Source of the DNA: a virus
Lineage: Duplodnaviria; Caudoviricetes
Virus record (IMG/VR): IMGVR_UViG_3300005301_000012
Span: 1-51,419 of that record
DNA length: 51,419 bases
Direction: 5' to 3' (one strand)
How positions within the stretch are numbered: the first letter of the stretch is position 1; each line of letters opens with the position of its first letter. The translations under genes and the position numbers were made by a program. The notes under the pieces are model-generated. The model made no database searches, was not told the origin of the DNA, and saw nothing but the letters and a program-made list of their open reading frames with translations. Shown in pieces: positions 1 through 51,419 of this stretch.

Positions 1-1053
1 CTATCGAAGCGGTTTCACGCGCTCCGGTTTGCGACGGTAAATGCGCTCAGTCACCCGACCGTCGGCATGGGCGAGAAGGGTCCGCGCGTGCTCGAGCGTC
101 GCCGCATCGCTGGCGCATTTCGCACGCAGATCGTGCTCGTTGAAGCGTTCCGTAAGCTTCGTTACCTCGAGCGCCTTATTCAGGAAGTTCGTCCACATTC
201 CCTGCCAGCCAGCCGCGCGGCCAGTCACTTCGTCGAAGTAGCAATCCCCCCGAAACGTGCAAAAGAGCCAGGGTGCGATCTGCACCGGTCGCGCCGCTTT
301 TGCCATCTCAACTGCCTCGCGCAACTCATCCGACCACTCGATGATCAGTCGCTTTCCTGTCGAGTTTTCCGTCTTGCCCGGCGTCACATGGATGCCGTCT
401 TCCTTCAGATTCGATTCCCTTATTCTCAGCAGATCACCCTTGCGTAATCCGGTCAGCAGCTTGATACGGATATAGGCCTGGACAGCGAGTACGCTGCCTT
501 TCTTCCGTCGCGACGGCAGAGACAGGCATTCAATAATTTCCCAATCCTCGATGTATCGGTCGCGCGGTTTCTCGCCGTCGAGGCGGATCTCGCCTTTGAA
601 CGGATGCCGGTCGAGATAGCCCCACTCGACTGCTTTCGTGTATGCGTGCGAGAGCACGGCGACTTCGCGCCGGGCCGCTATTTTGGCGGCGCGCTTATCG
701 ATGTACTGGTAAATGTGCCGCGGTTTCAGATCGTTCAGGACCATTGCGCCGAGGACCGCGCGGAGCCGTTTGATAGCGACAGTGTTGCCGGCCTGCGTCG
801 TGGGCTTCTTCGTCGGTACAACCTGCAGCAGGTAACGGTCTAGCAGATCCGCAATGGTTTTCGCGTCGTCGATGGTCGCCAGTCGATCAGCCCAGACCTT
901 GTAGGCCTCAGGAAGCGACTTGCCGAGCCGGAACAACTGCTTGTCGTCCCACGCCGACTCCAGCCCCTTGGGCACCTGGAAGTAATACGCCCCGTGCAAC
1001 AGCCGCCATCTGCTTGGAAGCCCCTTGTTTTCCTTTTTTCTGGGCTTCGGCAT
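1..1053 (-). CDS. int: Tyrosine recombinase / phage integrase
   Basis: Catalytic motifs TGLRKGDL (R), GKT (K), HDLR, LAH and C-terminal RIY. Confidence 0.95.
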   Translation of the reverse strand: MPKPRKKENKGLPSRWRLLHGAYYFQVPKGLESAWDDKQLFRLGKSLPEAYKVWADRLATIDDAKTIADLLDRYLLQVVPTKKPTTQAGNTVAIKRLRAVLGAMVLNDLKPRHIYQYIDKRAAKIAARREVAVLSHAYTKAVEWGYLDRHPFKGEIRLDGEKPRDRYIEDWEIIECLSLPSRRKKGSVLAVQAYIRIKLLTGLRKGDLLRIRESNLKEDGIHVTPGKTENSTGKRLIIEWSDELREAVEMAKAARPVQIAPWLFCTFRGDCYFDEVTGRAAGWQGMWTNFLNKALEVTKLTERFNEHDLRAKCASDAATLEHARTLLAHADGRVTERIYRRKPERVKPLR

Positions 1054-1275
1054 TTACGCGGCGCTCCAGTCTGGTTCAGTCGCTGCGACGCGCCCACGTT
1101 CCGCGGTTATGCCGAACTGCTGTTCTACGTGGCGCCGCAGGACGATGACGCGGCCGTCCGGACGGATCTTATGGTCAACTGCGAGCGAGCGGAGCACTTC
1201 CGCCTGGCACGAGCGGTGCCGACGACCGGTGAGTTCCACGAGCTCGTCATTCGAAAGAAACATTGAGTCGGACAT
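1054..1275 (-). CDS. Probable excisionase (DUF4224-like)
   Basis: Small protein FLSNDELVELTGRR...RPDGRVIVLR directly upstream of int; start set at MSDSMF. Confidence 0.8.
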   Translation of the reverse strand: MSDSMFLSNDELVELTGRRHRSCQAEVLRSLAVDHKIRPDGRVIVLRRHVEQQFGITAERGRVAATEPDWSAA

Positions 1276-1333
1276 ATTTACTCTCCAAACCAATATCGGC
1301 GCGTGACCTCGATCACGCGTTGTGCTGCCTCAG

Positions 1334-1945
1334 TCATCCGTTGAGTTCCTTCTCGGCTGCAGCCAGTGCAGCGTTCAATTCGGTCATCGCTTCGTGCGTG
1401 CCACCCTTGTCTGGATGAACCTCGGATGCCCGTCGGCGGAAGGCTATCCGCACGGACGGCATATCGCGGACCGTTGACGGGACGCCGATGACGTCGCGCC
1501 ATGTCCGAGGGGGCGCCGGCGGCGGGAGTGCGGAAAATCCAGTGAACGCGCGATCGAGGATCTGCGCACCACCGTGCCGGTCAATCGCGCGCATCGCCTC
1601 GAGCGTCGCGGCGATCGCGGCAATGTTGTCGGCCACCGCCTGATATTGATCAACGGCCATGACGCGGCGGATACCCCTACGCGTTTCCCAATAAACGGCG
1701 GCTCCGTGGTCGGCCGGCTCGCTCTGGTCCGATCGCGGCAGCCCGTCCAAGCGTGTTTTGAGGTTTGTTGAGATGACGATGTCGTCGCGGCCGACACCGA
1801 GCATGTCGAGCTCGCGCAGCACGCGTTCGCAGGCGGCAGCGACGGTGATCCATCGGCCGTCGTGCTTGAACTTGCCGTTCTTCTGCTGATGGGACTTCGT
1901 GCGTGGCCATCCGGCGGGCCATTGAAGCGGGTAGGCAGCAATCAT
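1334..1945 (-). CDS. Phage protein with C-terminal J-domain
   Basis: C-terminal VRIAFRRRASEVHPDKGG..AMTELNAA with HPD motif. Confidence 0.85.
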   Translation of the reverse strand: MIAAYPLQWPAGWPRTKSHQQKNGKFKHDGRWITVAAACERVLRELDMLGVGRDDIVISTNLKTRLDGLPRSDQSEPADHGAAVYWETRRGIRRVMAVDQYQAVADNIAAIAATLEAMRAIDRHGGAQILDRAFTGFSALPPPAPPRTWRDVIGVPSTVRDMPSVRIAFRRRASEVHPDKGGTHEAMTELNAALAAAEKELNG

Positions 1946-2154
1946 TCGGTATATCCCTTCAAATCTTCCAAAGCCTGGATCATCGCTACGATGTCGCCCC
2001 TAGCGGCGGCGCGCGTGGCGCGATCGAGCGAAGCGCGGATCATCATTGCGCCCGGGGCGCCGGCCGGGCCGATCTCGACGTAGTGGCCGAGAATCACGGT
2101 CACACGCGCGATTTCATCCGGCAATGCATCGCCGAGGGTTCTGATTCCGCTCAT
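1942..2154 (-). CDS. Hypothetical phage protein
   Basis: MSGIRTLGDALPDEIARV; 4-nt overlaps with neighbours. Confidence 0.75.
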   Translation of the reverse strand: MSGIRTLGDALPDEIARVTVILGHYVEIGPAGAPGAMMIRASLDRATRAAARGDIVAMIQALEDLKGYTE

Positions 2155-2189
2155 GCTAGGATTCCTTCGAAACCACGACGGAGACCGTA

Positions 2190-2426
2190 ATGGCAAAGCC
2201 CGTAATTACCCGTGAGCAGTTCATCAATATCGTCAACGAACGTCTTCCGGGACACCATTCCTACAGAGCGGGAACGCGAATCTTCTTGGTTCCCGTGGGT
2301 ACGACAGGGGCGGCCGCGGCTGGCTACGATTTCGAACCCGCGGAAGCGACTGGCGTCGTCGCTAACGTCGCTGATCAGGTGATGTCCGAATATGACGTTG
2401 TACCGGGCCTGCGTCGCCAGTCTTGA
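2190..2426 (+). CDS. Small antisense-oriented accessory protein, 78 aa
   Basis: GGAG RBS at 2180-2183, extended -10 TGcTAGGAT at 2154-2162, globular-looking sequence. Confidence 0.7.
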   Translation: MAKPVITREQFINIVNERLPGHHSYRAGTRIFLVPVGTTGAAAAGYDFEPAEATGVVANVADQVMSEYDVVPGLRRQS

Positions 2427-2434
2427 TTCGGCGA

Positions 2435-3166
2435 TCACGTGAGCCTCCGGAACTCGATGACCCACACCCAAGGGTTCATATTCCAGCCATAGCCGCGCGC
2501 AGCGTTGAAGCTGTCCCAAATGTCACGGTAGTGCAGGACAAAGCTGCCGCGCTGCGACGCGCCGGCGAGAATCACTTCGCGGCCTGAAACTGGGTCGCAC
2601 TCCCGCGCCCCTTCGGCGCGCGCATCGTCCTCGCTGATGTCCTGCAGCCGCTCGACGCGCACGCCGGTGACTTCGAGCGTGATGCGCGACGCCCAACGCG
2701 GCATGTGGATGGAGGGCTTCCAGCCCTGGTGCAGGTTGTCTTCGAAGTCGACGTAATCAGGCATCGGGCCGCCGTCGGCGCGGTATTCGCAGAATTCCGG
2801 CTTGTGGTAGTCCGTGTCCGGATCCCATGTGCCTTCTTCCCACATCGGACCTTGGAACGTCTCGCGCACCCACAGACGATCGCCGGGCACGCCATAGGGC
2901 GAGTGTTTCTCCGCGAATTCCCTTTGACCCATGCAGTGGTATGTTCCGATGCTTTTGCACTCGGCAATGACGCTACCGCGCACCGGCGTGGTCGGGAAAC
3001 AGTCCGGGCAAATGAAGAGGTCGCCGACCTCGACGTCACTGAATTGCGGGGGATTCGTATGGCTGATGTACGGTTGTTTCTTCATGACGCGCCGCGTCTG
3101 CGTCTTGCTGCCGTCGAGCAGCGCTCGCACCATTGCGCCGCTGAAAAGGATAGGTCGCTCTTTCAT
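2435..3166 (-). CDS. ASCH/PUA-like phage protein
   Basis: MKERPILFSGAMVRALLDGSKTQTRR, GDRLWVRET, WKPSIHMPRWASRI, WNMNPWVWVIEF motifs. Confidence 0.85.
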   Translation of the reverse strand: MKERPILFSGAMVRALLDGSKTQTRRVMKKQPYISHTNPPQFSDVEVGDLFICPDCFPTTPVRGSVIAECKSIGTYHCMGQREFAEKHSPYGVPGDRLWVRETFQGPMWEEGTWDPDTDYHKPEFCEYRADGGPMPDYVDFEDNLHQGWKPSIHMPRWASRITLEVTGVRVERLQDISEDDARAEGARECDPVSGREVILAGASQRGSFVLHYRDIWDSFNAARGYGWNMNPWVWVIEFRRLT

Positions 3167-3381
3167 GCAGCGTGTACCTCACAATAGTGCGGACCGAGTT
3201 GGTTCGTCAGGCAGGTGCAGACCGGACCCAGCGGCTGCGGGGCCGCGGCAATCGCGATCCCATACATATCGATCGTGCCGTCAGTCATAAATAGATGCTC
3301 GTAGCCGCCGGCGCGTAGCTTGTCGGCGATCTCCTGAAAAGTGCGCTCCGTGACCTCAAGCGTCGCTACCGTGCGTGTCAT
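3163..3381 (-). CDS. Hypothetical phage protein
   Basis: MTRTVATLEV; ATGA overlaps at both ends. Confidence 0.65.
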   Translation of the reverse strand: MTRTVATLEVTERTFQEIADKLRAGGYEHLFMTDGTIDMYGIAIAAAPQPLGPVCTCLTNQLGPHYCEVHAA

Positions 3382-3452
3382 CGGGCACTCCATAACGGAG
3401 GAAACTCGTCGTGCGTGCGGTCCGTCCGCTCGGCTTTGCTGTTTTCGCTCAT
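3378..3452 (-). pseudogene. 24-codon remnant resembling fused N- and C-termini of a Gp37/Gp68 (DUF5131) family gene
   Basis: Translates MSENSKAERTDRTHDEFPPLWSAR; preceded by GAGGT RBS and ends in an ATGA overlap; family match is from memory. Confidence 0.6.
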
Positions 3453-3495
3453 CTCAAACCTCAAGTTTTCATCACTGCTGCCGTTAGGCTTTGCA

Positions 3496-3701
3496 TGAAC
3501 CTGAACATGACCGTCGCCGAAGCCAAAGCAATCTTCGAATCCGCCAGCGCTGCTGCCGAAGCCAGCGTCGTCGCGCAGTTCGGAGAGTTCGACATTTTCA
3601 AAGAGAGGCAGGGCGCCGCGTACGACGTGGCGTTATTTACCGTGCTGGCAGAGCATTTCGGCGACATGACGTTGCCCGAGCTGCTAAGCATCGTCGGGTG
3701 A
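3496..3701 (+). CDS. Small antisense-oriented accessory protein
   Basis: MNLNMTVAEAKAIFESASAAAEASVVAQFGEFDIF, helical acidic sequence; start uncertain (3496 or 3508). Confidence 0.6.
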
Positions 3702-4670
3702 CTGGATTGGGCGGTCGGCGGTCGCAGTGGCGGCGTCGGTGCGCGCGATTTCGGCGTTGCCGGCAGCCGTGACAGTGAAGTGCTCGCATTCAAGCAAGCC
3801 CGCGTCGGCCCATTTCATCAGCAACCAATAGTCAACAGCCGTTTCGCCGGCGCCTTCGAAATCGCGGCAGGCCTGTAAGAACTCATCGCGCTCGTAGTCG
3901 TCATCGAACAGCGCGTCATCCGCGAGCGCTGTCTGTGCTGAGGGGGCCCCGATCGACCAATCCAAATTCCACAGCATCATGCAAAAGTTTGCTACATCGC
4001 GCGGGTCGCCTTTGTCGACGTGAGCGCGGAGCATTTCCGACAGGACGAACGGCGAACACTGCTGCCAGCCGCTGCGACCCTTGGCGCGCGCTGCTGCCAG
4101 TTTCTCTTTCATCGCAGCCGCAAAGCGATCCACGGCAACATCGTCGGGATGCTCCGCACCCTGCGCCACATTGGCGGAAGTTGATGCGGCGCGGGCGATC
4201 CGACAGGAGGCGTCGCCGGGGTGCTCACACGGCCCGAGTCCACTGCACATACACGCCCCGCGCTCGTCGTGCTCGACCGAGGGCGCACCCGCGCTGATTG
4301 CTCCGTCATCCGGCTCAAGCGCAGCCATCTTCATGCACCATTCTTTGGTGATGCCAGCAGGCTTGCTTGCATCCTTGTCGAGAGGGGCGGTGTAGACGAT
4401 GCGCCGTCGCGTGTAGCCAAATGCGGAATATGTTTCGTACGTCACCTTGTCGACATCGCCCCAAACGGTTTCTGGAGTTGGCCAGCCGGTCTGGTAGATT
4501 GGCTCACGCGATTGGGCTGGCGCGGTAATGGACGCACGCACCGCAGCTGCAAATTTGTCGATCGCGCGGTCGAATGCATTGGTGCCTTGCGCTGCGCCAA
4601 ATAGGCCTGCATCGCGCGCCATGATCCATAGGTCATCGCTCGTTTGAGCGGGAGTAGTGCTCTCGCTCAT
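3684..4670 (-). CDS. Mosaic early protein (Ea22/Ead-position type)
   Basis: Start MSESTTPAQ with ATGA overlap; contains HPDDVAVDRFAAAMKEKL...KGDPRDVANFCMMLW module. Confidence 0.75.
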   Translation of the reverse strand: MSESTTPAQTSDDLWIMARDAGLFGAAQGTNAFDRAIDKFAAAVRASITAPAQSREPIYQTGWPTPETVWGDVDKVTYETYSAFGYTRRRIVYTAPLDKDASKPAGITKEWCMKMAALEPDDGAISAGAPSVEHDERGACMCSGLGPCEHPGDASCRIARAASTSANVAQGAEHPDDVAVDRFAAAMKEKLAAARAKGRSGWQQCSPFVLSEMLRAHVDKGDPRDVANFCMMLWNLDWSIGAPSAQTALADDALFDDDYERDEFLQACRDFEGAGETAVDYWLLMKWADAGLLECEHFTVTAAGNAEIARTDAATATADRPIQSPDDA

Positions 4671-5077
4671 GCTTCGCCTCGAGCCTGGTTGATCGCATCG
4701 GAGATCGCCACCATGTCCGGCCAGTATTTGCTTTTGGACGGCCTGAAGTTCGGATCGGCGACGATGAGCTGTGCCATAAGGCCATCGATAGCCGCATGCG
4801 CTTTTTCGAGCAGCTGCAAATGATCTGCCGACGCCGCCGGCGGCTTGGGGACGTAGGGACCGTGAAGCGTAAGCGTGCTGAGGAAGCGGTCCGGTGCCAC
4901 CTCTTGATCGATCGCCAAGCAGAAGATGCGGCCGCCCTGCGAGACGAGCGGTACGAGCAGGTCTGGATTCTGCGTATCGCCGCCGATATAGACGCCTTCC
5001 TTGCCGAGCATCGCACGGACCTGCGGCTGCAGCAGGTCGATCTCTTCGGCTTGACCAATGAGAATCGGATTCTTCAC
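4667..5077 (-). CDS. Hypothetical phage protein
   Basis: GTG start (VKNPILIGQ) after GGAGG RBS, overlapping the upstream stop. Confidence 0.7.
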   Translation of the reverse strand: MKNPILIGQAEEIDLLQPQVRAMLGKEGVYIGGDTQNPDLLVPLVSQGGRIFCLAIDQEVAPDRFLSTLTLHGPYVPKPPAASADHLQLLEKAHAAIDGLMAQLIVADPNFRPSKSKYWPDMVAISDAINQARGEA

Positions 5078-5511
5078 TTTGAGGCCTCCTGGATAGCTGC
5101 AATCTTTTCGCGCGCCGCGGCGACGTCCGCGTCGGCGTGACTGGCCCATTCGGCGCCGTGCGCGAGCACATGTTTGATTAGCCAGTGAAGGCAATAGGCC
5201 TGTTCGTCCTCGGCGCGTGTCTTGATGTCCGCGCCGACGGACCTGAACAGGTGTGCGTAACGCGCCAGCTGGAAGCACATCATGCCGAGCACGTGGTGAA
5301 GTTCCGGCGTCATCTCGGCGGGGTAGGTGAGTGCACGCTTGCCAGTGCCCGCGCGTGCGGCCGAGAGTTGGTCGGCGATCGCTTTGGCGAGATCCGGCGC
5401 CGCGTTGCCGTACTCATAGCTGCGGAGTGCGTTGATAGCCGCGAGAACCAACTGATCGCTGACGGGCGCAGCATCATGTTCATTCGCAGGAAGTACGTTT
5501 GGTGTGTTCAC
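5074..5511 (-). CDS. Hypothetical phage protein
   Basis: Coupled ORF in the leftward operon with GAGGAG RBS. Confidence 0.75.
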   Translation of the reverse strand: MNTPNVLPANEHDAAPVSDQLVLAAINALRSYEYGNAAPDLAKAIADQLSAARAGTGKRALTYPAEMTPELHHVLGMMCFQLARYAHLFRSVGADIKTRAEDEQAYCLHWLIKHVLAHGAEWASHADADVAAAREKIAAIQEASK

Positions 5512-5768
5512 TTGTGCTCCTCAAATAGGTCGCTTTGCGCCGCGGCGTCGATATGCTCCGGACAGCGGTGCACGTCAGCTCCAATTTCGTGCGCGTGCTT
5601 CGTGCACAGGTGCCGATCGCATGTCTTGCCGGGCCTGACCGGGTAATCGCACTGGAAGCCGCTCGGCGCGTTGCAGCCGGCGACAGAGCAGCGCCGCACG
5701 CTCCTTCGCCCGCGCGTGCAGACGATTCCTGAGACGCCGCCGGGAAGGCGAAAGGGCGTGCAGGGCAT
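5508..5768 (-). CDS. Small Cys/His-rich (putative Zn-binding) protein
   Basis: CSVAGC, FQCDYP, TCDRHLCTKH, RCPEH. Confidence 0.75.
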   Translation of the reverse strand: MPCTPFRLPGGVSGIVCTRGRRSVRRCSVAGCNAPSGFQCDYPVRPGKTCDRHLCTKHAHEIGADVHRCPEHIDAAAQSDLFEEHK

Positions 5769-5773
5769 GCTGG

Positions 5774-5965
5774 TTACGCCGCCGTCGGCGAATAATTGAT
5801 GCCGTCGATCGGGTGGTAGTTGTTCGAGTGCTTCTGGCCGTCGAGGCGGATGCGCAGATACTGACCATCCGCGCCGGTGATGACGCCGGGCTTTCCGTAT
5901 GCCTCGACGCGCTGGCCGCGCTTCGGATCGACGCCGTAATACGATTTGATGTAGTCGAAACTCAT
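5774..5965 (-). CDS. Small hypothetical phage protein
   Basis: MSFDYIKSYYGVDPKRGQRVEAYGKPGVITGADGQYLRIRLDG, small beta-rich pattern. Confidence 0.8.
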   Translation of the reverse strand: MSFDYIKSYYGVDPKRGQRVEAYGKPGVITGADGQYLRIRLDGQKHSNNYHPIDGINYSPTAA

Positions 5966-5977
5966 ATCTGTCCCGAG

Positions 5978-6003
5978 AAAAAGGACCGGGCCGAAGCCCG
6001 GCC
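5978..6003 (-). terminator. Intrinsic terminator in the leftward operon
   Basis: Minus strand GGCCGGGC-TTCG-GCCCGGTCC-TTTTT. Confidence 0.8.
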
Positions 6004-6028
6004 AACACACGCCGCGCTGACGAGAGGA

Positions 6029-6244
6029 TCAGCGCGCCGAACTACTCAGTTTGGTGTTCGAGCTGCTGCGCGCGATCACGACCGGACCCACGTGCAATAC
6101 AACTCGTTCACCGCGATCTCGCGCGAGCATCTCGACGAACTCGGTGCACAACGCATGCGTTGCGCTGTCCGTCGGGATCCGCGAAGTGGCGTACGCGCGC
6201 GCCACGTCTAGGAACGCTCCGCGGCGGCGCGGTTCGCCATACAT
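6029..6244 (-). CDS. Hypothetical protein
   Basis: 71-aa ORF with a 1-nt TGATG overlap to the upstream gene. Confidence 0.55.
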   Translation of the reverse strand: MYGEPRRRGAFLDVARAYATSRIPTDSATHALCTEFVEMLARDRGERVVLHVGPVVIARSSSNTKLSSSAR

Positions 6245-6774
6245 CAGTTACCTACCACTCGATAGTTGGCCGGCTGCGTGTCGGTGCGCGATTGCAGCTC
6301 GGCGGGTTTGAGCGAGCAATCGAAGCCGGCGGCGCGGTAGGCGTCATAGACCTCTTTGCTCACTTGGCAACGGATGAGCACCGCGGCCTTCTGAAGCTTG
6401 TCCTTCGTCGCGGTGTCGTCCGTCACGGTGGATTGCCGGACAGTCTCGGCGGCCGCGACCTCGAGCTTGCAATCCTGCAGGCTGTGAGACGCACCACCGA
6501 CCAGCGATACGCCGGCGATCGCGCCTCCGAACTGGACCGTCTGGCCGCAGTTCATCTGCGAGAAAGAGGACGCATACGCGCCGAGAACCGGGGCGCTGAC
6601 ATTGCGTACCGTCTCGGACGTATGTTCCGGCGTTTGGCTAAACTGGATAGAACCCTGTGCAACCGAGTTCGACGACGATTGTTGCGAAGCGCTAGCCGAA
6701 GTAGACGACGTCTGCGCGAAGGCATGGCAGGTCCCCAGTGCTAGAATCATTGCGACGGTGAATTTCGTGCTCAT
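6244..6774 (-). CDS. Secreted protein with four Cys in the mature region
   Basis: Signal peptide MSTKFTVAMILALGTCHAFA, Ser/Gln-rich linker, then MNCG, QDCK, IRCQ, FDCS. Confidence 0.85.
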   Translation of the reverse strand: MSTKFTVAMILALGTCHAFAQTSSTSASASQQSSSNSVAQGSIQFSQTPEHTSETVRNVSAPVLGAYASSFSQMNCGQTVQFGGAIAGVSLVGGASHSLQDCKLEVAAAETVRQSTVTDDTATKDKLQKAAVLIRCQVSKEVYDAYRAAGFDCSLKPAELQSRTDTQPANYRVVGN

Positions 6775-6838
6775 CGTTACACCCCCAAGGTGTGTGTGAC
6801 CGGGCCTTCGATATTTACGGTATCGAAGGCCTTCTTCG

Positions 6839-7273
6839 TTACTGACCGTAGGAATAGCTGCCGGCGAGGTTGGTGTAGCCGTAGGACGAAACGTCGGTAC
6901 CGACACCCGACTTGCTCGAGCCGTAGCCCGAACCACTCGTGTAGCCGCCTGCGGATGCATTCGACGTGCTGCCGGTGTAGCTGCCCGATGCCGACAGACC
7001 GCCGCCGGCGTTGAAGCCGTAGCCGCCGACGGCGCCGGTTCCGATCGCGGTGCCGCCCAGCGCGTAGCCACCACCCGCCGAATTGCTCCACTGCGACGAA
7101 TAGCCATTGCCGTTCTGGCCTGCCGAGGCCTGCGAGCCGCCCGACGTGCTCGACGACGAACCGAAGCCGCCGCTGAACGAACTCGACGTGTTGTTCGAAT
7201 AGCCGCCGGCGAATGCGGCCGGCGCCGCGACGAATGCGAGAGCTGCTGCAACTGCGATGGTGATGCGCTTCAT
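6839..7273 (-). CDS. Secreted Gly/Ser/Tyr-rich low-complexity protein
   Basis: Signal peptide MKRITIAVAAALAFVAAPAAFA; GAGGT RBS; mature part almost uncharged. Confidence 0.88.
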   Translation of the reverse strand: MKRITIAVAAALAFVAAPAAFAGGYSNNTSSSFSGGFGSSSSTSGGSQASAGQNGNGYSSQWSNSAGGGYALGGTAIGTGAVGGYGFNAGGGLSASGSYTGSTSNASAGGYTSGSGYGSSKSGVGTDVSSYGYTNLAGSYSYGQ

Positions 7274-7330
7274 GGTCTACCTCAGGTTGGTTTGTCGCGC
7301 GGTGGTCCGGCCGCGCCCGGTACTGCAAAT

Positions 7331-7504
7331 TCAATCCTCGTTTGCCTTGTCGCCGTCGAGCTCGGCCGCGGCTCGATACGCCTCCGCGAACCGCTCGAGC
7401 GCGCTGATCGGGCCGGTCACGCTGTGGTATTCCTGCTGTCCGATGCGCCCATTCAGGACCACGGTGAGGCCAGCGGCGCGCGCCAGGTCGACGATGTCGG
7501 GCAT
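7331..7504 (-). CDS. Small hypothetical protein
   Basis: MPDIVDLARAAGLTVVLNGRIGQQEYHSVTG; starts 2 nt after the ParB stop. Confidence 0.7.
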   Translation of the reverse strand: MPDIVDLARAAGLTVVLNGRIGQQEYHSVTGPISALERFAEAYRAAAELDGDKANED

Positions 7505-7506
7505 GG

Positions 7507-9609
7507 TCAAGGCCTCGTGGTTGGGAAGGGCCACGCCGCGGCCGGGTCGAGCGGTACCGCGCGCTTGCCCTTGGCCGACTTGTTGGCGGTTGTCTTGCCT
7601 TCGCCTGCCGGATTGGCCGGCGTAAAGCCCGGTTCGGCACGTATTGGTGACTTTCGGACGGCAGCTTTCTTCGCGGCCGGTGCAGTCTTCTCCTTCGCCG
7701 CGGCCTTGGACTTGGCCACCTTCGCTGCCGGCGGCGTTTTCGGACGCAGCAGGGCAGGCAGCCAGCCGGTATCGGTGAGCAGTTCCTCGGCTTTCTGTGC
7801 GAGCTCGGCCTTTTTCAACTTGTCGGCCTGCTTGATCGCGATCTCGCCGACACCAACGTCTTCGAGCGCTTCGATGATCACTGGCTTGGGCACTTGGGAC
7901 AGAAACGACTTGCGCGTCGGTTGCCACCAGTCGGCCATGTCGAGCCCGATTGTTTGTTCAACGTGCTCGAGAGGGCGCGAGTGATCGTTGCTCGTGGTGG
8001 TGTTGATGCAGGCCGCCGTGCAGAACGCGAGCAGATCGATCACATCGACGGCGCTCTTTGCAGACACGTACGCGAAAAGCTCTGTCGGATCCTCGGGCAA
8101 TTCGGCCTGCAGCTGCGCGCGGCGCTCAGTGAGTGCAGCCCACGCCTTGCTCTCTTCCATATCGTCCGCGCTCGACGTGAGGTTCGTGAGCTGCTCGGTA
8201 GCCACGATCGAGAGACCGCCGGATCCGTAGAAGCCGTTGTAGACCACTTTTGCGAGCAACGTCGCGCACAGCAGGTCGAGGGCCACGCGCGGCGCTTCGA
8301 GCAGGTGGGCAGACATGGCGGCCGACCGGTTCGCAGTGAGCTTGCGCAGCAGCGTGTCGCTGTACGTTGTCTTCTCCTCTTCGATAGCTTCGCCAGCGGC
8401 GGCACGCTTCTCTTTGTCGGCCTGGGCCTTCGCCTTTTCTTTGGCCGCGGCTACCTTAGGATCGATCAGGCCGCGATGAATCTCGAGACTTCCGTGATGG
8501 TTGATACCGATTACGGCGCCGGCGCTTTTTTTCTGGCGATCGGTGAAAGTCTCGACGCTCGCGCGTATCGCAGCGATACGGTCGACCGCTTTCTCGGCCT
8601 TGTGCTCGAGCTCGGCAATCTCACCGTCCGTGAGCTCGTCGTCGTTATCTGCCCGCAGGGCTTCGTTTGCCGCGTTGGCCGTTTCTTCGAGTGCGGCGAT
8701 CTCTGCCTTTTCGTCTGCGGTGAGTTCGCGCTTCTTCGGTTTGCTGCGGCCGAAGGCGTTCACATCGTTGAACCCAAGTTCCGGCACAACCTTGACGAAC
8801 GACCAGCCCTCGGCGCGCAACGATTCGGCGGCGGCTTCCAGTTTTTCGCTCGCCAGCTTCTGCAGGAGCGCCATATCAGTGATGTAGCCGCTATCAGGAC
8901 CGCCGAAAAGATCGCGCAGCACGTTGCCGCCGGCGGCTTCGTACGCATTGAGTCCGACGAACTTGGCGGTGCGAAGGCTCGTCGCATCCGTCTTGCCCTT
9001 GGTGAGTGCATGGCGAAGCGAGGACGCATGGCGGTAATACTGCGGCGCGCTGTGCCATACCTTGCACTGGAGGGCCTGGTCGTCGGTTAGCGTGAAGGCC
9101 TGCAGTTGCTCGAGGTTCATTCCGCCGTTGCGATAGATCTCGATGAGCTCGGGCGCCACCTTGGCCAACGACAGGCGGCGTTGCACCACCAGCGGAGTGC
9201 AACCGAACTGAGCAGCGATATCCTCGACCGGGGTGCCTTCCTCGAATAGCACCTTGAACGCGTAGAATTCGTCGGCCGGGTGCATCGGCTCGCGGCCGGT
9301 GTTCTCGGCGACGCTTGCAGCTAGTGCATGGTCCGGCGTCGTCAGCAGGCAAAAGACAGGGTGATCGGCCGGGAGCTTTCCGTTCTGCTCGAGCAGCTTG
9401 AATGCGCGATATCGCCGGCCACCGCCCACCACGCCTTTATCGTCATCCTCCGGAATGACGATCAGGTTCTGAAGTTGCCCTTGGGATTCCAACAGCGCGG
9501 CGAGTTCGGTCACATCGCTCTTGTCGTTCGCACGCGCGTTCAGCGGTGAGATATGAAGCTGCGAAAGTGGCACGGTGATCAGCCGCCCTTCGATAGTCTT
9601 TTTGGTCAT
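7507..9609 (-). CDS. Large ParB/RepB/Spo0J-family protein
   Basis: N-terminal VPLSQLHISPLNAR, GQLQNLIV, GGGRRYRA, ENTGREPMHPADE followed by an HTH. Confidence 0.9.
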   Translation of the reverse strand: MTKKTIEGRLITVPLSQLHISPLNARANDKSDVTELAALLESQGQLQNLIVIPEDDDKGVVGGGRRYRAFKLLEQNGKLPADHPVFCLLTTPDHALAASVAENTGREPMHPADEFYAFKVLFEEGTPVEDIAAQFGCTPLVVQRRLSLAKVAPELIEIYRNGGMNLEQLQAFTLTDDQALQCKVWHSAPQYYRHASSLRHALTKGKTDATSLRTAKFVGLNAYEAAGGNVLRDLFGGPDSGYITDMALLQKLASEKLEAAAESLRAEGWSFVKVVPELGFNDVNAFGRSKPKKRELTADEKAEIAALEETANAANEALRADNDDELTDGEIAELEHKAEKAVDRIAAIRASVETFTDRQKKSAGAVIGINHHGSLEIHRGLIDPKVAAAKEKAKAQADKEKRAAAGEAIEEEKTTYSDTLLRKLTANRSAAMSAHLLEAPRVALDLLCATLLAKVVYNGFYGSGGLSIVATEQLTNLTSSADDMEESKAWAALTERRAQLQAELPEDPTELFAYVSAKSAVDVIDLLAFCTAACINTTTSNDHSRPLEHVEQTIGLDMADWWQPTRKSFLSQVPKPVIIEALEDVGVGEIAIKQADKLKKAELAQKAEELLTDTGWLPALLRPKTPPAAKVAKSKAAAKEKTAPAAKKAAVRKSPIRAEPGFTPANPAGEGKTTANKSAKGKRAVPLDPAAAWPFPTTRP

Positions 9610-9618
9610 GGCGTTGGC

Positions 9619-10044
9619 TTAATGGGTGGTGTGGGGCGCGGCGTCGGCGCTGCTGAAGATCGCGCCGAGAATGCCGGCGAGCGCCGCGTTGCCGAGCGAA
9701 TTGGCTTGAACGGGCTGCGACTGGCGCTGACGGAGGAGATACAAGGCGCGGCGCCAGGCGTCATTGGACTGCGGGTCGTCCAGCCACATCGGCATCCAGT
9801 TGCCCGCACCATAGACCGCGTCATAGCGGCGCATGGCGGCGGCGCGCGTCGAATGGATCGGGTCTGCGATGTCCGGGTCATCCTCGCGCAGGATGTGCTC
9901 CGTACCCATGGCGAATTGACAATGCGGCGCGGTATAGCTGTCGAACTTAACGCAGCCGAGGCGCTGCCCATCCTCGCCGAGCGCCACGATGGACTGCAGG
10001 TGATCTGACGGCCGCGAATCGTTAAAAATGAAGATTGTCTTCAT
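9619..10044 (-). CDS. Hypothetical protein
   Basis: 141-aa ORF with AAGGGA RBS. Confidence 0.75.
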   Translation of the reverse strand: MKTIFIFNDSRPSDHLQSIVALGEDGQRLGCVKFDSYTAPHCQFAMGTEHILREDDPDIADPIHSTRAAAMRRYDAVYGAGNWMPMWLDDPQSNDAWRRALYLLRQRQSQPVQANSLGNAALAGILGAIFSSADAAPHTTH

Positions 10045-10210
10045 GGCGTTGGTCCCTTCGTTTTATGCGTCATGCGCCGGCGCTGGGCGGCGCGCACATG
10101 CGCGCGGGTGAGTCGATAAGCGTCTCGAAGCGAAATACTGTTTGCTTGCAGATCCGCGAGCAGTTGTCAGAGAGTCGGTGTGGGCCTGCGTCGCTGCATC
10201 AAAAATCCTG

Positions 10211-10237
10211 AAAAAACGGGCGCTGAAAGAGCCGCCC
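10211..10237 (-). terminator. Probable intrinsic terminator
   Basis: Minus strand GGGCG-10 nt-CGCCC-G-TTTTTT after the stop at 10260. Confidence 0.6.
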
Positions 10238-10259
10238 CCAAAGCTCGCCGTGCCGGGGG

Positions 10260-11138
10260 TTAGAGCCGACGAGAGACCACTGAAAAGTCATTGCGCAGTT
10301 CGACCAGCGTGAGCAGTGCGCGGAAGTGCCGGGCGCCCAAGTCGACGGTGCAGTTTTCGGTCTGGATGGTGATATCGCCATCGGGCCAGGAAAGCAGCTG
10401 CACGTCGCCGACGAAGACCACGAAGTCAGGTTTGCGGCCACTTGGTGCCGCAGGTGTCACGGCGGGGCCCGGCGAGCGTGTCGGGAGCGGAGGCGGCTCG
10501 CTTTGGGTCGACGACGGCTCTGGCTCCGTTTCAGCCGGTTGGCGCATTGCGGCGATCGCGGCCGCGGCTTCGCTTGCCGGCACCGGGAGATTCGCCGGCG
10601 CGGCGGGCGCCGCTGGTTCCGGGTCAGGATGCGCTGCAGCCGACTTTGCCTTCTTGCGACCGCCCACGATCGCGGTGGCCGCTTCGAAATGAGAGACAGC
10701 GGGAGGCGCGGCGTTCGCCCAGGGCGCCGACCCCGCGGTACCGCTAGACGCCGCAGGCAGCGAGTAGATCCCGCGATCTCGTGCGAGCCGTCCGTCGGTA
10801 ACCGCCTTTGAAACATATGGATTGATGCCGGCGGCCGGATTGAGACCAAACGCCACGCACAGGTCATGGCTCGACGTCGGCCCGTGCTGAGTCACATAGG
10901 CGATCACGCGATCAGCCCATCTGAGGGGCTTGCCGCTCTGTTCGCCGCCGGAGCGTTCGCCCTTAAAAAGCGGATTCGACCACGCACTCGCCGGCATCCC
11001 CGTCGGGGGAATGCCGCCGACGTCAGCATCGGTAACGACAGGCTTCGGACGCGCCGTCGGTTCGGCCGACGTGATCGCGACTGACTCGCCGGCGGTTGGG
11101 AACATGTTGGGATGAGCCACATTTTTCATGGTTGTCAT
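10260..11138 (-). CDS. Pro/Ala-rich protein with possible winged-helix segment
   Basis: RVIAYVTQHGPTSSHDL...DGRLARDRGIYSLP segment flanked by low-complexity linkers. Confidence 0.7.
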   Translation of the reverse strand: MTTMKNVAHPNMFPTAGESVAITSAEPTARPKPVVTDADVGGIPPTGMPASAWSNPLFKGERSGGEQSGKPLRWADRVIAYVTQHGPTSSHDLCVAFGLNPAAGINPYVSKAVTDGRLARDRGIYSLPAASSGTAGSAPWANAAPPAVSHFEAATAIVGGRKKAKSAAAHPDPEPAAPAAPANLPVPASEAAAAIAAMRQPAETEPEPSSTQSEPPPLPTRSPGPAVTPAAPSGRKPDFVVFVGDVQLLSWPDGDITIQTENCTVDLGARHFRALLTLVELRNDFSVVSRRL

Positions 11139-11884
11139 CCGATGTGCGCCGCAGCGCCATGCTTGGGAAAGAAGCGCGTGGCGCGCGCCACCATCGTGTC
11201 GAGCTCGAGCACCGCCTGCTCACCAGCGGCATGCGCATCGGTGTAAAGCGCCGGCAACGCCGCTTCAAAACTTTCGCGCACTTCGTCGCGCGTCGCGCAG
11301 CGATCGCCGAGATACCAGAAGACCTGCTCAGCGTCGCCCATATGCACCCAGGCCGCATCGCCGTCAGGTAGGACCTCGTAAGCGCGCGTGACCCAAACCA
11401 TCATCACGCCACCGCGGCGATGCGAGAGTTCTTTGGCGCGAAACTTCGCGCAGTCCTGATGGGTAGGCGGGATCACGCATCGACGGCCGACAGCAGCCAC
11501 CGGACGCAAGACGAACGCCTTGTACTGACCGAGCGGTTCGCCGCAGATCGCGCAGCGCTTGTAGTAGTGGCTCGCCGCGAGATCCATCACCGGATTCATA
11601 CCGAGCGATTCAGGCAGCGGACCGCCCTGATGCGCGGTTACCATGCTCCGAAGGCGCACGGGAAGCGCAGACAGACCGTTTTGAAGAAGCATGCTCATTG
11701 CGCTTCCTATGCCGGAGGCGCGCCGCGATCGCGCCTCCGGACGAGCCCGATCATCGTTCGCGGGGGCGGGCAGGGGTTGGTCGGATTCGAAGGCGCGATC
11801 AAAGCGACCAGCGACGGTCGTAAGCGTCCAGGCGACGGATCCGCCGGCGACGAGGATCGAACCGATATAGCCGAGTGTGTTCAC
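11135..11884 (-). CDS. Cys/His-motif phage protein; may be two fused genes (internal start at 11698)
   Basis: CAICGEPLG...PPTHQDC motif; N-terminal hydrophobic segment from GTG 11884. Confidence 0.65.
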   Translation of the reverse strand: MNTLGYIGSILVAGGSVAWTLTTVAGRFDRAFESDQPLPAPANDDRARPEARSRRASGIGSAMSMLLQNGLSALPVRLRSMVTAHQGGPLPESLGMNPVMDLAASHYYKRCAICGEPLGQYKAFVLRPVAAVGRRCVIPPTHQDCAKFRAKELSHRRGGVMMVWVTRAYEVLPDGDAAWVHMGDAEQVFWYLGDRCATRDEVRESFEAALPALYTDAHAAGEQAVLELDTMVARATRFFPKHGAAAHIG

Positions 11885-12138
11885 GATTCGGGACCCTCTT
11901 CGGAGATGAGATTGACGCCCTTCGAGGCGGCCGTTTGCTCGACAAATTCCTTGAACGTCTGCAGGTTGGCGAGCATTTCGCGCAGGGTGGTTTCGGACGG
12001 CCCGAGCTCTAGCGCGCGCTCGACGGCGTGAATGGCGCCGCGTTGCACGAGGTGCTGGGCGATCAGCGTTTGGGCATCCATCTGCAGGATTCCGGCGTGC
12101 GCGCTGTCCCAATCGGTGATGTTCTCGATCGCGGCCAT
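11881..12138 (-). CDS. Hypothetical protein
   Basis: MAAIENITDW; GAGGA RBS; coupled to neighbours. Confidence 0.7.
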   Translation of the reverse strand: MAAIENITDWDSAHAGILQMDAQTLIAQHLVQRGAIHAVERALELGPSETTLREMLANLQTFKEFVEQTAASKGVNLISEEGPES

Positions 12139-12139
12139 G

Positions 12140-12406
12140 TCAGTCCTCGTCGATGTCGTTTGCAGCACGGCGCTTGATATCGACGCATTGGTCGTCGAAA
12201 CCGAGTGAGGGCTGGGTGCCGAACTGGCGGCGCGGTTGCGAGGCGCGGCGCGTACGCGGGCTCGGATGGAGCTGCGCACGCACGGCTGCCTGAACGGCGG
12301 CGCGTTGAGCGGGATTGGCGATCGCGGCATCGGGGTCGCCATCGACGAGCTGCGGCGCGGCGCGCATGAGCAGTTCGTCAGGGAGTCGGGCGGGAGTGGG
12401 TCGCAT
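12140..12406 (-). CDS. Hypothetical protein
   Basis: MRPTPARLPDELL...DIKRRAANDIDED; GAGGT RBS. Confidence 0.7.
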   Translation of the reverse strand: MRPTPARLPDELLMRAAPQLVDGDPDAAIANPAQRAAVQAAVRAQLHPSPRTRRASQPRRQFGTQPSLGFDDQCVDIKRRAANDIDED

Positions 12407-12414
12407 GGCTGACC

Positions 12415-12615
12415 TCACAGGCACCGAGTGAACGAGCACGACGTATCGCCGGCGTCGGCGCGATCCTCGTATTGCTGCCAGCCCACATAGAGGAGGCAAA
12501 GGAAGATCACGCCCATTACGGCGAGCACATTGCGGGCGATCCGGAAAGCCGACTTCACAGCGCGAGCGCCGCGCCGGGTATTGCCGGTGGGTGTTGCTGA
12601 CTGTTGGTGGGCCAT
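12415..12615 (-). CDS. Small single-pass membrane protein, first gene of the leftward operon
   Basis: Hydrophobic VLAVMGVIFLCLLYVGW; GGAG RBS. Confidence 0.7.
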   Translation of the reverse strand: MAHQQSATPTGNTRRGARAVKSAFRIARNVLAVMGVIFLCLLYVGWQQYEDRADAGDTSCSFTRCL

Positions 12616-12648
12616 CCTTCGCTCCGGTGTAGGTCCGTGTTGGAGCGA

Positions 12649-12692
12649 ATATTAGGCAATGCCATATCTTTTGTAAAGAGGCAATGCCATAT
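12649..12692 (-). promoter_or_regulatory. PL-like promoter with two operators
   Basis: -35 TTTACA (12672-12677), 17 bp, -10 TAATAT (12649-12654); AGGCAATGCCATAT at 12654-12667 and 12679-12692. Confidence 0.8.
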
Positions 12693-12762
12693 TTTTTTGT
12701 CGAAAGTGCCTTATCGCAATATGGCGATCGTCAAAAGGTGAGGGGTGGAAGACTGCTGCGCC

Positions 12763-13026
12763 TTAGCCGGCGAGACCGGAGTGCACTTCGACGAGATGAC
12801 TTGAGACGGCGAGGACGAGCTTAAGAAGGCTGATCGCCTGCGTGCGGTTTACGACGAGTGGCCGGGACTCGATCCGGCCATCTTGGAAAATGTCGATGTG
12901 TAGGGATGTCGTGATGGTTTTGCGTTGCGCGCGGCGCACACGTATTTGCGCTCTCCGCGTGGCACGTCGGAAAGCATCGAGATCAACCACTCTTGCGGCG
13001 ATGTCCTCGGTTTGTCGATCGTCCAT
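12763..13026 (-). CDS. Small protein downstream of and overlapping the repressor
   Basis: 87-aa ORF MDDRQTEDIAARVVDLDAFRR; 44-nt overlap with the repressor 3' end. Confidence 0.65.
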   Translation of the reverse strand: MDDRQTEDIAARVVDLDAFRRATRRAQIRVRRAQRKTITTSLHIDIFQDGRIESRPLVVNRTQAISLLKLVLAVSSHLVEVHSGLAG

Positions 13027-13591
13027 CCTTGTTAACCCCTCGGTCGGGTGCGAGTCCGAGGTCCGTTAGTGCGTCCTCGACCTCTTTGTCGGATGGTAAT
13101 TCTGCGTCCGCTACAACTTCTTCAATTCGCTGAGAAGCGCCCGAAACCGCTTTCTGTGCATCGCGTAGCGATGTAAGGATTGTGTGTATGGCAAGAAGCT
13201 TTTCGGTCGGAACGCCTGCGGCGTCCGCCTCCATTGCAGCGCGCGCAATCAATGCGACAGCATTTGAGAACGGTGAGTCCCCCATCTTGCCGTGAGCAAA
13301 TCGACTGAGCTCGATGTATTGGGCATTTTTGATCAGGCCGGCATAGGTTCCGGTCTTCCCGCCCCCCGTTGCCATGGCAATGTATTCGAGGCCCCAATAG
13401 CTCGGATCCGCGACGTCACTAAAGTACGCGATTAGGTCCGTGATGCGGCCCTTGGCTATGCGGCCATACTTGATCCAATCCTGAACGGACGCTGGTTTGA
13501 CGCCCATAGCGTCAGCAAACGCCTTCTTCGAGACGCCTTTTCGTTCGATGGCGCGCGCGATGGCGGCGCCTAATTCTGTACCGGTAAGCAT
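12983..13591 (-). CDS. CI-like repressor (XRE HTH), no S24 peptidase domain recognisable
   Basis: HTH SKKAFADAMGVKPASVQDWIKYGRI; divergent from Cro. Confidence 0.88.
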   Translation of the reverse strand: MLTGTELGAAIARAIERKGVSKKAFADAMGVKPASVQDWIKYGRIAKGRITDLIAYFSDVADPSYWGLEYIAMATGGGKTGTYAGLIKNAQYIELSRFAHGKMGDSPFSNAVALIARAAMEADAAGVPTEKLLAIHTILTSLRDAQKAVSGASQRIEEVVADAELPSDKEVEDALTDLGLAPDRGVNKDGRSTNRGHRRKSG

Positions 13592-13666
13592 TGCCTAATT
13601 TGACCCGTACATGGGCACATGCGGCAATGCCTTGCAAAGATGAGGCAATGCCATATAATGCGCCTC
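13585..13666 (+). promoter_or_regulatory. PR-like promoter with three operators
   Basis: -35 TTGCAA (13632-13637), -10 TATAAT (13654-13659); GGCAATGCC at 13623-13631 and 13644-13652; AAGCATTGCCTA over the repressor start. Confidence 0.82.
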
Positions 13667-13927
13667 ATGAGTGATACCTCTTCTGACGCTGTCCTGCGGG
13701 CCAGCAAATTCTTGGGCGGGAACGCGGCGCTTGCGCGTGCGATCGGCGTCAAGCCTCCGACTGTTCAGCAATGGGTGAATGGCGAGCGCCCCGTTCCACC
13801 GAACCGATGTGTAGCGATCGAACGCCTCACATCCGGAACAGTCACGCGCAAACATCTGCGGCCCGACGATTGGTCCGAGTACTGGCCCGAACTCGCGCTT
13901 CCAGTCCGTCAAGAGGAGGGCGTCTGA
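13667..13927 (+). CDS. Cro-like (YdaS-type) regulator
   Basis: GGNAALARAIGVKPPTVQQWVNGERPVP..RCVAIERLTSGTVTRKHLRPDDW..YWPEL. Confidence 0.9.
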   Translation: MSDTSSDAVLRASKFLGGNAALARAIGVKPPTVQQWVNGERPVPPNRCVAIERLTSGTVTRKHLRPDDWSEYWPELALPVRQEEGV

Positions 13928-13928
13928 C

Positions 13929-14345
13929 ATGCGTCGTATCCGATCGATGTTGATCCCGGTACGTGGGCAGATCCACAAGCGAACCGAGGCGCGCCCGGAT
14001 TGGGAGGAAGTGCTCGAGCAGCGCGCGCGCGAAATCAAAGCGTTTCGAGAGGCCGGGCTCCAGTTCCCGGATCTGGCTCGTGGCGCGCGCATTCCGACGC
14101 TGTATCCGGGCGAGCAGGTTCCGAAGACTCTCGAAACACTCCGCTGCGAAGCGCAATGGAGGGCGTTTTTTGCGGACGTCAGCTTGCCGGTGGCTCCAGA
14201 AACTGGAGCCACTCGTCCTGAAAGAACTCGAACGCTGCGATCGACAGGTCGCTCGTTTTGCTCCCGAGTGATCGCGCGACTGCGCCCTCGGAAAAGTGCC
14301 GAAACGCATCCGACACCGCCTGAAGATCTGGATGCGTCGCGATGA
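13929..14345 (+). CDS. Hypothetical protein; 3' part overlaps an antisense gene
   Basis: GAGGAGG RBS; starts 1 nt after the Cro stop. Confidence 0.5.
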   Translation: MRRIRSMLIPVRGQIHKRTEARPDWEEVLEQRAREIKAFREAGLQFPDLARGARIPTLYPGEQVPKTLETLRCEAQWRAFFADVSLPVAPETGATRPERTRTLRSTGRSFCSRVIARLRPRKSAETHPTPPEDLDASR

Positions 14346-14457
14346 GCGCTTTGAGCATGACGACATTTGATCGCCCAGCTGCTTCGCTCATGCGGACGCG
14401 TACCTCCAGCTCGTGCAGTCGTTTTTCGAAGTTCGTTTGTTCGTTCGGTTCGTTCAT
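14179..14457 (-). CDS. Antisense-oriented accessory protein between cro and the cII-like gene
   Basis: AAAGGA RBS; -10 TAGAAT at 14502-14507; helical protein MNEPNEQTNFEKRLHELE. Confidence 0.75.
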   Translation of the reverse strand: MNEPNEQTNFEKRLHELEVRVRMSEAAGRSNVVMLKALIATHPDLQAVSDAFRHFSEGAVARSLGSKTSDLSIAAFEFFQDEWLQFLEPPAS

Positions 14458-14647
14458 GAGGGTTCCTTTCCGTGAGGAAACGGTGCGTGTGGAAGCCACC
14501 GATTCTAAACGGGGTGTGAACCCTCACCAATTCTGTCGTGGGGCGCAGATGTGTGCGCCGGGCGGCGCGTGAGTTTTCGGGGATTTGCATGGTGTCCATG
14601 CAAAAAATTTTCGACGCCGGCCGACCGGTGTAGCAAGAGGTGTATCG

Positions 14648-15058
14648 ATGACATTTGACTATCACAGCGCCGCCCGGCGCCCGCGCGGACGGGCCATCCA
14701 CCCCCCGACGCCGACGCAATCCATGGACGCTCCGAAGTTGCGCTTCCTGCCCCGCGAGCAGGTCGAGGCGTGCGCCACATTCCGCGATGCCTGCGTGTTG
14801 GCATGGAAAAACCGTCAGTTTCCGGGCATGACCGAGACGTATCTCGCGTCGGTGTGTGACCTCACGCAGCAGCACGTCTCTGAGTACTTCCAGGCTGACG
14901 AGCGCGACGAGAAGGGCCGCAAGCGCCGTCAGTTGCCAGCCGACAAGGTCGGCGCCGTGCAGGAGCAACTCGGCAACTGTGCGATCGGCCAGTGGCTCGC
15001 TCGAGATATGGCGGTACGGCTCGTCGAGGAATTCTTCGCAGCGGAGAGCGTTCGGTGA
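14648..15058 (+). CDS. CII-position HTH regulator
   Basis: GAGGTG RBS; MTETYLASVCDLTQQHVSEYF HTH, GNCAIGQWL. Confidence 0.75.
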   Translation: MTFDYHSAARRPRGRAIHPPTPTQSMDAPKLRFLPREQVEACATFRDACVLAWKNRQFPGMTETYLASVCDLTQQHVSEYFQADERDEKGRKRRQLPADKVGAVQEQLGNCAIGQWLARDMAVRLVEEFFAAESVR

Positions 15059-15243
15059 CAGAAGTTGAGGCCGATCGGCTTACGAAAGAGGCGTTGCGTA
15101 CGGCGCGCGCCCGGGCAGGAGACAGCGAGTCGGCAACGAAATCCGAAGTCCTTCGGATGATGCGCAACGACGCGCAGCTGCAGGAGGCTTTCGCAGTGTT
15201 GGGCATTGCCCGGCTGCGGGACTCACAGGATTTGCGCCACTGA
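15055..15243 (+). CDS. Hypothetical protein
   Basis: GTG start overlapping the upstream stop; GGAG RBS. Confidence 0.65.
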   Translation: MTEVEADRLTKEALRTARARAGDSESATKSEVLRMMRNDAQLQEAFAVLGIARLRDSQDLRH

Positions 15244-15253
15244 TGGGGTTGTG

Positions 15254-15415
15254 ATGGATCTACACGAACTGATGAACGTGGTGCTTCGCGCATTTGTAAT
15301 TGCGCTGCTGCTTTGCGTGTTCATGCCGGGGCAGGGGCGTTTTCACATGCGTTTCAGCTTGGGCTTCGTCGCGTCGCTCGCCGGTGGCATTGGTTTTCTT
15401 CTCTGGGGTCACTGA
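15254..15415 (+). CDS. Small two-helix membrane protein
   Basis: Two hydrophobic segments; TGATG overlap with the next gene. Confidence 0.55.
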   Translation: MDLHELMNVVLRAFVIALLLCVFMPGQGRFHMRFSLGFVASLAGGIGFLLWGH

Positions 15416-15693
15416 TGTCTCACCACCTGACCAACCTCACCTGGGATATCGCCGAGGCGAGCAGCGACCTGAGTTCGCACGGCCTCATCGTACTGCTGCG
15501 TCTCGCGCATCTCAGCGTACAGAGCACTGGCGAATGCTCGGTGACCGTTCCGGAGCTCGCCGTGAAGTGCCGGATCTCGGATAGCGGCGTGCGTCGCCAG
15601 CTGAAGGTGCTCGAGGCGATGGGCTTCGTCATGCAATTCAGGGAAGGGCGTCGAACATGCTTCCGTATCAACGTGGCGCCGCGCAATGACTGA
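15415..15693 (+). CDS. Winged-helix protein resembling initiator N-terminal domains
   Basis: LIVLLRLAH...GECSVTVPELAVKCRISDSGVRRQLKVLEAMGFV. Confidence 0.8.
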   Translation: MSHHLTNLTWDIAEASSDLSSHGLIVLLRLAHLSVQSTGECSVTVPELAVKCRISDSGVRRQLKVLEAMGFVMQFREGRRTCFRINVAPRND

Positions 15694-16258
15694 AGTCAGC
15701 ACGAGACCGTTGCCTATGAATGCGGGGCTTGTCGAGGCCGCGATCCGTCGCCACGTCGACCATCGCCGCAACCTGCTGATTCCCGAGGCAGCGGTTCGTT
15801 TCGAACGGCCCGGCCAGCGTGGTTTCGATGAATACCGTGCGGACTTCATGATGGTCTCGGATGCGGGCTACGGCACCGAGCTCGAGGTGAAAGTGTCGAT
15901 CGCCGACTGGCGGCGCGATCTCGCGAAGCCAAAGTGGGTCTGCATGCCGTCGTGGATCAGCCGCTTCGTGTATGTCGTGCCCGTCGATCTGGGCATCCCC
16001 ACATTTGTTCCAGCCGGTGCTGGCGTCTGGCACGTCGTGCCGACACTCACGCGCCAATACAGCTCCGACGAAGTGCGGCCGCGTGCCGACGGTTACGCAA
16101 TCGTGGTCGCGCGCGCGCCGCACGTGAACGGTCGTGACAAGGTGCCACCGGCTGTGATCAGCAAGTGGCACAAGAATCTCTATTACCGCTATTGGGACCA
16201 GCGCATCCACGCCGAAGGGCGGATTGCGCGGCATGTGCGGGAGGGCGTTGCATCATGA
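15686..16258 (+). CDS. PD-(D/E)XK nuclease-like protein (MmcB-like)
   Basis: RADFMMV...ELEVKVSIADWRRDLAKPKW motif. Confidence 0.7.
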   Translation: MTEVSTRPLPMNAGLVEAAIRRHVDHRRNLLIPEAAVRFERPGQRGFDEYRADFMMVSDAGYGTELEVKVSIADWRRDLAKPKWVCMPSWISRFVYVVPVDLGIPTFVPAGAGVWHVVPTLTRQYSSDEVRPRADGYAIVVARAPHVNGRDKVPPAVISKWHKNLYYRYWDQRIHAEGRIARHVREGVAS

Positions 16259-17379
16259 GTTATGACGCACGTGTATGGGCGCGCCGCCAGCAGCTTAACG
16301 ACAGCTCTGCGAAGCACCTGCTGAAGACCTTTGCCGACTGGGCGAACGAGGACTACACGGTATGGGTAAGTGCCGGCGAGCTGCAGGCCGATACGGAGAT
16401 GAACCCGAAGACCATTTCGAAGTACGTGGCTGTCCTCGTAGAGATGGGATACCTGCGCGATACAGGCCAGCGGCAGGGCGCTACGCGGCAGATCGTCGTG
16501 TATCAGATGACCGCGCCGCCGGGCTCCATCATCGTTCAGACTGTCGACCAGCGGAACAATGGCGAGACGAAGACATACGGTCCGCCCGATCTCGAAGCGT
16601 TCGAAGCTACCCAAAAACGGAAGGCTTCCAAAAACGGTGGTGTTAAAGCCACCCAAAAACGGAACACTTCCAAAAACGGAAGCCTTCCAAAAACGGATTC
16701 AAAGCCCCCCAAATTAGGAGCGGAAGACCCCCAAAAACGGAGCGAAAGCCCCCCAAATTTGGTGGACGATAAGGTTTTAAGGGTTTCTGAAGAGGTTTTA
16801 GAGGGAGACGCGCGCGAGGCCGGCGCTGAAAAACCTCCCACACACACCGACGAAAAGGCGGACCCCGAAACACCGACCGCCGGATTCGATCGCTTCTGGG
16901 CTGCATGGCCCGGATCGTCTGGCCGCAAGCAGGCCGCCGTGCTGTGCCGTGCGCATTGGGACGTCTGCGGACTCGAATCGTTTGCCGACGAGATCGTCGC
17001 CCATGTCGTGGCGATGAGCCAGACGCAGCATTGGCGTACCGGCGGCGACCCGACGCCGATCCGGTATCTCGAGCAAAAGCGCTGGCGCGATGGCTTGCCG
17101 ACGGTTGAGCAGACCGCGGCGGCCGACGATGGCACGCCCTGGTACGAGTCGACACCCGAAGCGATCGAGGCGCGCGGCGCCGATCTCGGCGTGCGGCCGC
17201 GCAAGCCGGACGAAGCGATCGCATCGTACCGCGTGCTCGTGGTTGCGGCCTCGCGCGAGAAGGCGGCCGTCGATTTCGTGCTTCGCGACGCGAAGCGATT
17301 CAACTCTCATGCGCTCTACGAATTCGCCGTGGCGACGTTCGGTGACGAGCTGCTGCCCGTGGACTTCTACGCATCATGA
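16255..17379 (+). CDS. Replication initiator (lambda O-analogous)
   Basis: N-terminal wHTH, internal iterons, C-terminal FDRFWAAWP...YLEQKRWRD domain. Confidence 0.85.
   Translation: MSYDARVWARRQQLNDSSAKHLLKTFADWANEDYTVWVSAGELQADTEMNPKTISKYVAVLVEMGYLRDTGQRQGATRQIVVYQMTAPPGSIIVQTVDQRNNGETKTYGPPDLEAFEATQKRKASKNGGVKATQKRNTSKNGSLPKTDSKPPKLGAEDPQKRSESPPNLVDDKVLRVSEEVLEGDAREAGAEKPPTHTDEKADPETPTAGFDRFWAAWPGSSGRKQAAVLCRAHWDVCGLESFADEIVAHVVAMSQTQHWRTGGDPTPIRYLEQKRWRDGLPTVEQTAAADDGTPWYESTPEAIEARGADLGVRPRKPDEAIASYRVLVVAASREKAAVDFVLRDAKRFNSHALYEFAVATFGDELLPVDFYAS
16611..16803 (+). repeat. Iteron array / replication origin
   Basis: CCAAAAACGG at 16611, 16628, 16653, 16670, 16687, 16731; variants CCAAATTAGG and CCAAATTTGG; followed by GGTTT-rich tract. 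Confidence 0.85.
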
Positions 17380-17681
17380 ACAAACCTATTCGCTACGAGA
17401 CGACCGACGGCGGACCACTCGTATGTGCGGATTGCCGATTTGGGCGCGGCCGCGTACCGACCGGATTCGTGCGCGTGTGCCGTCACCCAAAAGCCATCTC
17501 TCAGCGCGAACCGATCGACGGTTGGCTGCCGACGTGTTTCAGCATGCGCTCTACCGGTGGGTGCTGCGGCCGATCCGCGTCGCTATTTGAGTTCCCAGCC
17601 TGCGACGTCGCCCGTGCGCTCAAGCGTCCGAAGTGGCCCGTCAGATTGTGGCAAGCCGTGACACGCCGGGTGCAGTCATGA
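17376..17681 (+). CDS. Cys-rich small protein (paralog 1)
   Basis: VCADC..RVCRHP..EPIDGWLPTC..MR..CG. Confidence 0.75.
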   Translation: MNKPIRYETTDGGPLVCADCRFGRGRVPTGFVRVCRHPKAISQREPIDGWLPTCFSMRSTGGCCGRSASLFEFPACDVARALKRPKWPVRLWQAVTRRVQS

Positions 17682-17944
17682 CGTTCGACGAATTGCCACT
17701 TGGGCTCACATCGTTTCTCGAGCGCGAGTCGTGGGTGCGCATTGCAGCTTCGGCATATCGCCATAATACGAGTGGCGATACCGAAATCGCGGTTGCTGAA
17801 ATGATCGACTATCTCCAGCAGTGCATCAGCAGCCTTTTCAGCTGTGGTGCGGCCCCGGATCCGTCTGTATTCGTTTGGCACCCTGAACGAGCGCTCTCTT
17901 ACTTTTCGATCGACGTGACCCTCGGCGCTGACACTGACAAATGA
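17678..17944 (+). CDS. Hypothetical protein
   Basis: Overlap-coupled at both ends. Confidence 0.6.
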   Translation: MTFDELPLGLTSFLERESWVRIAASAYRHNTSGDTEIAVAEMIDYLQQCISSLFSCGAAPDPSVFVWHPERALSYFSIDVTLGADTDK

Positions 17945-18357
17945 GCAACGTCATCGACATCGAAGATCTGCGCTTCACGCGCGACCGCCGGATCGTGCGG
18001 CCGCAGGCAGAGTGCAGCCACCGTCACATGACGATCGACGACAAGGGCCAGTTCATCAGGTGTGACGACTGCGGCGTGCAGTTGTCGCCGTTCTGGGTTG
18101 TGGAGCACATGCTCGAGCAGTACGAGCGCGCGAGCGCGAAACTCGCCGCCCGCGAGAAGCGCATGGCCGAGGCCGAGCAGCGCGGCGTTCATCTGCGCGC
18201 CGCCCAGGCAGTGGAGAAGGCCTGGCGCAGTCACACGATGGTGCCGGCGTGCCCGCATTGCGGCGAAGGCATTCGGCCGACGGATGGGTTGGGTCACACC
18301 CAGATCAACAAATCGATTGATGACCGGCGGCGCGCCGCCAAGAAGGGAGGCGTATGA
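17941..18357 (+). CDS. Zn-ribbon protein
   Basis: CSH, CDDC and CPHC motifs. Confidence 0.8.
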   Translation: MSNVIDIEDLRFTRDRRIVRPQAECSHRHMTIDDKGQFIRCDDCGVQLSPFWVVEHMLEQYERASAKLAAREKRMAEAEQRGVHLRAAQAVEKAWRSHTMVPACPHCGEGIRPTDGLGHTQINKSIDDRRRAAKKGGV

Positions 18358-18617
18358 ACGACAAGCCTGTGCGCGTGTGCGCGAAATGCAAATTCGGGAA
18401 CCGCCCGGTACCGCACGGACTGGAGCGTGTGTGCCGCCATCCGCGCTCGCCGGTCGAGCCGGTCAACGGTTGGCTTGCCACATGTACGTGGATGCGTACT
18501 GAGTTCGCTGCACCGTGCGGTGTGGAAGGCGCATTGTGGGAGGCCGCGCCGATTGCGCCCCCGCGCACATCGCTAGCGCGTCGGGTCGCACGCTGGCTCG
18601 GGAGCATCTTCAAATGA
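18354..18617 (+). CDS. Cys-rich small protein (paralog 2)
   Basis: VCAKC..RVCRHP..EPVNGWLATC..MR..CG. Confidence 0.75.
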   Translation: MNDKPVRVCAKCKFGNRPVPHGLERVCRHPRSPVEPVNGWLATCTWMRTEFAAPCGVEGALWEAAPIAPPRTSLARRVARWLGSIFK

Positions 18618-18892
18618 ACCGCAACTGCGTGATATTCGACCACACGTACGGTTCGCTCGCGGGGATGGAGGTGATAGTCGACGAGCAATACGACCGCGTT
18701 CCCCGAATGGTGGTTTCTACGAAATTTGCCGACCTGATGCCGCCGGAGTTCGTTGTGGAGCTCAACGCCTGGATGGTGGAGTTCTTCGGCACCACGCGCG
18801 AGCTGTATCGCATCGGCACGCACACCTTGGTGATGGGGCCGCGCTCGTTCGAACAGATCAAGTCCGTCGTGTCGCAAGGCGGCCGCCTGTGA
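18614..18892 (+). CDS. Hypothetical phage protein
   Basis: ATGA-coupled; VPRMVVSTKFADLMPPEFVVELNAWMVEFFG. Confidence 0.7.
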   Translation: MNRNCVIFDHTYGSLAGMEVIVDEQYDRVPRMVVSTKFADLMPPEFVVELNAWMVEFFGTTRELYRIGTHTLVMGPRSFEQIKSVVSQGGRL

Positions 18893-19092
18893 AAGCGACC
18901 ATCCGCGCCGACGGCATGCTCGTCGTCCAACCTGAGTCCGATCTCGATGCATATGCGCTTAGCCGCTGGAGCGCAGAGAACCTGAAGATCGATTGGTATG
19001 ACGCGGGGCGCGTGCGCGGCCATCCGATCATCGTTGATCTATCGGGCTACAACGTTCTGATTGGTGCGCTTCCCGTTGGGCATCGGTCATGA
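18889..19092 (+). CDS. Hypothetical protein
   Basis: GTGA/ATGA coupled ORF. Confidence 0.65.
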   Translation: MKATIRADGMLVVQPESDLDAYALSRWSAENLKIDWYDAGRVRGHPIIVDLSGYNVLIGALPVGHRS

Positions 19093-19718
19093 GCAAGGGC
19101 ACGGTCCGCTTCCCGGAGAGCGCGATCGCCGACGGCTGCGTCGGTACCGCGCGAATCCGCGAGCAGATCGCGGGTGCGGCGGCGCGCCTGGCATCGAGCG
19201 CTCCAGTACCGCTTGATGGCGCGCTGAAACGCTTGGCGCAGTACGAAGTTTCGGAAACGGCTGCGGCGGTTATGCAGGCGTCTGTCGTGGCGCTTGGTCT
19301 GGGTGTAGAGGCTGAGCGTGTCCTGGCCGATTGGCGTAACGCGCCCGATCTCTCGCCGATCGAGCGTATGCAGCAGCTCGGCCGGCTCGGCCGCGGCAAG
19401 CAGAACAAGACCGAGACCGCATACGAAGAGGAAGTGTTGAAGCCACAACTGCACGCCGGGGAGATCCTCTGGTACCGCTTCGAGGCGATCAAGCTGCGTC
19501 TGGCCGACAACACCTTCATCACTATCGACTTTCCTGTCATCACCGCCGCTGGCCAACTCGAGTTCCGCGAGGTGAAAGGGCGATGGACTGACGACGCGCG
19601 CGCGAAGACGAAGGTCGCCGCGGCTCAATTCCCATTCCGATTCATCGCGATACACGCCGTCGGCCGAGGTAGCCGTCGGACGTGGCGCGTCGAAGACCTC
19701 ACCAGCCGCAGCTGGTGA
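19089..19718 (+). CDS. DUF1064-like nuclease-fold protein
   Basis: NKTETAY..GEILWYRFEAIKLRLADNTF..IDF..EFREVKG.WTDDARAK. Confidence 0.75.
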   Translation: MSKGTVRFPESAIADGCVGTARIREQIAGAAARLASSAPVPLDGALKRLAQYEVSETAAAVMQASVVALGLGVEAERVLADWRNAPDLSPIERMQQLGRLGRGKQNKTETAYEEEVLKPQLHAGEILWYRFEAIKLRLADNTFITIDFPVITAAGQLEFREVKGRWTDDARAKTKVAAAQFPFRFIAIHAVGRGSRRTWRVEDLTSRSW

Positions 19719-19743
19719 TAACTCAACCATCCAGGAGCATTCC

Positions 19744-19980
19744 ATGCCAGTCCGCGCGAAATTCAAAGTCACGTCCACCACGCAACGCAAGCATTGGGAC
19801 ATTCAGAAGGGAAATATCCACGAGATCCAGTTGGAGCCGGTCGTCGGTGGCTCGCCGGAAAACGAAAAGTTCTATGCCGCGACGCCTTGCGGCGCGATCA
19901 GCCTGCAGACGCTGAACCACGAGGCCGGCTCGCAGTTCGTGCTCGGCGCCGAGTACTACATCGACTTCACACCGGCCTGA
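19744..19980 (+). CDS. Hypothetical phage protein
   Basis: AGGAG RBS; VRAKFKV..ENEKFYAATP.G..EYYIDFTPA. Confidence 0.85.
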   Translation: MPVRAKFKVTSTTQRKHWDIQKGNIHEIQLEPVVGGSPENEKFYAATPCGAISLQTLNHEAGSQFVLGAEYYIDFTPA

Positions 19981-20032
19981 TTGCATGCGCGGCCGCGCGC
20001 CGCGCCCCTCAAATCACACGGAGAAAATGGAC

Positions 20033-20239
20033 ATGAGCACTGCGTACGCGCCCCACGTGCAACGCGTTATCGATGAAAAGGCGGAGCTCGACGTGAAGCG
20101 CCGGAAGCTTTGTGAGTTCATCGACGCAAACCCCGCTTTCGTTCAGCTGTCGGACTATGACCGCGAGCTCCTCGTCACCCAATACCGAGTAATGACCGAG
20201 TACTCGTCGATTTTGCGTGAACGCATTCGGGCGTTTTGA
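20033..20239 (+). CDS. Small coiled-coil phage protein (crAss001_48-like)
   Basis: PHVQRVIDEKAELD..KL..FI..LL..QY..M.EYSSILRERI. Confidence 0.75.
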   Translation: MSTAYAPHVQRVIDEKAELDVKRRKLCEFIDANPAFVQLSDYDRELLVTQYRVMTEYSSILRERIRAF

Positions 20240-20244
20240 CCACC

Positions 20245-20562
20245 ATGAGCCAACTCGATATGTTCGGCGATCCTGAGCCGGTCGCTGCCAGCGCGCCGCC
20301 GATGTCGGATGCAACCGCAGTTCTTCGGGCCCAGCACGCGGAGCTGATCGAACTGCTGCCCGAGAAGCTTCGCCCGCAATGTGCGCCGGCGCTGCCGGTG
20401 CCGACTGGCGGCGCGCAGCTCGAGCATTGGGCACGCGTCACCCAGCGCATCTACCTACTGTATCTCGTCGGCGCGATCGCACGCGGCATCTATCGCGATT
20501 CGAGTGAAGCGAACGCTCCGTACGTGCTGATGAAGCTGAACGGCCTCGGGGGTGAGTGGTGA
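20245..20562 (+). CDS. Hypothetical protein
   Basis: MSQLDMFGD start typical of phage ORFs. Confidence 0.65.
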   Translation: MSQLDMFGDPEPVAASAPPMSDATAVLRAQHAELIELLPEKLRPQCAPALPVPTGGAQLEHWARVTQRIYLLYLVGAIARGIYRDSSEANAPYVLMKLNGLGGEW

Positions 20563-20912
20563 AGATGACGTTCATCGTGCCGGCCGAGTTCACGGTGTAC
20601 GGCGTGCCGCAGAAAGAGCGGCCGCCGTGCCTGATCCAGTGCGAGGTCGTCGAGCTCGTGCGCAGCTTCGCGCATTCGCCATGGAAGTTCCGCAACAGCA
20701 TGCGCCGAGGCCTGCGCGTCAGCTACTTGGCATACGTGCGCCTGCCGGCGTGGATTATCCCGCCGGAGAAATGGCCGCGGCTCGAGACCGGCGAAGTCGA
20801 ACTGCGCGTGCCGCTGCATTTCAACGTGCGCGTGCCGCTTCCCCAGTTTCCTGCGGACAGCAACCGCGTGCGCATCGATGACGTCGTCCAGTTGCGAGGC
20901 GAACCGTGCTGA
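20559..20912 (+). CDS. Hypothetical protein
   Basis: GTGA-coupled ORF. Confidence 0.65.
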   Translation: MKMTFIVPAEFTVYGVPQKERPPCLIQCEVVELVRSFAHSPWKFRNSMRRGLRVSYLAYVRLPAWIIPPEKWPRLETGEVELRVPLHFNVRVPLPQFPADSNRVRIDDVVQLRGEPC

Positions 20913-21373
20913 CCCGCAAGAAACCGCTCGTGAGCAAAACGCCACTGAAGCGCGCCGCCCCGATCGGCGTGCGGCCGTCTCCGGGTAGTTCGCTCACGCG
21001 CACGAAGATCGTCGTGAAGTCCTCGATAAAGCGCCTCGCCCGAAAGAAACGAAAGTGGCACGACGCGAAGATGCGCAACGCGTGCAACCGCCAGATCTGC
21101 TATCTGCGGGTGCCGACTCTATGTCCATTGCGAGATCCCGAAGAAACGATCATTCCCGCCCATTCGAACGAAAGGGTGCACGGCAAGGGCGGCGCGAGGA
21201 AGGCAGATGACCGCTACACGGTGCCTGCCTGTTTCTGGTGCCACGGATGGCTTGATCAGGGGCCGGCACCGCGCACATTTAAGTTCGCGACATGGCGGCG
21301 CGCATACAGGGAATGGTCGCTCGTGCGCGACGGCGTCGTCGACGAGTCAGTTCAGGAGTTGGTCGATGAGTAA
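20906..21373 (+). CDS. DUF1364-like HNH-related nuclease-domain protein
   Basis: CYLRVPTLC..PAHSN..HGKGGARKADD..VPACFWCH.WLD. Confidence 0.8.
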   Translation: MLTRKKPLVSKTPLKRAAPIGVRPSPGSSLTRTKIVVKSSIKRLARKKRKWHDAKMRNACNRQICYLRVPTLCPLRDPEETIIPAHSNERVHGKGGARKADDRYTVPACFWCHGWLDQGPAPRTFKFATWRRAYREWSLVRDGVVDESVQELVDE

Positions 21374-21977
21374 GCGAAAAACACACCGGCGCCCTTGGTT
21401 GCCCGAAGACGACGCGCTGCTGACACGACTTTGGGCAGATCCGATGCCGTTAAAGGCGCACTTGCACCTTTTTGCCGGTCGCTCGTACGACTCGCTCATT
21501 CAACGCGGGAAAACGCTCGAGCTGCCAGATCGCCGCCGAGATATGCGGCTTGCACGCTCGGAAGCCACGGTCGGAGCGCGGATCCGCGAGCAGATGGAGC
21601 TACTTCCCGGAACGACGCTTGAATTGTCGATGCGTGCGATCGCGTCAAAACGCACGGTGCAGAACTTCATCGAGCGCCACCGCGGCGATGTGCACATCGT
21701 TGACTATCGCCCTCGCGGCATTTCCGGACCGCCACCGGCAGTGTTCGCTTGGGGTGCAGGTGAGGATCTTCCGCGTCCGGAGCCGCAGAGCCCAACGGTA
21801 GCAGCGCGCAAGTACTACCGGAAACGGCGGCGGGATCCATATCAGCGCGAGCTCGACGCGGCTCGTCAGCGCATTCGATACGCAGAGCGCACCGGGCAAC
21901 TGGTAAAGCGCGATGCCGCAGCGATTGCGTTATTCGGCGACGTAGGCGGCGCGCATGGTGATGACAGGGCCACTTGA
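21366..21977 (+). CDS. Putative DNA-binding protein
   Basis: PWLPEDDALL..GRS Myb-like start and basic C-terminus. Confidence 0.7.
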   Translation: MSKRKTHRRPWLPEDDALLTRLWADPMPLKAHLHLFAGRSYDSLIQRGKTLELPDRRRDMRLARSEATVGARIREQMELLPGTTLELSMRAIASKRTVQNFIERHRGDVHIVDYRPRGISGPPPAVFAWGAGEDLPRPEPQSPTVAARKYYRKRRRDPYQRELDAARQRIRYAERTGQLVKRDAAAIALFGDVGGAHGDDRAT

Positions 21978-22149
21978 GGAATGGGAGTTCCTGGATCCCG
22001 CCGACGTGCTCGAGCGAAAACGGGGTGAGCGGTGCGTCGGTTGCATGCATGCGGTACTGCGCAAAGACCATCTGGGCGCACCGAAGAGAGTCTGCAGGAA
22101 AGGTAGGAAGTACGGAAAACGGTGCGCGAAATACAAGGAAATCACATGA
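21955..22149 (+). CDS. Small Cys-rich basic protein
   Basis: DPADVLE..CVGC..RVC..KRC. Confidence 0.7.
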   Translation: MVMTGPLEEWEFLDPADVLERKRGERCVGCMHAVLRKDHLGAPKRVCRKGRKYGKRCAKYKEIT

Positions 22150-22832
22150 CGGACACGGACCAAAAGCTCTTTCGCACGGCGCAGGACGCAATCATATTCG
22201 CCTTCAGCTATTCAATGCAGACGCGCGACAGGTCAGCTGTGGATAGGATGGCTGCGCCGTCGCCCCGCACAGGCAAAGGATTGAGCGGCAATGATGGCGC
22301 GGCGCAAGCCGGCATGATCCGCCGCGAGCTCGAGCAGTTGACGGCCATCGAACGCGCTGTGCTCGTTGCAAGGTTCGCGCCGCGTTCATCGCCATGCGCA
22401 TGCGGCCGTGCATGCTGCGGCGGCCACACGCCAAACCCCGAATATCAGGATGCTATTCGCACGCTCGAGCAGGCCGCAATGTCGATCCTGCCGCCGGGCA
22501 CGCTCGTTCATTACCAACTGCGGCGCGGCCTGGTCGAGAAAGCCACTGGTATCAAGATCGAGATCAAATCTCTGGCGATCAAGTGCGGAGTCGCCGAACG
22601 GACCGCATACGCGCATTGGGAGGTGATCAAGCACTGGTTTCTCGGTACAGCGAAGCCAAAGAAGTCGAAGGAAGCCAAACGTAAGCGAGTCGCTGCCGGC
22701 GACGGCATCGTGGATATCCCGAACGAATCCGAACTTGTGCCCGAGGTCGCTACCGCCGTCGATGGCATTGAATCGAAGGCGCGGAAGCATGCCGACGAGC
22801 TGCTCAGCGGGCTCGATTTCGTGAGGTCGTGA
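22146..22832 (+). CDS. Putative late-gene regulator (Q-position)
   Basis: Last early gene; CACGRACC motif, C-terminal HTH; followed by a promoter and terminator. Confidence 0.65.
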   Translation: MTDTDQKLFRTAQDAIIFAFSYSMQTRDRSAVDRMAAPSPRTGKGLSGNDGAAQAGMIRRELEQLTAIERAVLVARFAPRSSPCACGRACCGGHTPNPEYQDAIRTLEQAAMSILPPGTLVHYQLRRGLVEKATGIKIEIKSLAIKCGVAERTAYAHWEVIKHWFLGTAKPKKSKEAKRKRVAAGDGIVDIPNESELVPEVATAVDGIESKARKHADELLSGLDFVRS

Positions 22833-22843
22833 CGGACAAATAG

Positions 22844-22871
22844 TTGACTTCCGTAAAATCGACGTTAATAT
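22844..22871 (+). promoter_or_regulatory. Late promoter (pR'-like)
   Basis: TTGACT-16 bp-TAATAT. Confidence 0.65.
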
Positions 22872-22905
22872 ACGCATCAATCTGACACTGTGAATAAGTG
22901 TCTCC

Positions 22906-22938
22906 AAAGCCCCGAGTCGCTCCCGACCGGGGCTTTTT
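22906..22938 (+). terminator. tR'-like intrinsic terminator
   Basis: AAAGCCCCG...CGGGGCTTTTT just downstream of the promoter. Confidence 0.8.
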
Positions 22939-22973
22939 CATTGGTGCAGCATGGTTCGCGAGAAGGTGAGCGG

Positions 22974-23225
22974 ATGAACAAACCGAAGTCGAAGGTGGCG
23001 GCCGCCGCAGCGGAACGACCGACCATCGGCAAAGGCGTCATCGTGCGCTCGCCGTTCTTTTCGAAGCCTACTGCAGGCATCTTGATCGGCACGTATGACG
23101 AAGACACGACGGACGTCATCGTGCAGGCATTTCCGGTGGGGCGTGAGCCGCTGCAGATTCCGGCTATTCCGTATTTCGAAACGGAGCCGGACGACACTGT
23201 GCGCTCTGCGGTGTGGCTGGCGTAA
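22974..23225 (+). CDS. Hypothetical late protein
   Basis: MNKPKSK..RPTIGKGVIVR; AAGGTG RBS. Confidence 0.7.
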   Translation: MNKPKSKVAAAAAERPTIGKGVIVRSPFFSKPTAGILIGTYDEDTTDVIVQAFPVGREPLQIPAIPYFETEPDDTVRSAVWLA

Positions 23226-23890
23226 TCACGATCCGCGTCTCGTCGAACGCGAACGAGATTGCGCGGGGCCTCGACGATTTCATCCGTCGCCAGTTGCCGT
23301 TTGCTATCGCCCAAGGTGTGAATCTCACGGCTACCCGGGTCGCCGGCGACGAGACCGAGAACATCGTGAGGACGTTCAAGAATCCGTCGCCATTCACGCG
23401 CAAAGCCGTCGGCATCAAGCGCGCCAAGAAAGGCTCGCCGACCGCGGTTGTCTTCATGAAAGACGCCACCGCGGCCTACCTGCAGCCGTACGAAACCGGC
23501 GGCACACACCGACTCGCGGGCACCGCGCTGCTGAATCCGAAGGACATCAACCTCAATCAGTATGGTCAGCTGCCGCGCGGCATCATGGCCAAGCTACGAG
23601 GGCGTCAGGACATCTACATCGGTGTGATCCAGACAGCCAAAGGCAAGATCAACGGTGTCTGGCAACGGCTTGATGTGACGAGCAAAGGCGCGACACGTCG
23701 CAAGCGTGTGGCACGTGGTGGTCTGTACGACAAGCATCTCGGTGCGCTCAAGCTGCTCATCCGTTTCGGTGACGCGCTGCCGGTCAGGCAGCAGCTCAAC
23801 TGGGGCAAGAAGGCCAAGCAGACGGTCGATCAATGGATCGACCGCGACCTGTCAACCGCGCTCGCCGCGGCCCGCAGAACGGCCCGTTAG
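23213..23890 (+). CDS. Putative virion morphogenesis / tail completion-like basic protein
   Basis: RQLPFAIAQGVNLTA...F..PSPFT pattern; sits before terminase. Confidence 0.6.
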   Translation: MAGVITIRVSSNANEIARGLDDFIRRQLPFAIAQGVNLTATRVAGDETENIVRTFKNPSPFTRKAVGIKRAKKGSPTAVVFMKDATAAYLQPYETGGTHRLAGTALLNPKDINLNQYGQLPRGIMAKLRGRQDIYIGVIQTAKGKINGVWQRLDVTSKGATRRKRVARGGLYDKHLGALKLLIRFGDALPVRQQLNWGKKAKQTVDQWIDRDLSTALAAARRTAR

Positions 23891-23942
23891 GCCGCTGGCG
23901 GGGACCAGGGAGGGTGCCCGGTCGGAGAGCCCATGGCCCGGC

Positions 23943-24151
23943 GGGTCCTTCCGGGGGCCCCTCGATAACGCGGGCATTGCGCGCGCCCGTTTCTCCCGTT
24001 CCACTGGGTAAAAAAATCCCGTTACACGTTACACCTATGGCGGCATCGAACGCAGCGCAAAGCCACGCGGCGTCTGGGAAGCGTGGTGTAACGAAGGGTG
24101 GTGGCAAAACTCGGGGGAAGGCCCAAGCCGTTACACCGGCTGTCGTTACAC
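23943..24151 (+). other. Putative cos packaging site
   Basis: GGGTCCT (identical to lambda cosQ) at 23943, GC-rich cosN-like stretch, five CGTTACAC repeats. Confidence 0.7.
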
Positions 24152-24168
24152 CGGCGGGCAGCGACGGG

Positions 24169-24756
24169 ATGATTGGCAAGGCGGCGCTTTGCGAAGCGCT
24201 GGGCTGGACGCGACCGAAGCTGGACCGTCGGCTCGAGAGCGACGAGAACTTTCCGATCGCGCAGCGCGGCACCCGCGCCGGCGGGTGGGCTTTCGATCTC
24301 GCCGCGGTGCGCGCTTATCTGGAAAGCGGATCGCGCGCACCGGCGTCGTCACCGGCGCCGACGGCGGGCTCGCCCTTCGATCAGCGCAGCGATCCGCAGG
24401 CCTCAGGCAATCCATACCTTGGGGCGAAGTACTCGGTCGTCCCGCCAGCCGGCGTCGAGCCGGTCGTTCACTCCGGTGAGCAGACCGCGCGCCAGCGGCG
24501 CGACATGGTGCAGGCCGAGATCCTCGAGGACAAGCTGCGCCGCGATCGCGGCGAGCTCGTGCAGGCAGAGGCGATGCGCCAGGTGATCACGAAGATGCTC
24601 GTGCACCTTGGCAAGGGTCTCGACCGTCTTGCCGACCAGGTGGTCGACAAGCTCGGCCTGCCGGAGTCGAACGCCGACGACATCCGGGATCTGACCGACG
24701 ATCTGCGCGCAACGATGGTCGACGAGCTGAACGTATTGCTGGGTCCCGATGCTTGA
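24169..24756 (+). CDS. terS: Terminase small subunit (Nu1-like); alternative start at 24037
   Basis: N-terminal HTH MIGKAALCEALGWTRPKL, coiled coil RRDRGELV; precedes the large subunit. Confidence 0.85.
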   Translation: MIGKAALCEALGWTRPKLDRRLESDENFPIAQRGTRAGGWAFDLAAVRAYLESGSRAPASSPAPTAGSPFDQRSDPQASGNPYLGAKYSVVPPAGVEPVVHSGEQTARQRRDMVQAEILEDKLRRDRGELVQAEAMRQVITKMLVHLGKGLDRLADQVVDKLGLPESNADDIRDLTDDLRATMVDELNVLLGPDA

Positions 24757-26842
24757 GAACGCTTACGCCGATGCGTACCAGATCGCGCGCGAGGCGCTAG
24801 CGGCATTCATACCGCCGAAGCGCGAGACTGTTGCGCAGTACGCCGCGATGAATCGCCGGTTGTCGAATCAGGGCGGCGGCTTCGTCGGGCGCTGGCACCA
24901 CGAGAAAGCACCGTACCTCGTCGCACCGATGGAGACGCTCACGCGCCTCGACTACCTGACGACGGTGGTGGTTGGACCTGGCCAGTCGGGCAAAACGGAG
25001 ATCGCGCAGAACTGGTTGCTCAAGTCTGTCGCTAATGACCCGGGCGACATGCTCTGGTACATGCAGACGGATCCGGGCCTCGAAGCGTTCGTCAAGAGCC
25101 GGATCAACACGCAGATCAGAAGCCACGCCGAGATGGCGATGAAGCTTGGATCGAAGCCGGTGGACGATTCGCTTCACTTCAAGATGTTCGATGCGATGCG
25201 CGTCGAATTTCTCTCGGCGAACGACAACAACCTGATCAACAAGTCGGCGCCGCGGATCGTCGCCGACGAGGTCGACGCGTATCCGGTGTCGCTCGGTGAT
25301 ATCAAGGCGGTGCTCGATGTGCGCCGGCAGACGTTCGGCCGTCAGTCGATGCTCTTGGCGATGAGCCACCCCGACCGTGCGCGCGGGATGGTGCCGGAGC
25401 GCGACTGGACCGCCGGCATCATGGCGCTGTACGGCGATAGCGATCGACGTGTCTGGTATTGGCCATGCCCGCACTGCGGCGCATGGTCGAGCCCAGTGCC
25501 GATCGCCGCGCGCTTCATGCCTTTGCACTACCAGGATGACTGGAGCCTCGACGAGATCCAGGAGAAGGCACGACTCATCTGCCCCGTGAACGGCTGTCTG
25601 ATTGAAGACCGCGATCGCCGCGCCATGAATCTCGCTGCTTACCGATCTCCGTTCGGCGGCTGGGTCGGCGAAGGCCAGGAGATTTCACAGGAAGGCGTCG
25701 TGATCGGCGAGTTGGCCGCGCGCGACAGTGCCGGCTTCTGGATCGTCGGCGCTATGTCGCCATTCATCCTCGGCGGTATTGGTGGTCTCGCCCGTGCAAA
25801 AGCGAAAGCGGAGCGCGAGTACGAGGTCGATGGTGATGACAAGACGCTTCGTCAGGTCGTCGCCAAACAGTGGGGCTTTCTGTATTCGCCCAAGCGCGGC
25901 ACAGGTTCAATCGACGCGAATGTACTTGCGGAGCGTGCTGAGGCAGCGTTCAAGCTGGCAGAAGTTCCCGAGGGCGTCCGCTTCCTGACGGCCGGCGTCG
26001 ACGCGAACGGCGGACGGTTCGAGTGGCTGGTTCGCGGCTGGGGCGTGAACGGCGAGAGCTGGGTAATAGAGAAAGGGCGCCTTCTCGGCGATCCCGCGAC
26101 GAATGCAGATGATTGGGATCAACTGCTCGAGATCATCGCACGGACTTATCCGCTTTCGGACGGCAGCCGGCGGCGAATGCCGATCCGCGCGTTCGGATTC
26201 GACAGCGGTGGCGAAGCGGGTGTGACGCAGCAAGCGTATTCCGCATGGCACCGCTGGCGGAAATTGAAGGGCGTCGTGCGTCTGATCGGCAAGATCGCCG
26301 GCCGTGATGCATGGACCGTGATACCCACCAAGGGCGCTAGTGCGCTGGGCGCTCAGCGGCTCGTGGTGACGTACCCGGACACGGGGCGTAAATCGAACCG
26401 TGCGGCCGCGGGCGGCACCGTCCCCGTTGCGCAGTTCAACCCGAACAATTTCAAGGACGATCTCTCCGGCCAGCTGCAGAAAGCGGACGTCGGCGAGTGG
26501 TATGTGCACTTCCCGTATGCGTTGCGGTCTCCCGAAGAACCTCACCTCTGGTTCGAGCAACTGACCGCTGAGACGCGCATGAAGAACGGGCGGTGGGAAA
26601 AGTCCATCAAGAGCCGCCGCAACGAGGCGCTTGACCTGATGGTGCTCACGCACGTGATGGCGCACCTACACGGCCTCGCGCGGATTGATTGGGCAAAGCC
26701 CCCATCGTGGGCGGCCCCGTGGGACACAAATTCATCACTGATCGCAGGGTCAGCCATACCGGCTTCGAGCGCAACCCAGTCTACGGCTGGTTCTGGCGAT
26801 GCTCAACAGAAGTCGAAATCCGCAGTTCACCGTTTCCGCTAA
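24749..26842 (+). CDS. terL: Terminase large subunit (lambda gpA family)
   Basis: Walker A GQSGKTE, Walker B IVADEVD, CPHCG, LTAGVD, FDSGG, RRNEALD. Confidence 0.96.
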   Translation: MLENAYADAYQIAREALAAFIPPKRETVAQYAAMNRRLSNQGGGFVGRWHHEKAPYLVAPMETLTRLDYLTTVVVGPGQSGKTEIAQNWLLKSVANDPGDMLWYMQTDPGLEAFVKSRINTQIRSHAEMAMKLGSKPVDDSLHFKMFDAMRVEFLSANDNNLINKSAPRIVADEVDAYPVSLGDIKAVLDVRRQTFGRQSMLLAMSHPDRARGMVPERDWTAGIMALYGDSDRRVWYWPCPHCGAWSSPVPIAARFMPLHYQDDWSLDEIQEKARLICPVNGCLIEDRDRRAMNLAAYRSPFGGWVGEGQEISQEGVVIGELAARDSAGFWIVGAMSPFILGGIGGLARAKAKAEREYEVDGDDKTLRQVVAKQWGFLYSPKRGTGSIDANVLAERAEAAFKLAEVPEGVRFLTAGVDANGGRFEWLVRGWGVNGESWVIEKGRLLGDPATNADDWDQLLEIIARTYPLSDGSRRRMPIRAFGFDSGGEAGVTQQAYSAWHRWRKLKGVVRLIGKIAGRDAWTVIPTKGASALGAQRLVVTYPDTGRKSNRAAAGGTVPVAQFNPNNFKDDLSGQLQKADVGEWYVHFPYALRSPEEPHLWFEQLTAETRMKNGRWEKSIKSRRNEALDLMVLTHVMAHLHGLARIDWAKPPSWAAPWDTNSSLIAGSAIPASSATQSTAGSGDAQQKSKSAVHRFR

Positions 26843-26847
26843 ATCCT

Positions 26848-27117
26848 ATGGCCACTACCGATCTGAGCTCGCCGTATTACGGCATGAGCGACGCGCAGCT
26901 GCAGGCCGCGCTCGTCTCGGCGCAGCAGGCCTTGATCGATCTGCGAACGGGTAAGAAGCTGGTCACTGTTTCATATGCGCAAGGTGGCGGCGCGCGAAGC
27001 GCGACGTTCCAGCAGACCGACATGGCGAACCTGCGCATGCTGATTGCCGAGCTGCAGCAGGCACTCAACCCGGGTGTGCGCATCAACCGCCGCCGCTACA
27101 TCACGCCGGTGTTCTGA
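26848..27117 (+). CDS. Head-tail joining protein gpW-like
   Basis: AQQALIDLRTGKKLVTVSY...LRMLIAELQQAL between terminase and portal. Confidence 0.85.
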   Translation: MATTDLSSPYYGMSDAQLQAALVSAQQALIDLRTGKKLVTVSYAQGGGARSATFQQTDMANLRMLIAELQQALNPGVRINRRRYITPVF

Positions 27118-28769
27118 TGAGCAAAGAGATCACGCTCGTCGACGCCGGCGGAAATCCGCTCAGGCGGGCGCGTGCCGACTATCCGAACGGCATGCCATTG
27201 CGCAGTCAGGTCGGTGCATCGTTTTTCCCGTATCAGGCCGCCGAGTGGCAGACGCAGGAGATGGGTGCGTGGCTGCCGTGGATCCGATCGCCCGATGCCG
27301 AGATCACGCAGTTCCGCGACCGGATGGTTGCGCGATCGCGCGATCAGGTTCGCAACGACGGCCGCTCGAGCGGCGGCATTACCCGGATTCTCGACAGCGC
27401 AATCGGTGCGTCGCTGCGCCTGTCCGCAGCACCTGACTATCGCGCGTTGCGCCTCATCAGCGGGGCAAAGTTCGATATCCAGTGGGCGAAGGAATTCGCG
27501 AGCGCAGCCGAGGCGCGCTGGCGCATGTTCTCGAACGATCTGAACCGTTACAACGACGTGTCGAGGCAGCTCACGGTGTCGCAGCAGCTGCGTCTCGCAC
27601 TGCGTCACAAGTTGATCGACGGTGAGAACCTGGTCGTCAATTACTGGAAGCCGGAGCGCGTCGGCCGCGGCGCCGCGCAATATGCGACCTGCTTTCTGGT
27701 CGTGGATCCGGACCGTCTGTCGAATCCCATGCAGATGCTCGACACGAAGCACCTCCGTGGTGGGGTGGAGGTCGATGACGACGGCGTGCCGCTCGCGTAT
27801 CACATTCGCAAGGCGCACCAGAACGACTGGTACAACGCCGTCGAGAGCATGGAGTGGGAGCGCGTCGAGCGGGAAGACGACGACGGCTGGCGGCGCGTAA
27901 TTCATGACTATGACCGCGATCGCGCCGGCCAGAACCGCGGAATTGGCGTGTTCATTCCTGTGCTGGCGCACGCGAAGATGCTCGCGCGCTATTACGGCAT
28001 CGAGCTGCAGGCCGCTGCCCTTGCAGCGACGATCGGCACGTATGTCACGAGCCCGTACGATCCCTCTGAAGTGCAGGACGCGATCGGCAGCGACCAGGAA
28101 CTCAAGTTTTACCAGAGCCTGAGAAAGGACTGGAACGACGAGCGGCCGGCGATGTTCAACGGCGTGCGCGTGCCGGCGCTGGCGCCTGGCGAAGAAATCA
28201 AGTCTGTAGCGTCAGATCATCCCCATAACGGCTTTACCGAGTTCGTGCACGAGATGCAGGGTTGTGTCGCGTCGGCGCTCGGCGTCCCGATTGAACAGGT
28301 AACGCAGGACTGGTCGAGGAGCAACTATTCGAACATGCGCGGCTCGATGCTCGAGGGATGGAAGACATTGATCCGCCGGCGCCTGGATTTTTCTGCCGGC
28401 ACGGCGACACCGATGTACGCGGTGTGGCTTCGCGAGTCGATGGAGAACGACGAACTTCCGTTGCCGAAGGGCGCGCCAGACTTCCTGGAAGCAGCCACGG
28501 CCTACGCGGCCTGTTCGTGGCTCGGGCCCGCACGCGGCTGGGTCGACCCGGTAAAGGAACCGCAAGGCTCCATTCTCAAGATGGACGCAGCGCTCACGAC
28601 GCTCAAGCAGGAAGCCGCCGAGCAAGGCCTGGACTGGGAAGAAGTTATCGACCAGCGCCAGATCGAGATCGAGGCTTTCAGGAAACGCGGCATGCCTCTG
28701 CCCGAGTGGGGCGGGGGCGAACTTGCTTCGCGCACCGATGAACCTCCCGAAGAGCCGAAGGCGGCATGA
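27117..28769 (+). CDS. Portal protein, lambda family
   Basis: ARSRDQVRND, GQNRGI, DWSRSNYS..R, GWVDPVKE motifs. Confidence 0.95.
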   Translation: MSKEITLVDAGGNPLRRARADYPNGMPLRSQVGASFFPYQAAEWQTQEMGAWLPWIRSPDAEITQFRDRMVARSRDQVRNDGRSSGGITRILDSAIGASLRLSAAPDYRALRLISGAKFDIQWAKEFASAAEARWRMFSNDLNRYNDVSRQLTVSQQLRLALRHKLIDGENLVVNYWKPERVGRGAAQYATCFLVVDPDRLSNPMQMLDTKHLRGGVEVDDDGVPLAYHIRKAHQNDWYNAVESMEWERVEREDDDGWRRVIHDYDRDRAGQNRGIGVFIPVLAHAKMLARYYGIELQAAALAATIGTYVTSPYDPSEVQDAIGSDQELKFYQSLRKDWNDERPAMFNGVRVPALAPGEEIKSVASDHPHNGFTEFVHEMQGCVASALGVPIEQVTQDWSRSNYSNMRGSMLEGWKTLIRRRLDFSAGTATPMYAVWLRESMENDELPLPKGAPDFLEAATAYAACSWLGPARGWVDPVKEPQGSILKMDAALTTLKQEAAEQGLDWEEVIDQRQIEIEAFRKRGMPLPEWGGGELASRTDEPPEEPKAA

Positions 28770-29650
28770 TCAACTATCCCCACCTGGCCACGCGGCTTTT
28801 CAATGTGCCGATCGCGATCCTGCCGCATAAGGCTGAAGTCGTGATGGCAGCACTCGCCGACCGCTTCGGCATATCGCATCTCTTTCGCGGTGACGGCTCT
28901 TCACTCGATCTGTCGAACGGCGGCGCGCGCGCGTTTCTCGATGCCGAGGACGACAGCGAGGAAGCGCAATACAAACCTTATGACGTGGCACAGGGCGTCG
29001 CGCGCATTCCGATCGAAGGCACGCTCGTCCACAAGCTGGGGACGCTCGAGCCGTATTCCGGCATGACCGGATACGACGGGATCCGCGCGCTGCTGAGCAT
29101 GGCGCTCGGCGATCCGGACGTACGGGCAATCATGCTCGATATCGACTCCCCGGGCGGCGAAGTGGCGGGTTGCTTCGATCTGGTCGATGCGATCTACGAT
29201 GCACGCGGCCGCAAACCGATCTGGGCGGTCCTGACCGAGAGCGCTTATTCAGCTGCGTACGCGATCGCGAGCGCTGCCGATCGGATTATCGTGCCGCGCA
29301 CCGGCGGGACGGGCAGCGTCGGCGTGATCTGCATGCATGTCGACATGTCCCAGGCTCTTTCGAAGGCGGGCATCGGCGTCACGCTCATTCATTACGGCGC
29401 GAAGAAGGCGGACGGCAACGAATTCAATCCGCTGTCGAAAGACGCGCTCGCCCGCTTCCAGTCCGACGTCGACAAGATGGGCGAGATCTTCGTCAAGACC
29501 GTCGCCCGCAATCGGGATCTCAAAACGGCCATCGTGCGTGACACCGAGGCTGGCACTTTTCTCGGCGCCGCCGGCGTCGATATCGGCTTCGCCGATGCCG
29601 TTATGGCACCGGATGAAGCATTCGCGTCCCTGCTCGACGAGCTGGGCTGA
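28766..29650 (+). CDS. Head maturation protease, S49 family
   Basis: LDIDSPGGEVAG, AYSAAYAIASAAD, TGSVGV. Confidence 0.93.
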   Translation: MINYPHLATRLFNVPIAILPHKAEVVMAALADRFGISHLFRGDGSSLDLSNGGARAFLDAEDDSEEAQYKPYDVAQGVARIPIEGTLVHKLGTLEPYSGMTGYDGIRALLSMALGDPDVRAIMLDIDSPGGEVAGCFDLVDAIYDARGRKPIWAVLTESAYSAAYAIASAADRIIVPRTGGTGSVGVICMHVDMSQALSKAGIGVTLIHYGAKKADGNEFNPLSKDALARFQSDVDKMGEIFVKTVARNRDLKTAIVRDTEAGTFLGAAGVDIGFADAVMAPDEAFASLLDELG

Positions 29651-29676
29651 TTCATCCCACCATCAGGGTAAATCCA

Positions 29677-30354
29677 ATGAGCAATACGTTACGCAACCTC
29701 ATGTCACGAGGTGGGTTGAGCTTCGCCCATCTCGGCCGTGGTTCCCGGGCTTCCGACGACCGTCGGGACGATGACGACGACGGCGGCAAGGGCAAGAAGG
29801 GCAAGAGTGCGTCCGACGACGATCAGGAGCAGGATCGCGAAAACGGTGACAGCAAGAGCGGGCAGCGCGCCGCTGGCGGTGATCCGGACGACGACGATGA
29901 TGACGACGACGGCAAGGGCAAACGCAGTAAGCGCGCGTCCGACGACAACGACGATGACGACGACAGTGGCAAGGGCAAGAAGGGCAAACGTGCCGCTGAC
30001 GACGATGACGACGAGCGCGCTGACGAAGATGACGACGACGAAGAGGAGATGCGCGGCAAAAGCGCGTCTGCTCGCGCACGTCGTCGCGAACGAGCGCGTT
30101 GCGCGGCGATCTTCGCTTGCAAGGGTGCCGGCCGCAATCCGGTTCTCGCCTGCAAGTTGGCATTCACGACGTCCATGACGCGTAGCGAAGCGATCGAGGT
30201 TCTCGACGGCGCGCCGGCGCCGGAAGGCAGTCGCGGACGTCGTCAGAACCCGAACCTAGGCATCGACGGCGATCGCAGCGTGAGCAGCGAGCAGTCGATC
30301 GCAGCCAGCTGGGACGTGGCGTTCCAGAAGGCCGGTGCGAAGCGGCGTCGCTAA
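29677..30354 (+). CDS. Putative scaffolding protein with acidic/basic repeats
   Basis: Position after the protease; RERARCAAIF..LAFTTSMT..EAI motif resembles Nu3-type scaffolds. Confidence 0.7.
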   Translation: MSNTLRNLMSRGGLSFAHLGRGSRASDDRRDDDDDGGKGKKGKSASDDDQEQDRENGDSKSGQRAAGGDPDDDDDDDDGKGKRSKRASDDNDDDDDSGKGKKGKRAADDDDDERADEDDDDEEEMRGKSASARARRRERARCAAIFACKGAGRNPVLACKLAFTTSMTRSEAIEVLDGAPAPEGSRGRRQNPNLGIDGDRSVSSEQSIAASWDVAFQKAGAKRRR

Positions 30355-30395
30355 GCATCGCCGCGCATTCCTCTCCCTAACTCTGGAATCCGATC

Positions 30396-31052
30396 ATGGC
30401 TCAGACCCCTCTCATTGAAAACCGGCACGACGGTGGCTTTCTCGTGTCGGAGGCGCGCGGGCACCGCTCGCGCGATGTAGTCACGTTCAGCGGTGCCGTC
30501 AGGCATCTCCCCGGCGAGGTGATCGCCAAGAAGGCCGGTGGTACGGCAGCGGCCGCGGCCAAGGCTGGCAATACGGGCAATGGCGTTTTCACGCTCGACG
30601 CCACGACGCCCGTTCTGCCGAATGCAAAAGCAGGTATCTACGTCGTGCGCTGCACGATCGCAGCGACGAACAGCGGCACGTTTCGGGTGTTCGACCCTGC
30701 CGGGGACGTCATCGGCGACATCGTTGTCGGTCAGACGTTCGCCGACCAGATCAAGTTTGCGATCGCGGATGGTGCGACGGACTTCGTCGTTGGCGACGAG
30801 TTCGACGTGGACGTGTCGGTTACCTCCACGACGTTCGTTCCGCTGAATCCGACGGCGACCGACGGCACACAGATCGCGGCCGGCATTGGCTTCGGCACCT
30901 ATGACGCGACAGCGGCCGACGTGCCGGGCACTGCTGTGATGCGCGATGCTGAAGTGAACGGCGGCGAACTGATCTGGCCGGCGGGGATCACCAACGCGCA
31001 GATCGCGACGGCACAAGGGCAGCTCGCCACGCGGGGCATCATCACCCGCTAA
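30396..31052 (+). CDS. Head decoration protein
   Basis: FLVSEARGHRSRD, PTATDGTQIAAGI, RDAEVN..L.WP; precedes the capsid gene. Confidence 0.85.
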   Translation: MAQTPLIENRHDGGFLVSEARGHRSRDVVTFSGAVRHLPGEVIAKKAGGTAAAAAKAGNTGNGVFTLDATTPVLPNAKAGIYVVRCTIAATNSGTFRVFDPAGDVIGDIVVGQTFADQIKFAIADGATDFVVGDEFDVDVSVTSTTFVPLNPTATDGTQIAAGIGFGTYDATAADVPGTAVMRDAEVNGGELIWPAGITNAQIATAQGQLATRGIITR

Positions 31053-31128
31053 GCCTTACTCACCGGGGTTTTACTTTCCTTTTGTCCTGTGGCCGCGTTC
31101 GCGGCCATTATTATTTCTGGAGCCGATA

Positions 31129-32166
31129 ATGGCCAGTTTGGACGTATTCCATCAGGATGCTTTCTCGACCATCCAGCTCACCGCGGCGGTCGACAAATAT
31201 CCGTATCAGCCGGTGGGTCTCGGCGACCTCGATATCTTCGAGGATGAGCCGATTCGCAATACCGTACTCGCCGTCGAGCAGCGTCAGGGTCAACTGATCC
31301 TGATTCCGACGACACCGCGCGGCGCGGAAGGCACGCAGCGTATCACTGAGCAGCGTAATGCCCGCTACTTCAAAGTGCCGCGGCTGATGCACGCCGACAC
31401 GATCTACGCGAACGAGATTCAGGATATCCGCGCATTCGGTACGGAATCCGAGCTCATGCAGCTCCAGGCGGAATTGGCCCGCCGGGTCAGCGGCCCGACA
31501 GGCATTCTGCGCAACATCGAGTACACGTGGGAGTTCCATCGCGTCGGCGCCGTGCAAGGCCTGTTGCTCGACGCAAGCGGCTCGGTGATTTACAACTTCT
31601 TCGACGAGTTCGGCATCACGCCGGCAACGGAGGTCCCCTTCGACCTCCCAGCAGGCACCCCCAACAGCATCCGGCCAATCTGCAACGGTATCCGGCGCGC
31701 GATGATGCGCAAGGCTCAGGGCGCGTGGTTGCCGACGACGAAGATTTACGCAATGTGCGGCGATCAGTTCTACGACGATTTTGTGAATCACCCGGACGTG
31801 ATCCGCACGTTCCTGAACTGGTCGGCCGCGGCAGATCTGCGCGACGACGCGCAGGGCGCAGCGTTCGACACCTTCAAGTTCGCCGGCATCTACTGGATGA
31901 ACTACCGCGGTTCGGACGACAACACGACCATCAAGATCGCGGACGACAAGGTGAAGTTCTTCCCGGTCGGTGCGCCGGGTGTCTTCCGTCGTGCGCTAGC
32001 GCCCGGTGAGTCGTTCGAATGGGTCAATACCCCCGGCAAGCCGATGTACATGATTCCGATCATGGATCGCGACCGCAATGCATGGTGGAAGGTCGAGGGC
32101 TACTCATACCCGCTTCATATCTGCACGCGGCCGGAAATGCTGCAGAGCGGTCGCCTCGAAACCTGA
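31129..32166 (+). CDS. Major capsid protein (gpE-type)
   Basis: 345 aa; DAFS..LTAAV, TWEFHRVGAVQG, SYPLHICTRPE. Confidence 0.92.
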   Translation: MASLDVFHQDAFSTIQLTAAVDKYPYQPVGLGDLDIFEDEPIRNTVLAVEQRQGQLILIPTTPRGAEGTQRITEQRNARYFKVPRLMHADTIYANEIQDIRAFGTESELMQLQAELARRVSGPTGILRNIEYTWEFHRVGAVQGLLLDASGSVIYNFFDEFGITPATEVPFDLPAGTPNSIRPICNGIRRAMMRKAQGAWLPTTKIYAMCGDQFYDDFVNHPDVIRTFLNWSAAADLRDDAQGAAFDTFKFAGIYWMNYRGSDDNTTIKIADDKVKFFPVGAPGVFRRALAPGESFEWVNTPGKPMYMIPIMDRDRNAWWKVEGYSYPLHICTRPEMLQSGRLET

Positions 32167-32168
32167 GC

Positions 32169-32477
32169 GTGATCGACTTTGACGGGACGTTGAACGCCGC
32201 GATCGGCAAGGCGCTTGGTGACGAAGTGCCGATCGCGTTTCCGGGCGTCAGCACGCCCGTGCTCGGCATCTTCACTCAGATCACGGATCACATCTTCAGC
32301 GAGGAAGGCGGTGCGCCCGCGAATATTACGGTCGCTACCCTAGGCCTGCAGGTCTCCCAACTGCCGGCGCCCCCCCAGCAAGGCATCGTCGTTCAAATCA
32401 ACGGCGCCAACTACGTCGTGAAAGACGTCTCGGTCGACGGCCTCGGCTGGGCCTATCTCGATCTGGGTGCGCAATGA
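32169..32477 (+). CDS. Head-tail joining protein (FII-like)
   Basis: PPQQG..V.ING..YVV..V..DGLGW..L.L pattern and position. Confidence 0.7.
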   Translation: MIDFDGTLNAAIGKALGDEVPIAFPGVSTPVLGIFTQITDHIFSEEGGAPANITVATLGLQVSQLPAPPQQGIVVQINGANYVVKDVSVDGLGWAYLDLGAQ

Positions 32478-33028
32478 CGACATCACGTGATCTGCGCGAG
32501 ATCGCCGTGCAGGGTCTTGTCGTGTCTGGTGCGACAGCGGCCGGCACGAATGTCTTTTCGCCGCGGACGTGGGCGACGTGGGACGGGACCTACCCGATGT
32601 TGCTCGTTCAGACGCCAGACGAGGACGGCCAGTCGTGGGGGCCGCACGGTCCGCCGGCGTTCACCGTAACGACGACCCTACGCGTCACGGCGCGTGCACA
32701 GGCCACGGCGTTATCAGGTGACGCGGCCGCGGTGATAGTTGAAGAGCAGCTCGAGACGCTAAGAGAACAGATCAAGGCTGCACTCATCAACTATCCGCCG
32801 TTGATGTCATTGCTTCAGCAGTACCCCTTTTTCAGATCGACGATGCAGCCATCGGGCGAAGGTCAGTCGCCGATCGGCCAGTTAGTGCTCGACATCGGTC
32901 TCGAGTTCGTTCAGGGACCGCACGACTTCTATCAACCCGCCGCAGTGCCGCTCACCGGCATCGATCTGACGGTCGAGATGCCCGATGGCACGACCGAGCC
33001 GGGTCTGACGATCAACCTTCCCCAGTAG
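32474..33028 (+). CDS. Putative tail terminator protein
   Basis: Position before the sheath; T.AG.NVFSPR.W..YP.LLVQTPDE. Confidence 0.65.
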   Translation: MTTSRDLREIAVQGLVVSGATAAGTNVFSPRTWATWDGTYPMLLVQTPDEDGQSWGPHGPPAFTVTTTLRVTARAQATALSGDAAAVIVEEQLETLREQIKAALINYPPLMSLLQQYPFFRSTMQPSGEGQSPIGQLVLDIGLEFVQGPHDFYQPAAVPLTGIDLTVEMPDGTTEPGLTINLPQ

Positions 33029-33037
33029 AGGATCCCC

Positions 33038-33310
33038 ATGTTTGTAAAACCTGCTCCGGGCGTGCTCCTGCGCGACCCGGTTACGAAGCGGTTGCTGTCG
33101 GATGCACCGGTTGAGGGGCTGACGACAACTGTGGTGCCCGCCGAGGGCATGAAGGTCAGCGACTTCGATAAGTACTGGCTGCGCCGGATCCAGGATCGCG
33201 ATGCCGTGAGGGTATCGGATGCGCCCGTCGCGCCAGCGACTTCCATTACCAGCAACGCTGAAACCGTACAGAAAGTTTCGGACGGTGAAGCGGAAACCGG
33301 AGCAAATTAA
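33038..33310 (+). CDS. DUF2635-like (Mu gp38-like) protein
   Basis: MFVKPAPG..LRDP..P.EG..V...YWLRRI.D.D. Confidence 0.85.
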   Translation: MFVKPAPGVLLRDPVTKRLLSDAPVEGLTTTVVPAEGMKVSDFDKYWLRRIQDRDAVRVSDAPVAPATSITSNAETVQKVSDGEAETGAN

Positions 33311-34825
33311 ATGGGCGACATCTCGTTTCCGAATATTCCGCAGAACATTCGTGTACCGCTGTTCTACGCGGACATCGACCCGTCGAATGCGAACACCGGA
33401 CAACAGTCGCTACGCGCGCTGATCGTCGGCCAGATGCTCACTGGCAGTCCGGGTGTGCCGAGCCAGGCGGTGATCTGCCAGGGTGTTGATGCGACCAAAG
33501 CGCTTGCTGGCCAAGGTTCGATGCTCGCACTGATGACGGCCGCATATCGCAAGCGCGACTCGTTCGGTGAGGTATGGCTGCTTCCGTTGCTGGACGATGC
33601 CTCCTCGACCGCAGCTGCCGGCAGTCTCAATTTCACCAGCGTGCCGACGGCGACGGGCGTCCTGTCGCTATACATCGGCGGCCAGATTGTCTCCCTGGTT
33701 GTAACGCCGACCATGACGCTCCCGCAGCTCGCGACCGCGCTAGTCGCGCAGATTGGCACGCTGCCAGATCTGCCGGTGACGGCGGCCGTCGACGTCACGA
33801 CCACGAGCAAGGTTGATTTCACAGCGAAGAACAAGGGGCTCGCTGGCAACGATATCGACCTGCAACTGAACTACGGCGGCACACTCGCCGGCGAAGCAAC
33901 GCCCGCGGGACTGGCAGTAACGATTGTGGCGATGGCCGGCGGTGCGACGAATCCTTCGCAACTGCCGACGGCGCTTGCCAATCTGGGCGATCAGCAGTTC
34001 GACTTCATCGCGTTTCCGTACACGGATAGCACGTCGCTTGGTGCGATCCAGTCGTTCCTGAGCACGCAGACGGGCCGCTGGAGCTGGAGCGAGCAGCTTT
34101 ATGGCGGCATGTACGCGGCGTATCGTGGGACGATCGGTACGCTCACCACGTTCGGTGTCACGCGTAACGATGAGCACGCGTCGATCATGGGTTTCAATGG
34201 ATCGCCGACGCCGGCATGGGTCATCGCAGCCGATATCGCGGCCGCCGTCGCTGTTTCAGCGCGCGCCGATCCGGCGCAACCGCTGCAGACCGTTACGCTC
34301 GCGACGATGCAGCCGCCGCCGCGCCAGATGCGCTTTGCGCTGACCGACCGCAATACGCTGCTATACGACGGGATCTCGACATTCGATGTGGCCGACGACG
34401 GTACCGTGTCGATCGAAAACCTGATCACGACGTATCAGAAGAACAGTTTCGGCAACCCGGACAACAGCTACCTCGAAGTCGAGACGATGAACACGCTGGC
34501 CTTCGTGCTGCGCGATCTCAAGTCACTCGTCACGACCAAGTACGCGCGCAAGAAGCTGGCGGCCGACGGTACCCGGGTTGTGCCCGGAACCAATGTGGTC
34601 ACGCCCAGCACGATCAAGGCGGATCTGATCGCGCGGTACGGCACGCTCGAGCAAAACGGCTACGTGCAGGGCAGCGCGGTCTTCGCACAGGGCCTCATCG
34701 TGCAGCAGAACTCGCAGAACCCGAACCGCGTCGACGTACTGTATCCGGCCATCCTTATCGACCAGTTGCGGATCTTCGCGCTGCTGATGCAGTTCTCCAA
34801 CATCGTCCCGGCGTCGACGACCTGA
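33311..34825 (+). CDS. Tail sheath protein (Mu gpL-like)
   Basis: ISFPNIPQNIRVPLFY, DPAQPLQT, RNTLLYDGIST, NPNRVDVLYP. Confidence 0.95.
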   Translation: MGDISFPNIPQNIRVPLFYADIDPSNANTGQQSLRALIVGQMLTGSPGVPSQAVICQGVDATKALAGQGSMLALMTAAYRKRDSFGEVWLLPLLDDASSTAAAGSLNFTSVPTATGVLSLYIGGQIVSLVVTPTMTLPQLATALVAQIGTLPDLPVTAAVDVTTTSKVDFTAKNKGLAGNDIDLQLNYGGTLAGEATPAGLAVTIVAMAGGATNPSQLPTALANLGDQQFDFIAFPYTDSTSLGAIQSFLSTQTGRWSWSEQLYGGMYAAYRGTIGTLTTFGVTRNDEHASIMGFNGSPTPAWVIAADIAAAVAVSARADPAQPLQTVTLATMQPPPRQMRFALTDRNTLLYDGISTFDVADDGTVSIENLITTYQKNSFGNPDNSYLEVETMNTLAFVLRDLKSLVTTKYARKKLAADGTRVVPGTNVVTPSTIKADLIARYGTLEQNGYVQGSAVFAQGLIVQQNSQNPNRVDVLYPAILIDQLRIFALLMQFSNIVPASTT

Positions 34826-34850
34826 CGGTCACTGCGCTACTTCGTAGTGG

Positions 34851-34870
34851 GCCGCTGTAAGGCGGCTTTT
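34851..34870 (+). terminator. Possible weak terminator between sheath and tube
   Basis: GCCGC-6 nt-GCGGC-TTTT. Confidence 0.45.
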
Positions 34871-34895
34871 CTAATTTCCGCGTGGAGCATCCCAA

Positions 34896-35282
34896 ATGCC
34901 ATCTCAGACTGGTGGACTTCTCGCCGGCACCGCTGAAGTGTCGGTCGACGGCACGACATATATGGTGACCGGCGACTTCAAGTACAAATCCGGCAACAAG
35001 AAGCGCGAGACGCTGGGGGGTATGGATCGGATCCATGGCTACAAGGAGACGCCCTCGGCCCCGTTTATCGCGTTCAACCTGCGTGACTGGGGCGGCCTGG
35101 TTGTGGGCGACATCAACAACTGGACCGACGTGACGTGCGTGGCCAAGCTCGCGAACGGCAAGACGGTGATAGGGAGTGCCATGTGGACCGTCGAGGAGCA
35201 GGAAGTCGACTCGACCGAAGCGAAATTCGATGTCCGTCTCGAAGGGACGGACGACTCTGTTACTGAAGTTCCGACGAGCTGA
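34896..35282 (+). CDS. Tail tube protein (Mu-like)
   Basis: LAGTA.VSVDG, RETL.GMD.IHGYKE.P.APFI, LANGK. Confidence 0.9.
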   Translation: MPSQTGGLLAGTAEVSVDGTTYMVTGDFKYKSGNKKRETLGGMDRIHGYKETPSAPFIAFNLRDWGGLVVGDINNWTDVTCVAKLANGKTVIGSAMWTVEEQEVDSTEAKFDVRLEGTDDSVTEVPTS

Positions 35283-35284
35283 AA

Positions 35285-35902
35285 ATGAGCCAAGCCGAAG
35301 AAAAGGTAATTACGCTGCCCGAGCCCCTCACGCTGGGCGGCGCGCTGAAGTACGACTCGATCATGCTGCGTGAACCGACTGTCGACGAGCTCGACCGCAG
35401 CACGCAGACGGCCGGGTCGATTTATGCGGTGAACGCTGCGCTGATCTCGATGGTTTCAAGCGTTCCGCTGACGCTGATCCGCAAGCTGGGAAAGACCAAG
35501 TACGAAGAGGCCGTTGCGTATCTGAAGGGCTTCGACTGGACGCCTCCAAAGGATGATCAGAAGGCGGCCGTAAAGACCGTGGTGCTGAAGAAGCCAATCA
35601 CGCTGAACGGCGACACCCGGACGTACGACTCGCTCGCCCTCAGCGAGCCGACCGTCGATCAGCTCGACCAGAGCGCGCAGGTCGAAGGCACCGCCTACGC
35701 TTGCAATGCCGAGCTTATCTCGCTTGTTTCTGGCGTGCCGCTCGCTGTGGTGCGGAAGATGGGCAAGTCCAGCTATGAGGAGGCGACGGCGTTCCTCTCG
35801 GGTTTTACATGGGCGCCCCCGCTGTCTGGCGAGACCTCGGGGACCACCGCGCCGACGTCACCTATTTCTTCCGATGGGGACCCGACGCCGTCGGCGGCAT
35901 GA
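35285..35902 (+). CDS. Tail assembly chaperone with tandem-duplicated domain; -1 frameshift product extends to 35961
   Basis: Two L.EPTVD.LD repeats; slippery G GGT TTT at 35800-35806. Confidence 0.88.
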   Translation: MSQAEEKVITLPEPLTLGGALKYDSIMLREPTVDELDRSTQTAGSIYAVNAALISMVSSVPLTLIRKLGKTKYEEAVAYLKGFDWTPPKDDQKAAVKTVVLKKPITLNGDTRTYDSLALSEPTVDQLDQSAQVEGTAYACNAELISLVSGVPLAVVRKMGKSSYEEATAFLSGFTWAPPLSGETSGTTAPTSPISSDGDPTPSAA

Positions 35903-35970
35903 AACTGAGCCGGTTCCAGTATTGGCATGACCAGGCCTTGCGCCTGAAACCGAGTACCTGAGGCCTCCCG

Positions 35971-37791
35971 ATGCCCAACGTTTTCCAGATCACGATCAGC
36001 GCGGTCGATCGCGCGACCGCGGTCGCCAAGGGCGTCAACGCGTCGATCGGCAAGATCACCAAGCCGATCTCGGACGTGAAGGCCTCGGTCCAGGCCTTTT
36101 CGAAGGAAACCGGCCTCGACAAGTTCGGCGATCGCCTCACGAAGGTTGGCGGCCTCGCGAGCGATGCTGCTCGCCGGATCGGTTCGATTGCACCGCCGCT
36201 CGCCGCGATTTCGGCCGCCGGCTCGATTGCAGGCCTCGCGACGATGGCTCACAGTTGGGGGCGCACGGCGACCGAGATCTCGAACACGGCATCGGTCATC
36301 GATGTGACGACCGACCAGCTGCAGAAGTATCGCGGCGCCGCGCGTCTTGCCGGCCTGTCCGACGCCGATATGACGTCAGGCCTGAAGTCGGTGGGATCTG
36401 CATTCGAGGATGCGGCCGCGGGCCGCGACACATTCGTCGCCGGCGTGTTGTCGAGCAAGAACATTGGCATTCATCGGATGGCCGATGGCTCGGTCAACAC
36501 GATCCGCGCGCTGCACGACATCTCGAACGCGGCAGCGAAAATCACGAATGCGCAGGCGCGCGAGAAGTTTCTCGACATTTTTGGCCTCGGTTCTCTCGCA
36601 CCGCTGCTCTCGAAGGGCGGCGCGGCGATCGACGAATACGTCGCGAAATACGAGAAGCTCGACGCGACCATGACGCCGGACCAGATCGCGCGCGGCGAGC
36701 GCTTCAATGAGAACATGGTCGCCCTGGATGCCTCGTTCGGGAAGCTGAAAAACACCTTGGGCGAGTCTGTCGCGCCGGCGCTGACCACCGTCGCCAACCG
36801 CCTCGAGCCGATCGCGCAGGAGTGGGGCCCGAAGGTCGCTGCCTGGGTCGAGAATACCGACTGGAACAAGGCGGCTGATGACACTGCGAAGTTTGTCGAC
36901 CAGCTCGGGGGAGTGAAGACGATCGCCGCCGCGGTCGCGGCGATCACGTTCGCTGGCCCCATCCTGAGCATCACTACACTGATAGCGCAGGCGGTCCGCC
37001 TCATCGGGCTGCTTGGCACGATCGCAGTGACGACGGGGGCGGGTTCTGTGGTCGCGCTGGGGGCTGCGGGATATATCGCGGAAAAGACGCGTCAGGCGGC
37101 ATTTGAAAAGGCTATTCCGGCCGGTCCGAATCACGACCAGTACGTTGCGGACGCGATGGCCGGCGGTGTTGTTACTCCCGAAGTCCAAGGTCCTAAGGGC
37201 GGTGGTCTCGGCGGCGACATCTATCGATGGGCCTCAGGCCTTTTCCGCGCGAGCGCGGCGAATAATGCCCAGACTGCCCCGATCGTCGGACGCTTTCAAC
37301 AGATGGGCTGGAGTCCGGCACAGGCAGCGGGCATCGCGTCAAACATATTCCGCGAAAGTGGCTATAACTCCACAGCCGTTGGTGATAACGGTCAGGCTTA
37401 TGGCCTCGGGCAATGGCACAAGGATCGTCAGGAAGAGTTTCGCAAGCGTTTCGGCAAAGACATCCGTCAGTCCTCTCTCGATGAGCAACTGCAGTTCATC
37501 GACTACGAGTTGCGGCAGGGCAACGAACGGCGTGCTGGAACCGCCCTCGCGCAGGCTACGTCAGCGGCGCAGGCTGGCGAGATCGTGTCCCGTCTTTATG
37601 AACGTCCCGCGCAGGCAGACAACGAGGCAGCGATCCGCGCCAGTGATGCCGACGCGATCAATGGTCGCGTGCACGTGCAGATTGAACTGCCAAACGCGCC
37701 GAAGGGTACGCGAGCAACCGTCCGCAGCAGCGGGTCGGCGAGTGCCTCGGCGAACATCGGTGAGTCGTCCATGATGGAACCGGCAATATGA
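35971..37791 (+). CDS. Tape measure protein with C-terminal tail lysozyme-like domain
   Basis: FQITISAVDRAT start, Ala-rich; QAAGIASNIFRES..AVGDNGQAYGLGQWH. Confidence 0.9.
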   Translation: MPNVFQITISAVDRATAVAKGVNASIGKITKPISDVKASVQAFSKETGLDKFGDRLTKVGGLASDAARRIGSIAPPLAAISAAGSIAGLATMAHSWGRTATEISNTASVIDVTTDQLQKYRGAARLAGLSDADMTSGLKSVGSAFEDAAAGRDTFVAGVLSSKNIGIHRMADGSVNTIRALHDISNAAAKITNAQAREKFLDIFGLGSLAPLLSKGGAAIDEYVAKYEKLDATMTPDQIARGERFNENMVALDASFGKLKNTLGESVAPALTTVANRLEPIAQEWGPKVAAWVENTDWNKAADDTAKFVDQLGGVKTIAAAVAAITFAGPILSITTLIAQAVRLIGLLGTIAVTTGAGSVVALGAAGYIAEKTRQAAFEKAIPAGPNHDQYVADAMAGGVVTPEVQGPKGGGLGGDIYRWASGLFRASAANNAQTAPIVGRFQQMGWSPAQAAGIASNIFRESGYNSTAVGDNGQAYGLGQWHKDRQEEFRKRFGKDIRQSSLDEQLQFIDYELRQGNERRAGTALAQATSAAQAGEIVSRLYERPAQADNEAAIRASDADAINGRVHVQIELPNAPKGTRATVRSSGSASASANIGESSMMEPAI

Positions 37792-39224
37792 GTGCAGCAA
37801 GCCTTACGACCTTTGCAGGCAGCATTGGCGGCCTCGCGTCGGCTGCGCAGCAGGTCGCGTCAATCCTGGCGGGAAACGGTGCGGGCACGTGGTGGGGATC
37901 ACTGAGGCAGGCGTCTTTTGGCGGTGTGCCGTTCGCCGTTCGGGAGAACCGCACGCGCTTTGGCGGCCGCAATGTTGTTCACCGGTACCCGTATCGCGAC
38001 GATGCCTGGATCGAACCGCTCGGCAAGCTGCCACGGCAATACGAGCTTATCGGGTTCCTGGTTGAAAACAGCAGGGTATATGGGGGCGGTCCGGTAATCG
38101 CGCAGCGAGATGCGCTGGTTCTGGCCTGCGAGAAGGCTGGCCCACAGACGCTCGTGCACCCGACTTTCGGCGCCGTGCAGAACGTCAGTTGCATGGAATC
38201 GGAGGCAAGCGAGAGCTTCGACCATGGCCGGGTGATCATGATTCGCCTGTCGCTGATGCGTGGCGGCACAAAGATCTATCCGAATGTCACGCAATCGACT
38301 CAGAACGCGATTGATAGCGCGGCGCAGGACATGTTCGGGAGTGCGCTGGTCGACTTCGCGGCGACGGCAGCTGCCGCGGTTCAGCAAGGCGCTGCCGTCG
38401 TAAATACGGCCGTCGATACGGCTGTCTCGTGGTACCAGACAGCGGTGAGCGACATCCACGACGTGGAGCGCGTCGTAAATGCCGTTTCGACGCTTTCCGG
38501 CAACTTCAGCCGGTTCTTTGGCGGCGGCAATAGTGGCTATACGGCTTCGAACCAGAAGGCGCCTGCAGGCACCACCGCGGAGCAACTGCTGCAGCAGGAC
38601 ACCGTCAACGTCGCTGCGGTTGTTGCTGCCGGCAGCGCATTGCAGGCGGCCGCCGCGAATGCGAGCGATACGACGACCTTCGCGACGGCTGCGCAGACAC
38701 TCGTGACCGCGCTCGCGGCAACTGCCGCGGATCCGGCGGATGCGATCCGGCTGATGACGGGTTTGGCGTCGTTCGCGCCATCCGGCAACTTCACGACGTC
38801 GCCGATCGGCTCGGCGATGTCGTCGATGCAGACGAGCTGCAGCGCACTTTTCCGACGCACTGCGCTCGCCGGCGTCGCACAGGCCTGCGCCAACTATCAG
38901 CCGTCCTCGTATAACGATGCGACGACTGTTCTCGAGAACGTGACAACGCTCTTCGATGCGGAGATCGAGACGGCCGGTGACGCAGAGGACGACGCAAGCT
39001 TCACGGCGTTGCGTGCGTTACGTAGCGCGGTCGTCTCAGATCTGCAGACGCGCGGCGGCGACCTCGCAGCGCTGGTCACGATGTCGTTCGCTGGCTCGCT
39101 GCCGGCTCTCGTGCTTGCGCACCGCATTTACGATGACGCGGGCCGTGCCGACCAGTTAGTGCAACAGGTGCAACCTGTTCATCCGCTGTTTATGCCCCAG
39201 TCGTTCCAGGCACTGGCAGTCTGA
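37788..39224 (+). CDS. DNA circularization protein (Mu N-like)
   Basis: LRQASFGGVPF, HRYPYRD, LVHPTFG, LPALVLAHRIY, VHPLFMP. Confidence 0.9.
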   Translation: MSAASLTTFAGSIGGLASAAQQVASILAGNGAGTWWGSLRQASFGGVPFAVRENRTRFGGRNVVHRYPYRDDAWIEPLGKLPRQYELIGFLVENSRVYGGGPVIAQRDALVLACEKAGPQTLVHPTFGAVQNVSCMESEASESFDHGRVIMIRLSLMRGGTKIYPNVTQSTQNAIDSAAQDMFGSALVDFAATAAAAVQQGAAVVNTAVDTAVSWYQTAVSDIHDVERVVNAVSTLSGNFSRFFGGGNSGYTASNQKAPAGTTAEQLLQQDTVNVAAVVAAGSALQAAAANASDTTTFATAAQTLVTALAATAADPADAIRLMTGLASFAPSGNFTTSPIGSAMSSMQTSCSALFRRTALAGVAQACANYQPSSYNDATTVLENVTTLFDAEIETAGDAEDDASFTALRALRSAVVSDLQTRGGDLAALVTMSFAGSLPALVLAHRIYDDAGRADQLVQQVQPVHPLFMPQSFQALAV

Positions 39225-39226
39225 CG

Positions 39227-40294
39227 ATGGACGACGATCTGATTCTGATCGCGGGCGCGCAGGCGATCAGCGGCTGGACCGATGTGCGCGTGACGCGCGG
39301 TATCGAGCGCTGTCCGTCCGACTTTAACCTCGGGCTGACGGAAGCGTTCCCCGGCGAGACAGAAGAGGTGATCGTGCAGGCGGGCGATCCGTTCGAACTG
39401 CATATCGGCTCGGACCGGGTCATCACCGGGTATATCGACGAATATGTGCCGGAGTATGACGCTGACAGCCACTCGATCGCGGCAGCGGGCCGGGGAAAGT
39501 GTCAGGACCTGATCGACTGCGCGGCAGTATGGCCGAGCGGCCAGATCAGCGGGACATCGGCGCTCGACGTGGCATCGAAACTCGCTGCGCATTACGGCAT
39601 TAGTGTCACGTGCGACATCGCAGGGCTGCCGCCGATCCCCCAGTTCAACATTTTTATCGGCGAAAGCGCTTACGACATCATCGAGCGCATCAGCAGGTAC
39701 AGCCAGCTCCTTGTCTATGACACGCCCGACGGCAATCTGCTGCTGACGCAGGCTCGCCAGATTCAGCACGTCGGCGGTATCGCCGAGGGCATTAACGCGC
39801 AACACGCCCGTGTGCGGTATTCGGCTTCGCAGCGCTTCTCGAAATACACGGTCTTCACGCAGTCGGTCGAGACATTCAACGACGCCGGCGTCGGCGCGAA
39901 TGTGATCGTCAGCGTCGAGGATGTGGGAGTAAAACGCACACGCGAGCGCTATATCGTCGCGGAAGCCGTGCAGGGTTATGCCGACCTGGCCAAGCGCCGC
40001 GCGATATGGGAGATGAATCGCCGCATTGCGCGTGCGGCCGAGATTACGGTCACGACCGACAGCTGGCGTGACGGCGCGGGCACGCTCTGGACCCCCAATA
40101 CGCTCGTGCCCGTGACGTTGCCAAAGCTGAAGATCGTGGACGAGGTCTGGCTACTCGGCGAGGTGACGTATATCCGGAACGAGGAAGAGGGCACGATCGC
40201 AGAGCTCACGATCATGCGGCCCGAGGCCTATCTGCCGGAACCTGTCGCGTTGCAGCCATTGTTCGTCGACGCAAGCGCATTGCCGGGGGCTTGA
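39227..40294 (+). CDS. Baseplate hub (Mu gp44-like)
   Basis: GWTDVRVTRGIE, VITGYID, GRGKCQDLIDC, SWRD..G.LW.PN. Confidence 0.9.
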   Translation: MDDDLILIAGAQAISGWTDVRVTRGIERCPSDFNLGLTEAFPGETEEVIVQAGDPFELHIGSDRVITGYIDEYVPEYDADSHSIAAAGRGKCQDLIDCAAVWPSGQISGTSALDVASKLAAHYGISVTCDIAGLPPIPQFNIFIGESAYDIIERISRYSQLLVYDTPDGNLLLTQARQIQHVGGIAEGINAQHARVRYSASQRFSKYTVFTQSVETFNDAGVGANVIVSVEDVGVKRTRERYIVAEAVQGYADLAKRRAIWEMNRRIARAAEITVTTDSWRDGAGTLWTPNTLVPVTLPKLKIVDEVWLLGEVTYIRNEEEGTIAELTIMRPEAYLPEPVALQPLFVDASALPGA

Positions 40295-40938
40295 TGGCTA
40301 CCTTCCATGCAGCGATCCGGCAGGTAAGTCGATCGCTGGGCCGTGTGCAGGCGACTGCAGATCGCCTGGCGCGCCGCGTTCTTCTGCTCGTGGGCCGCGG
40401 CCGCGTCAGTGCACCAGTGAATGATGCTGGCCCCGTGCAAGTGCTGCAGGCGCAGATCAACGAGCTCGAAACGATCGATAACCTGCGGCGCATCGCCGAA
40501 TTCGGCTTCACATCAGTACCGCCGCAAGGCTCCGACGTCGCGATCATATTCGTCGGCGGCGATCGCGGCGGTGGTCTGGTGGTCGGCACGAACCATCAGG
40601 CATCGCGTCCGACCGGCCTCAAGCCGGGCGAAACGATGATCTTCACGCAGGATGGAAAGCAGATCTATCTCACAGCGTCCGGCGGCATCAAGGTTGCGGC
40701 GAATGGTCAGCCGGTCGAGATCGACAACGCGACAACGGTGACGATCAACGCGGCAACGAAGGTGCGCATGGTGACCCCGCGGCTCGAGTGCACGGGTGAC
40801 ATCGTCGACAACTGCGATACGACGGGTCGCAGCATGGTCGCTGACCGCGAGATTTACGACGGCCATACACACCCGGTTCCCAACGTTCAACTCGGTGGCC
40901 CGGGCACGACCACAAACACTCCGAACCAGCCCGAATGA
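40294..40938 (+). CDS. Baseplate spike (Mu gp45-like)
   Basis: EFGFTSVPP.G, GGDR, RP.GLKPGE, C-terminal HTH metal-binding tripeptide (GHTHP). Confidence 0.9.
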   Translation: MATFHAAIRQVSRSLGRVQATADRLARRVLLLVGRGRVSAPVNDAGPVQVLQAQINELETIDNLRRIAEFGFTSVPPQGSDVAIIFVGGDRGGGLVVGTNHQASRPTGLKPGETMIFTQDGKQIYLTASGGIKVAANGQPVEIDNATTVTINAATKVRMVTPRLECTGDIVDNCDTTGRSMVADREIYDGHTHPVPNVQLGGPGTTTNTPNQPE

Positions 40939-41390
40939 GCGATTTCAAGATTGTCTGGGACGTCGCCAATGCGCGCGGCGACTGGCAGATGCTGGCCGGG
41001 GATATCGCGACGGGCGACGACCTCGAGACAGCGCTTCTGTTCAGCCTGTTCAGCGATCGGGAAGCGGCTCCAGACGACGTGATTCCGGATGGCTCGAACG
41101 ATCGGCGCGGCTGGTGGGGCGACGACGATTCCGGCGACGACACAGGTCCGACCGGCTCTCGCCTGTGGTTGCTCTCCCGTAGAACCTCACCGACGGACAA
41201 GACGCTCACGGATGCCTACGACTACGTTGTCGAGGCTATCCAGTGGCTGATCGATACAGGGGTCGTCGGTAGTTTCGCAGTAGTCACACAGTGGGTGCAG
41301 CCGGACATGCTAGGGATCGCCATTACTGCCTACCAGCCGGATGGGACCGCATTACAGACCTATAACTGGGCTTGGCCCATGGTGAACTGA
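40935..41390 (+). CDS. Baseplate protein (Mu gp46-like)
   Basis: DLETA.L.SLFSDR, RRGWWGD, GSRLWLL. Confidence 0.9.
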   Translation: MSDFKIVWDVANARGDWQMLAGDIATGDDLETALLFSLFSDREAAPDDVIPDGSNDRRGWWGDDDSGDDTGPTGSRLWLLSRRTSPTDKTLTDAYDYVVEAIQWLIDTGVVGSFAVVTQWVQPDMLGIAITAYQPDGTALQTYNWAWPMVN

Positions 41391-42550
41391 TGCCATTTTC
41401 ACGCCCTATGTTAAGCGCGCTGCGCACCGAGATCTGGACAGACATCAAGAGTGCGGTTGGGCTGACAGTTTCACTATTGCAGAAGGCCGTCCTCAAAATC
41501 GTTGGGTCGGCGCTCGCGGCGCTCGTTTTTGGTTTATATGGCTATCTGGACTGGATCGCGAAGCAGGCAGTCCCATTCACGTCGACCGACGAGTTCCTAG
41601 CAGGGTGGGGCGCAATGAAAAGCGTCTACCTCGAAGCCGCGACGCAGGCGCAGTTGACCGTTCAATTCACCGGCGCGGACGACACGCCGCTGCCGGCAGG
41701 CACGGCCGTGAACCGCACGGCCGACGGCTTTGCCTATGTGACGATGTCTGATGCGACGGTGAGCGGCACGACTGTCACGGTCAACATCCAGGCGGTCACC
41801 GCGGGAACGGCTGGAAACTGCGATGTGGGCACGTCTGTATCGCTCGCTTCGGCCGTGACCGGCATCCAGTCTAGCGGCACGGTGACCGCGATCGCCAGCT
41901 CGGGTGCGGACGTCGAGGACCAGGATGATTTCCGCGATCGGGTGATGCTCGCGTTCCAGAATCCGACGCAGGGCGGTGCAAAACCAGACTATGTGAAATG
42001 GGCGCGCGCCGTGGCGGGTGTTACGCGTGCTTGGTGCGCGCCGAACGGGTTCGGTTCAGGCACTGTTGTCGTCTATTTCATGATGGACGAGGCAGAATCC
42101 TCGCATGCTGGTTTTCCGCAGGGCACGAACGGTGTATCGCAATACGATGAGGGTCCCGGAGGGCTTCCTCGCGATACCGTCGCGACCGGTGACCAGCTTA
42201 CCGTCGCAGACTCGATCATCAACCTGCAGCCTGTAACAGCGCTGGTCTATGCGTGCGCGCCAATCGAAAACCAGATTGGTTTCAACATGACCGGTGTGAC
42301 TTCGCCGACCACACAGGCGTCGATCGCTGATGCGCTTGATGAACTGATGACCCGAGAAGGAGCGCCGGCGGGCATGATCGATCTGTCGGACGTGAATTCG
42401 TCAATCGGCTCGGTATCCGGCTCATCCGGCTATCTGATCTTGTCGATCACAAGCACTGTGGGGGGCGTCACAACCACCTATCCCGCGAATACGAATATCA
42501 CGAACGCCACGGGGCAGTTGCCGGTGCTCGGTGCCGTCAACTGGTCATAA
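41390..42550 (+). CDS. Baseplate J-like protein (Mu gp47-like)
   Basis: LYGYLDWIAKQ, GADVE, QGGAKPDYVKWA..V.GVTRAW. Confidence 0.92.
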   Translation: MPFSRPMLSALRTEIWTDIKSAVGLTVSLLQKAVLKIVGSALAALVFGLYGYLDWIAKQAVPFTSTDEFLAGWGAMKSVYLEAATQAQLTVQFTGADDTPLPAGTAVNRTADGFAYVTMSDATVSGTTVTVNIQAVTAGTAGNCDVGTSVSLASAVTGIQSSGTVTAIASSGADVEDQDDFRDRVMLAFQNPTQGGAKPDYVKWARAVAGVTRAWCAPNGFGSGTVVVYFMMDEAESSHAGFPQGTNGVSQYDEGPGGLPRDTVATGDQLTVADSIINLQPVTALVYACAPIENQIGFNMTGVTSPTTQASIADALDELMTREGAPAGMIDLSDVNSSIGSVSGSSGYLILSITSTVGGVTTTYPANTNITNATGQLPVLGAVNWS

Positions 42551-42553
42551 CCG

Positions 42554-43144
42554 ATGCCTGCTCCTAACTATGCTGCTGCAGACTATCTGCAGGCACTTCA
42601 GGCGCTTTTGCCGCGTGGCCGCGTATGGCCACGAGATCCCGATGCCATACAGACCGCCGTGCTCTCTGGATTCACGCCGTGTTTCGCCGCGCTGACCAGC
42701 CGGGCCAACTACTTGCTGGTCGACGCGTTCCCGCCATCGACTTTCGAGCTACTGCCCGAATGGGAGTCGACGCTCGGGCTCCCGGATCCGTGTGCGGGTG
42801 AAGCACCAACGACGCAGCAGCGCGTGGCTCAAGTCGTTGCGAGGCTCACGGCGACCGGTGGTCAGTCGATCGCGTATTTCACGGCGATCGCTGCGGCGCT
42901 CGGCTATGCCATCACGATCACCCAGTTCGTGCCTTCACGCTTCGGCAAGCGCTTTGGATCCCTATTCGGCGGCACGGCGTGGGCGTTCGCGTGGCAGGTG
43001 AATGCGCCGTCATTCACGGTCAACAGCCTTCAGTTTGGTGGATCGTTCGGCACGCCGTTCGCATCATGGGGCAATAACGTTCTCCAGTGCGAACTGCAGG
43101 CGTACGCGCCGGCCCATACCACAGTCCTTTTCTCATACTCCTGA
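42554..43144 (+). CDS. Baseplate protein (Mu gp48 / YmfQ-like)
   Basis: ALLPRGRVW, LLPEWESTLGLPD.C, GGQSIAYF, PAHT. Confidence 0.9.
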   Translation: MPAPNYAAADYLQALQALLPRGRVWPRDPDAIQTAVLSGFTPCFAALTSRANYLLVDAFPPSTFELLPEWESTLGLPDPCAGEAPTTQQRVAQVVARLTATGGQSIAYFTAIAAALGYAITITQFVPSRFGKRFGSLFGGTAWAFAWQVNAPSFTVNSLQFGGSFGTPFASWGNNVLQCELQAYAPAHTTVLFSYS

Positions 43145-43151
43145 GGTCTTC

Positions 43152-44483
43152 ATGGATCGACTTATAGCGCCGAACTCGGTAATCGCGGCGCAGGCTGATG
43201 CTGCCCCTGCCACCGGGACCCCGCAATTTGCGACCGATGGCAACCCGGCAAGCAATATTCCGGCGACGCAGTGGCCGGCATATCAGTACAACGCGTTTCA
43301 GGAAGAGCTCATTGCCATTCTTGCGGCGGCCGCCATCACGCCCGATCGCACGAAAAACAACCAGGTCGTCGCTGCTATCAAGCGATTGATGCAGAACACC
43401 GTGGTGCTAGCAGACACCGGTGTTGTTAATACATACACGGCAGTGAACTCCGTGCCGCTTGTAGCCGGCACTTGGTCTGATGGCGTCATGCAGGCCGTGA
43501 AGATCGCACATACGAATACCGGGCCATCGACCTATGCGCCGGATGGCCTTGCGCCGATTCCCATCTATGGTTTGGGACTTCAGCCGTTGCAGGGCAACGA
43601 ACTGCTACTGAACGGTACCGCGATCTTGATGCATTTGACGATCGCCGGCGTGAACGCTGGCAATCCGATCTGTCTATTGATGGAATGCGCCGGTGGCGCG
43701 CAGCAGATCCCGCCTGCATTACAGTCCCAGCACGCGGCGCAGCTTCAGCAGATCGGCCACGGCCAATGCCGATTATCCGTGGCCAGCACGACGTCGCTGA
43801 AACTATCTCCGTACAACGGAAATAACGTAGTTGTGAATGGCGTACCGTTGCAGATTCCCAGCGCGGGCATCACATACACGCTCAGCGGCCTTGCTGCGAG
43901 CACGGTCTATTACGTGTATCTGAGCGGTACTACCGCGGCGCCGGTCCTTTCGGTCTCAACAACGGGGCACGTGACCGGTTCGAATGGTGTGGAAGTTAAA
44001 AGCGGTGATCCAACGCAGACGCTCATCGGCATGGTGCGCACGAACTCGAGCACGCAGTTCGTGGATACATATACGCAGCGCTTCTGCGTTAATTGGTTCA
44101 ACAGGCGCACGCTAAGTTGCCAATACGCGCTTCCGTCGGGCGTCAATTTTACAAACACATCATCGGCAATTCTTTCAAGTACGTTTATCGTCGAGTTTCT
44201 TACTTGGGCCGATGAAAGCGTATTTGCAATTTTTGATGGGTACTGTTTGAACAATACTGCCGGCAATGCGGTTCAGCTTGTGTCCGGCGCAGACGGTCTT
44301 TCGAATGTTGGTTCTCCGCAGACATTCAATAGCTATAACGCTAACGCAAACGGAAACTTTAGTTCCAGTTATAACAACTTTTTTGTCGAAGGCTACCATT
44401 ACACAAGCCTGTTCGGAAATGTAAACGGCGGCCAAGGAACGATCGCTATCGGGTCTCAGACAAAATGCTCTTTCCGAGGGTAG
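43152..44483 (+). CDS. Tail fibre protein
   Basis: F.TDGNP..PAT..NAFQEEL..I..A.ITPD N-terminus; beta-rich, lower-GC C-terminus. Confidence 0.85.
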   Translation: MDRLIAPNSVIAAQADAAPATGTPQFATDGNPASNIPATQWPAYQYNAFQEELIAILAAAAITPDRTKNNQVVAAIKRLMQNTVVLADTGVVNTYTAVNSVPLVAGTWSDGVMQAVKIAHTNTGPSTYAPDGLAPIPIYGLGLQPLQGNELLLNGTAILMHLTIAGVNAGNPICLLMECAGGAQQIPPALQSQHAAQLQQIGHGQCRLSVASTTSLKLSPYNGNNVVVNGVPLQIPSAGITYTLSGLAASTVYYVYLSGTTAAPVLSVSTTGHVTGSNGVEVKSGDPTQTLIGMVRTNSSTQFVDTYTQRFCVNWFNRRTLSCQYALPSGVNFTNTSSAILSSTFIVEFLTWADESVFAIFDGYCLNNTAGNAVQLVSGADGLSNVGSPQTFNSYNANANGNFSSSYNNFFVEGYHYTSLFGNVNGGQGTIAIGSQTKCSFRG

Positions 44484-44489
44484 GCAGTT

Positions 44490-44726
44490 ATGAGCGAACA
44501 AAAGTCTATTGGGCCGACATTTTTCAATGAGCTGCAAGCATACCAAGCAGCGAATGGAGTAAATCTTATCGGCCAGCATTTTTCCTGGTGCACGGATGGG
44601 ACGCTGAATTTTTTCGACGATACCCCGGCCAATGTTGTCACCGGAGTGCAGTCGGTGTACGCAGCGCACAATCCCGACGCCGTAGTCGCTGTGGTAGACA
44701 CCCCGGCAAGCTCGACGGCTTCCTGA
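44490..44726 (+). CDS. Small protein after the fibre (possible fibre chaperone)
   Basis: Position; IGPTF..EL..V..VYAAHNP. Confidence 0.6.
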   Translation: MSEQKSIGPTFFNELQAYQAANGVNLIGQHFSWCTDGTLNFFDDTPANVVTGVQSVYAAHNPDAVVAVVDTPASSTAS

Positions 44727-44731
44727 CTACG

Positions 44732-45883
44732 TTAGTTCGTTGCGAGCTCGGATGCGATTCGATTGACCTTCTTCGATGGAAAGTAGCGGTCCCGTATGCG
44801 AAGGGATGGCTTTTCAACGAACGAGTAAGTCATGCTCGACAGGAGAAGCGCGCCCGACACGTAGATAGACGCACGATACACATAGCCTCCAAGGTCTGTG
44901 GCGCCACCGAAGACGTGACCGACAAAATAGAACGAAGTCAGGTTCGACAGGTATAGGGAGTACGAAAGCTTCGCGATCCATGCTGCTGGCACTGCGATCG
45001 CCCTCGGCAAAGTTGTCTTGATGCCGAGAAGTAGAATTCCGCACACCCCGAGGGAAGTCATGGTGAACAGGAACAGTTTCACCATGAACCGCTCGCCAAT
45101 CCAGGAGGGCCCCATCAAGACCATATAGATCGAGACCGGCAGAAAAGACAGGAGGCAGATCCCTGTGAGCAGCCGCAAGCCGGTTCGAGAGGCAAGCAGC
45201 TTCCGATATGCCACCGCCAGAAGCACGCCAAAAATCAGCGAGTCGAGCCGAAGCAGTGCGACCTTTCTGAGTTGCTCCTCCCAGTCCGTCGCGTACAGCG
45301 CCGCATGCGCCCTTAGGCCCATGGAAAAGAGCAGGATGGACCCTAGAGCCACTGCGATCGCAAACGAGGTCTTTCTGAATATCGCCCATGCGAACACGAA
45401 CGTGAATGGCAGAAGCACGTAGAACACCTCTTCGACGGAAAGGCTCCACGCTTCGGGAAAGAATAGGGGATGCGGCGCAAGAAGATTTTGAGCAAAAAAC
45501 AGATACTTGATGTCTGGCGGATTGCCCAGAAAAGCGAACCCTGTCATGAAGGACACGGTGTTGAGAGCCAAATAGAAATAATAGTTCGGAACCGTCCTGA
45601 ACCACCTTCTCATCATGAAGTGCAGAATGCCCGACGGGTTGCCGTCGAAGATTTTTGCGACGTCAAGAAATATCGACCCTACCAAGAAGCCGCTAAGACA
45701 GAAAAATATCTCGACCCCGAAGTACCCCGCGAGCTCGATCGATGCGTGCAGGCGGGAACTAGGATTCAGGATTAGGATGAGCGAGTGACAGAGCAGCACG
45801 AGCATAATGGCCAATGAACGACACACGTCGAGCCACTGGTTCCGACTGGCGCGGCTATGCATTTCTGGCTGATTTCCTGTCAT
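44732..45883 (-). CDS. Acyltransferase family 3 (O-acetyltransferase-like); start may be 45862
   Basis: WLDVCRSLAI..V...H, GVEIFFCLSGFL, RRWFRT.P.Y, WSLSVEE.FY, SYSLYL, Y.FVEKP; multiple TM helices. Confidence 0.92.
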   Translation of the reverse strand: MTGNQPEMHSRASRNQWLDVCRSLAIMLVLLCHSLILILNPSSRLHASIELAGYFGVEIFFCLSGFLVGSIFLDVAKIFDGNPSGILHFMMRRWFRTVPNYYFYLALNTVSFMTGFAFLGNPPDIKYLFFAQNLLAPHPLFFPEAWSLSVEEVFYVLLPFTFVFAWAIFRKTSFAIAVALGSILLFSMGLRAHAALYATDWEEQLRKVALLRLDSLIFGVLLAVAYRKLLASRTGLRLLTGICLLSFLPVSIYMVLMGPSWIGERFMVKLFLFTMTSLGVCGILLLGIKTTLPRAIAVPAAWIAKLSYSLYLSNLTSFYFVGHVFGGATDLGGYVYRASIYVSGALLLSSMTYSFVEKPSLRIRDRYFPSKKVNRIASELATN

Positions 45884-46009
45884 CGTCTTGGTTGGTGTGC
45901 ATTTTGGAGATTCGTTGCGGTGGACTCTTTAGGTAACGACCGCGTGGCGCGCAAATTTTGCCATGAATGGGCAACGCGCCGTTAGGAGCGCCGCCGCCGA
46001 GGCTGCAAC

Positions 46010-46741
46010 TTAGTTTGACGTGAGAATCGACTTGACTATGGGGGCCAATACGGCAGCCTCGCGGTCTCCCTTGATTTTGTACAGGGCGTCGTTTGGATGG
46101 ATGCAATCCACCAGCATTGATTGCCAGTTTGGCAAAGAAGCAATGTAGTCGTACTGCTGGATCAGTGTTACGCCCTGCTGCTGCGCGATTTGGCGCATGA
46201 TGTTGACGAAGGCTGGCAAATTTGTATAAATCGGATTGCAAACCGGGTTCGGCTCCTCGAGAATCGGCGTTCGCCCGGTTTGCCTCACCACGGCTATCCA
46301 GTTCACTAAGTCTTGCTCGTACTCGTCCGGCGTTCGAATCCGAGAATCATTGACGGCAAAATCGGCCAATACAAGCTGTGCGTCTAGTTTTGAAAGGCGC
46401 GTTGCAAACGGCTCTGTGTAGTACGGTGGCGCGCCAATGAGCGACGCGTAAGCTTGGGAGCCAGCAGCACCATTGTTAATCACCGATACGCTGGAACCGA
46501 ATTGTGACTGCAGATCAGCTTGCAACACAGCCGGCGGCGGATTTGTTGAAGGTATGCAATGGCCGCTCGCATCTGGTCCCAGGCAACCTTCTATCAGCGA
46601 ATCTCCCTCGGCATCGATGATTGCCGGTTTTGTGGTCATTTGTGCTTGCGCGGCCGGAGTAGAGTTGCCGCCGCCACCGCCGCAGCCACTGCATGCCATT
46701 ACGAACATACCAAGAACCGATACGCACAACCCCTTTGCCAT
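46010..46741 (-). CDS. SGNH/GDSL hydrolase-fold lipoprotein
   Basis: Lipoprotein-type signal ending CSGC; GDSL, NNGAAG, VND, DCIHP blocks. Confidence 0.88.
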   Translation of the reverse strand: MAKGLCVSVLGMFVMACSGCGGGGGNSTPAAQAQMTTKPAIIDAEGDSLIEGCLGPDASGHCIPSTNPPPAVLQADLQSQFGSSVSVINNGAAGSQAYASLIGAPPYYTEPFATRLSKLDAQLVLADFAVNDSRIRTPDEYEQDLVNWIAVVRQTGRTPILEEPNPVCNPIYTNLPAFVNIMRQIAQQQGVTLIQQYDYIASLPNWQSMLVDCIHPNDALYKIKGDREAAVLAPIVKSILTSN

Positions 46742-46791
46742 GTCTGCTCGCAAATTGTTCTTATTCCAACGCGCGATGATACACGGCACGC

Positions 46792-47091
46792 CTACAGCTG
46801 CTTCTCTCCATCGGGCTCCAGGGAGTCGGACGTTCCGTCCAAGTCGATAACCGCGCCGACCTCGCGCATGGTCGCTATAACCCGGTCGATGTCCGCTTGC
46901 GGGAGCGTGACCAGCGCGGCGCCCATGAATAGATTCGCTGGCGGGATGCCCTGCGGTTTGTTCTCGTCTGCATACTCGCGCCAGCGCCGGCTGCTTTTGA
47001 GACCAAGTATGCGGGCCATCTGAGTGCCGGAGTAGCCGAGCCGCTCCTTCCACTGCTTCATTTGTGCGACCGAAGGCGGGCGAAAGAGCAT
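46792..47091 (-). CDS. HTH repressor, KorC-like; start uncertain
   Basis: PPSVAQMKQWKERLGYSGTQMARILGL..RRWREY. Confidence 0.8.
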   Translation of the reverse strand: MLFRPPSVAQMKQWKERLGYSGTQMARILGLKSSRRWREYADENKPQGIPPANLFMGAALVTLPQADIDRVIATMREVGAVIDLDGTSDSLEPDGEKQL

Positions 47092-47189
47092 GTTGAGTTG
47101 ATCCAATACGCGCGAAGGCGCGAAAGCGGTATTTCATGGCGAATTTCCTTTCGGATAGCGGCCGCGCGAGTGCGCTTCCTATGTGGAGC

Positions 47190-47218
47190 AAGATAGGCGG
47201 ATTCCGCCTATGCGTCAA
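47190..47218 (-). promoter_or_regulatory. Moron promoter with a 19-bp palindromic operator
   Basis: TTGACG-17 bp-TATCTT; ATAGGCGGA-T-TCCGCCTAT at 47193-47211. Confidence 0.85.
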
Positions 47219-47231
47219 GTAGTGAATTGAT

Positions 47232-47255
47232 AAACCGCCTTCGGGCGGTTTTTTT
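47232..47255 (+). terminator. Intrinsic terminator upstream of the lysis genes
   Basis: AAACCGCC-TTCG-GGCGGTTT-TTTT. Confidence 0.85.
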
Positions 47256-47290
47256 ACACCCGTAGCGCCGGCGCACAGGAGATCGAGCCG

Positions 47291-47710
47291 ATGTCGGATT
47301 TTTGGAACGAGGGTGTGAAGTCGATCGTCACGGCCCTCGGGTCGATCGGCACCTTCTGGGTCGGCGGCCGTATGTGGCGGCAGATCGATCGCCGCCGCCA
47401 GGCAGAGAGTGAAGGGGACGCCGAGATTGTGAAGGCGGACGCTGCCGGGCAAGTCGAATCGATTGCGCGCTTCGAGCGCTTAGCTACGCTGGCGGAGGAA
47501 AGAGCGGGGCGTGCCGAGCAGCGCGAACTGCTTGCGGTGCAACGTGCCGATCGGGCCGAAGAACTTATGCGAGCCGCGGAACGACGGGCAGAGGAGTCCG
47601 AGCGCCGAGCGCGACAGGCCGAGGCTGAGGTCGAGGAATTGAGGCGCCGCATCGAGAGGCTCGAGATCGCGATCGGCAACCGGAGAGCGACTGATGACGC
47701 AAATTCGTGA
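47291..47710 (+). CDS. Membrane-anchored coiled-coil protein (holin/antiholin candidate)
   Basis: AGGAG RBS; N-terminal hydrophobic helix, then a charged coiled coil. Confidence 0.7.
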   Translation: MSDFWNEGVKSIVTALGSIGTFWVGGRMWRQIDRRRQAESEGDAEIVKADAAGQVESIARFERLATLAEERAGRAEQRELLAVQRADRAEELMRAAERRAEESERRARQAEAEVEELRRRIERLEIAIGNRRATDDANS

Positions 47711-48272
47711 CTGGCGCTGGTGGGTCTTCATCGGCTGCCTGATGGGTGGCTTCAGCGGCATGTTGGCGGCCGGATATTTCCTCGGGCAATGGGGCATGTC
47801 GGTCGAGCGCGCGGACTGGGCTGCTGAACGTGCCGCGTACATCAAGAATGTGCCCGTCGCTCGAGCGGAAGAACGGTCTGCATGCATGCGGGAGTACTCC
47901 GCACAGATCGACGGTCTCAAGGCAACGGCGGCGGCGCGCGATGCTCGCGACAAGCAGACAGCTGCCGACGTCGCCGACATGAAGGCGCTGATGAAGACCA
48001 CAAACGATCTGGCCGCATACACGCTGCGATTCCTTGGGGACCGCGCGCGCGTGAATGATGCGCAAAGTGCGGCGGTTCTGAAGCAATCCCGCGAAGCGGC
48101 GGCAGCAGCGACGGCCGCGCAGAAGACGACCGTTCAGGTCGAGCAGAAGGTGAACGTTGCCGCGGTGAAAGCCGATGAGGCCGCGAGCACGGCAAAGGCC
48201 GTCGACAAGAAACTCGACACCGCAACACATCCGGCGCTTCCCGCCAAACCATGGGCTGGTAGCTACCGCTAG
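47694..48272 (+). CDS. Single-TM Ala-rich coiled-coil protein (i-spanin-like topology)
   Basis: WWVFIGCLMGGFSGMLAAGYFLG followed by a long helical region. Confidence 0.7.
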   Translation: MTQIRDWRWWVFIGCLMGGFSGMLAAGYFLGQWGMSVERADWAAERAAYIKNVPVARAEERSACMREYSAQIDGLKATAAARDARDKQTAADVADMKALMKTTNDLAAYTLRFLGDRARVNDAQSAAVLKQSREAAAAATAAQKTTVQVEQKVNVAAVKADEAASTAKAVDKKLDTATHPALPAKPWAGSYR

Positions 48273-48327
48273 CCAGTCGGTCTTTTCACCCATAACCAGC
48301 GCGCAGCTCTGCGCGCCGGAGATCCCT

Positions 48328-48897
48328 ATGTCCCCCGAAACGCTCGCCGCGGCGCTGCAGATTCCGCTCGCCCGTGCCTCTCTGTGGGCCGATCCGCTGT
48401 CGGCCGCGATGGCGCTGTACTCCATAGACACGCCGGCTCGTCAGGCCGCCTTTCTCGCTCAATGTGGCCACGAGTGCGGTCGCTTCCAGTGGCTTCGCGA
48501 ACTGTGGGGCCCGACGCCGGAACAGAAGCTTTATGAACCATTCACCCCGAAGTCCAAAGCGCTGGGCAATACGACCGCCGGCGACGGTTTCCGATACCGG
48601 GCCGGTGGTCTTCTCGGCATCACCGGCCGGTACAACTTCCGGGTGATGGGCCAGAAGATCGGTGTCGATCTCGAAAACAACCCAGATCAGATCGTGCGCC
48701 CTGATGTCGCGTCGCTCGTCTCGGCGCAGTTCTGGACCGATCGCGATTTCAACGCATACGCCGACGCCGGCGATTTCCTGACGTTGAGCAGGGCCATCAA
48801 CATCGGCAACCCGAACAGCACCGCGACGCCGAACGGCATGGACGATCGCGAACAGCTCTGGACTAGCTGCAAAGCCGCGCTCGGCGTCTCCGACTGA
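48328..48897 (+). CDS. Endolysin, glycoside hydrolase family 19
   Basis: AAFLAQCGHE, LRELWGPT, LGN...GDGFRYR..G...ITGRYN, RAIN. Confidence 0.92.
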   Translation: MSPETLAAALQIPLARASLWADPLSAAMALYSIDTPARQAAFLAQCGHECGRFQWLRELWGPTPEQKLYEPFTPKSKALGNTTAGDGFRYRAGGLLGITGRYNFRVMGQKIGVDLENNPDQIVRPDVASLVSAQFWTDRDFNAYADAGDFLTLSRAINIGNPNSTATPNGMDDREQLWTSCKAALGVSD

Positions 48898-48919
48898 CCG
48901 TTCCTTTTCGATTTTCCCC

Positions 48920-48941
48920 GCCGCCTCGAGCGGCTTTTTTT
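48920..48941 (+). terminator. Intrinsic terminator after the endolysin
   Basis: GCCGC-CTCGA-GCGGC-TTTTTTT. Confidence 0.7.
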
Positions 48942-48956
48942 CGTTTGGAGCTTTCG

Positions 48957-49334
48957 ATGAATTCTGCAACCTGGGTCAAATTTCTGGCTGGCGTTCTCCT
49001 GTTCGCCGCATGGTTCGTACTTGTGCTGATGCGCATCGTTCCGCCGGGCCCGCTCGTCGACGCAATCGGATATGCGCTCGTGGGCCTTGGTATCTACCAC
49101 GCGACGTCGAATAGCTCATCGCCGTCGACGTTGCTCGCGTCGCTGCTCGCGCGTGTAACGCCGGCGCCCGCATCCGGCGAAGCCGTCACAGCGCCGCCGT
49201 CGGGCGCCGCAACTGCACCAGCACAGCCGTCGCCCACCGAACCGGCTTTGTCGGCGGCGCCCCTTACGGTTTCGGCGTCGGGGCCGGTTACGGTCGCTGC
49301 TCCGGCGGTATCGGCGGCCGGGACGCTGCAGTGA
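48957..49334 (+). CDS. Two-TM membrane protein with Pro/Ala tail (holin candidate)
   Basis: FLAGVLLFAAWFVLVLM and LVDAIGYALVGLGIY; GGAG RBS. Confidence 0.75.
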   Translation: MNSATWVKFLAGVLLFAAWFVLVLMRIVPPGPLVDAIGYALVGLGIYHATSNSSSPSTLLASLLARVTPAPASGEAVTAPPSGAATAPAQPSPTEPALSAAPLTVSASGPVTVAAPAVSAAGTLQ

Positions 49335-49663
49335 TTCGCGCGGCGTTCATCGCGCTGCTATGCGCGAGCACGTCCGGCTGCGCCTCGCTTTGGTATGCCG
49401 GCATGGCCCGTTATGACATCGAGCCGATCACGGACTCAAAGGGCATCGCCACCAGCTGCTGCGTGCTGAAGGTTTGGAATGGCAAGCAGATGGCCACCGT
49501 CGACGCGATCTTCACGCGCTCGTCCGCCGGCGATTACAGCATCTCGCTCCGGGAGACCGACGTACAGGCCTTCCAGGGGCAAGCAACCGCCGCAGCCGCG
49601 GCATCCGACGTCGCAGCTGCGGCCGCTTCGGCTGCAGTTACGGCAATCAAAACCTTCAAGTAG
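49331..49663 (+). CDS. Predicted lipoprotein
   Basis: MIRAAFIALLCASTSG-C signal; GTGA-coupled. Confidence 0.7.
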   Translation: MIRAAFIALLCASTSGCASLWYAGMARYDIEPITDSKGIATSCCVLKVWNGKQMATVDAIFTRSSAGDYSISLRETDVQAFQGQATAAAAASDVAAAAASAAVTAIKTFK

Positions 49664-49671
49664 GAAATCCC

Positions 49672-50139
49672 ATGAAACGTCTCTCCATGCTGCTCGCGGC
49701 AGGCCTTGTCGCGTCTCTCACACTGCTTGCGGGTTGCAACGGCACCGTGCCGACGCTTTCCTTCCAGCAGGCGACCGCGCTCGTTTGCGCTGATGCAAAT
49801 ACGGCCGTCCAGATCATGACGGATGACGGTGTGTTCACCGGCGGCGCGCTGAACACACTCAACAATGAGTTCAAACCCGCTCTCGATAAGGTCTGCGCTG
49901 CGGGCGTCACGGTTACCACGCCGAACCTGCAGGCGCTCGCCGACGTCGGGCTGCCCTTGCTGAAGTCGCTCGTGAATGCATCGAACCTGCAACAGCAGGC
50001 GAAGAACTCCGCGAATGCGGCTGTCGATGTGGTGACGCTTGCAGTCAATACGGCGATTGCATTGCAGCCGGCGACGTCGACCACGATGCCAGCTGCGCCG
50101 GCGGCGCCCGCGGCCGCGAGCGGGGCAATCGCATCATGA
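49672..50139 (+). CDS. Predicted lipoprotein
   Basis: MKRLSMLLAAGLVASLTLLAG-C canonical lipobox. Confidence 0.85.
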   Translation: MKRLSMLLAAGLVASLTLLAGCNGTVPTLSFQQATALVCADANTAVQIMTDDGVFTGGALNTLNNEFKPALDKVCAAGVTVTTPNLQALADVGLPLLKSLVNASNLQQQAKNSANAAVDVVTLAVNTAIALQPATSTTMPAAPAAPAAASGAIAS

Positions 50140-50954
50140 GCAAACCGATCCGCGTTGCATTCAGCGGATCGGGCTTCAAGGTGCCGGCACACGTCGGCGC
50201 CTTGCAGGCGATCGCCGATGCCGGCTACGAGCCTATCGAGGTCGCCGGCACGTCGGGCGGCAGCATCTGCGCGGCGCTGTATGCGTCCGGCGTGTCGCTA
50301 TCGGACATGAAGATGCTCGCGCTCACGCACGACTGGTCGAACATGATGTCGTTCAGCCCGCTGTCGGCGCTGCGCATGCGCGGGTTCTGCGACGGCAAGA
50401 CACTGCTCGCGTGGATGCTCGATCACACCGGCGGCAAGACGTTCGCGGATCTGGCGATCGACTTTACGGCCGTGGCGTCGAACGTGGCCAACGAGGGCGC
50501 CTTCGAGTTCTCGCGCGCTGCCACGCCCGATGTCCCGATCGGCCTGGCAGTGCGCTCGTCGACGTCGATTCCCTTCGTGTTCGAACCGGTGGTGATCGCT
50601 GACGCGCTGCTGTCGGACGGGGGAATGGTGAATAACATTCCCGTCGACCGGCTGAAGGTGGACGACGTGCCGCGGCTCGGCGTGCAGCTGGTGAGTATGG
50701 AGTTGCCGCTCAAGCCAAAGGCGCGGCTGCTGCCACACCAGTTCGTCATGCGCCTGCTCGATCTGATGCTGTCGGCATGTGAATCGACGCACGTTAGCGC
50801 GGCGCAGGCCGGCGGCGCGTGCATGGCGTTCGTTGAGACCGGCTATGCCTCGACGCTTGACCGCAACATGCCGATCGAGATCCGGCAGCGATTGTTTGAT
50901 GACGGCTATACCGCGACGAAGACGTCCATCGAGTCTTTTCAGCGGTTGCAGTAA
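50136..50954 (+). CDS. Patatin-like phospholipase
   Basis: AFSGSG oxyanion loop, HVGAL, GTSGG nucleophile, DGG catalytic Asp, NNIP. Confidence 0.92.
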   Translation: MSKPIRVAFSGSGFKVPAHVGALQAIADAGYEPIEVAGTSGGSICAALYASGVSLSDMKMLALTHDWSNMMSFSPLSALRMRGFCDGKTLLAWMLDHTGGKTFADLAIDFTAVASNVANEGAFEFSRAATPDVPIGLAVRSSTSIPFVFEPVVIADALLSDGGMVNNIPVDRLKVDDVPRLGVQLVSMELPLKPKARLLPHQFVMRLLDLMLSACESTHVSAAQAGGACMAFVETGYASTLDRNMPIEIRQRLFDDGYTATKTSIESFQRLQ

Positions 50955-51026
50955 GCTATTCGGGCAGCGCGAACAGCCGACGGTGCTCTGCCTTAACGGC
51001 GGCCGTCGGCGCTGCGACCAGTCAAT

Positions 51027-51419
51027 CTATCTCCGCCGTTGGTGAGCCCGGGCGATCTGGTAGGCCGCGCGGTCGGCCGGGTCGTCCGGATCAAAGTCGA
51101 AGGCGGCCGCGCCATCGATCGATTGCCCCGGCTCGCGGTATCGCCCTCCTTTCCCTCCGATTGGGCCGACGCGGAACATTTCCGATTCGATCGCCGAGCA
51201 AGCGTCCCGAAGCGGCGCGGCCTCGCCTGTCAATCGGCCGAACTCGGAGCGTTCCGCCGCACGGGTGGCTTTCGCGAGAAGCTTGTTCAGGTGCGCCAAT
51301 AGCTCGCGCTGGTGCTGAACCTCGAGGATCAGCCGCCAGACATCGCCGTTTTCTTTGTACAGCCGATACCACTCGCGCAGCTCTGCGAGTGTGGGAGGGA
51401 TGAAGGGCGGTAGAGTCAC
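51027..51419 (-). CDS. Hypothetical protein at the prophage right end
   Basis: PPTLAELREWY..DVWRLILEV; start lies at the window edge. Confidence 0.7.
   Translation of the reverse strand: MTLPPFIPPTLAELREWYRLYKENGDVWRLILEVQHQRELLAHLNKLLAKATRAAERSEFGRLTGEAAPLRDACSAIESEMFRVGPIGGKGGRYREPGQSIDGAAAFDFDPDDPADRAAYQIARAHQRRR

Follow-up and report, generated by a model that had tools for sequence, protein, structure and literature searches.

How does a temperate phage tolerate a small gene that lies against its early operon, and are the open frames that cross such a gene on the operon strand part of the answer? The window analysed here, a stretch of viral DNA of 51,419 nucleotides, is that of a lambdoid temperate phage of 62% GC, in which three small genes are counter-oriented to their surroundings (2190-2426 and 3495-3701 on the plus strand, 14179-14457 on the minus strand). 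ORFs on the operon strand cross all three of these passengers, and a first-pass annotation took such bridges to be a recurring design. The general layout is as follows.

Left end of the window: int/xis
To the right of int/xis, before cI/cro: leftward early genes
5984-6003, minus strand: hairpin resembling an intrinsic terminator, with a U-run, within the string of leftward genes
12983-13927: cI/cro, followed by the rightward operon
13667-13927, plus strand: cro-like gene, first of the rightward operon (Pfam YdaS_toxin 1.4e-23, P22_Cro 1.7e-10)

In a consensus scan the cro-like gene is preceded by a promoter-like TTGCAA-16-TATAAT (13632-13659), and no promoter or terminator was found at any of the three passenger sites. 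By eye, a candidate promoter (TTGGTG-17-TAGAAT) is seen upstream of passenger 3. A 457-aa chance ORF (13595-14968, minus strand) crosses cro, and RNA-library contigs, which carry neither strand nor level information, span 3289-3667.

Three passenger genes and the frames that cross them

The three passengers are real genes by coding score, ribosome-binding sites and homologues, each having a protein-like homologue elsewhere, and the ORFs spanning them are linked to the neighbouring genes more tightly than was first annotated. GC content at each of the three codon positions resembles that of the neighbours, and a 1-kb profile has no dip at the sites. The bridges score as non-coding (-6.5 to -22.8) in a coding model that was right about the frame in 97.6% of 123 test windows, and none of those in the window, bridge ORFs 1 and 3b included, has a match in Pfam, PHROG, PADLOC or NCBIfam. 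The first site is composed as follows.

1942-2154, minus strand: downstream operon gene, 70 aa from ATG 2154, with a homologue in L015
2151-2438, minus strand: bridge ORF 1, 95 codons, in the codon-aligned antisense frame of passenger 1
2190-2426, plus strand, opposing the leftward early genes: passenger gene 1, encoding 78 aa, with GGAGA lying 6 nt ahead of the ATG
2435-3166, minus strand: upstream operon gene, phrog_874 family (PHROG E 2.8e-72)

Passenger 1 has a coding score of only 0.4; the opposite frame scores -6.5 and bridge ORF 1 scores -7.9. Its homologues P0002 and P0003 show 65% identity, with substitutions that follow a protein-like pattern, a diverged homologue occupies the same place in L005, and its Atlas model has a pLDDT of 0.75, the clusters there being hypothetical proteins. 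Bridge ORF 1, for which tblastn gave no match in phages, starts at GTG 2438 within the stop of the upstream gene (GTGA) and stops at TGA 2151 within ATG 2154 of the next gene (ATGA). Passenger 1 carries no TTA, CTA or TCA codons, the chance of which is 0.66-0.68. Among phrog_874-related loci (80 kept of 89 found), L015 has the homologue of 1942-2154 directly after the phrog_874 gene with an ATGA overlap and the insert wholly absent, its uninterrupted junction reading GCCATGAGC. The homologous insert in the window and in L005 is flanked by a C(A/G)TGA copy on one side and a CCTAGCATGA copy on the other, the latter containing stops in two frames, and comparison with the L015 junction indicates that the linkage at bridge ends can be inherited.

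At the second site, the features are:

3163-3381, minus strand: downstream operon gene, likely start ATG 3381, with GGAG before the start
3378-3464, minus strand: short bridge ORF 2b, starting at TTG 3464 or ATG 3452
ATG 3691 to 3461, minus strand: bridge ORF 2a, 76 codons, sharing wobble positions with passenger 2
3495-3701, plus strand: passenger gene 2, encoding 68 aa, within a mobile block of some 260 bp

The block (3443-3702) recurs with 84-93% identity in phage IPK, L083 and L084, phages that are otherwise different, and adjoins different neighbours in each. Passenger 2 has a coding score of 8.9 and a pN/pS of 0.03-0.20; a longer form from GTG 3411, as first annotated, was rejected, the extension not being kept in relatives. 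The ATG of bridge 2a overlaps the end of the upstream gene (TAG, 3684) by 8 nt, and the longer ORF that contains it (3461-3793) scores -8.8. Bridge 2a is open in four of four homologous cassettes, which are not independent, and its pN/pS (0.13-0.25, in a test of little power) is hardly above that of the passenger frame because the wobble positions coincide. The stop of bridge 2b, TGA 3378, forms ATGA with ATG 3381 of the next gene, for which 3163-3393 has a coding score of 7.8.

The third site lies in the rightward operon:

13929-14345, plus strand: real operon gene, conserved core about 13929-14120, with GGAGG before its ATG
14179-14457, minus strand, against the rightward operon: passenger gene 3, 92 aa, with AAGGAA before its ATG
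14342-14572, plus strand: bridge ORF 3b, 76 codons, ATGA-linked to the ORF before
14569-14658, plus strand: bridge ORF 3c, 29 codons, GTGA-linked and overlapping ATG 14648 by 11 nt
14648-15058, plus strand: next operon gene, with AGAGGTG before ATG 14648

Passenger 3 has a coding score of 5.1, an Atlas model with pLDDT 0.79, and a homologue, P0005, with 57% identity over 97%. The frame of the 13929 gene continues to 14345 and its last 55 codons are therefore antisense to passenger 3; its coding score is +5.4 for 13929-14180 and -22.8 for 14181-14345, and the homologues P0008 and P0009 match only its N-terminal 32-47%, with differing ends. Translation of the 13929 gene must take in this read-on tail. 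Bridge 3b scores -12.4, and the arrangement of bridge 3c is shared by L092 and L089. Homologues of the 14648 gene are 64-84% identical in L088, L089, L091 and L092; in L091 about 130 nt separate the cro-like gene from the 14648-like gene and the insert is absent, and the cargo at this locus differs among the window, L092 and L089, all three being bridged.

Bridging in the window is accounted for by codon usage

Among 15 confident genes, 56.5-69.7% of stretches of 207-288 nt have some fully open antisense frame, the codon-aligned frame being open in 50-59% and the next frame in 10-18%. As a pseudo-start control we used the antisense strand of the late genes, where there is no operon, and scored ORF chains across a gap of 280-302 nt; these gaps were bridged in 38-40% of cases at ±10 nt, rising to 60-62% at -30/+15 nt and falling to 18-19% at ±4 nt (n=476-477 pseudo-starts). 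For the passengers themselves the null was synonymous-codon resampling, with a second version in which the flanks were shuffled and jittered by ±1 nt. With links within ±10 or -30/+15 nt, resampled passengers were bridged as well as observed at frequencies of 0.76-0.83 (site 1), 0.59-0.66 (site 2) and 0.63-0.87 (site 3), and of 0.43-0.56, 0.31-0.45 and 0.26-0.33 respectively when the flanks were also shuffled. At ±4 nt the frequencies are 0.41-0.70 for site 1 and 0.09-0.32 for site 3; the site 2 bridge is not linked at this distance. Codon-permuted passengers were likewise bridged as often as observed, and the joint probability of three of three sites being bridged is about 0.03-0.3, depending on the null and for a pattern defined after being seen.

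The three bridges within the window are not beyond chance and are fully explained by codon usage. The comparison with codon-shuffled controls, put forward at the outset as a refutation test of the design, gives frequencies that match those observed, and the recurring pattern, although present in the sequence, does not exceed chance in the window. Crossing frames are largely expected by chance in GC-rich DNA, and the proposed design rule is therefore unproven.

Bridging in related phages tracks GC content

Bridging tracks GC content among related phage contigs. Where contigs are below 58% GC, none of the 18 antisense inserts, from 12 families, is bridged, several having stops in all three operon-strand frames, and bridges are missing from 4 of 11 inserts in GC-rich contigs as well; antisense genes that lack a bridge are therefore tolerated, contrary to the earlier view that tolerance depends on a bridge. 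With genes from a simple caller, with the GC split, link windows and removal of false passengers all picked post hoc, and with a real gene junction joined to antisense-of-gene sequence as the matched control, the GC-rich relatives have linked bridges at 5 of 11 inserts within ±4 nt against 1.43 expected (P 0.0055), and 7 of 11 are bridged within ±10 nt against 3.32 (P 0.018). Across all GC classes, counting one per family, the figures are 5 of 22 against 1.72 at ±4 nt (P 0.017) and 7 of 22 against 4.30 at ±10 nt (P 0.10), a weak excess overall. Before curation, 11 bridged inserts outside the window were observed and 10.6 were predicted (codon-permutation null, rows summed). Ordinary same-strand junctions have a start codon overlapping the stop in 63-71% of cases (45-65% GC bins).

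Two sets of loci stand out. In L089, a close relative, a stretch of 1523 nt holds three antisense genes with PHROG support, which are crossed by a series of five ORFs of up to 206 codons, all linked within 4 nt (site-specific null 0.005-0.03 with flanks shuffled). In L015, L039 and L038, which comprise one family plus a weakly similar third gene, the antisense gene that lies upstream of the phrog_874 gene is mirrored by an open ORF of 183-189 codons; the chance of there being no TTA, CTA or TCA codons is 0.19 for L015 and 0.008-0.027 for L038, and the convergent-stop spacers, counted from coordinates, are 33, 24 and 21 nt, all multiples of 3. Between L015 and L039 pN/pS is 0.45 for the passenger frame and 1.01 for the bridge frame, with amino-acid identities of 52% and 33% respectively, suggesting that the bridge frame evolves neutrally in this one related pair. 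No match to PHROGs or Pfam was obtained for any of 13 bridge ORFs from relatives, and bridge peptides are rich in Arg, Ser and Gly.

Polarity, antitermination and defence

Among 133, 46 and 30 scanned ORFs, nothing could be recognised as an N- or Q-like antiterminator, as first annotated for N, although this is weak evidence because N-like proteins are hard to recognise. The hairpin at 6003-5984, around which a 46-nt stretch folds at -17.5 kcal/mol, places an intrinsic terminator within the leftward string, and read-through therefore needs something other than ribosomes; this argues for antitermination, with which bridges would be unnecessary, and against the proposal that a ribosome-occupied bridge keeps the lytic transcript intact. 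The operon-strand RNA of the gaps is also not rut-like, being neither C-rich nor G-poor (C/G 0.87-1.04). A suggested role of the passengers in defence or exclusion found no backing in PADLOC, which gave no meaningful defence match for any of the three, only a sub-threshold PDC-M10A for passenger 3 (E 0.0084, 13.8 bits).

Comparison with known systems

Morons are independent cargo genes inserted between phage genes, and lambda bor lies against the late operon. The passengers resemble these in lying at gene junctions with their own ribosome-binding sites and no recognised phage function, in the movement of the 3443-3702 block among unrelated phages, and in having flanking genes that are adjacent in relatives (site 1 in L015, site 3 in L091). 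They differ in having no flanking promoter-terminator pair by consensus scan, a base composition close to that of their neighbours, and no PADLOC, Pfam or NCBIfam assignment. Lambda oop RNA is transcribed antisense to cII and overlaps the 3' end of that gene; passenger 3 is likewise antisense, just after the gene following cro and overlapping its 3' end, but it encodes a 92-aa protein for which a homologue exists, whereas oop is a short non-coding RNA. A paper close to the subject of morons is 'A window into lysogeny' (PMC7067206).

Overlaps of the ATGA type are associated with translational coupling by termination-reinitiation, and ribosomes protect a transcript against Rho-dependent polarity. 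The bridges start in an overlap (ATGA, GTGA or TTGA) or no more than 8 nt from the preceding stop, contexts in which reinitiation is plausible. Two reviews bear on these subjects (PMC12360218, PMC2268962), and a full-text literature search found no description of open ORFs being retained across antisense inserts. The term shadow ORF, used in PMC8850804 and its bioRxiv version, stands for a long ORF that arises by chance antisense to a real gene of a GC-rich genome. The bridges are like these in lying mainly in frames kept clear of stops by GC-rich codon usage, in their non-coding composition, and in the neutral evolution of the L015/L039 bridge; they differ in being joined end to end with flanking genes through overlaps of 4-8 nt, a linkage that in GC-rich relatives exceeds the matched-control prediction.

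Explanations for the crossing frames

One explanation is that GC-rich lambdoid phages keep the frame across an antisense insert open and start/stop-linked by selection, such that ribosomes stay on the early transcript and limit Rho-dependent polarity, or reinitiate at the next gene, the peptide sequence being irrelevant. The excess in GC-rich relatives, the five linked ORFs of L089 and the open mirror ORFs with their frame-preserving spacers are in its favour, and these, together with the bridging of the site 3 locus with differing cargo, count against the frames being by-products; a neutral bridge frame is expected if openness alone matters, and the site 3 tail is necessarily translated together with the 13929 gene. 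We nonetheless regard it as less likely than not, given that codon usage accounts for the window's three cases, that inserts are tolerated without a bridge, that the excess over all GC classes is weak and the survey choices were post hoc, and that the gaps are not rut-like and the operon terminator argues for antitermination, with which bridges would be superfluous. That the bridges are true antisense overlapping genes with functional proteins was already disfavoured and is very improbable: they are long and linked to neighbours like real genes, and translated long antisense genes have been reported in Pseudomonas (PMC8850804), but the composition of the bridges, the Arg/Ser/Gly-rich peptides, the lack of family matches and the contrast in pN/pS and identity with the passenger frame all speak against it. 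We give equally little credence to reversed roles, with the operon-strand ORFs as the true genes and each passenger as a shadow. The site 1 frames score nearly alike, and the caller erred in this way at 15260-15412 of the window, in L050, L025, L062 and L095, and at 17007-17174 of L089; against this, every passenger has a Shine-Dalgarno sequence as well as homologues that are conserved as proteins are, insert 1 is missing as a unit from L015, and the Atlas models of passengers are confident.

We prefer, with slightly better than even confidence, to read the crossing frames as shadow by-products between inherited ATGA junctions. The passengers would be moron-type cargo, independent little genes inserted at early-operon junctions in the opposite orientation, and the operon-strand ORFs by-products rather than designed parts. 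Shadow ORFs are common because antisense frames of real genes rarely hold stops at 62% GC, and the junction copies on either side of an insert (xTGA, ATGA) would each bring an overlapping start and stop. The ATGA- and GTGA-started bridges and the site 3 tail are probably translated passively by termination-reinitiation, and we infer that bridges are not maintained for being translated. Lytic transcription across the inserts would then rely on something else, either an unrecognised antitermination or simple tolerance.

Genome context of the antisense genes

The window, with a G+C content of ~62% across its 51.4 kb, has the layout of a lambdoid temperate phage; its DNA matches to known phages are short only (six records), the best being to Paraburkholderia phage IPK over 3443-3702. 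The main features are:

1-1053 (-), integrase
1054-1293 (-), excisionase-like gene
up to ~12615 (-), leftward gene string
12983-13591 (-), cI-like HTH gene
ATG 13667 to 13927 (+), cro-like gene (YdaS_toxin 1.4e-23, P22_Cro 1.7e-10)
beyond the cro-like gene (+), rightward replication, structural and lysis genes

A 14-bp word, ATATGGCATTGCCT or its complement, is repeated at 12649-12692 and 13620-13660, on both sides of the cI-like gene; these copies are probably operators, and promoter-like sites at 12677-12649 (-) and 13632-13659 (+) lie among them. The -10 element of the rightward promoter ends 7 nt 5' of ATG 13667, a position that may leave cro almost without a leader. At 14586-14604, the perfect palindrome TTGCATGG-TGT-CCATGCAA could be an operator or a hairpin, with no U-run directly after it on either strand. 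On the minus strand, a region of lower GC (51-56%) at 44732-47452 contains O-antigen acetyltransferase-like and tail-fibre-like genes, which is typical lysogenic-conversion cargo.

Three real genes inserted against the early operons

Three small genes are oriented against the early operons and are referred to as passengers:

2190-2426 (+), passenger 1
3495-3701 (+), passenger 2
14179-14457 (-), passenger 3, separated from the next rightward gene by the palindrome at 14586-14604

The first-pass annotation took all three to be real genes, and coding scores, Shine-Dalgarno sequences and homologues with protein-like conservation bear this out. Scores were obtained with a three-periodic Markov model trained on 15 confident genes, which, on 123 test windows of 90 codons each, gives the true frame the top rank in 97.6%. 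Passengers 2 and 3 score 8.9 and 5.1 respectively, passenger 1 scores merely 0.4, with its opposite frame at -6.5 to -7.9, and all three have a Shine-Dalgarno sequence. Passenger 1 has protein homologues P0002 and P0003 (65% identity over 88%) and a diverged copy at the same position in the related locus L005; passenger 2 has 68-aa copies in phage IPK and in L083 and L084 (pN/pS 0.03-0.20); and passenger 3 has a homologue, P0005, with 57% identity over 97%. The ESM Atlas has confident models of passengers 1 and 3 (pLDDT 0.75 and 0.79), which belong to clusters of hypothetical proteins of Pseudomonadota. None of the three passengers matched Pfam, PHROGs or NCBIfam, and PADLOC gave no meaningful match for any of them. 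Neither passenger 1 nor the open reading frame (ORF) opposite it had a tblastn match in the phage collection, no relatives were found in viral contigs or genome contigs, and the sole metagenome match (L081) duplicates window 1-4134 exactly and is uninformative; for passenger 3, searches of phages and viral contigs were negative. Sequencing runs X1 and X2, which are probably DNA, give even coverage of the whole phage. The aquatic metatranscriptome runs X10 and X11 contain scattered contigs identical to the phage, such as 3289-3667 (passenger 2 region) and 13570-13823 (cro region), which lack strand, ends and level and could be DNA carry-over.

Comparison with relatives shows that the three passengers are inserts. 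In L015, the two genes flanking passenger 1 are joined directly, without an insert. Passenger 2 lies in a block of ~260 bp that comprises the gene itself, ~50 bp upstream and the final 18 nt of the gene converging on it; the neighbours of this block differ among four phages, suggestive of a small mobile module. The passenger 3 site is a hot spot for antisense cargo: L092 has another antisense gene there, of 88 aa, L089 has three and L091 lacks any. The locations are:

Passenger 2 block (84-93% identity, otherwise different phages): window 3443-3702; L082 3001-3260; L083 1821-2076; L084 2966-3208
Antisense-cargo site between the post-cro gene and the 14648-type gene: window 13929-14648; L092 7786-8490; L089 4265-5789; L091 ~5019-5152

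Operon-strand ORFs crossing the passengers

Each passenger is spanned on the operon strand by ORFs that are linked to the neighbouring genes (bridges), and the linkage is tighter than was first described:

GTG 2438 to TGA 2151 (-), site 1 bridge, with a GTGA overlap at one end and ATGA at the other
ATG 3691 to 3461 (-), first ORF of the site 2 bridge, with an 8-nt overlap with the upstream stop
ending in ATGA on ATG 3381 (-), second, short ORF of the site 2 bridge
13929 to 14345 (+), real gene at site 3, reading on to 14345
14342-14572 (+), site 3 bridge, ATGA-linked to the preceding ORF
14569-14658 (+), site 3 bridge, GTGA-linked and overlapping ATG 14648

P0008 and P0009, homologues of the 13929 gene, share only its N-terminal part and end differently, and the tail to 14345 is therefore a read-on into the insert.

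The bridges are not gene-like. Their coding scores are -6.5 to -22.8; those in the window match no family, and none of 13 bridge ORFs in relatives matches PHROGs or Pfam, whereas 4 of 12 passengers have a PHROG match, including all three in L089. Only L015 and L039 have diverged enough for a comparison of substitution rates; between them, the passenger frame has a pN/pS of 0.45 and an amino-acid identity of 52%, the bridge frame 1.01 and 33%. The corresponding dN/dS contrast at site 2 has low power, as both frames share wobble positions.

Strand calls flip easily here: a likely 53-aa membrane protein on the operon strand, 15255-15415 (+), with a TGATG overlap with the next gene, was replaced by the gene caller with an antisense shadow at 15260-15412 (-). 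Two very long ORFs are misleading as well: the 457-aa ORF at 13595-14968 (-), across cro and passenger 3, is a chance ORF, and the 495-aa ORF at 3684-5171 (-) merges two or more real genes that lie in different frames (~3684-4560 and ~4633-5058).

Bridging is expected by chance in the window

A codon-shuffled control had been proposed as the test of bridging and, by this control, the pattern in the window is as expected, with no excess. Stretches of 207-288 nt from the 15 confident genes have at least one stop-free antisense frame in 56.5-69.7% of cases, and in 50-59% the codon-aligned antisense frame by itself is stop-free. No operon in need of protection runs antisense to the late genes, and on that strand ORF chains cross gaps of 280-302 nt from 38-40% of 476-477 pseudo-starts when every ORF is required to start within 10 nt of the previous stop, from 60-62% with a laxer window, and from 18-19% within 4 nt. 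When the passenger protein was kept and its codons were redrawn from phage usage, with start windows of ±10 nt or wider, the resampled passengers were bridged as well as observed with frequencies of 0.76-0.83, 0.59-0.66 and 0.63-0.87 for sites 1, 2 and 3; with the flanks also shuffled (±1 nt jitter) the values were 0.43-0.56, 0.31-0.45 and 0.26-0.33. At ±4 nt the frequencies were 0.41-0.70 for site 1 and 0.09-0.32 for site 3. Permuting synonymous codons within the gene gave 1.0, 0.33-0.42 and 0.42-0.94. The flank-shuffled null is unfair if a flank hides an uncalled real gene (for example L015 1601-2011) and carries little weight for long gaps. The pattern in the window is not beyond what GC-rich DNA yields.

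Survey of related phages

The survey, as proposed in the first-pass annotation, covered 80 loci around homologues of the phrog_874 gene (2435-3166 (-), upstream of passenger 1 in the operon), 3 with the passenger 2 cassette and 83 around two other early genes; L088, on the same contig as L092, was dropped. Genes were called with self-trained models per GC class, an insert was defined as a run of one to three genes against the majority strand, and the control was a real gene junction joined to antisense-of-gene sequence, matched in GC class and gap length. The 83-locus replication set is mostly of 45-55% GC, and 8 of its inserts passed the preset rule, 2 of which were judged invalid (a cro-like gene and a false passenger). 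The uniform rule gave 35 inserts, and 7 were set aside ahead of the count: three window rows (the discovery set) and four false passengers (one also a window row). In the false passengers (L050, L089 17007-17174, window 15260-15412 and L095), which were removed by eye, the operon-strand ORF is the real gene.

An excess of linked bridges in relatives is seen at 58% GC or above, where the ±4 nt window gives 5 bridged inserts of 11 against 1.43 expected (P 0.0055) and the ±10 nt window 7 of 11 against 3.32 (P 0.018). No excess is seen below 58% GC: 0/18 inserts (0/12 families) are bridged, against expectations of 0.65 (±4 nt) and 1.96 (±10 nt). Counting one insert per family across all GC classes, 5/22 are bridged at ±4 nt against 1.72 expected (P 0.017), and 7/22 at ±10 nt against 4.30 (P 0.10). 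An earlier, hand-curated pass had given 8/19 against 4.41 (P 0.044) and 6/19 against 1.85 (P 0.0055); before curation, the codon-permutation null predicts 10.6 bridged non-window inserts, with 11 observed (sum over rows). Real-looking genes that are unbridged, with stops in all three operon-strand frames, occur in L003, L042, L044, L067 and L076. The proposition that antisense genes are tolerated only if bridged is thus wrong as a rule.

Origin of the linked ends

Overlap is the ordinary junction type in these phages: in the 45-65% GC bins, a start codon overlaps the stop at 63-71% of junctions between same-strand genes. The uninterrupted junction in L015 is GCCATGAGC, and the homologous inserts in the window and L005 are flanked upstream by a C(A/G)TGA copy and downstream by CCTAGCATGA, a copy that contains stops in two frames. 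In L015, L039 and L038, the bridge stop is a TGA formed from conserved codons 2 and 3 of the next gene, within CATGCGTGA. It is therefore plausible that a bridge takes over both its start and its stop, at opposite ends, from the junction in which the cargo landed.

Translated spacers or shadow ORFs

A more ambitious explanation, which we consider less probable, is that in GC-rich lambdoid phages an operon-strand frame is kept open across every antisense cargo gene, start/stop-linked to both neighbours and translated as meaningless spacer peptides, so that the early transcript is shielded from Rho and ribosomes are passed to the next gene; this would constrain where and in which frame cargo inserts. 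Titles and abstract openings in the literature give no account of ORFs kept open across antisense inserts. Three observations exceed what a plain chance model gives. In the close relative L089, the 1523 nt that separate the cro-like gene from the 14648-15058 (+) homologue are filled by three PHROG-supported antisense genes, crossed by a block of five linked operon-strand ORFs (103, 138, 31, 206 and 29 codons), none of which starts more than 4 nt from the stop before it. This block, missed by the uniform rule and looked at because L089 is a close relative, has a probability of 1.0 under codon permutation, 0.12-0.23 under codon resampling and 0.005-0.064 with the flanks also shuffled. L092, with different cargo at the passenger 3 place, repeats the read-on and two linked ORFs of the window. 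Immediately next to the phrog_874 gene, on its upstream side, three relatives have an antisense gene of 173-177 aa with an open mirror ORF of 183-189 codons:

L015 3475-4002
L039 3469-4002
L038 3481-4002

The L015 and L039 genes are 51% identical and the L038 gene is weakly similar. The chance of having no TTA, CTA or TCA codons is 0.19 for L015 and 0.008-0.027 for L038, and the spacers between convergent stops are 33, 24 and 21 nt in L015, L039 and L038 respectively. In each of these proteins a single membrane helix at the N-terminus precedes a helical part, the start codon of each gene shares the palindrome CATG with the phrog_874 gene start, and a paralogue of the L015 gene is located at L015 1601-2011. 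For the L015b family, a profile search added just a partial match (L087), tblastn against phages gave a 35-residue match, and a single-protein search was without result.

Against protected spacers, the cases above were picked out, and the GC split chosen, with the data already in view, and few families are involved; the window pattern is as expected from GC-rich codon usage, and bridging is not obligatory. Across the three gaps, the operon-strand RNA lacks a C-rich, G-poor composition (C/G 0.87-1.04), and the best 78-nt window has an excess of only 0.09-0.13. No N-like antiterminator is recognisable, in agreement with the first reading of the sequence, and neither N- nor Q-like proteins were recognised, which is weak evidence of absence. 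A canonical intrinsic-terminator-like hairpin lies between two leftward early genes:

6003-5984 (-), 8-bp GC stem, UUCG loop and U-run; a 63-aa gene (phrog_2730) starts shortly downstream, at ATG 5965

A stretch of 46 nt that includes the hairpin has a folding energy of -17.5 kcal/mol. Ribosomes would be no help at this hairpin, and therefore either the leftward string is not one transcript or there is an unrecognised antitermination system. Processive antitermination, if present, would remove any need for bridges.

Our best reading, to which we lean with modest confidence, is that the small antisense genes would be moron-type cargo (independent genes acquired between phage genes) at gene junctions of the early operons, and the bridges would be shadow ORFs of GC-rich DNA, framed by inherited junction overlaps. 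If the bridges are such by-products, linked ORF chains over antisense genes arise readily in GC-rich phages, and it would be wrong to annotate them as genes or to take them for design. Should the excess in GC-rich relatives be real, it would represent an undescribed rule of phage genome architecture, in which cargo inserted against an operon must preserve a translatable path on the opposite strand. Such a rule would connect the acquisition of morons with translational coupling and Rho-dependent polarity, and would explain why certain junctions and frames take up cargo.

Follow-up and report, generated by a model that had tools for sequence, protein, structure and literature searches.

The window, that is, the whole stretch of 51,419 nucleotides that was analysed, belongs to a Paraburkholderia prophage in which the terminal gene of the lysis block encodes a patatin-like phospholipase. 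The block and its flanks comprise the following features:

46792..47106, minus strand: p104, a small conserved protein encoded divergently from the lysis block, a possible regulator (phrog_20491, E=1.9e-37, and a weak match to a transcription-regulator PHROG)
47291..47710, plus strand: p139, first gene of the lysis block, with a weak N-terminal hydrophobic segment and a coiled-coil-like, charged remainder (ORF and translation)
47694..48272, plus strand: p192, with a single N-terminal TM helix, a long charged, helical remainder and a conserved C-terminal LPAKPW; i-spanin-like or T-holin-like (translation and alignment)
48328..48897, plus strand: GH19-type endolysin with no signal or SAR segment (phrog_181 endolysin, E=7.7e-49; Pfam Glyco_hydro_19, E=4.3e-5, below the cut-off)
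48920..48941, plus strand: short GC hairpin followed by T7, weakly terminator-like, between the endolysin and the TM gene
48957..49334, plus strand: small, holin-like membrane protein of the TM129 family, with two hydrophobic helices and an Ala/Pro-rich tail (translation and alignment)
49331..49663, plus strand: Lpp110, a probable lipoprotein with an atypical lipobox (STSGC) and a conserved SCCV motif; its start overlaps the end of the TM gene (GTGA)
49672..50139, plus strand: Lpp155, a 155-aa lipoprotein with a good lipobox (LLAGC), the constant partner of the position directly behind it (the enzyme slot)
50136..50954, plus strand: signal-less patatin-like phospholipase of 272 aa with a Ser40-Asp161 dyad, last gene of the lysis block (Pfam match, motifs and orthologues)
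51027..51419, minus strand: convergent gene at the provirus edge (phrog_17852, E=1e-12)

The GH19 endolysin, the two-helix membrane protein, Lpp110, Lpp155 and the patatin thus follow one another on the same strand, and the earlier description of the genes upstream of the patatin (a TM protein and two lipoproteins) is accurate; the TM gene probably starts at ATG 48957, with GGAG 6 nt upstream and with relatives that begin MNSATW or MNAW. Among related loci, p104 sits upstream of the lysis block in many, p139 is conserved at L003, L018 and L020, the hairpin at 48920-48941 is kept at L003 and L018 and absent at L020, and a gene matching 51027..51419 also lies beside the enzyme slot at L018, L020 and L060. 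The hairpin folds no better than shuffled sequences (z -0.97). No match to p139 was obtained in Pfam, PHROGs, NCBIfam or PADLOC, and PHROGs gave no usable match for the patatin, Lpp155, Lpp110, the TM protein or p192 either.

The start codon of the patatin gene (50136) lies inside the Lpp155 gene, the stop codon of which occupies 50137-50139, so that the ATGA overlap with the preceding lipoprotein gene is read directly from the sequence, as had been claimed. Given that 4-nt overlaps are frequent in this phage (17 of the 65 pairs of neighbouring genes on one strand), we take it as operon packing and not as a special tie between the two genes. Because morons on the minus strand (44732-47106) separate the lysis block from the tail genes, the block is a unit of its own and does not simply extend the late operon of structural genes. 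Accordingly, the part of the original prediction that placed the patatin in the late operon stands as regards tight packing with lysis genes and core-like composition but not as regards continuity with the structural genes. No sigma-70-like site was found on the plus strand of 46700-51419. In X9, the one metatranscriptome with matching contigs, eight short contigs fall on the patatin gene (50632-50828), on its junction with Lpp155 (49959-50205) and on tail genes, a set for which DNA carry-over is possible and neither level nor strand is given; the sequencing runs X1-X3 give even, DNA-like cover that is uninformative on expression.

In patatins, the nucleophilic Ser lies in G-x-S-x-G, the catalytic Asp in D-G-[AG], and the oxyanion loop is an N-terminal Gly-rich segment of the G-G-x-[KR]-G type. 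The 272-aa protein is a member of this family: its match to PF01734 (residues 8-172, E=4.5e-25) scores 89.4 bits against a curated cut-off of 27.7 bits, and its translation reads G11-S-G-F-K-V, G38-T-S40-G-G (with the nucleophile) and D161-G-G. The oxyanion loop has the variant form S10-G11-S12-G13-F14-K15, with no variation at S10, G11, S12, G13 or F14; all 19 aligned orthologues (47-86% identity) keep Ser40, Asp161 and the Gly loop unchanged. Hence, the catalytic set is intact, as originally predicted, and acyl hydrolase activity is predicted for the protein. Two further claims of the original prediction also hold. A signal peptide is missing, the catalytic Gly loop beginning already at residue 10 and the N-terminal hydrophobicity being far below that of lipoprotein controls, and the composition of the gene (GC 0.64, codon score 0.254 per codon) is that of the structural genes, unlike that of the acyltransferase and GDSL morons of the same phage (codon score 0.13, GC 0.53-0.54).

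The nearest solved relative by sequence is the patatin domain of PlpD (PDB profile search, E=1.1e-27), and solved relatives also include VipD and ExoU, with matches that reach only parts of chains of 314-711 aa. The prophage patatin shares the fold and the Ser-Asp dyad with CapV, ExoU, VipD and PlpD but is devoid of a nucleotide-sensing context, type III/IV signals, a chaperone and an autotransporter domain. Identity with an injected or secreted patatin toxin (ExoU, VipD, VpdC or PlpD) was considered and rejected, given that only the catalytic domain is present and that the NCBIfam equivalog scores are far below their cut-offs (VpdC, 61.7 vs 1000 bits; RssA, 47.6 vs 272). Identity with the CBASS effector CapV was likewise rejected, the PADLOC match being a weak one to a phospholipase effector (E=0.0044, 14.4 bits), with no CD-NTase among the neighbours; the PDB search also gave a weak match to a cUMP-AMP-activated phospholipase (E=6.9e-5). 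Nothing past generic patatin was found with NCBIfam and PADLOC. Among 50,697 phage records, the patatin protein matched five, all at less than 31% identity, and there is no near-identical DNA to 47000-51419 among deposited phages.

An HMM search of 213 Paraburkholderia genomes places the Lpp155 family at 70 places. In this family, the lipobox Cys22 as well as Cys39 and Cys75 are invariant (47 sequences), exactly two further Cys are present in 60 of 63 proteins, and a helical-looking core is followed by a tail rich in Ala, Pro, Ser and Thr. No relative of Lpp155 was detected in Pfam, PHROGs, NCBIfam, PADLOC or PDB; the resemblance to BamD in the PDB profile search is confined to the signal peptide, and the ESM Atlas returned unnamed clusters only.

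The gene that follows Lpp155 at these 70 places encodes this patatin in 24 cases, a GHSLG/class-3 lipase in 31, a DUF1353 protein in 12 and another protein in 3, such that a lipolytic family occupies the slot at 67 of the 70 places. Conversely, 24 of the 25 patatin places in the 213 genomes adjoin an Lpp155-family match, and the linkage of the patatin to lysis-region membrane genes, originally predicted from a single locus, is borne out by this neighbourhood survey; of the 27 patatin loci for which upstream sequence could be read, 18 have Lpp155 as the neighbour and 3 more have another lipoprotein. Regardless of the enzyme type, 55 of 63 loci have an enzyme gene that begins before the Lpp155 gene has ended, the overlap being 4 nt at 40 loci and 1 nt at 15, and no slot enzyme family has a signal-like N-terminus, unlike Lpp155. 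The short GHSLG hydrolases all score above the Pfam Lipase_3 cut-off (11 of 11). Two of the 20 long ones do so and four more reach E<=0.001, so that the long family appears only weakly tied to Lipase_3. The DUF1353 proteins of the slot retain H-D-x13-D in 12 of 12 cases; given that PHROGs and RefSeq label this family a tail assembly chaperone and that many phages have DUF1353 near tail genes, not every DUF1353 protein need be a lipase.

When the enzyme type was mapped on the Lpp155 tree (61 rows), 29 label changes were counted, compared with a minimum of 4 and a shuffled mean of 35.1, and close Lpp155 relatives are followed by different enzymes (L005/L064, L009/L052 and L025/L067), which implies that the enzymes act as interchangeable cassettes. 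That related phages fill the slot with other fat-splitting enzymes suggests the use of a lipase in breaking host membranes at lysis.

Judged by conserved co-orientation and adjacency, the patatin unit is part of a lysis cassette: 48 of 66 module loci have an upstream endolysin, which belongs to one or another of several families, and a small TM gene is found within three genes upstream of Lpp155 in 59 of 66. A small lipoprotein, of the Lpp110 type or of a related 62-72 aa type, is present in 25 of 66. Spanins are regarded as the means by which phages breach the Gram-negative outer membrane, apart from rare exceptions that use peptides (disruptin type); spanins work by membrane fusion, without enzymatic activity. 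By a crude spanin detection, carried out partly by eye and with only 3 kb of upstream sequence at 27 loci, an i-spanin-like gene lies upstream in 16 of the 66 module loci, never adjacent to Lpp155, and is absent in 50. Of the 66 loci, 12 have p192, which conforms to this crude i-spanin profile. Endolysin places without the module (L105, L108, L111, L113 and L114) have Rz/Rz1-like pairs and no lipase, and at the first three of these the pair takes the place after the endolysin. Spanins (Rz/Rz1) are a partial parallel to the module, in that these envelope proteins, which include an outer-membrane lipoprotein, are likewise encoded by the last genes of lysis cassettes and are needed for the last Gram-negative lysis step. 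Lpp155 has a lipobox with no Asp at +2 (0 of 63), is larger than typical o-spanins, has a helical-looking core and two conserved Cys, and in most loci has no adjacent coiled-coil i-spanin, the adjacent TM protein having two helices and an Ala/Pro tail that is short. In the whole window, no lipobox candidates other than Lpp155 and Lpp110 are found.

The gene order, the overlaps, the intact catalytic residues, the missing signal peptides, the slot census and the shuffling of enzymes are direct observations, and from these we propose that a signal-less lipolytic enzyme is made together with the lysis proteins, is released through the holin and attacks envelope lipids, a proposal to which we give an even chance of being correct. 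The patatin gene, as the final gene of the lysis block, would be transcribed with the holin-like, endolysin and lipoprotein genes. Because it has no signal peptide, the enzyme would remain cytoplasmic until the inner membrane is breached by the holin and would then enter the periplasm together with the endolysin, presumably in a holin-dependent manner. There, it would hydrolyse envelope phospholipids to lysolipids and free fatty acids and so weaken the membranes, the most likely target being the outer membrane on its inner leaflet, to which the co-translated Lpp155 should be attached, possibly as an anchor or partner of the enzyme. The enzyme is a module, given that in related phages a class-3/GHSLG lipase or a DUF1353 protein (TtaP-type PLA2) takes exactly this place behind the same lipoprotein family.

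The lipolytic enzyme may perform the outer-membrane step in place of spanins. In its fullest form, the proposal is that temperate phages of Burkholderiaceae carry an undescribed terminal lysis module, consisting of a two-helix TM protein, the outer-membrane lipoprotein Lpp155 and a signal-less lipolytic enzyme of at least three unrelated folds, that replaces spanins and, once holin and endolysin have done their work, breaches the outer membrane by enzymatic means; we advance this version tentatively and consider it somewhat less likely to be right than wrong. As for the original suggestion that the four-gene unit is an enzymatic route to membrane disruption, the linkage proved to be conserved, and the filling of the slot by other lipolytic families fits the suggestion; the function is still a matter of interpretation.

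Among the alternatives, the one with most in its favour, albeit an unlikely one in our estimate, is that the lipase is cargo, an exoenzyme or toxin freed by phage lysis that targets other organisms (plant or fungal hosts, competitors or predators) or nutrients and thereby favours the lysogens that survive; the lipoprotein would then have a separate role. Late-operon toxins of other prophages are indeed released by phage lysis. A moron in the strict sense is an autonomous prophage cargo gene with its own promoter and terminator and a composition unlike that of its neighbours. The patatin gene is terminal and the slot lies at the prophage edge next to att/int, a classic place for cargo genes (an integrase gene is located downstream of it at L005, L010 and L012); a hairpin, albeit a weak one, precedes the four-gene unit; the nearest solved relatives include the secreted or injected lipases PlpD, VipD and ExoU; and all module carriers found are temperate or of unknown lifestyle. 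However, the patatin gene starts inside the upstream gene with no promoter-like site on the plus strand, has the GC content and codon score of the phage core, unlike the true morons nearby, and encodes no more than a catalytic domain of 272 aa, which lacks the targeting domains of ExoU and VipD (the matches reach only parts of chains of 550-710 aa). Furthermore, varied functions would be expected in a cargo slot, yet nearly all occupants are lipolytic (67 of 70) and most overlap the same lipoprotein family (55 of 63). The original statement that the gene is not a moron is therefore supported for the patatin gene by composition, overlap and the lack of a promoter-like site, but the four-gene unit as a whole, with the weak hairpin in front of it, may still be a moron, and cargo released by lysis is retained as a rival. 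Burkholderia prophage patatins were listed as morons with a possible virulence role in 2010 (PMC2920897).

We consider it rather improbable that the lipase acts at or after lysis by destroying receptor-bearing debris and vesicles, so that progeny are not lost by adsorption, or by finishing the killing or emptying of the cell. The same genomic signs of lysis-time production speak for it, and p192 and Lpp110 could be the spanins of this phage, in which case an outer-membrane opener would be unnecessary and the lipase may be dispensable. This alternative leaves the constant pairing with an envelope lipoprotein unexplained, and 50 of the 66 module cassettes have no i-spanin-like gene.

A toxin-immunity pair, in which the lipase would be an antibacterial phospholipase comparable to the Tle effectors of type VI systems and Lpp155 would be the periplasmic immunity protein, is more doubtful still, even though the immunity proteins of lipase effectors are periplasmic lipoproteins and here such a gene lies directly beside a phospholipase gene. 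The same lipoprotein family serves patatins, class-3/GHSLG lipases and DUF1353 proteins, that is, three or four unrelated enzyme families, with different enzymes behind near-identical lipoproteins, and the 29 label changes against a minimum of 4 are unexpected for cognate immunity; the earlier idea of a released toxin with lipoprotein immunity is accordingly disfavoured in its cognate-pair form. In addition, the enzyme has neither a signal peptide nor a delivery domain, a recognised endolysin (48 of 66) and a small TM gene (59 of 66) lie upstream in most loci, and no secretion-system gene came to notice in the gene lists of the loci.

Least credible, and in our view very improbable, is a prophage-borne defence role as an abortive-infection effector in the lysogen, like CapV of CBASS, in which patatins serve as effectors: the weak PADLOC and PDB matches given above point that way but reflect only the fold in common, the neighbourhood contains no gene for a cyclase or sensor (ORF list, Pfam and PADLOC), the partner is a periplasmic lipoprotein unable to regulate a cytoplasmic enzyme directly, and the slot also holds enzymes not known as defence effectors.

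The proposed enzymatic lysis step has several partial parallels. In mycobacteriophages, LysB is a lipolytic lysis enzyme, a mycolyl-arabinogalactan esterase; this lipolytic serine hydrolase is encoded in the lysis cassette beside holin and endolysin and attacks the outer lipid barrier as a third step (PMC5707550, PMC8309991). LysB, however, is a cutinase-like alpha/beta hydrolase that acts on the mycomembrane linkage of Actinobacteria, is not homologous to the patatin and has no partner lipoprotein, whereas the phages considered here infect Gram-negative hosts, for which the known solution is spanins. For the Wolbachia phage WO, a temperate phage, a putative patatin-based lytic cassette for host lysis has been proposed in which a patatin-like phospholipase gene lies beside that of a small holin-like membrane protein (PMC9203015). 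The WO patatin is proposed there to stand in for the endolysin, the host having no detectable peptidoglycan, and its gene is located beside ankyrin genes upstream of the tail module, whereas the Paraburkholderia prophage patatin is encoded along with an endolysin, has a lipoprotein gene in front of it and can be exchanged for other lipases; both cases are putative. With LysB known and the WO cassette proposed, the original description of the route as undescribed holds in a narrower sense: the open full-text literature yielded no paper on a module of lipoprotein and lipase in the lysis cassettes of phages that infect Gram-negative bacteria.

TtaP, shown to be a PLA2 of the DUF1353 family with catalytic H70, D71 and D85, is a small, signal-less protein encoded beside the phage-derived muramidase TtsA in the typhoid toxin islet; the study reports no secretion or envelope-integrity phenotype, and its authors discuss perturbation of the outer membrane (PMC11525133). 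The DUF1353 proteins of the slot share the catalytic H-D-x13-D of TtaP, although TtaP belongs to a toxin-release islet, not to a phage, and its fold is unlike that of the patatin. Colicin lysis lipoproteins, small products of the last gene of an SOS-induced operon, cause quasi-lysis with activation of an outer-membrane phospholipase (review, PMC9517006); a lipoprotein and a phospholipase open the envelope in this case as well, but the phospholipase is the host beta-barrel OMPLA and the lipoprotein has ~30 residues, whereas here the lipase is a soluble phage protein and Lpp155 is unrelated in sequence.

If the proposal is correct, the conserved lipoprotein-plus-lipase module would add an enzymatic solution to the outer-membrane problem, given that unrelated lipases replace one another and that most module cassettes have no recognisable spanin pair. 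Among Gram-negative hosts, the module would then correspond to LysB and, besides spanins and disruptin-type peptides, be a third means of passing the last barrier. It would also assign a function to prophage patatins, to the esterase/lipase genes of Burkholderia and Ralstonia phages and to DUF1353 "tail assembly chaperones", would provide a rationale for the location of TtaP beside a muramidase in the typhoid toxin islet, and would make the slot enzymes candidate outer-membrane-active partners of endolysins. The role of the lipase in lysis is directly testable in lysogens of Paraburkholderia, which are non-pathogenic in the case meant here.

The module is also found, with the genes in the same order, in two cultured, plaque-forming phages, Burkholderia phage BgManors32 (cassette gp47-gp42) and Ralstonia phage Raharianne (cassette gp53-gp58). 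BgManors32 has a sub-threshold PF00589 match and an excisionase, and Raharianne has no PF00589 match and a 'transposase'. In both phages, the lipase gene overlaps a lipoprotein gene of the Lpp155 family, and in Raharianne gp57 is the sole lipobox candidate in the whole genome.

At 51,419 bp, the window makes up a complete provirus record of IMG/VR. Its integrase is at the left end and early genes come next, while the plus strand carries the genes for terminase, portal, protease, capsid, sheath, tape measure, baseplate and tail fibre. Close relatives of the right-end block genes are present in Paraburkholderia genomes, and the GTGA and ATGA overlaps in this block are read directly from the sequence. 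The features are as follows (p139, p192 and p104 are named by product length, Lpp110 and Lpp155 are lipoproteins).

44732-46756, minus strand: acyltransferase and GDSL lipoprotein, a low-GC block
47291-50954, plus strand: right-end block, consisting of the genes below
47291-47710, plus strand: p139, N-terminal hydrophobic segment, then a long charged remainder
47694-48272, plus strand: p192, N-terminal hydrophobic segment, then a long charged remainder
48328-48897, plus strand: GH19-type endolysin (phrog_181, E=7.7e-49)
48957-49334, plus strand: two-helix membrane protein with an Ala/Pro tail
49331-49663, plus strand: Lpp110
49672-50139, plus strand: Lpp155
50136-50954, plus strand: patatin

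The patatin matches Pfam PF01734 with 89.4 bits. Its Ser40 (in GTSGG), its Asp161 (in DGG) and the Gly loop spanning residues 10-15 are invariant across 19 orthologues with identity down to 47%. There is no signal peptide, the N-terminus leaving no room for one, and the GC content and codon score are like those of the structural genes, whereas the neighbouring morons differ. The original prediction had described an intact catalytic set, no signal peptide and an ATGA overlap with the preceding lipoprotein gene; gene order, overlaps, motifs, missing signal and composition show that this description is correct. Its further proposal, that the patatin belongs to the late operon and is not a moron, is favoured by the core-like composition but has to be tempered: the lysis block is a separate unit, divergent from the small gene p104; 4-nt overlaps are common, joining 17 of the 65 pairs of neighbouring same-strand genes; and a weak hairpin followed by seven T, kept in two of three close relatives and of unremarkable stability, lies between the endolysin and membrane genes. 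Among 50,697 deposited phage genome records, only 5 match the patatin, all below 31% identity, so that none holds a close relative.

Patatin orthologues with 52-90% identity were found in 18 IMG/VR loci and 10 more from species genomes (L002-L029; L-numbers denote related loci, G-numbers Paraburkholderia genomes), in which genes were called with a codon model trained on the structural genes of the window and then clustered. The patatin was called in all 28 loci and is the last plus-strand gene behind a lysis-type cassette wherever upstream sequence exists. The L016 contig begins with the patatin, which leaves 27 loci with upstream context. The gene directly upstream belongs to the Lpp155 family in 18 of these and encodes another lipoprotein in 3; in 4 more, its product has a similar Ala/Pro tail but is not a lipoprotein. 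The endolysin family upstream varies by locus, indicating that the cassette is mosaic with its end retained. In L005, L010 and L012, an integrase gene follows the patatin on the opposite strand, such that the slot, that is, the position directly after Lpp155, adjoins attP in the excised phage.

Using a profile built from 13 Lpp155 sequences, we searched 213 Paraburkholderia species genomes and detected the family at 70 places in 61 genomes (E<=2.4e-15), compared with 25 patatin places in 24 genomes (E<=1e-40). All but one of the patatin places (24/25) abut an Lpp155 match, and the 25th lies behind a short lipoprotein grouped with the family by clustering; the predicted link to a lysis-region lipoprotein thus recurs here, as in most of the 27 loci. 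For all 46 patatin-free Lpp155 places, the next same-strand gene was retrieved and classified: 31 encode a GHSLG hydrolase, 12 a DUF1353 protein and 2 other products (a 150-aa unknown protein and one weakly matching permuted papain-like amidases), with no called gene at 1. All 11 short GHSLG hydrolases exceed the Pfam Lipase_3 cut-off and match phrog_21992 ‘esterase/lipase’; among the 20 long ones, 2 exceed this cut-off and 4 more match at E<=0.001, BLAST clustering groups them with the short ones, and GHSLG is kept in 18. The DUF1353 protein TtaP, of the typhoid toxin islet, was shown to be a phospholipase A2 whose catalytic residues are H70, D71 and D85 (PMC11525133), and the H-D-x13-D pattern is kept in all 12 slot DUF1353 proteins. 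Patatins, GHSLG hydrolases and DUF1353 proteins together place a lipolytic-family member at 67 of the 70 Lpp155 places. The enzyme start overlaps the Lpp155 stop by 4 nt in 40 of 63 loci and by 1 nt in 15, independent of enzyme type, and a signal-like N-terminus is absent from every slot enzyme family. The finding is real, and wider than the original prediction could see.

At 4 of the 31 GHSLG places, a small DUF6527-type or unnamed gene intervenes (L059:4465-4773, DUF6527, E=6.2e-6; L072:3447-3758; L081:3459-3830; L077:2756-3013); these are the sole loci where an inserted gene breaks the overlap. The L072 and L081 inserts cluster together, and that of L077 is an unrelated singleton. PHROGs (phrog_1158) and RefSeq label DUF1353 ‘tail assembly chaperone’, and its genes are often near tail genes (L062:4438-4818; 121 phage records); TtaP, the sole member known to have been tested, is a phospholipase A2. 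The label may be mistaken, reflecting gene position, or proteins of this family may serve two purposes. Some enzyme genes are decayed: patatin copies are frameshifted in L018:6001-6796 and G120:C1:1408647-1409442, one of two copies in G007 is truncated (G007:C4:629602-630102), as is a long lipase in L054:4447-4947, which fits a gene that a lysogen would not need.

The module, a small two-helix membrane protein, an Lpp155-family lipoprotein and a signal-less lipolytic enzyme, is also present in named phages. In Burkholderia phage BgManors32, a hypothetical membrane protein comes first, then the GH19 endolysin (annotated ‘chitinase’), an ‘HNH endonuclease’ and a small hypothetical protein; a 162-aa protein and an ‘esterase/lipase’ follow, their genes overlapping by 4 nt. 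The lipase query matches Ralstonia phages Raharianne, Hyacinthe and Albius and the record Shewanella phage vB_Sb_QDWS, with this gene order confirmed in Raharianne and vB_Sb_QDWS. In BgManors32 and Raharianne, the 151-162 aa products are lipoproteins that share the two conserved Cys and the Ala/Pro tail with Lpp155. OK094664.1 (vB_Sb_QDWS) and OP650936.1 (Hujiaoplasma phage zrk29-1), both 47,902 bp with identical matches, carry a Burkholderiaceae-type cassette whose lipase shares 56% identity with one from Paraburkholderia; they seem to be one sequence under two hosts, at least one assignment being doubtful.

A lipobox was recognized by pattern in 63 of 64 Lpp155 sequences, none with Asp at +2. 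In E. coli, lipoproteins without Asp at this position are sorted to the outer membrane, which points to an outer membrane location of Lpp155. Exactly two further Cys are present in 60 of 63 sequences, and about two-thirds of the last 30 residues are Ala, Pro, Ser or Thr; no relatives were detected in Pfam, PHROGs, NCBIfam, PADLOC or PDB. A six-frame lipobox scan of the whole window, including nested starts, yielded Lpp110, Lpp155 and one frame antisense to the GDSL gene, and nothing else; in the whole Raharianne genome, it yielded gp57 and one antisense frame only, and none of the 75 annotated features there is labelled a spanin. An upstream gene of i-spanin size, whose product has a single N-terminal helix followed by a charged part, is found at 16 of 66 module loci, 27 of which have just 3 kb of upstream sequence, and is either p192 and its neighbour or a 98-aa protein. 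Endolysin places with no Lpp155 match nearby number 6 of 24 for GH19 and 10 of 26 for the T4-lysozyme type, one having a divergent module and one a remnant. In two loci lacking Lpp155 (L105, L108), a gene for a membrane-anchored coiled-coil protein overlaps one for a small Pro-rich lipoprotein, the classical pair; L111 has the lipoprotein of such a pair and L113 and L114 the anchored gene, and none of the five encodes a lipase. This pattern, in a small sample with calls partly made by eye, fits mutual replacement of module and spanin pair.

Because the endolysin lacks both a signal and a SAR segment, established lysis biology implies that a hole-forming holin must release it. Such a hole would also pass any soluble 14-30 kDa protein made simultaneously; a signal-less phospholipase made with the lysis proteins would have no access to the envelope from the periplasmic side before the holin fires, and would then reach the inner leaflet of the outer membrane, the predicted location of Lpp155, where hydrolysis to lysolipids and fatty acids would weaken this membrane. 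That the inner membrane is spared before lysis through a need for the lipoprotein or the periplasmic milieu is pure conjecture. We give an even chance to the patatin being a lysis-time enzyme that acts on the host envelope; that the module performs the outer-membrane step in place of spanins is a more tentative proposal, to which we give about one chance in three. In one aquatic metatranscriptome, eight contigs match the window at >=99% identity, over sheath, tape measure, baseplate, the p104/p139 region, the Lpp155-patatin junction (49959-50205) and the patatin (50632-50828); these contigs, which carry neither level nor strand and could stem from library DNA, would fit lytic transcription with Lpp155 and patatin on one RNA.

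Clearing of debris after lysis would agree with most of the data, but gives no reason for the lipoprotein. An exoenzyme or toxin released by lysis, that is, a moron in function, appears unlikely: the prophage-edge position and the temperate nature of all carriers that could be judged favour it, and Ronning et al. classed Burkholderia prophage patatins as morons (PMC2920897). Against it, the composition resembles that of the core, no promoter-like site was found, the enzyme is a catalytic domain alone and, most strongly, the slot is biochemically uniform and constantly tied to a single lipoprotein family. The original prediction had also proposed a released toxin with lipoprotein immunity. Maximum-likelihood analysis of 61 different Lpp155 sequences gave a tree on which the enzyme label requires 29 changes (minimum possible, 4; shuffled mean, 35.1; 3 of 200 shuffles as low), and well-supported sister sequences adjoin different enzyme families (L005 patatin and L064 lipase; L009 and L052; L025 and L067; L022 and L050). 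By this tree, the slot enzymes are swapped rather than co-inherited with Lpp155, which argues for their functional equivalence; the label changes and mixed sister pairs speak against a cognate toxin-immunity pairing, now very improbable, and against an enzyme-specific chaperone relation. CBASS-like defence is the least probable reading, given that there is no sensor and the matches are at the fold level only.

In 27 of 66 module loci (for example, L050:3248-3730), the lysis cassette has an HNH-endonuclease-like gene (phrog_8048, E=1.7e-27) inserted after the endolysin and before the small membrane protein gene, as do BgManors32 (gp45) and Raharianne (gp55); a homing-type nuclease could drive the mosaic exchange of this region.

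Full-text searches, with some journals and supplements outside their scope, found no description of a lipoprotein-lipase module in phages infecting Gram-negative hosts. The predicted enzymatic route is undescribed to this extent, but a ‘patatin-based lytic cassette’, the nearest system in enzyme family, was already proposed, untested, for Wolbachia phage WO (PMC9203015), and mycobacteriophage LysB is nearest in logic. For the lipoprotein-plus-phospholipase theme, the nearest is colicin release, in which a small lipoprotein activates the host OMPLA (PMC9517006). TtaP, beside the muramidase TtsA, looks like a domesticated form of this principle (PMC11525133).

The p104 gene (46792-47290 region; phrog_20491, weak HTH-type matches) diverges from the first lysis gene over a 184-bp spacer, and the sole sigma-70-like site of the region is directed towards p104. 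A gene of this type precedes the lysis block in many relatives, and p104 may thus regulate the block. Lpp110 (49331-49663) starts with a lipobox and has a C-terminal Ala-rich, mildly hydrophobic stretch of about 22 residues including one Asp, faintly reminiscent of unimolecular spanins; shorter relatives (62-72 aa) have a different C-terminus with a conserved ...GARWRF. An 8-bp inverted repeat, GCCGACGG ... CCGTCGGC, spotted by eye at 50976-51011 between the convergent patatin and downstream genes, may be a two-way terminator; having no T run, it is not among the terminator-scan results. The acyltransferase/GDSL pair (44732-46756, minus strand; GC 0.53-0.54 vs 0.62), directly after the tail fibre genes, combines a 383-aa Acyl_transf_3 O-acetyltransferase with a GDSL-family lipoprotein esterase and looks like a putative moron for surface-polysaccharide (serotype) conversion; a GDSL gene occupies the equivalent place in Raharianne (gp51) and many related loci.
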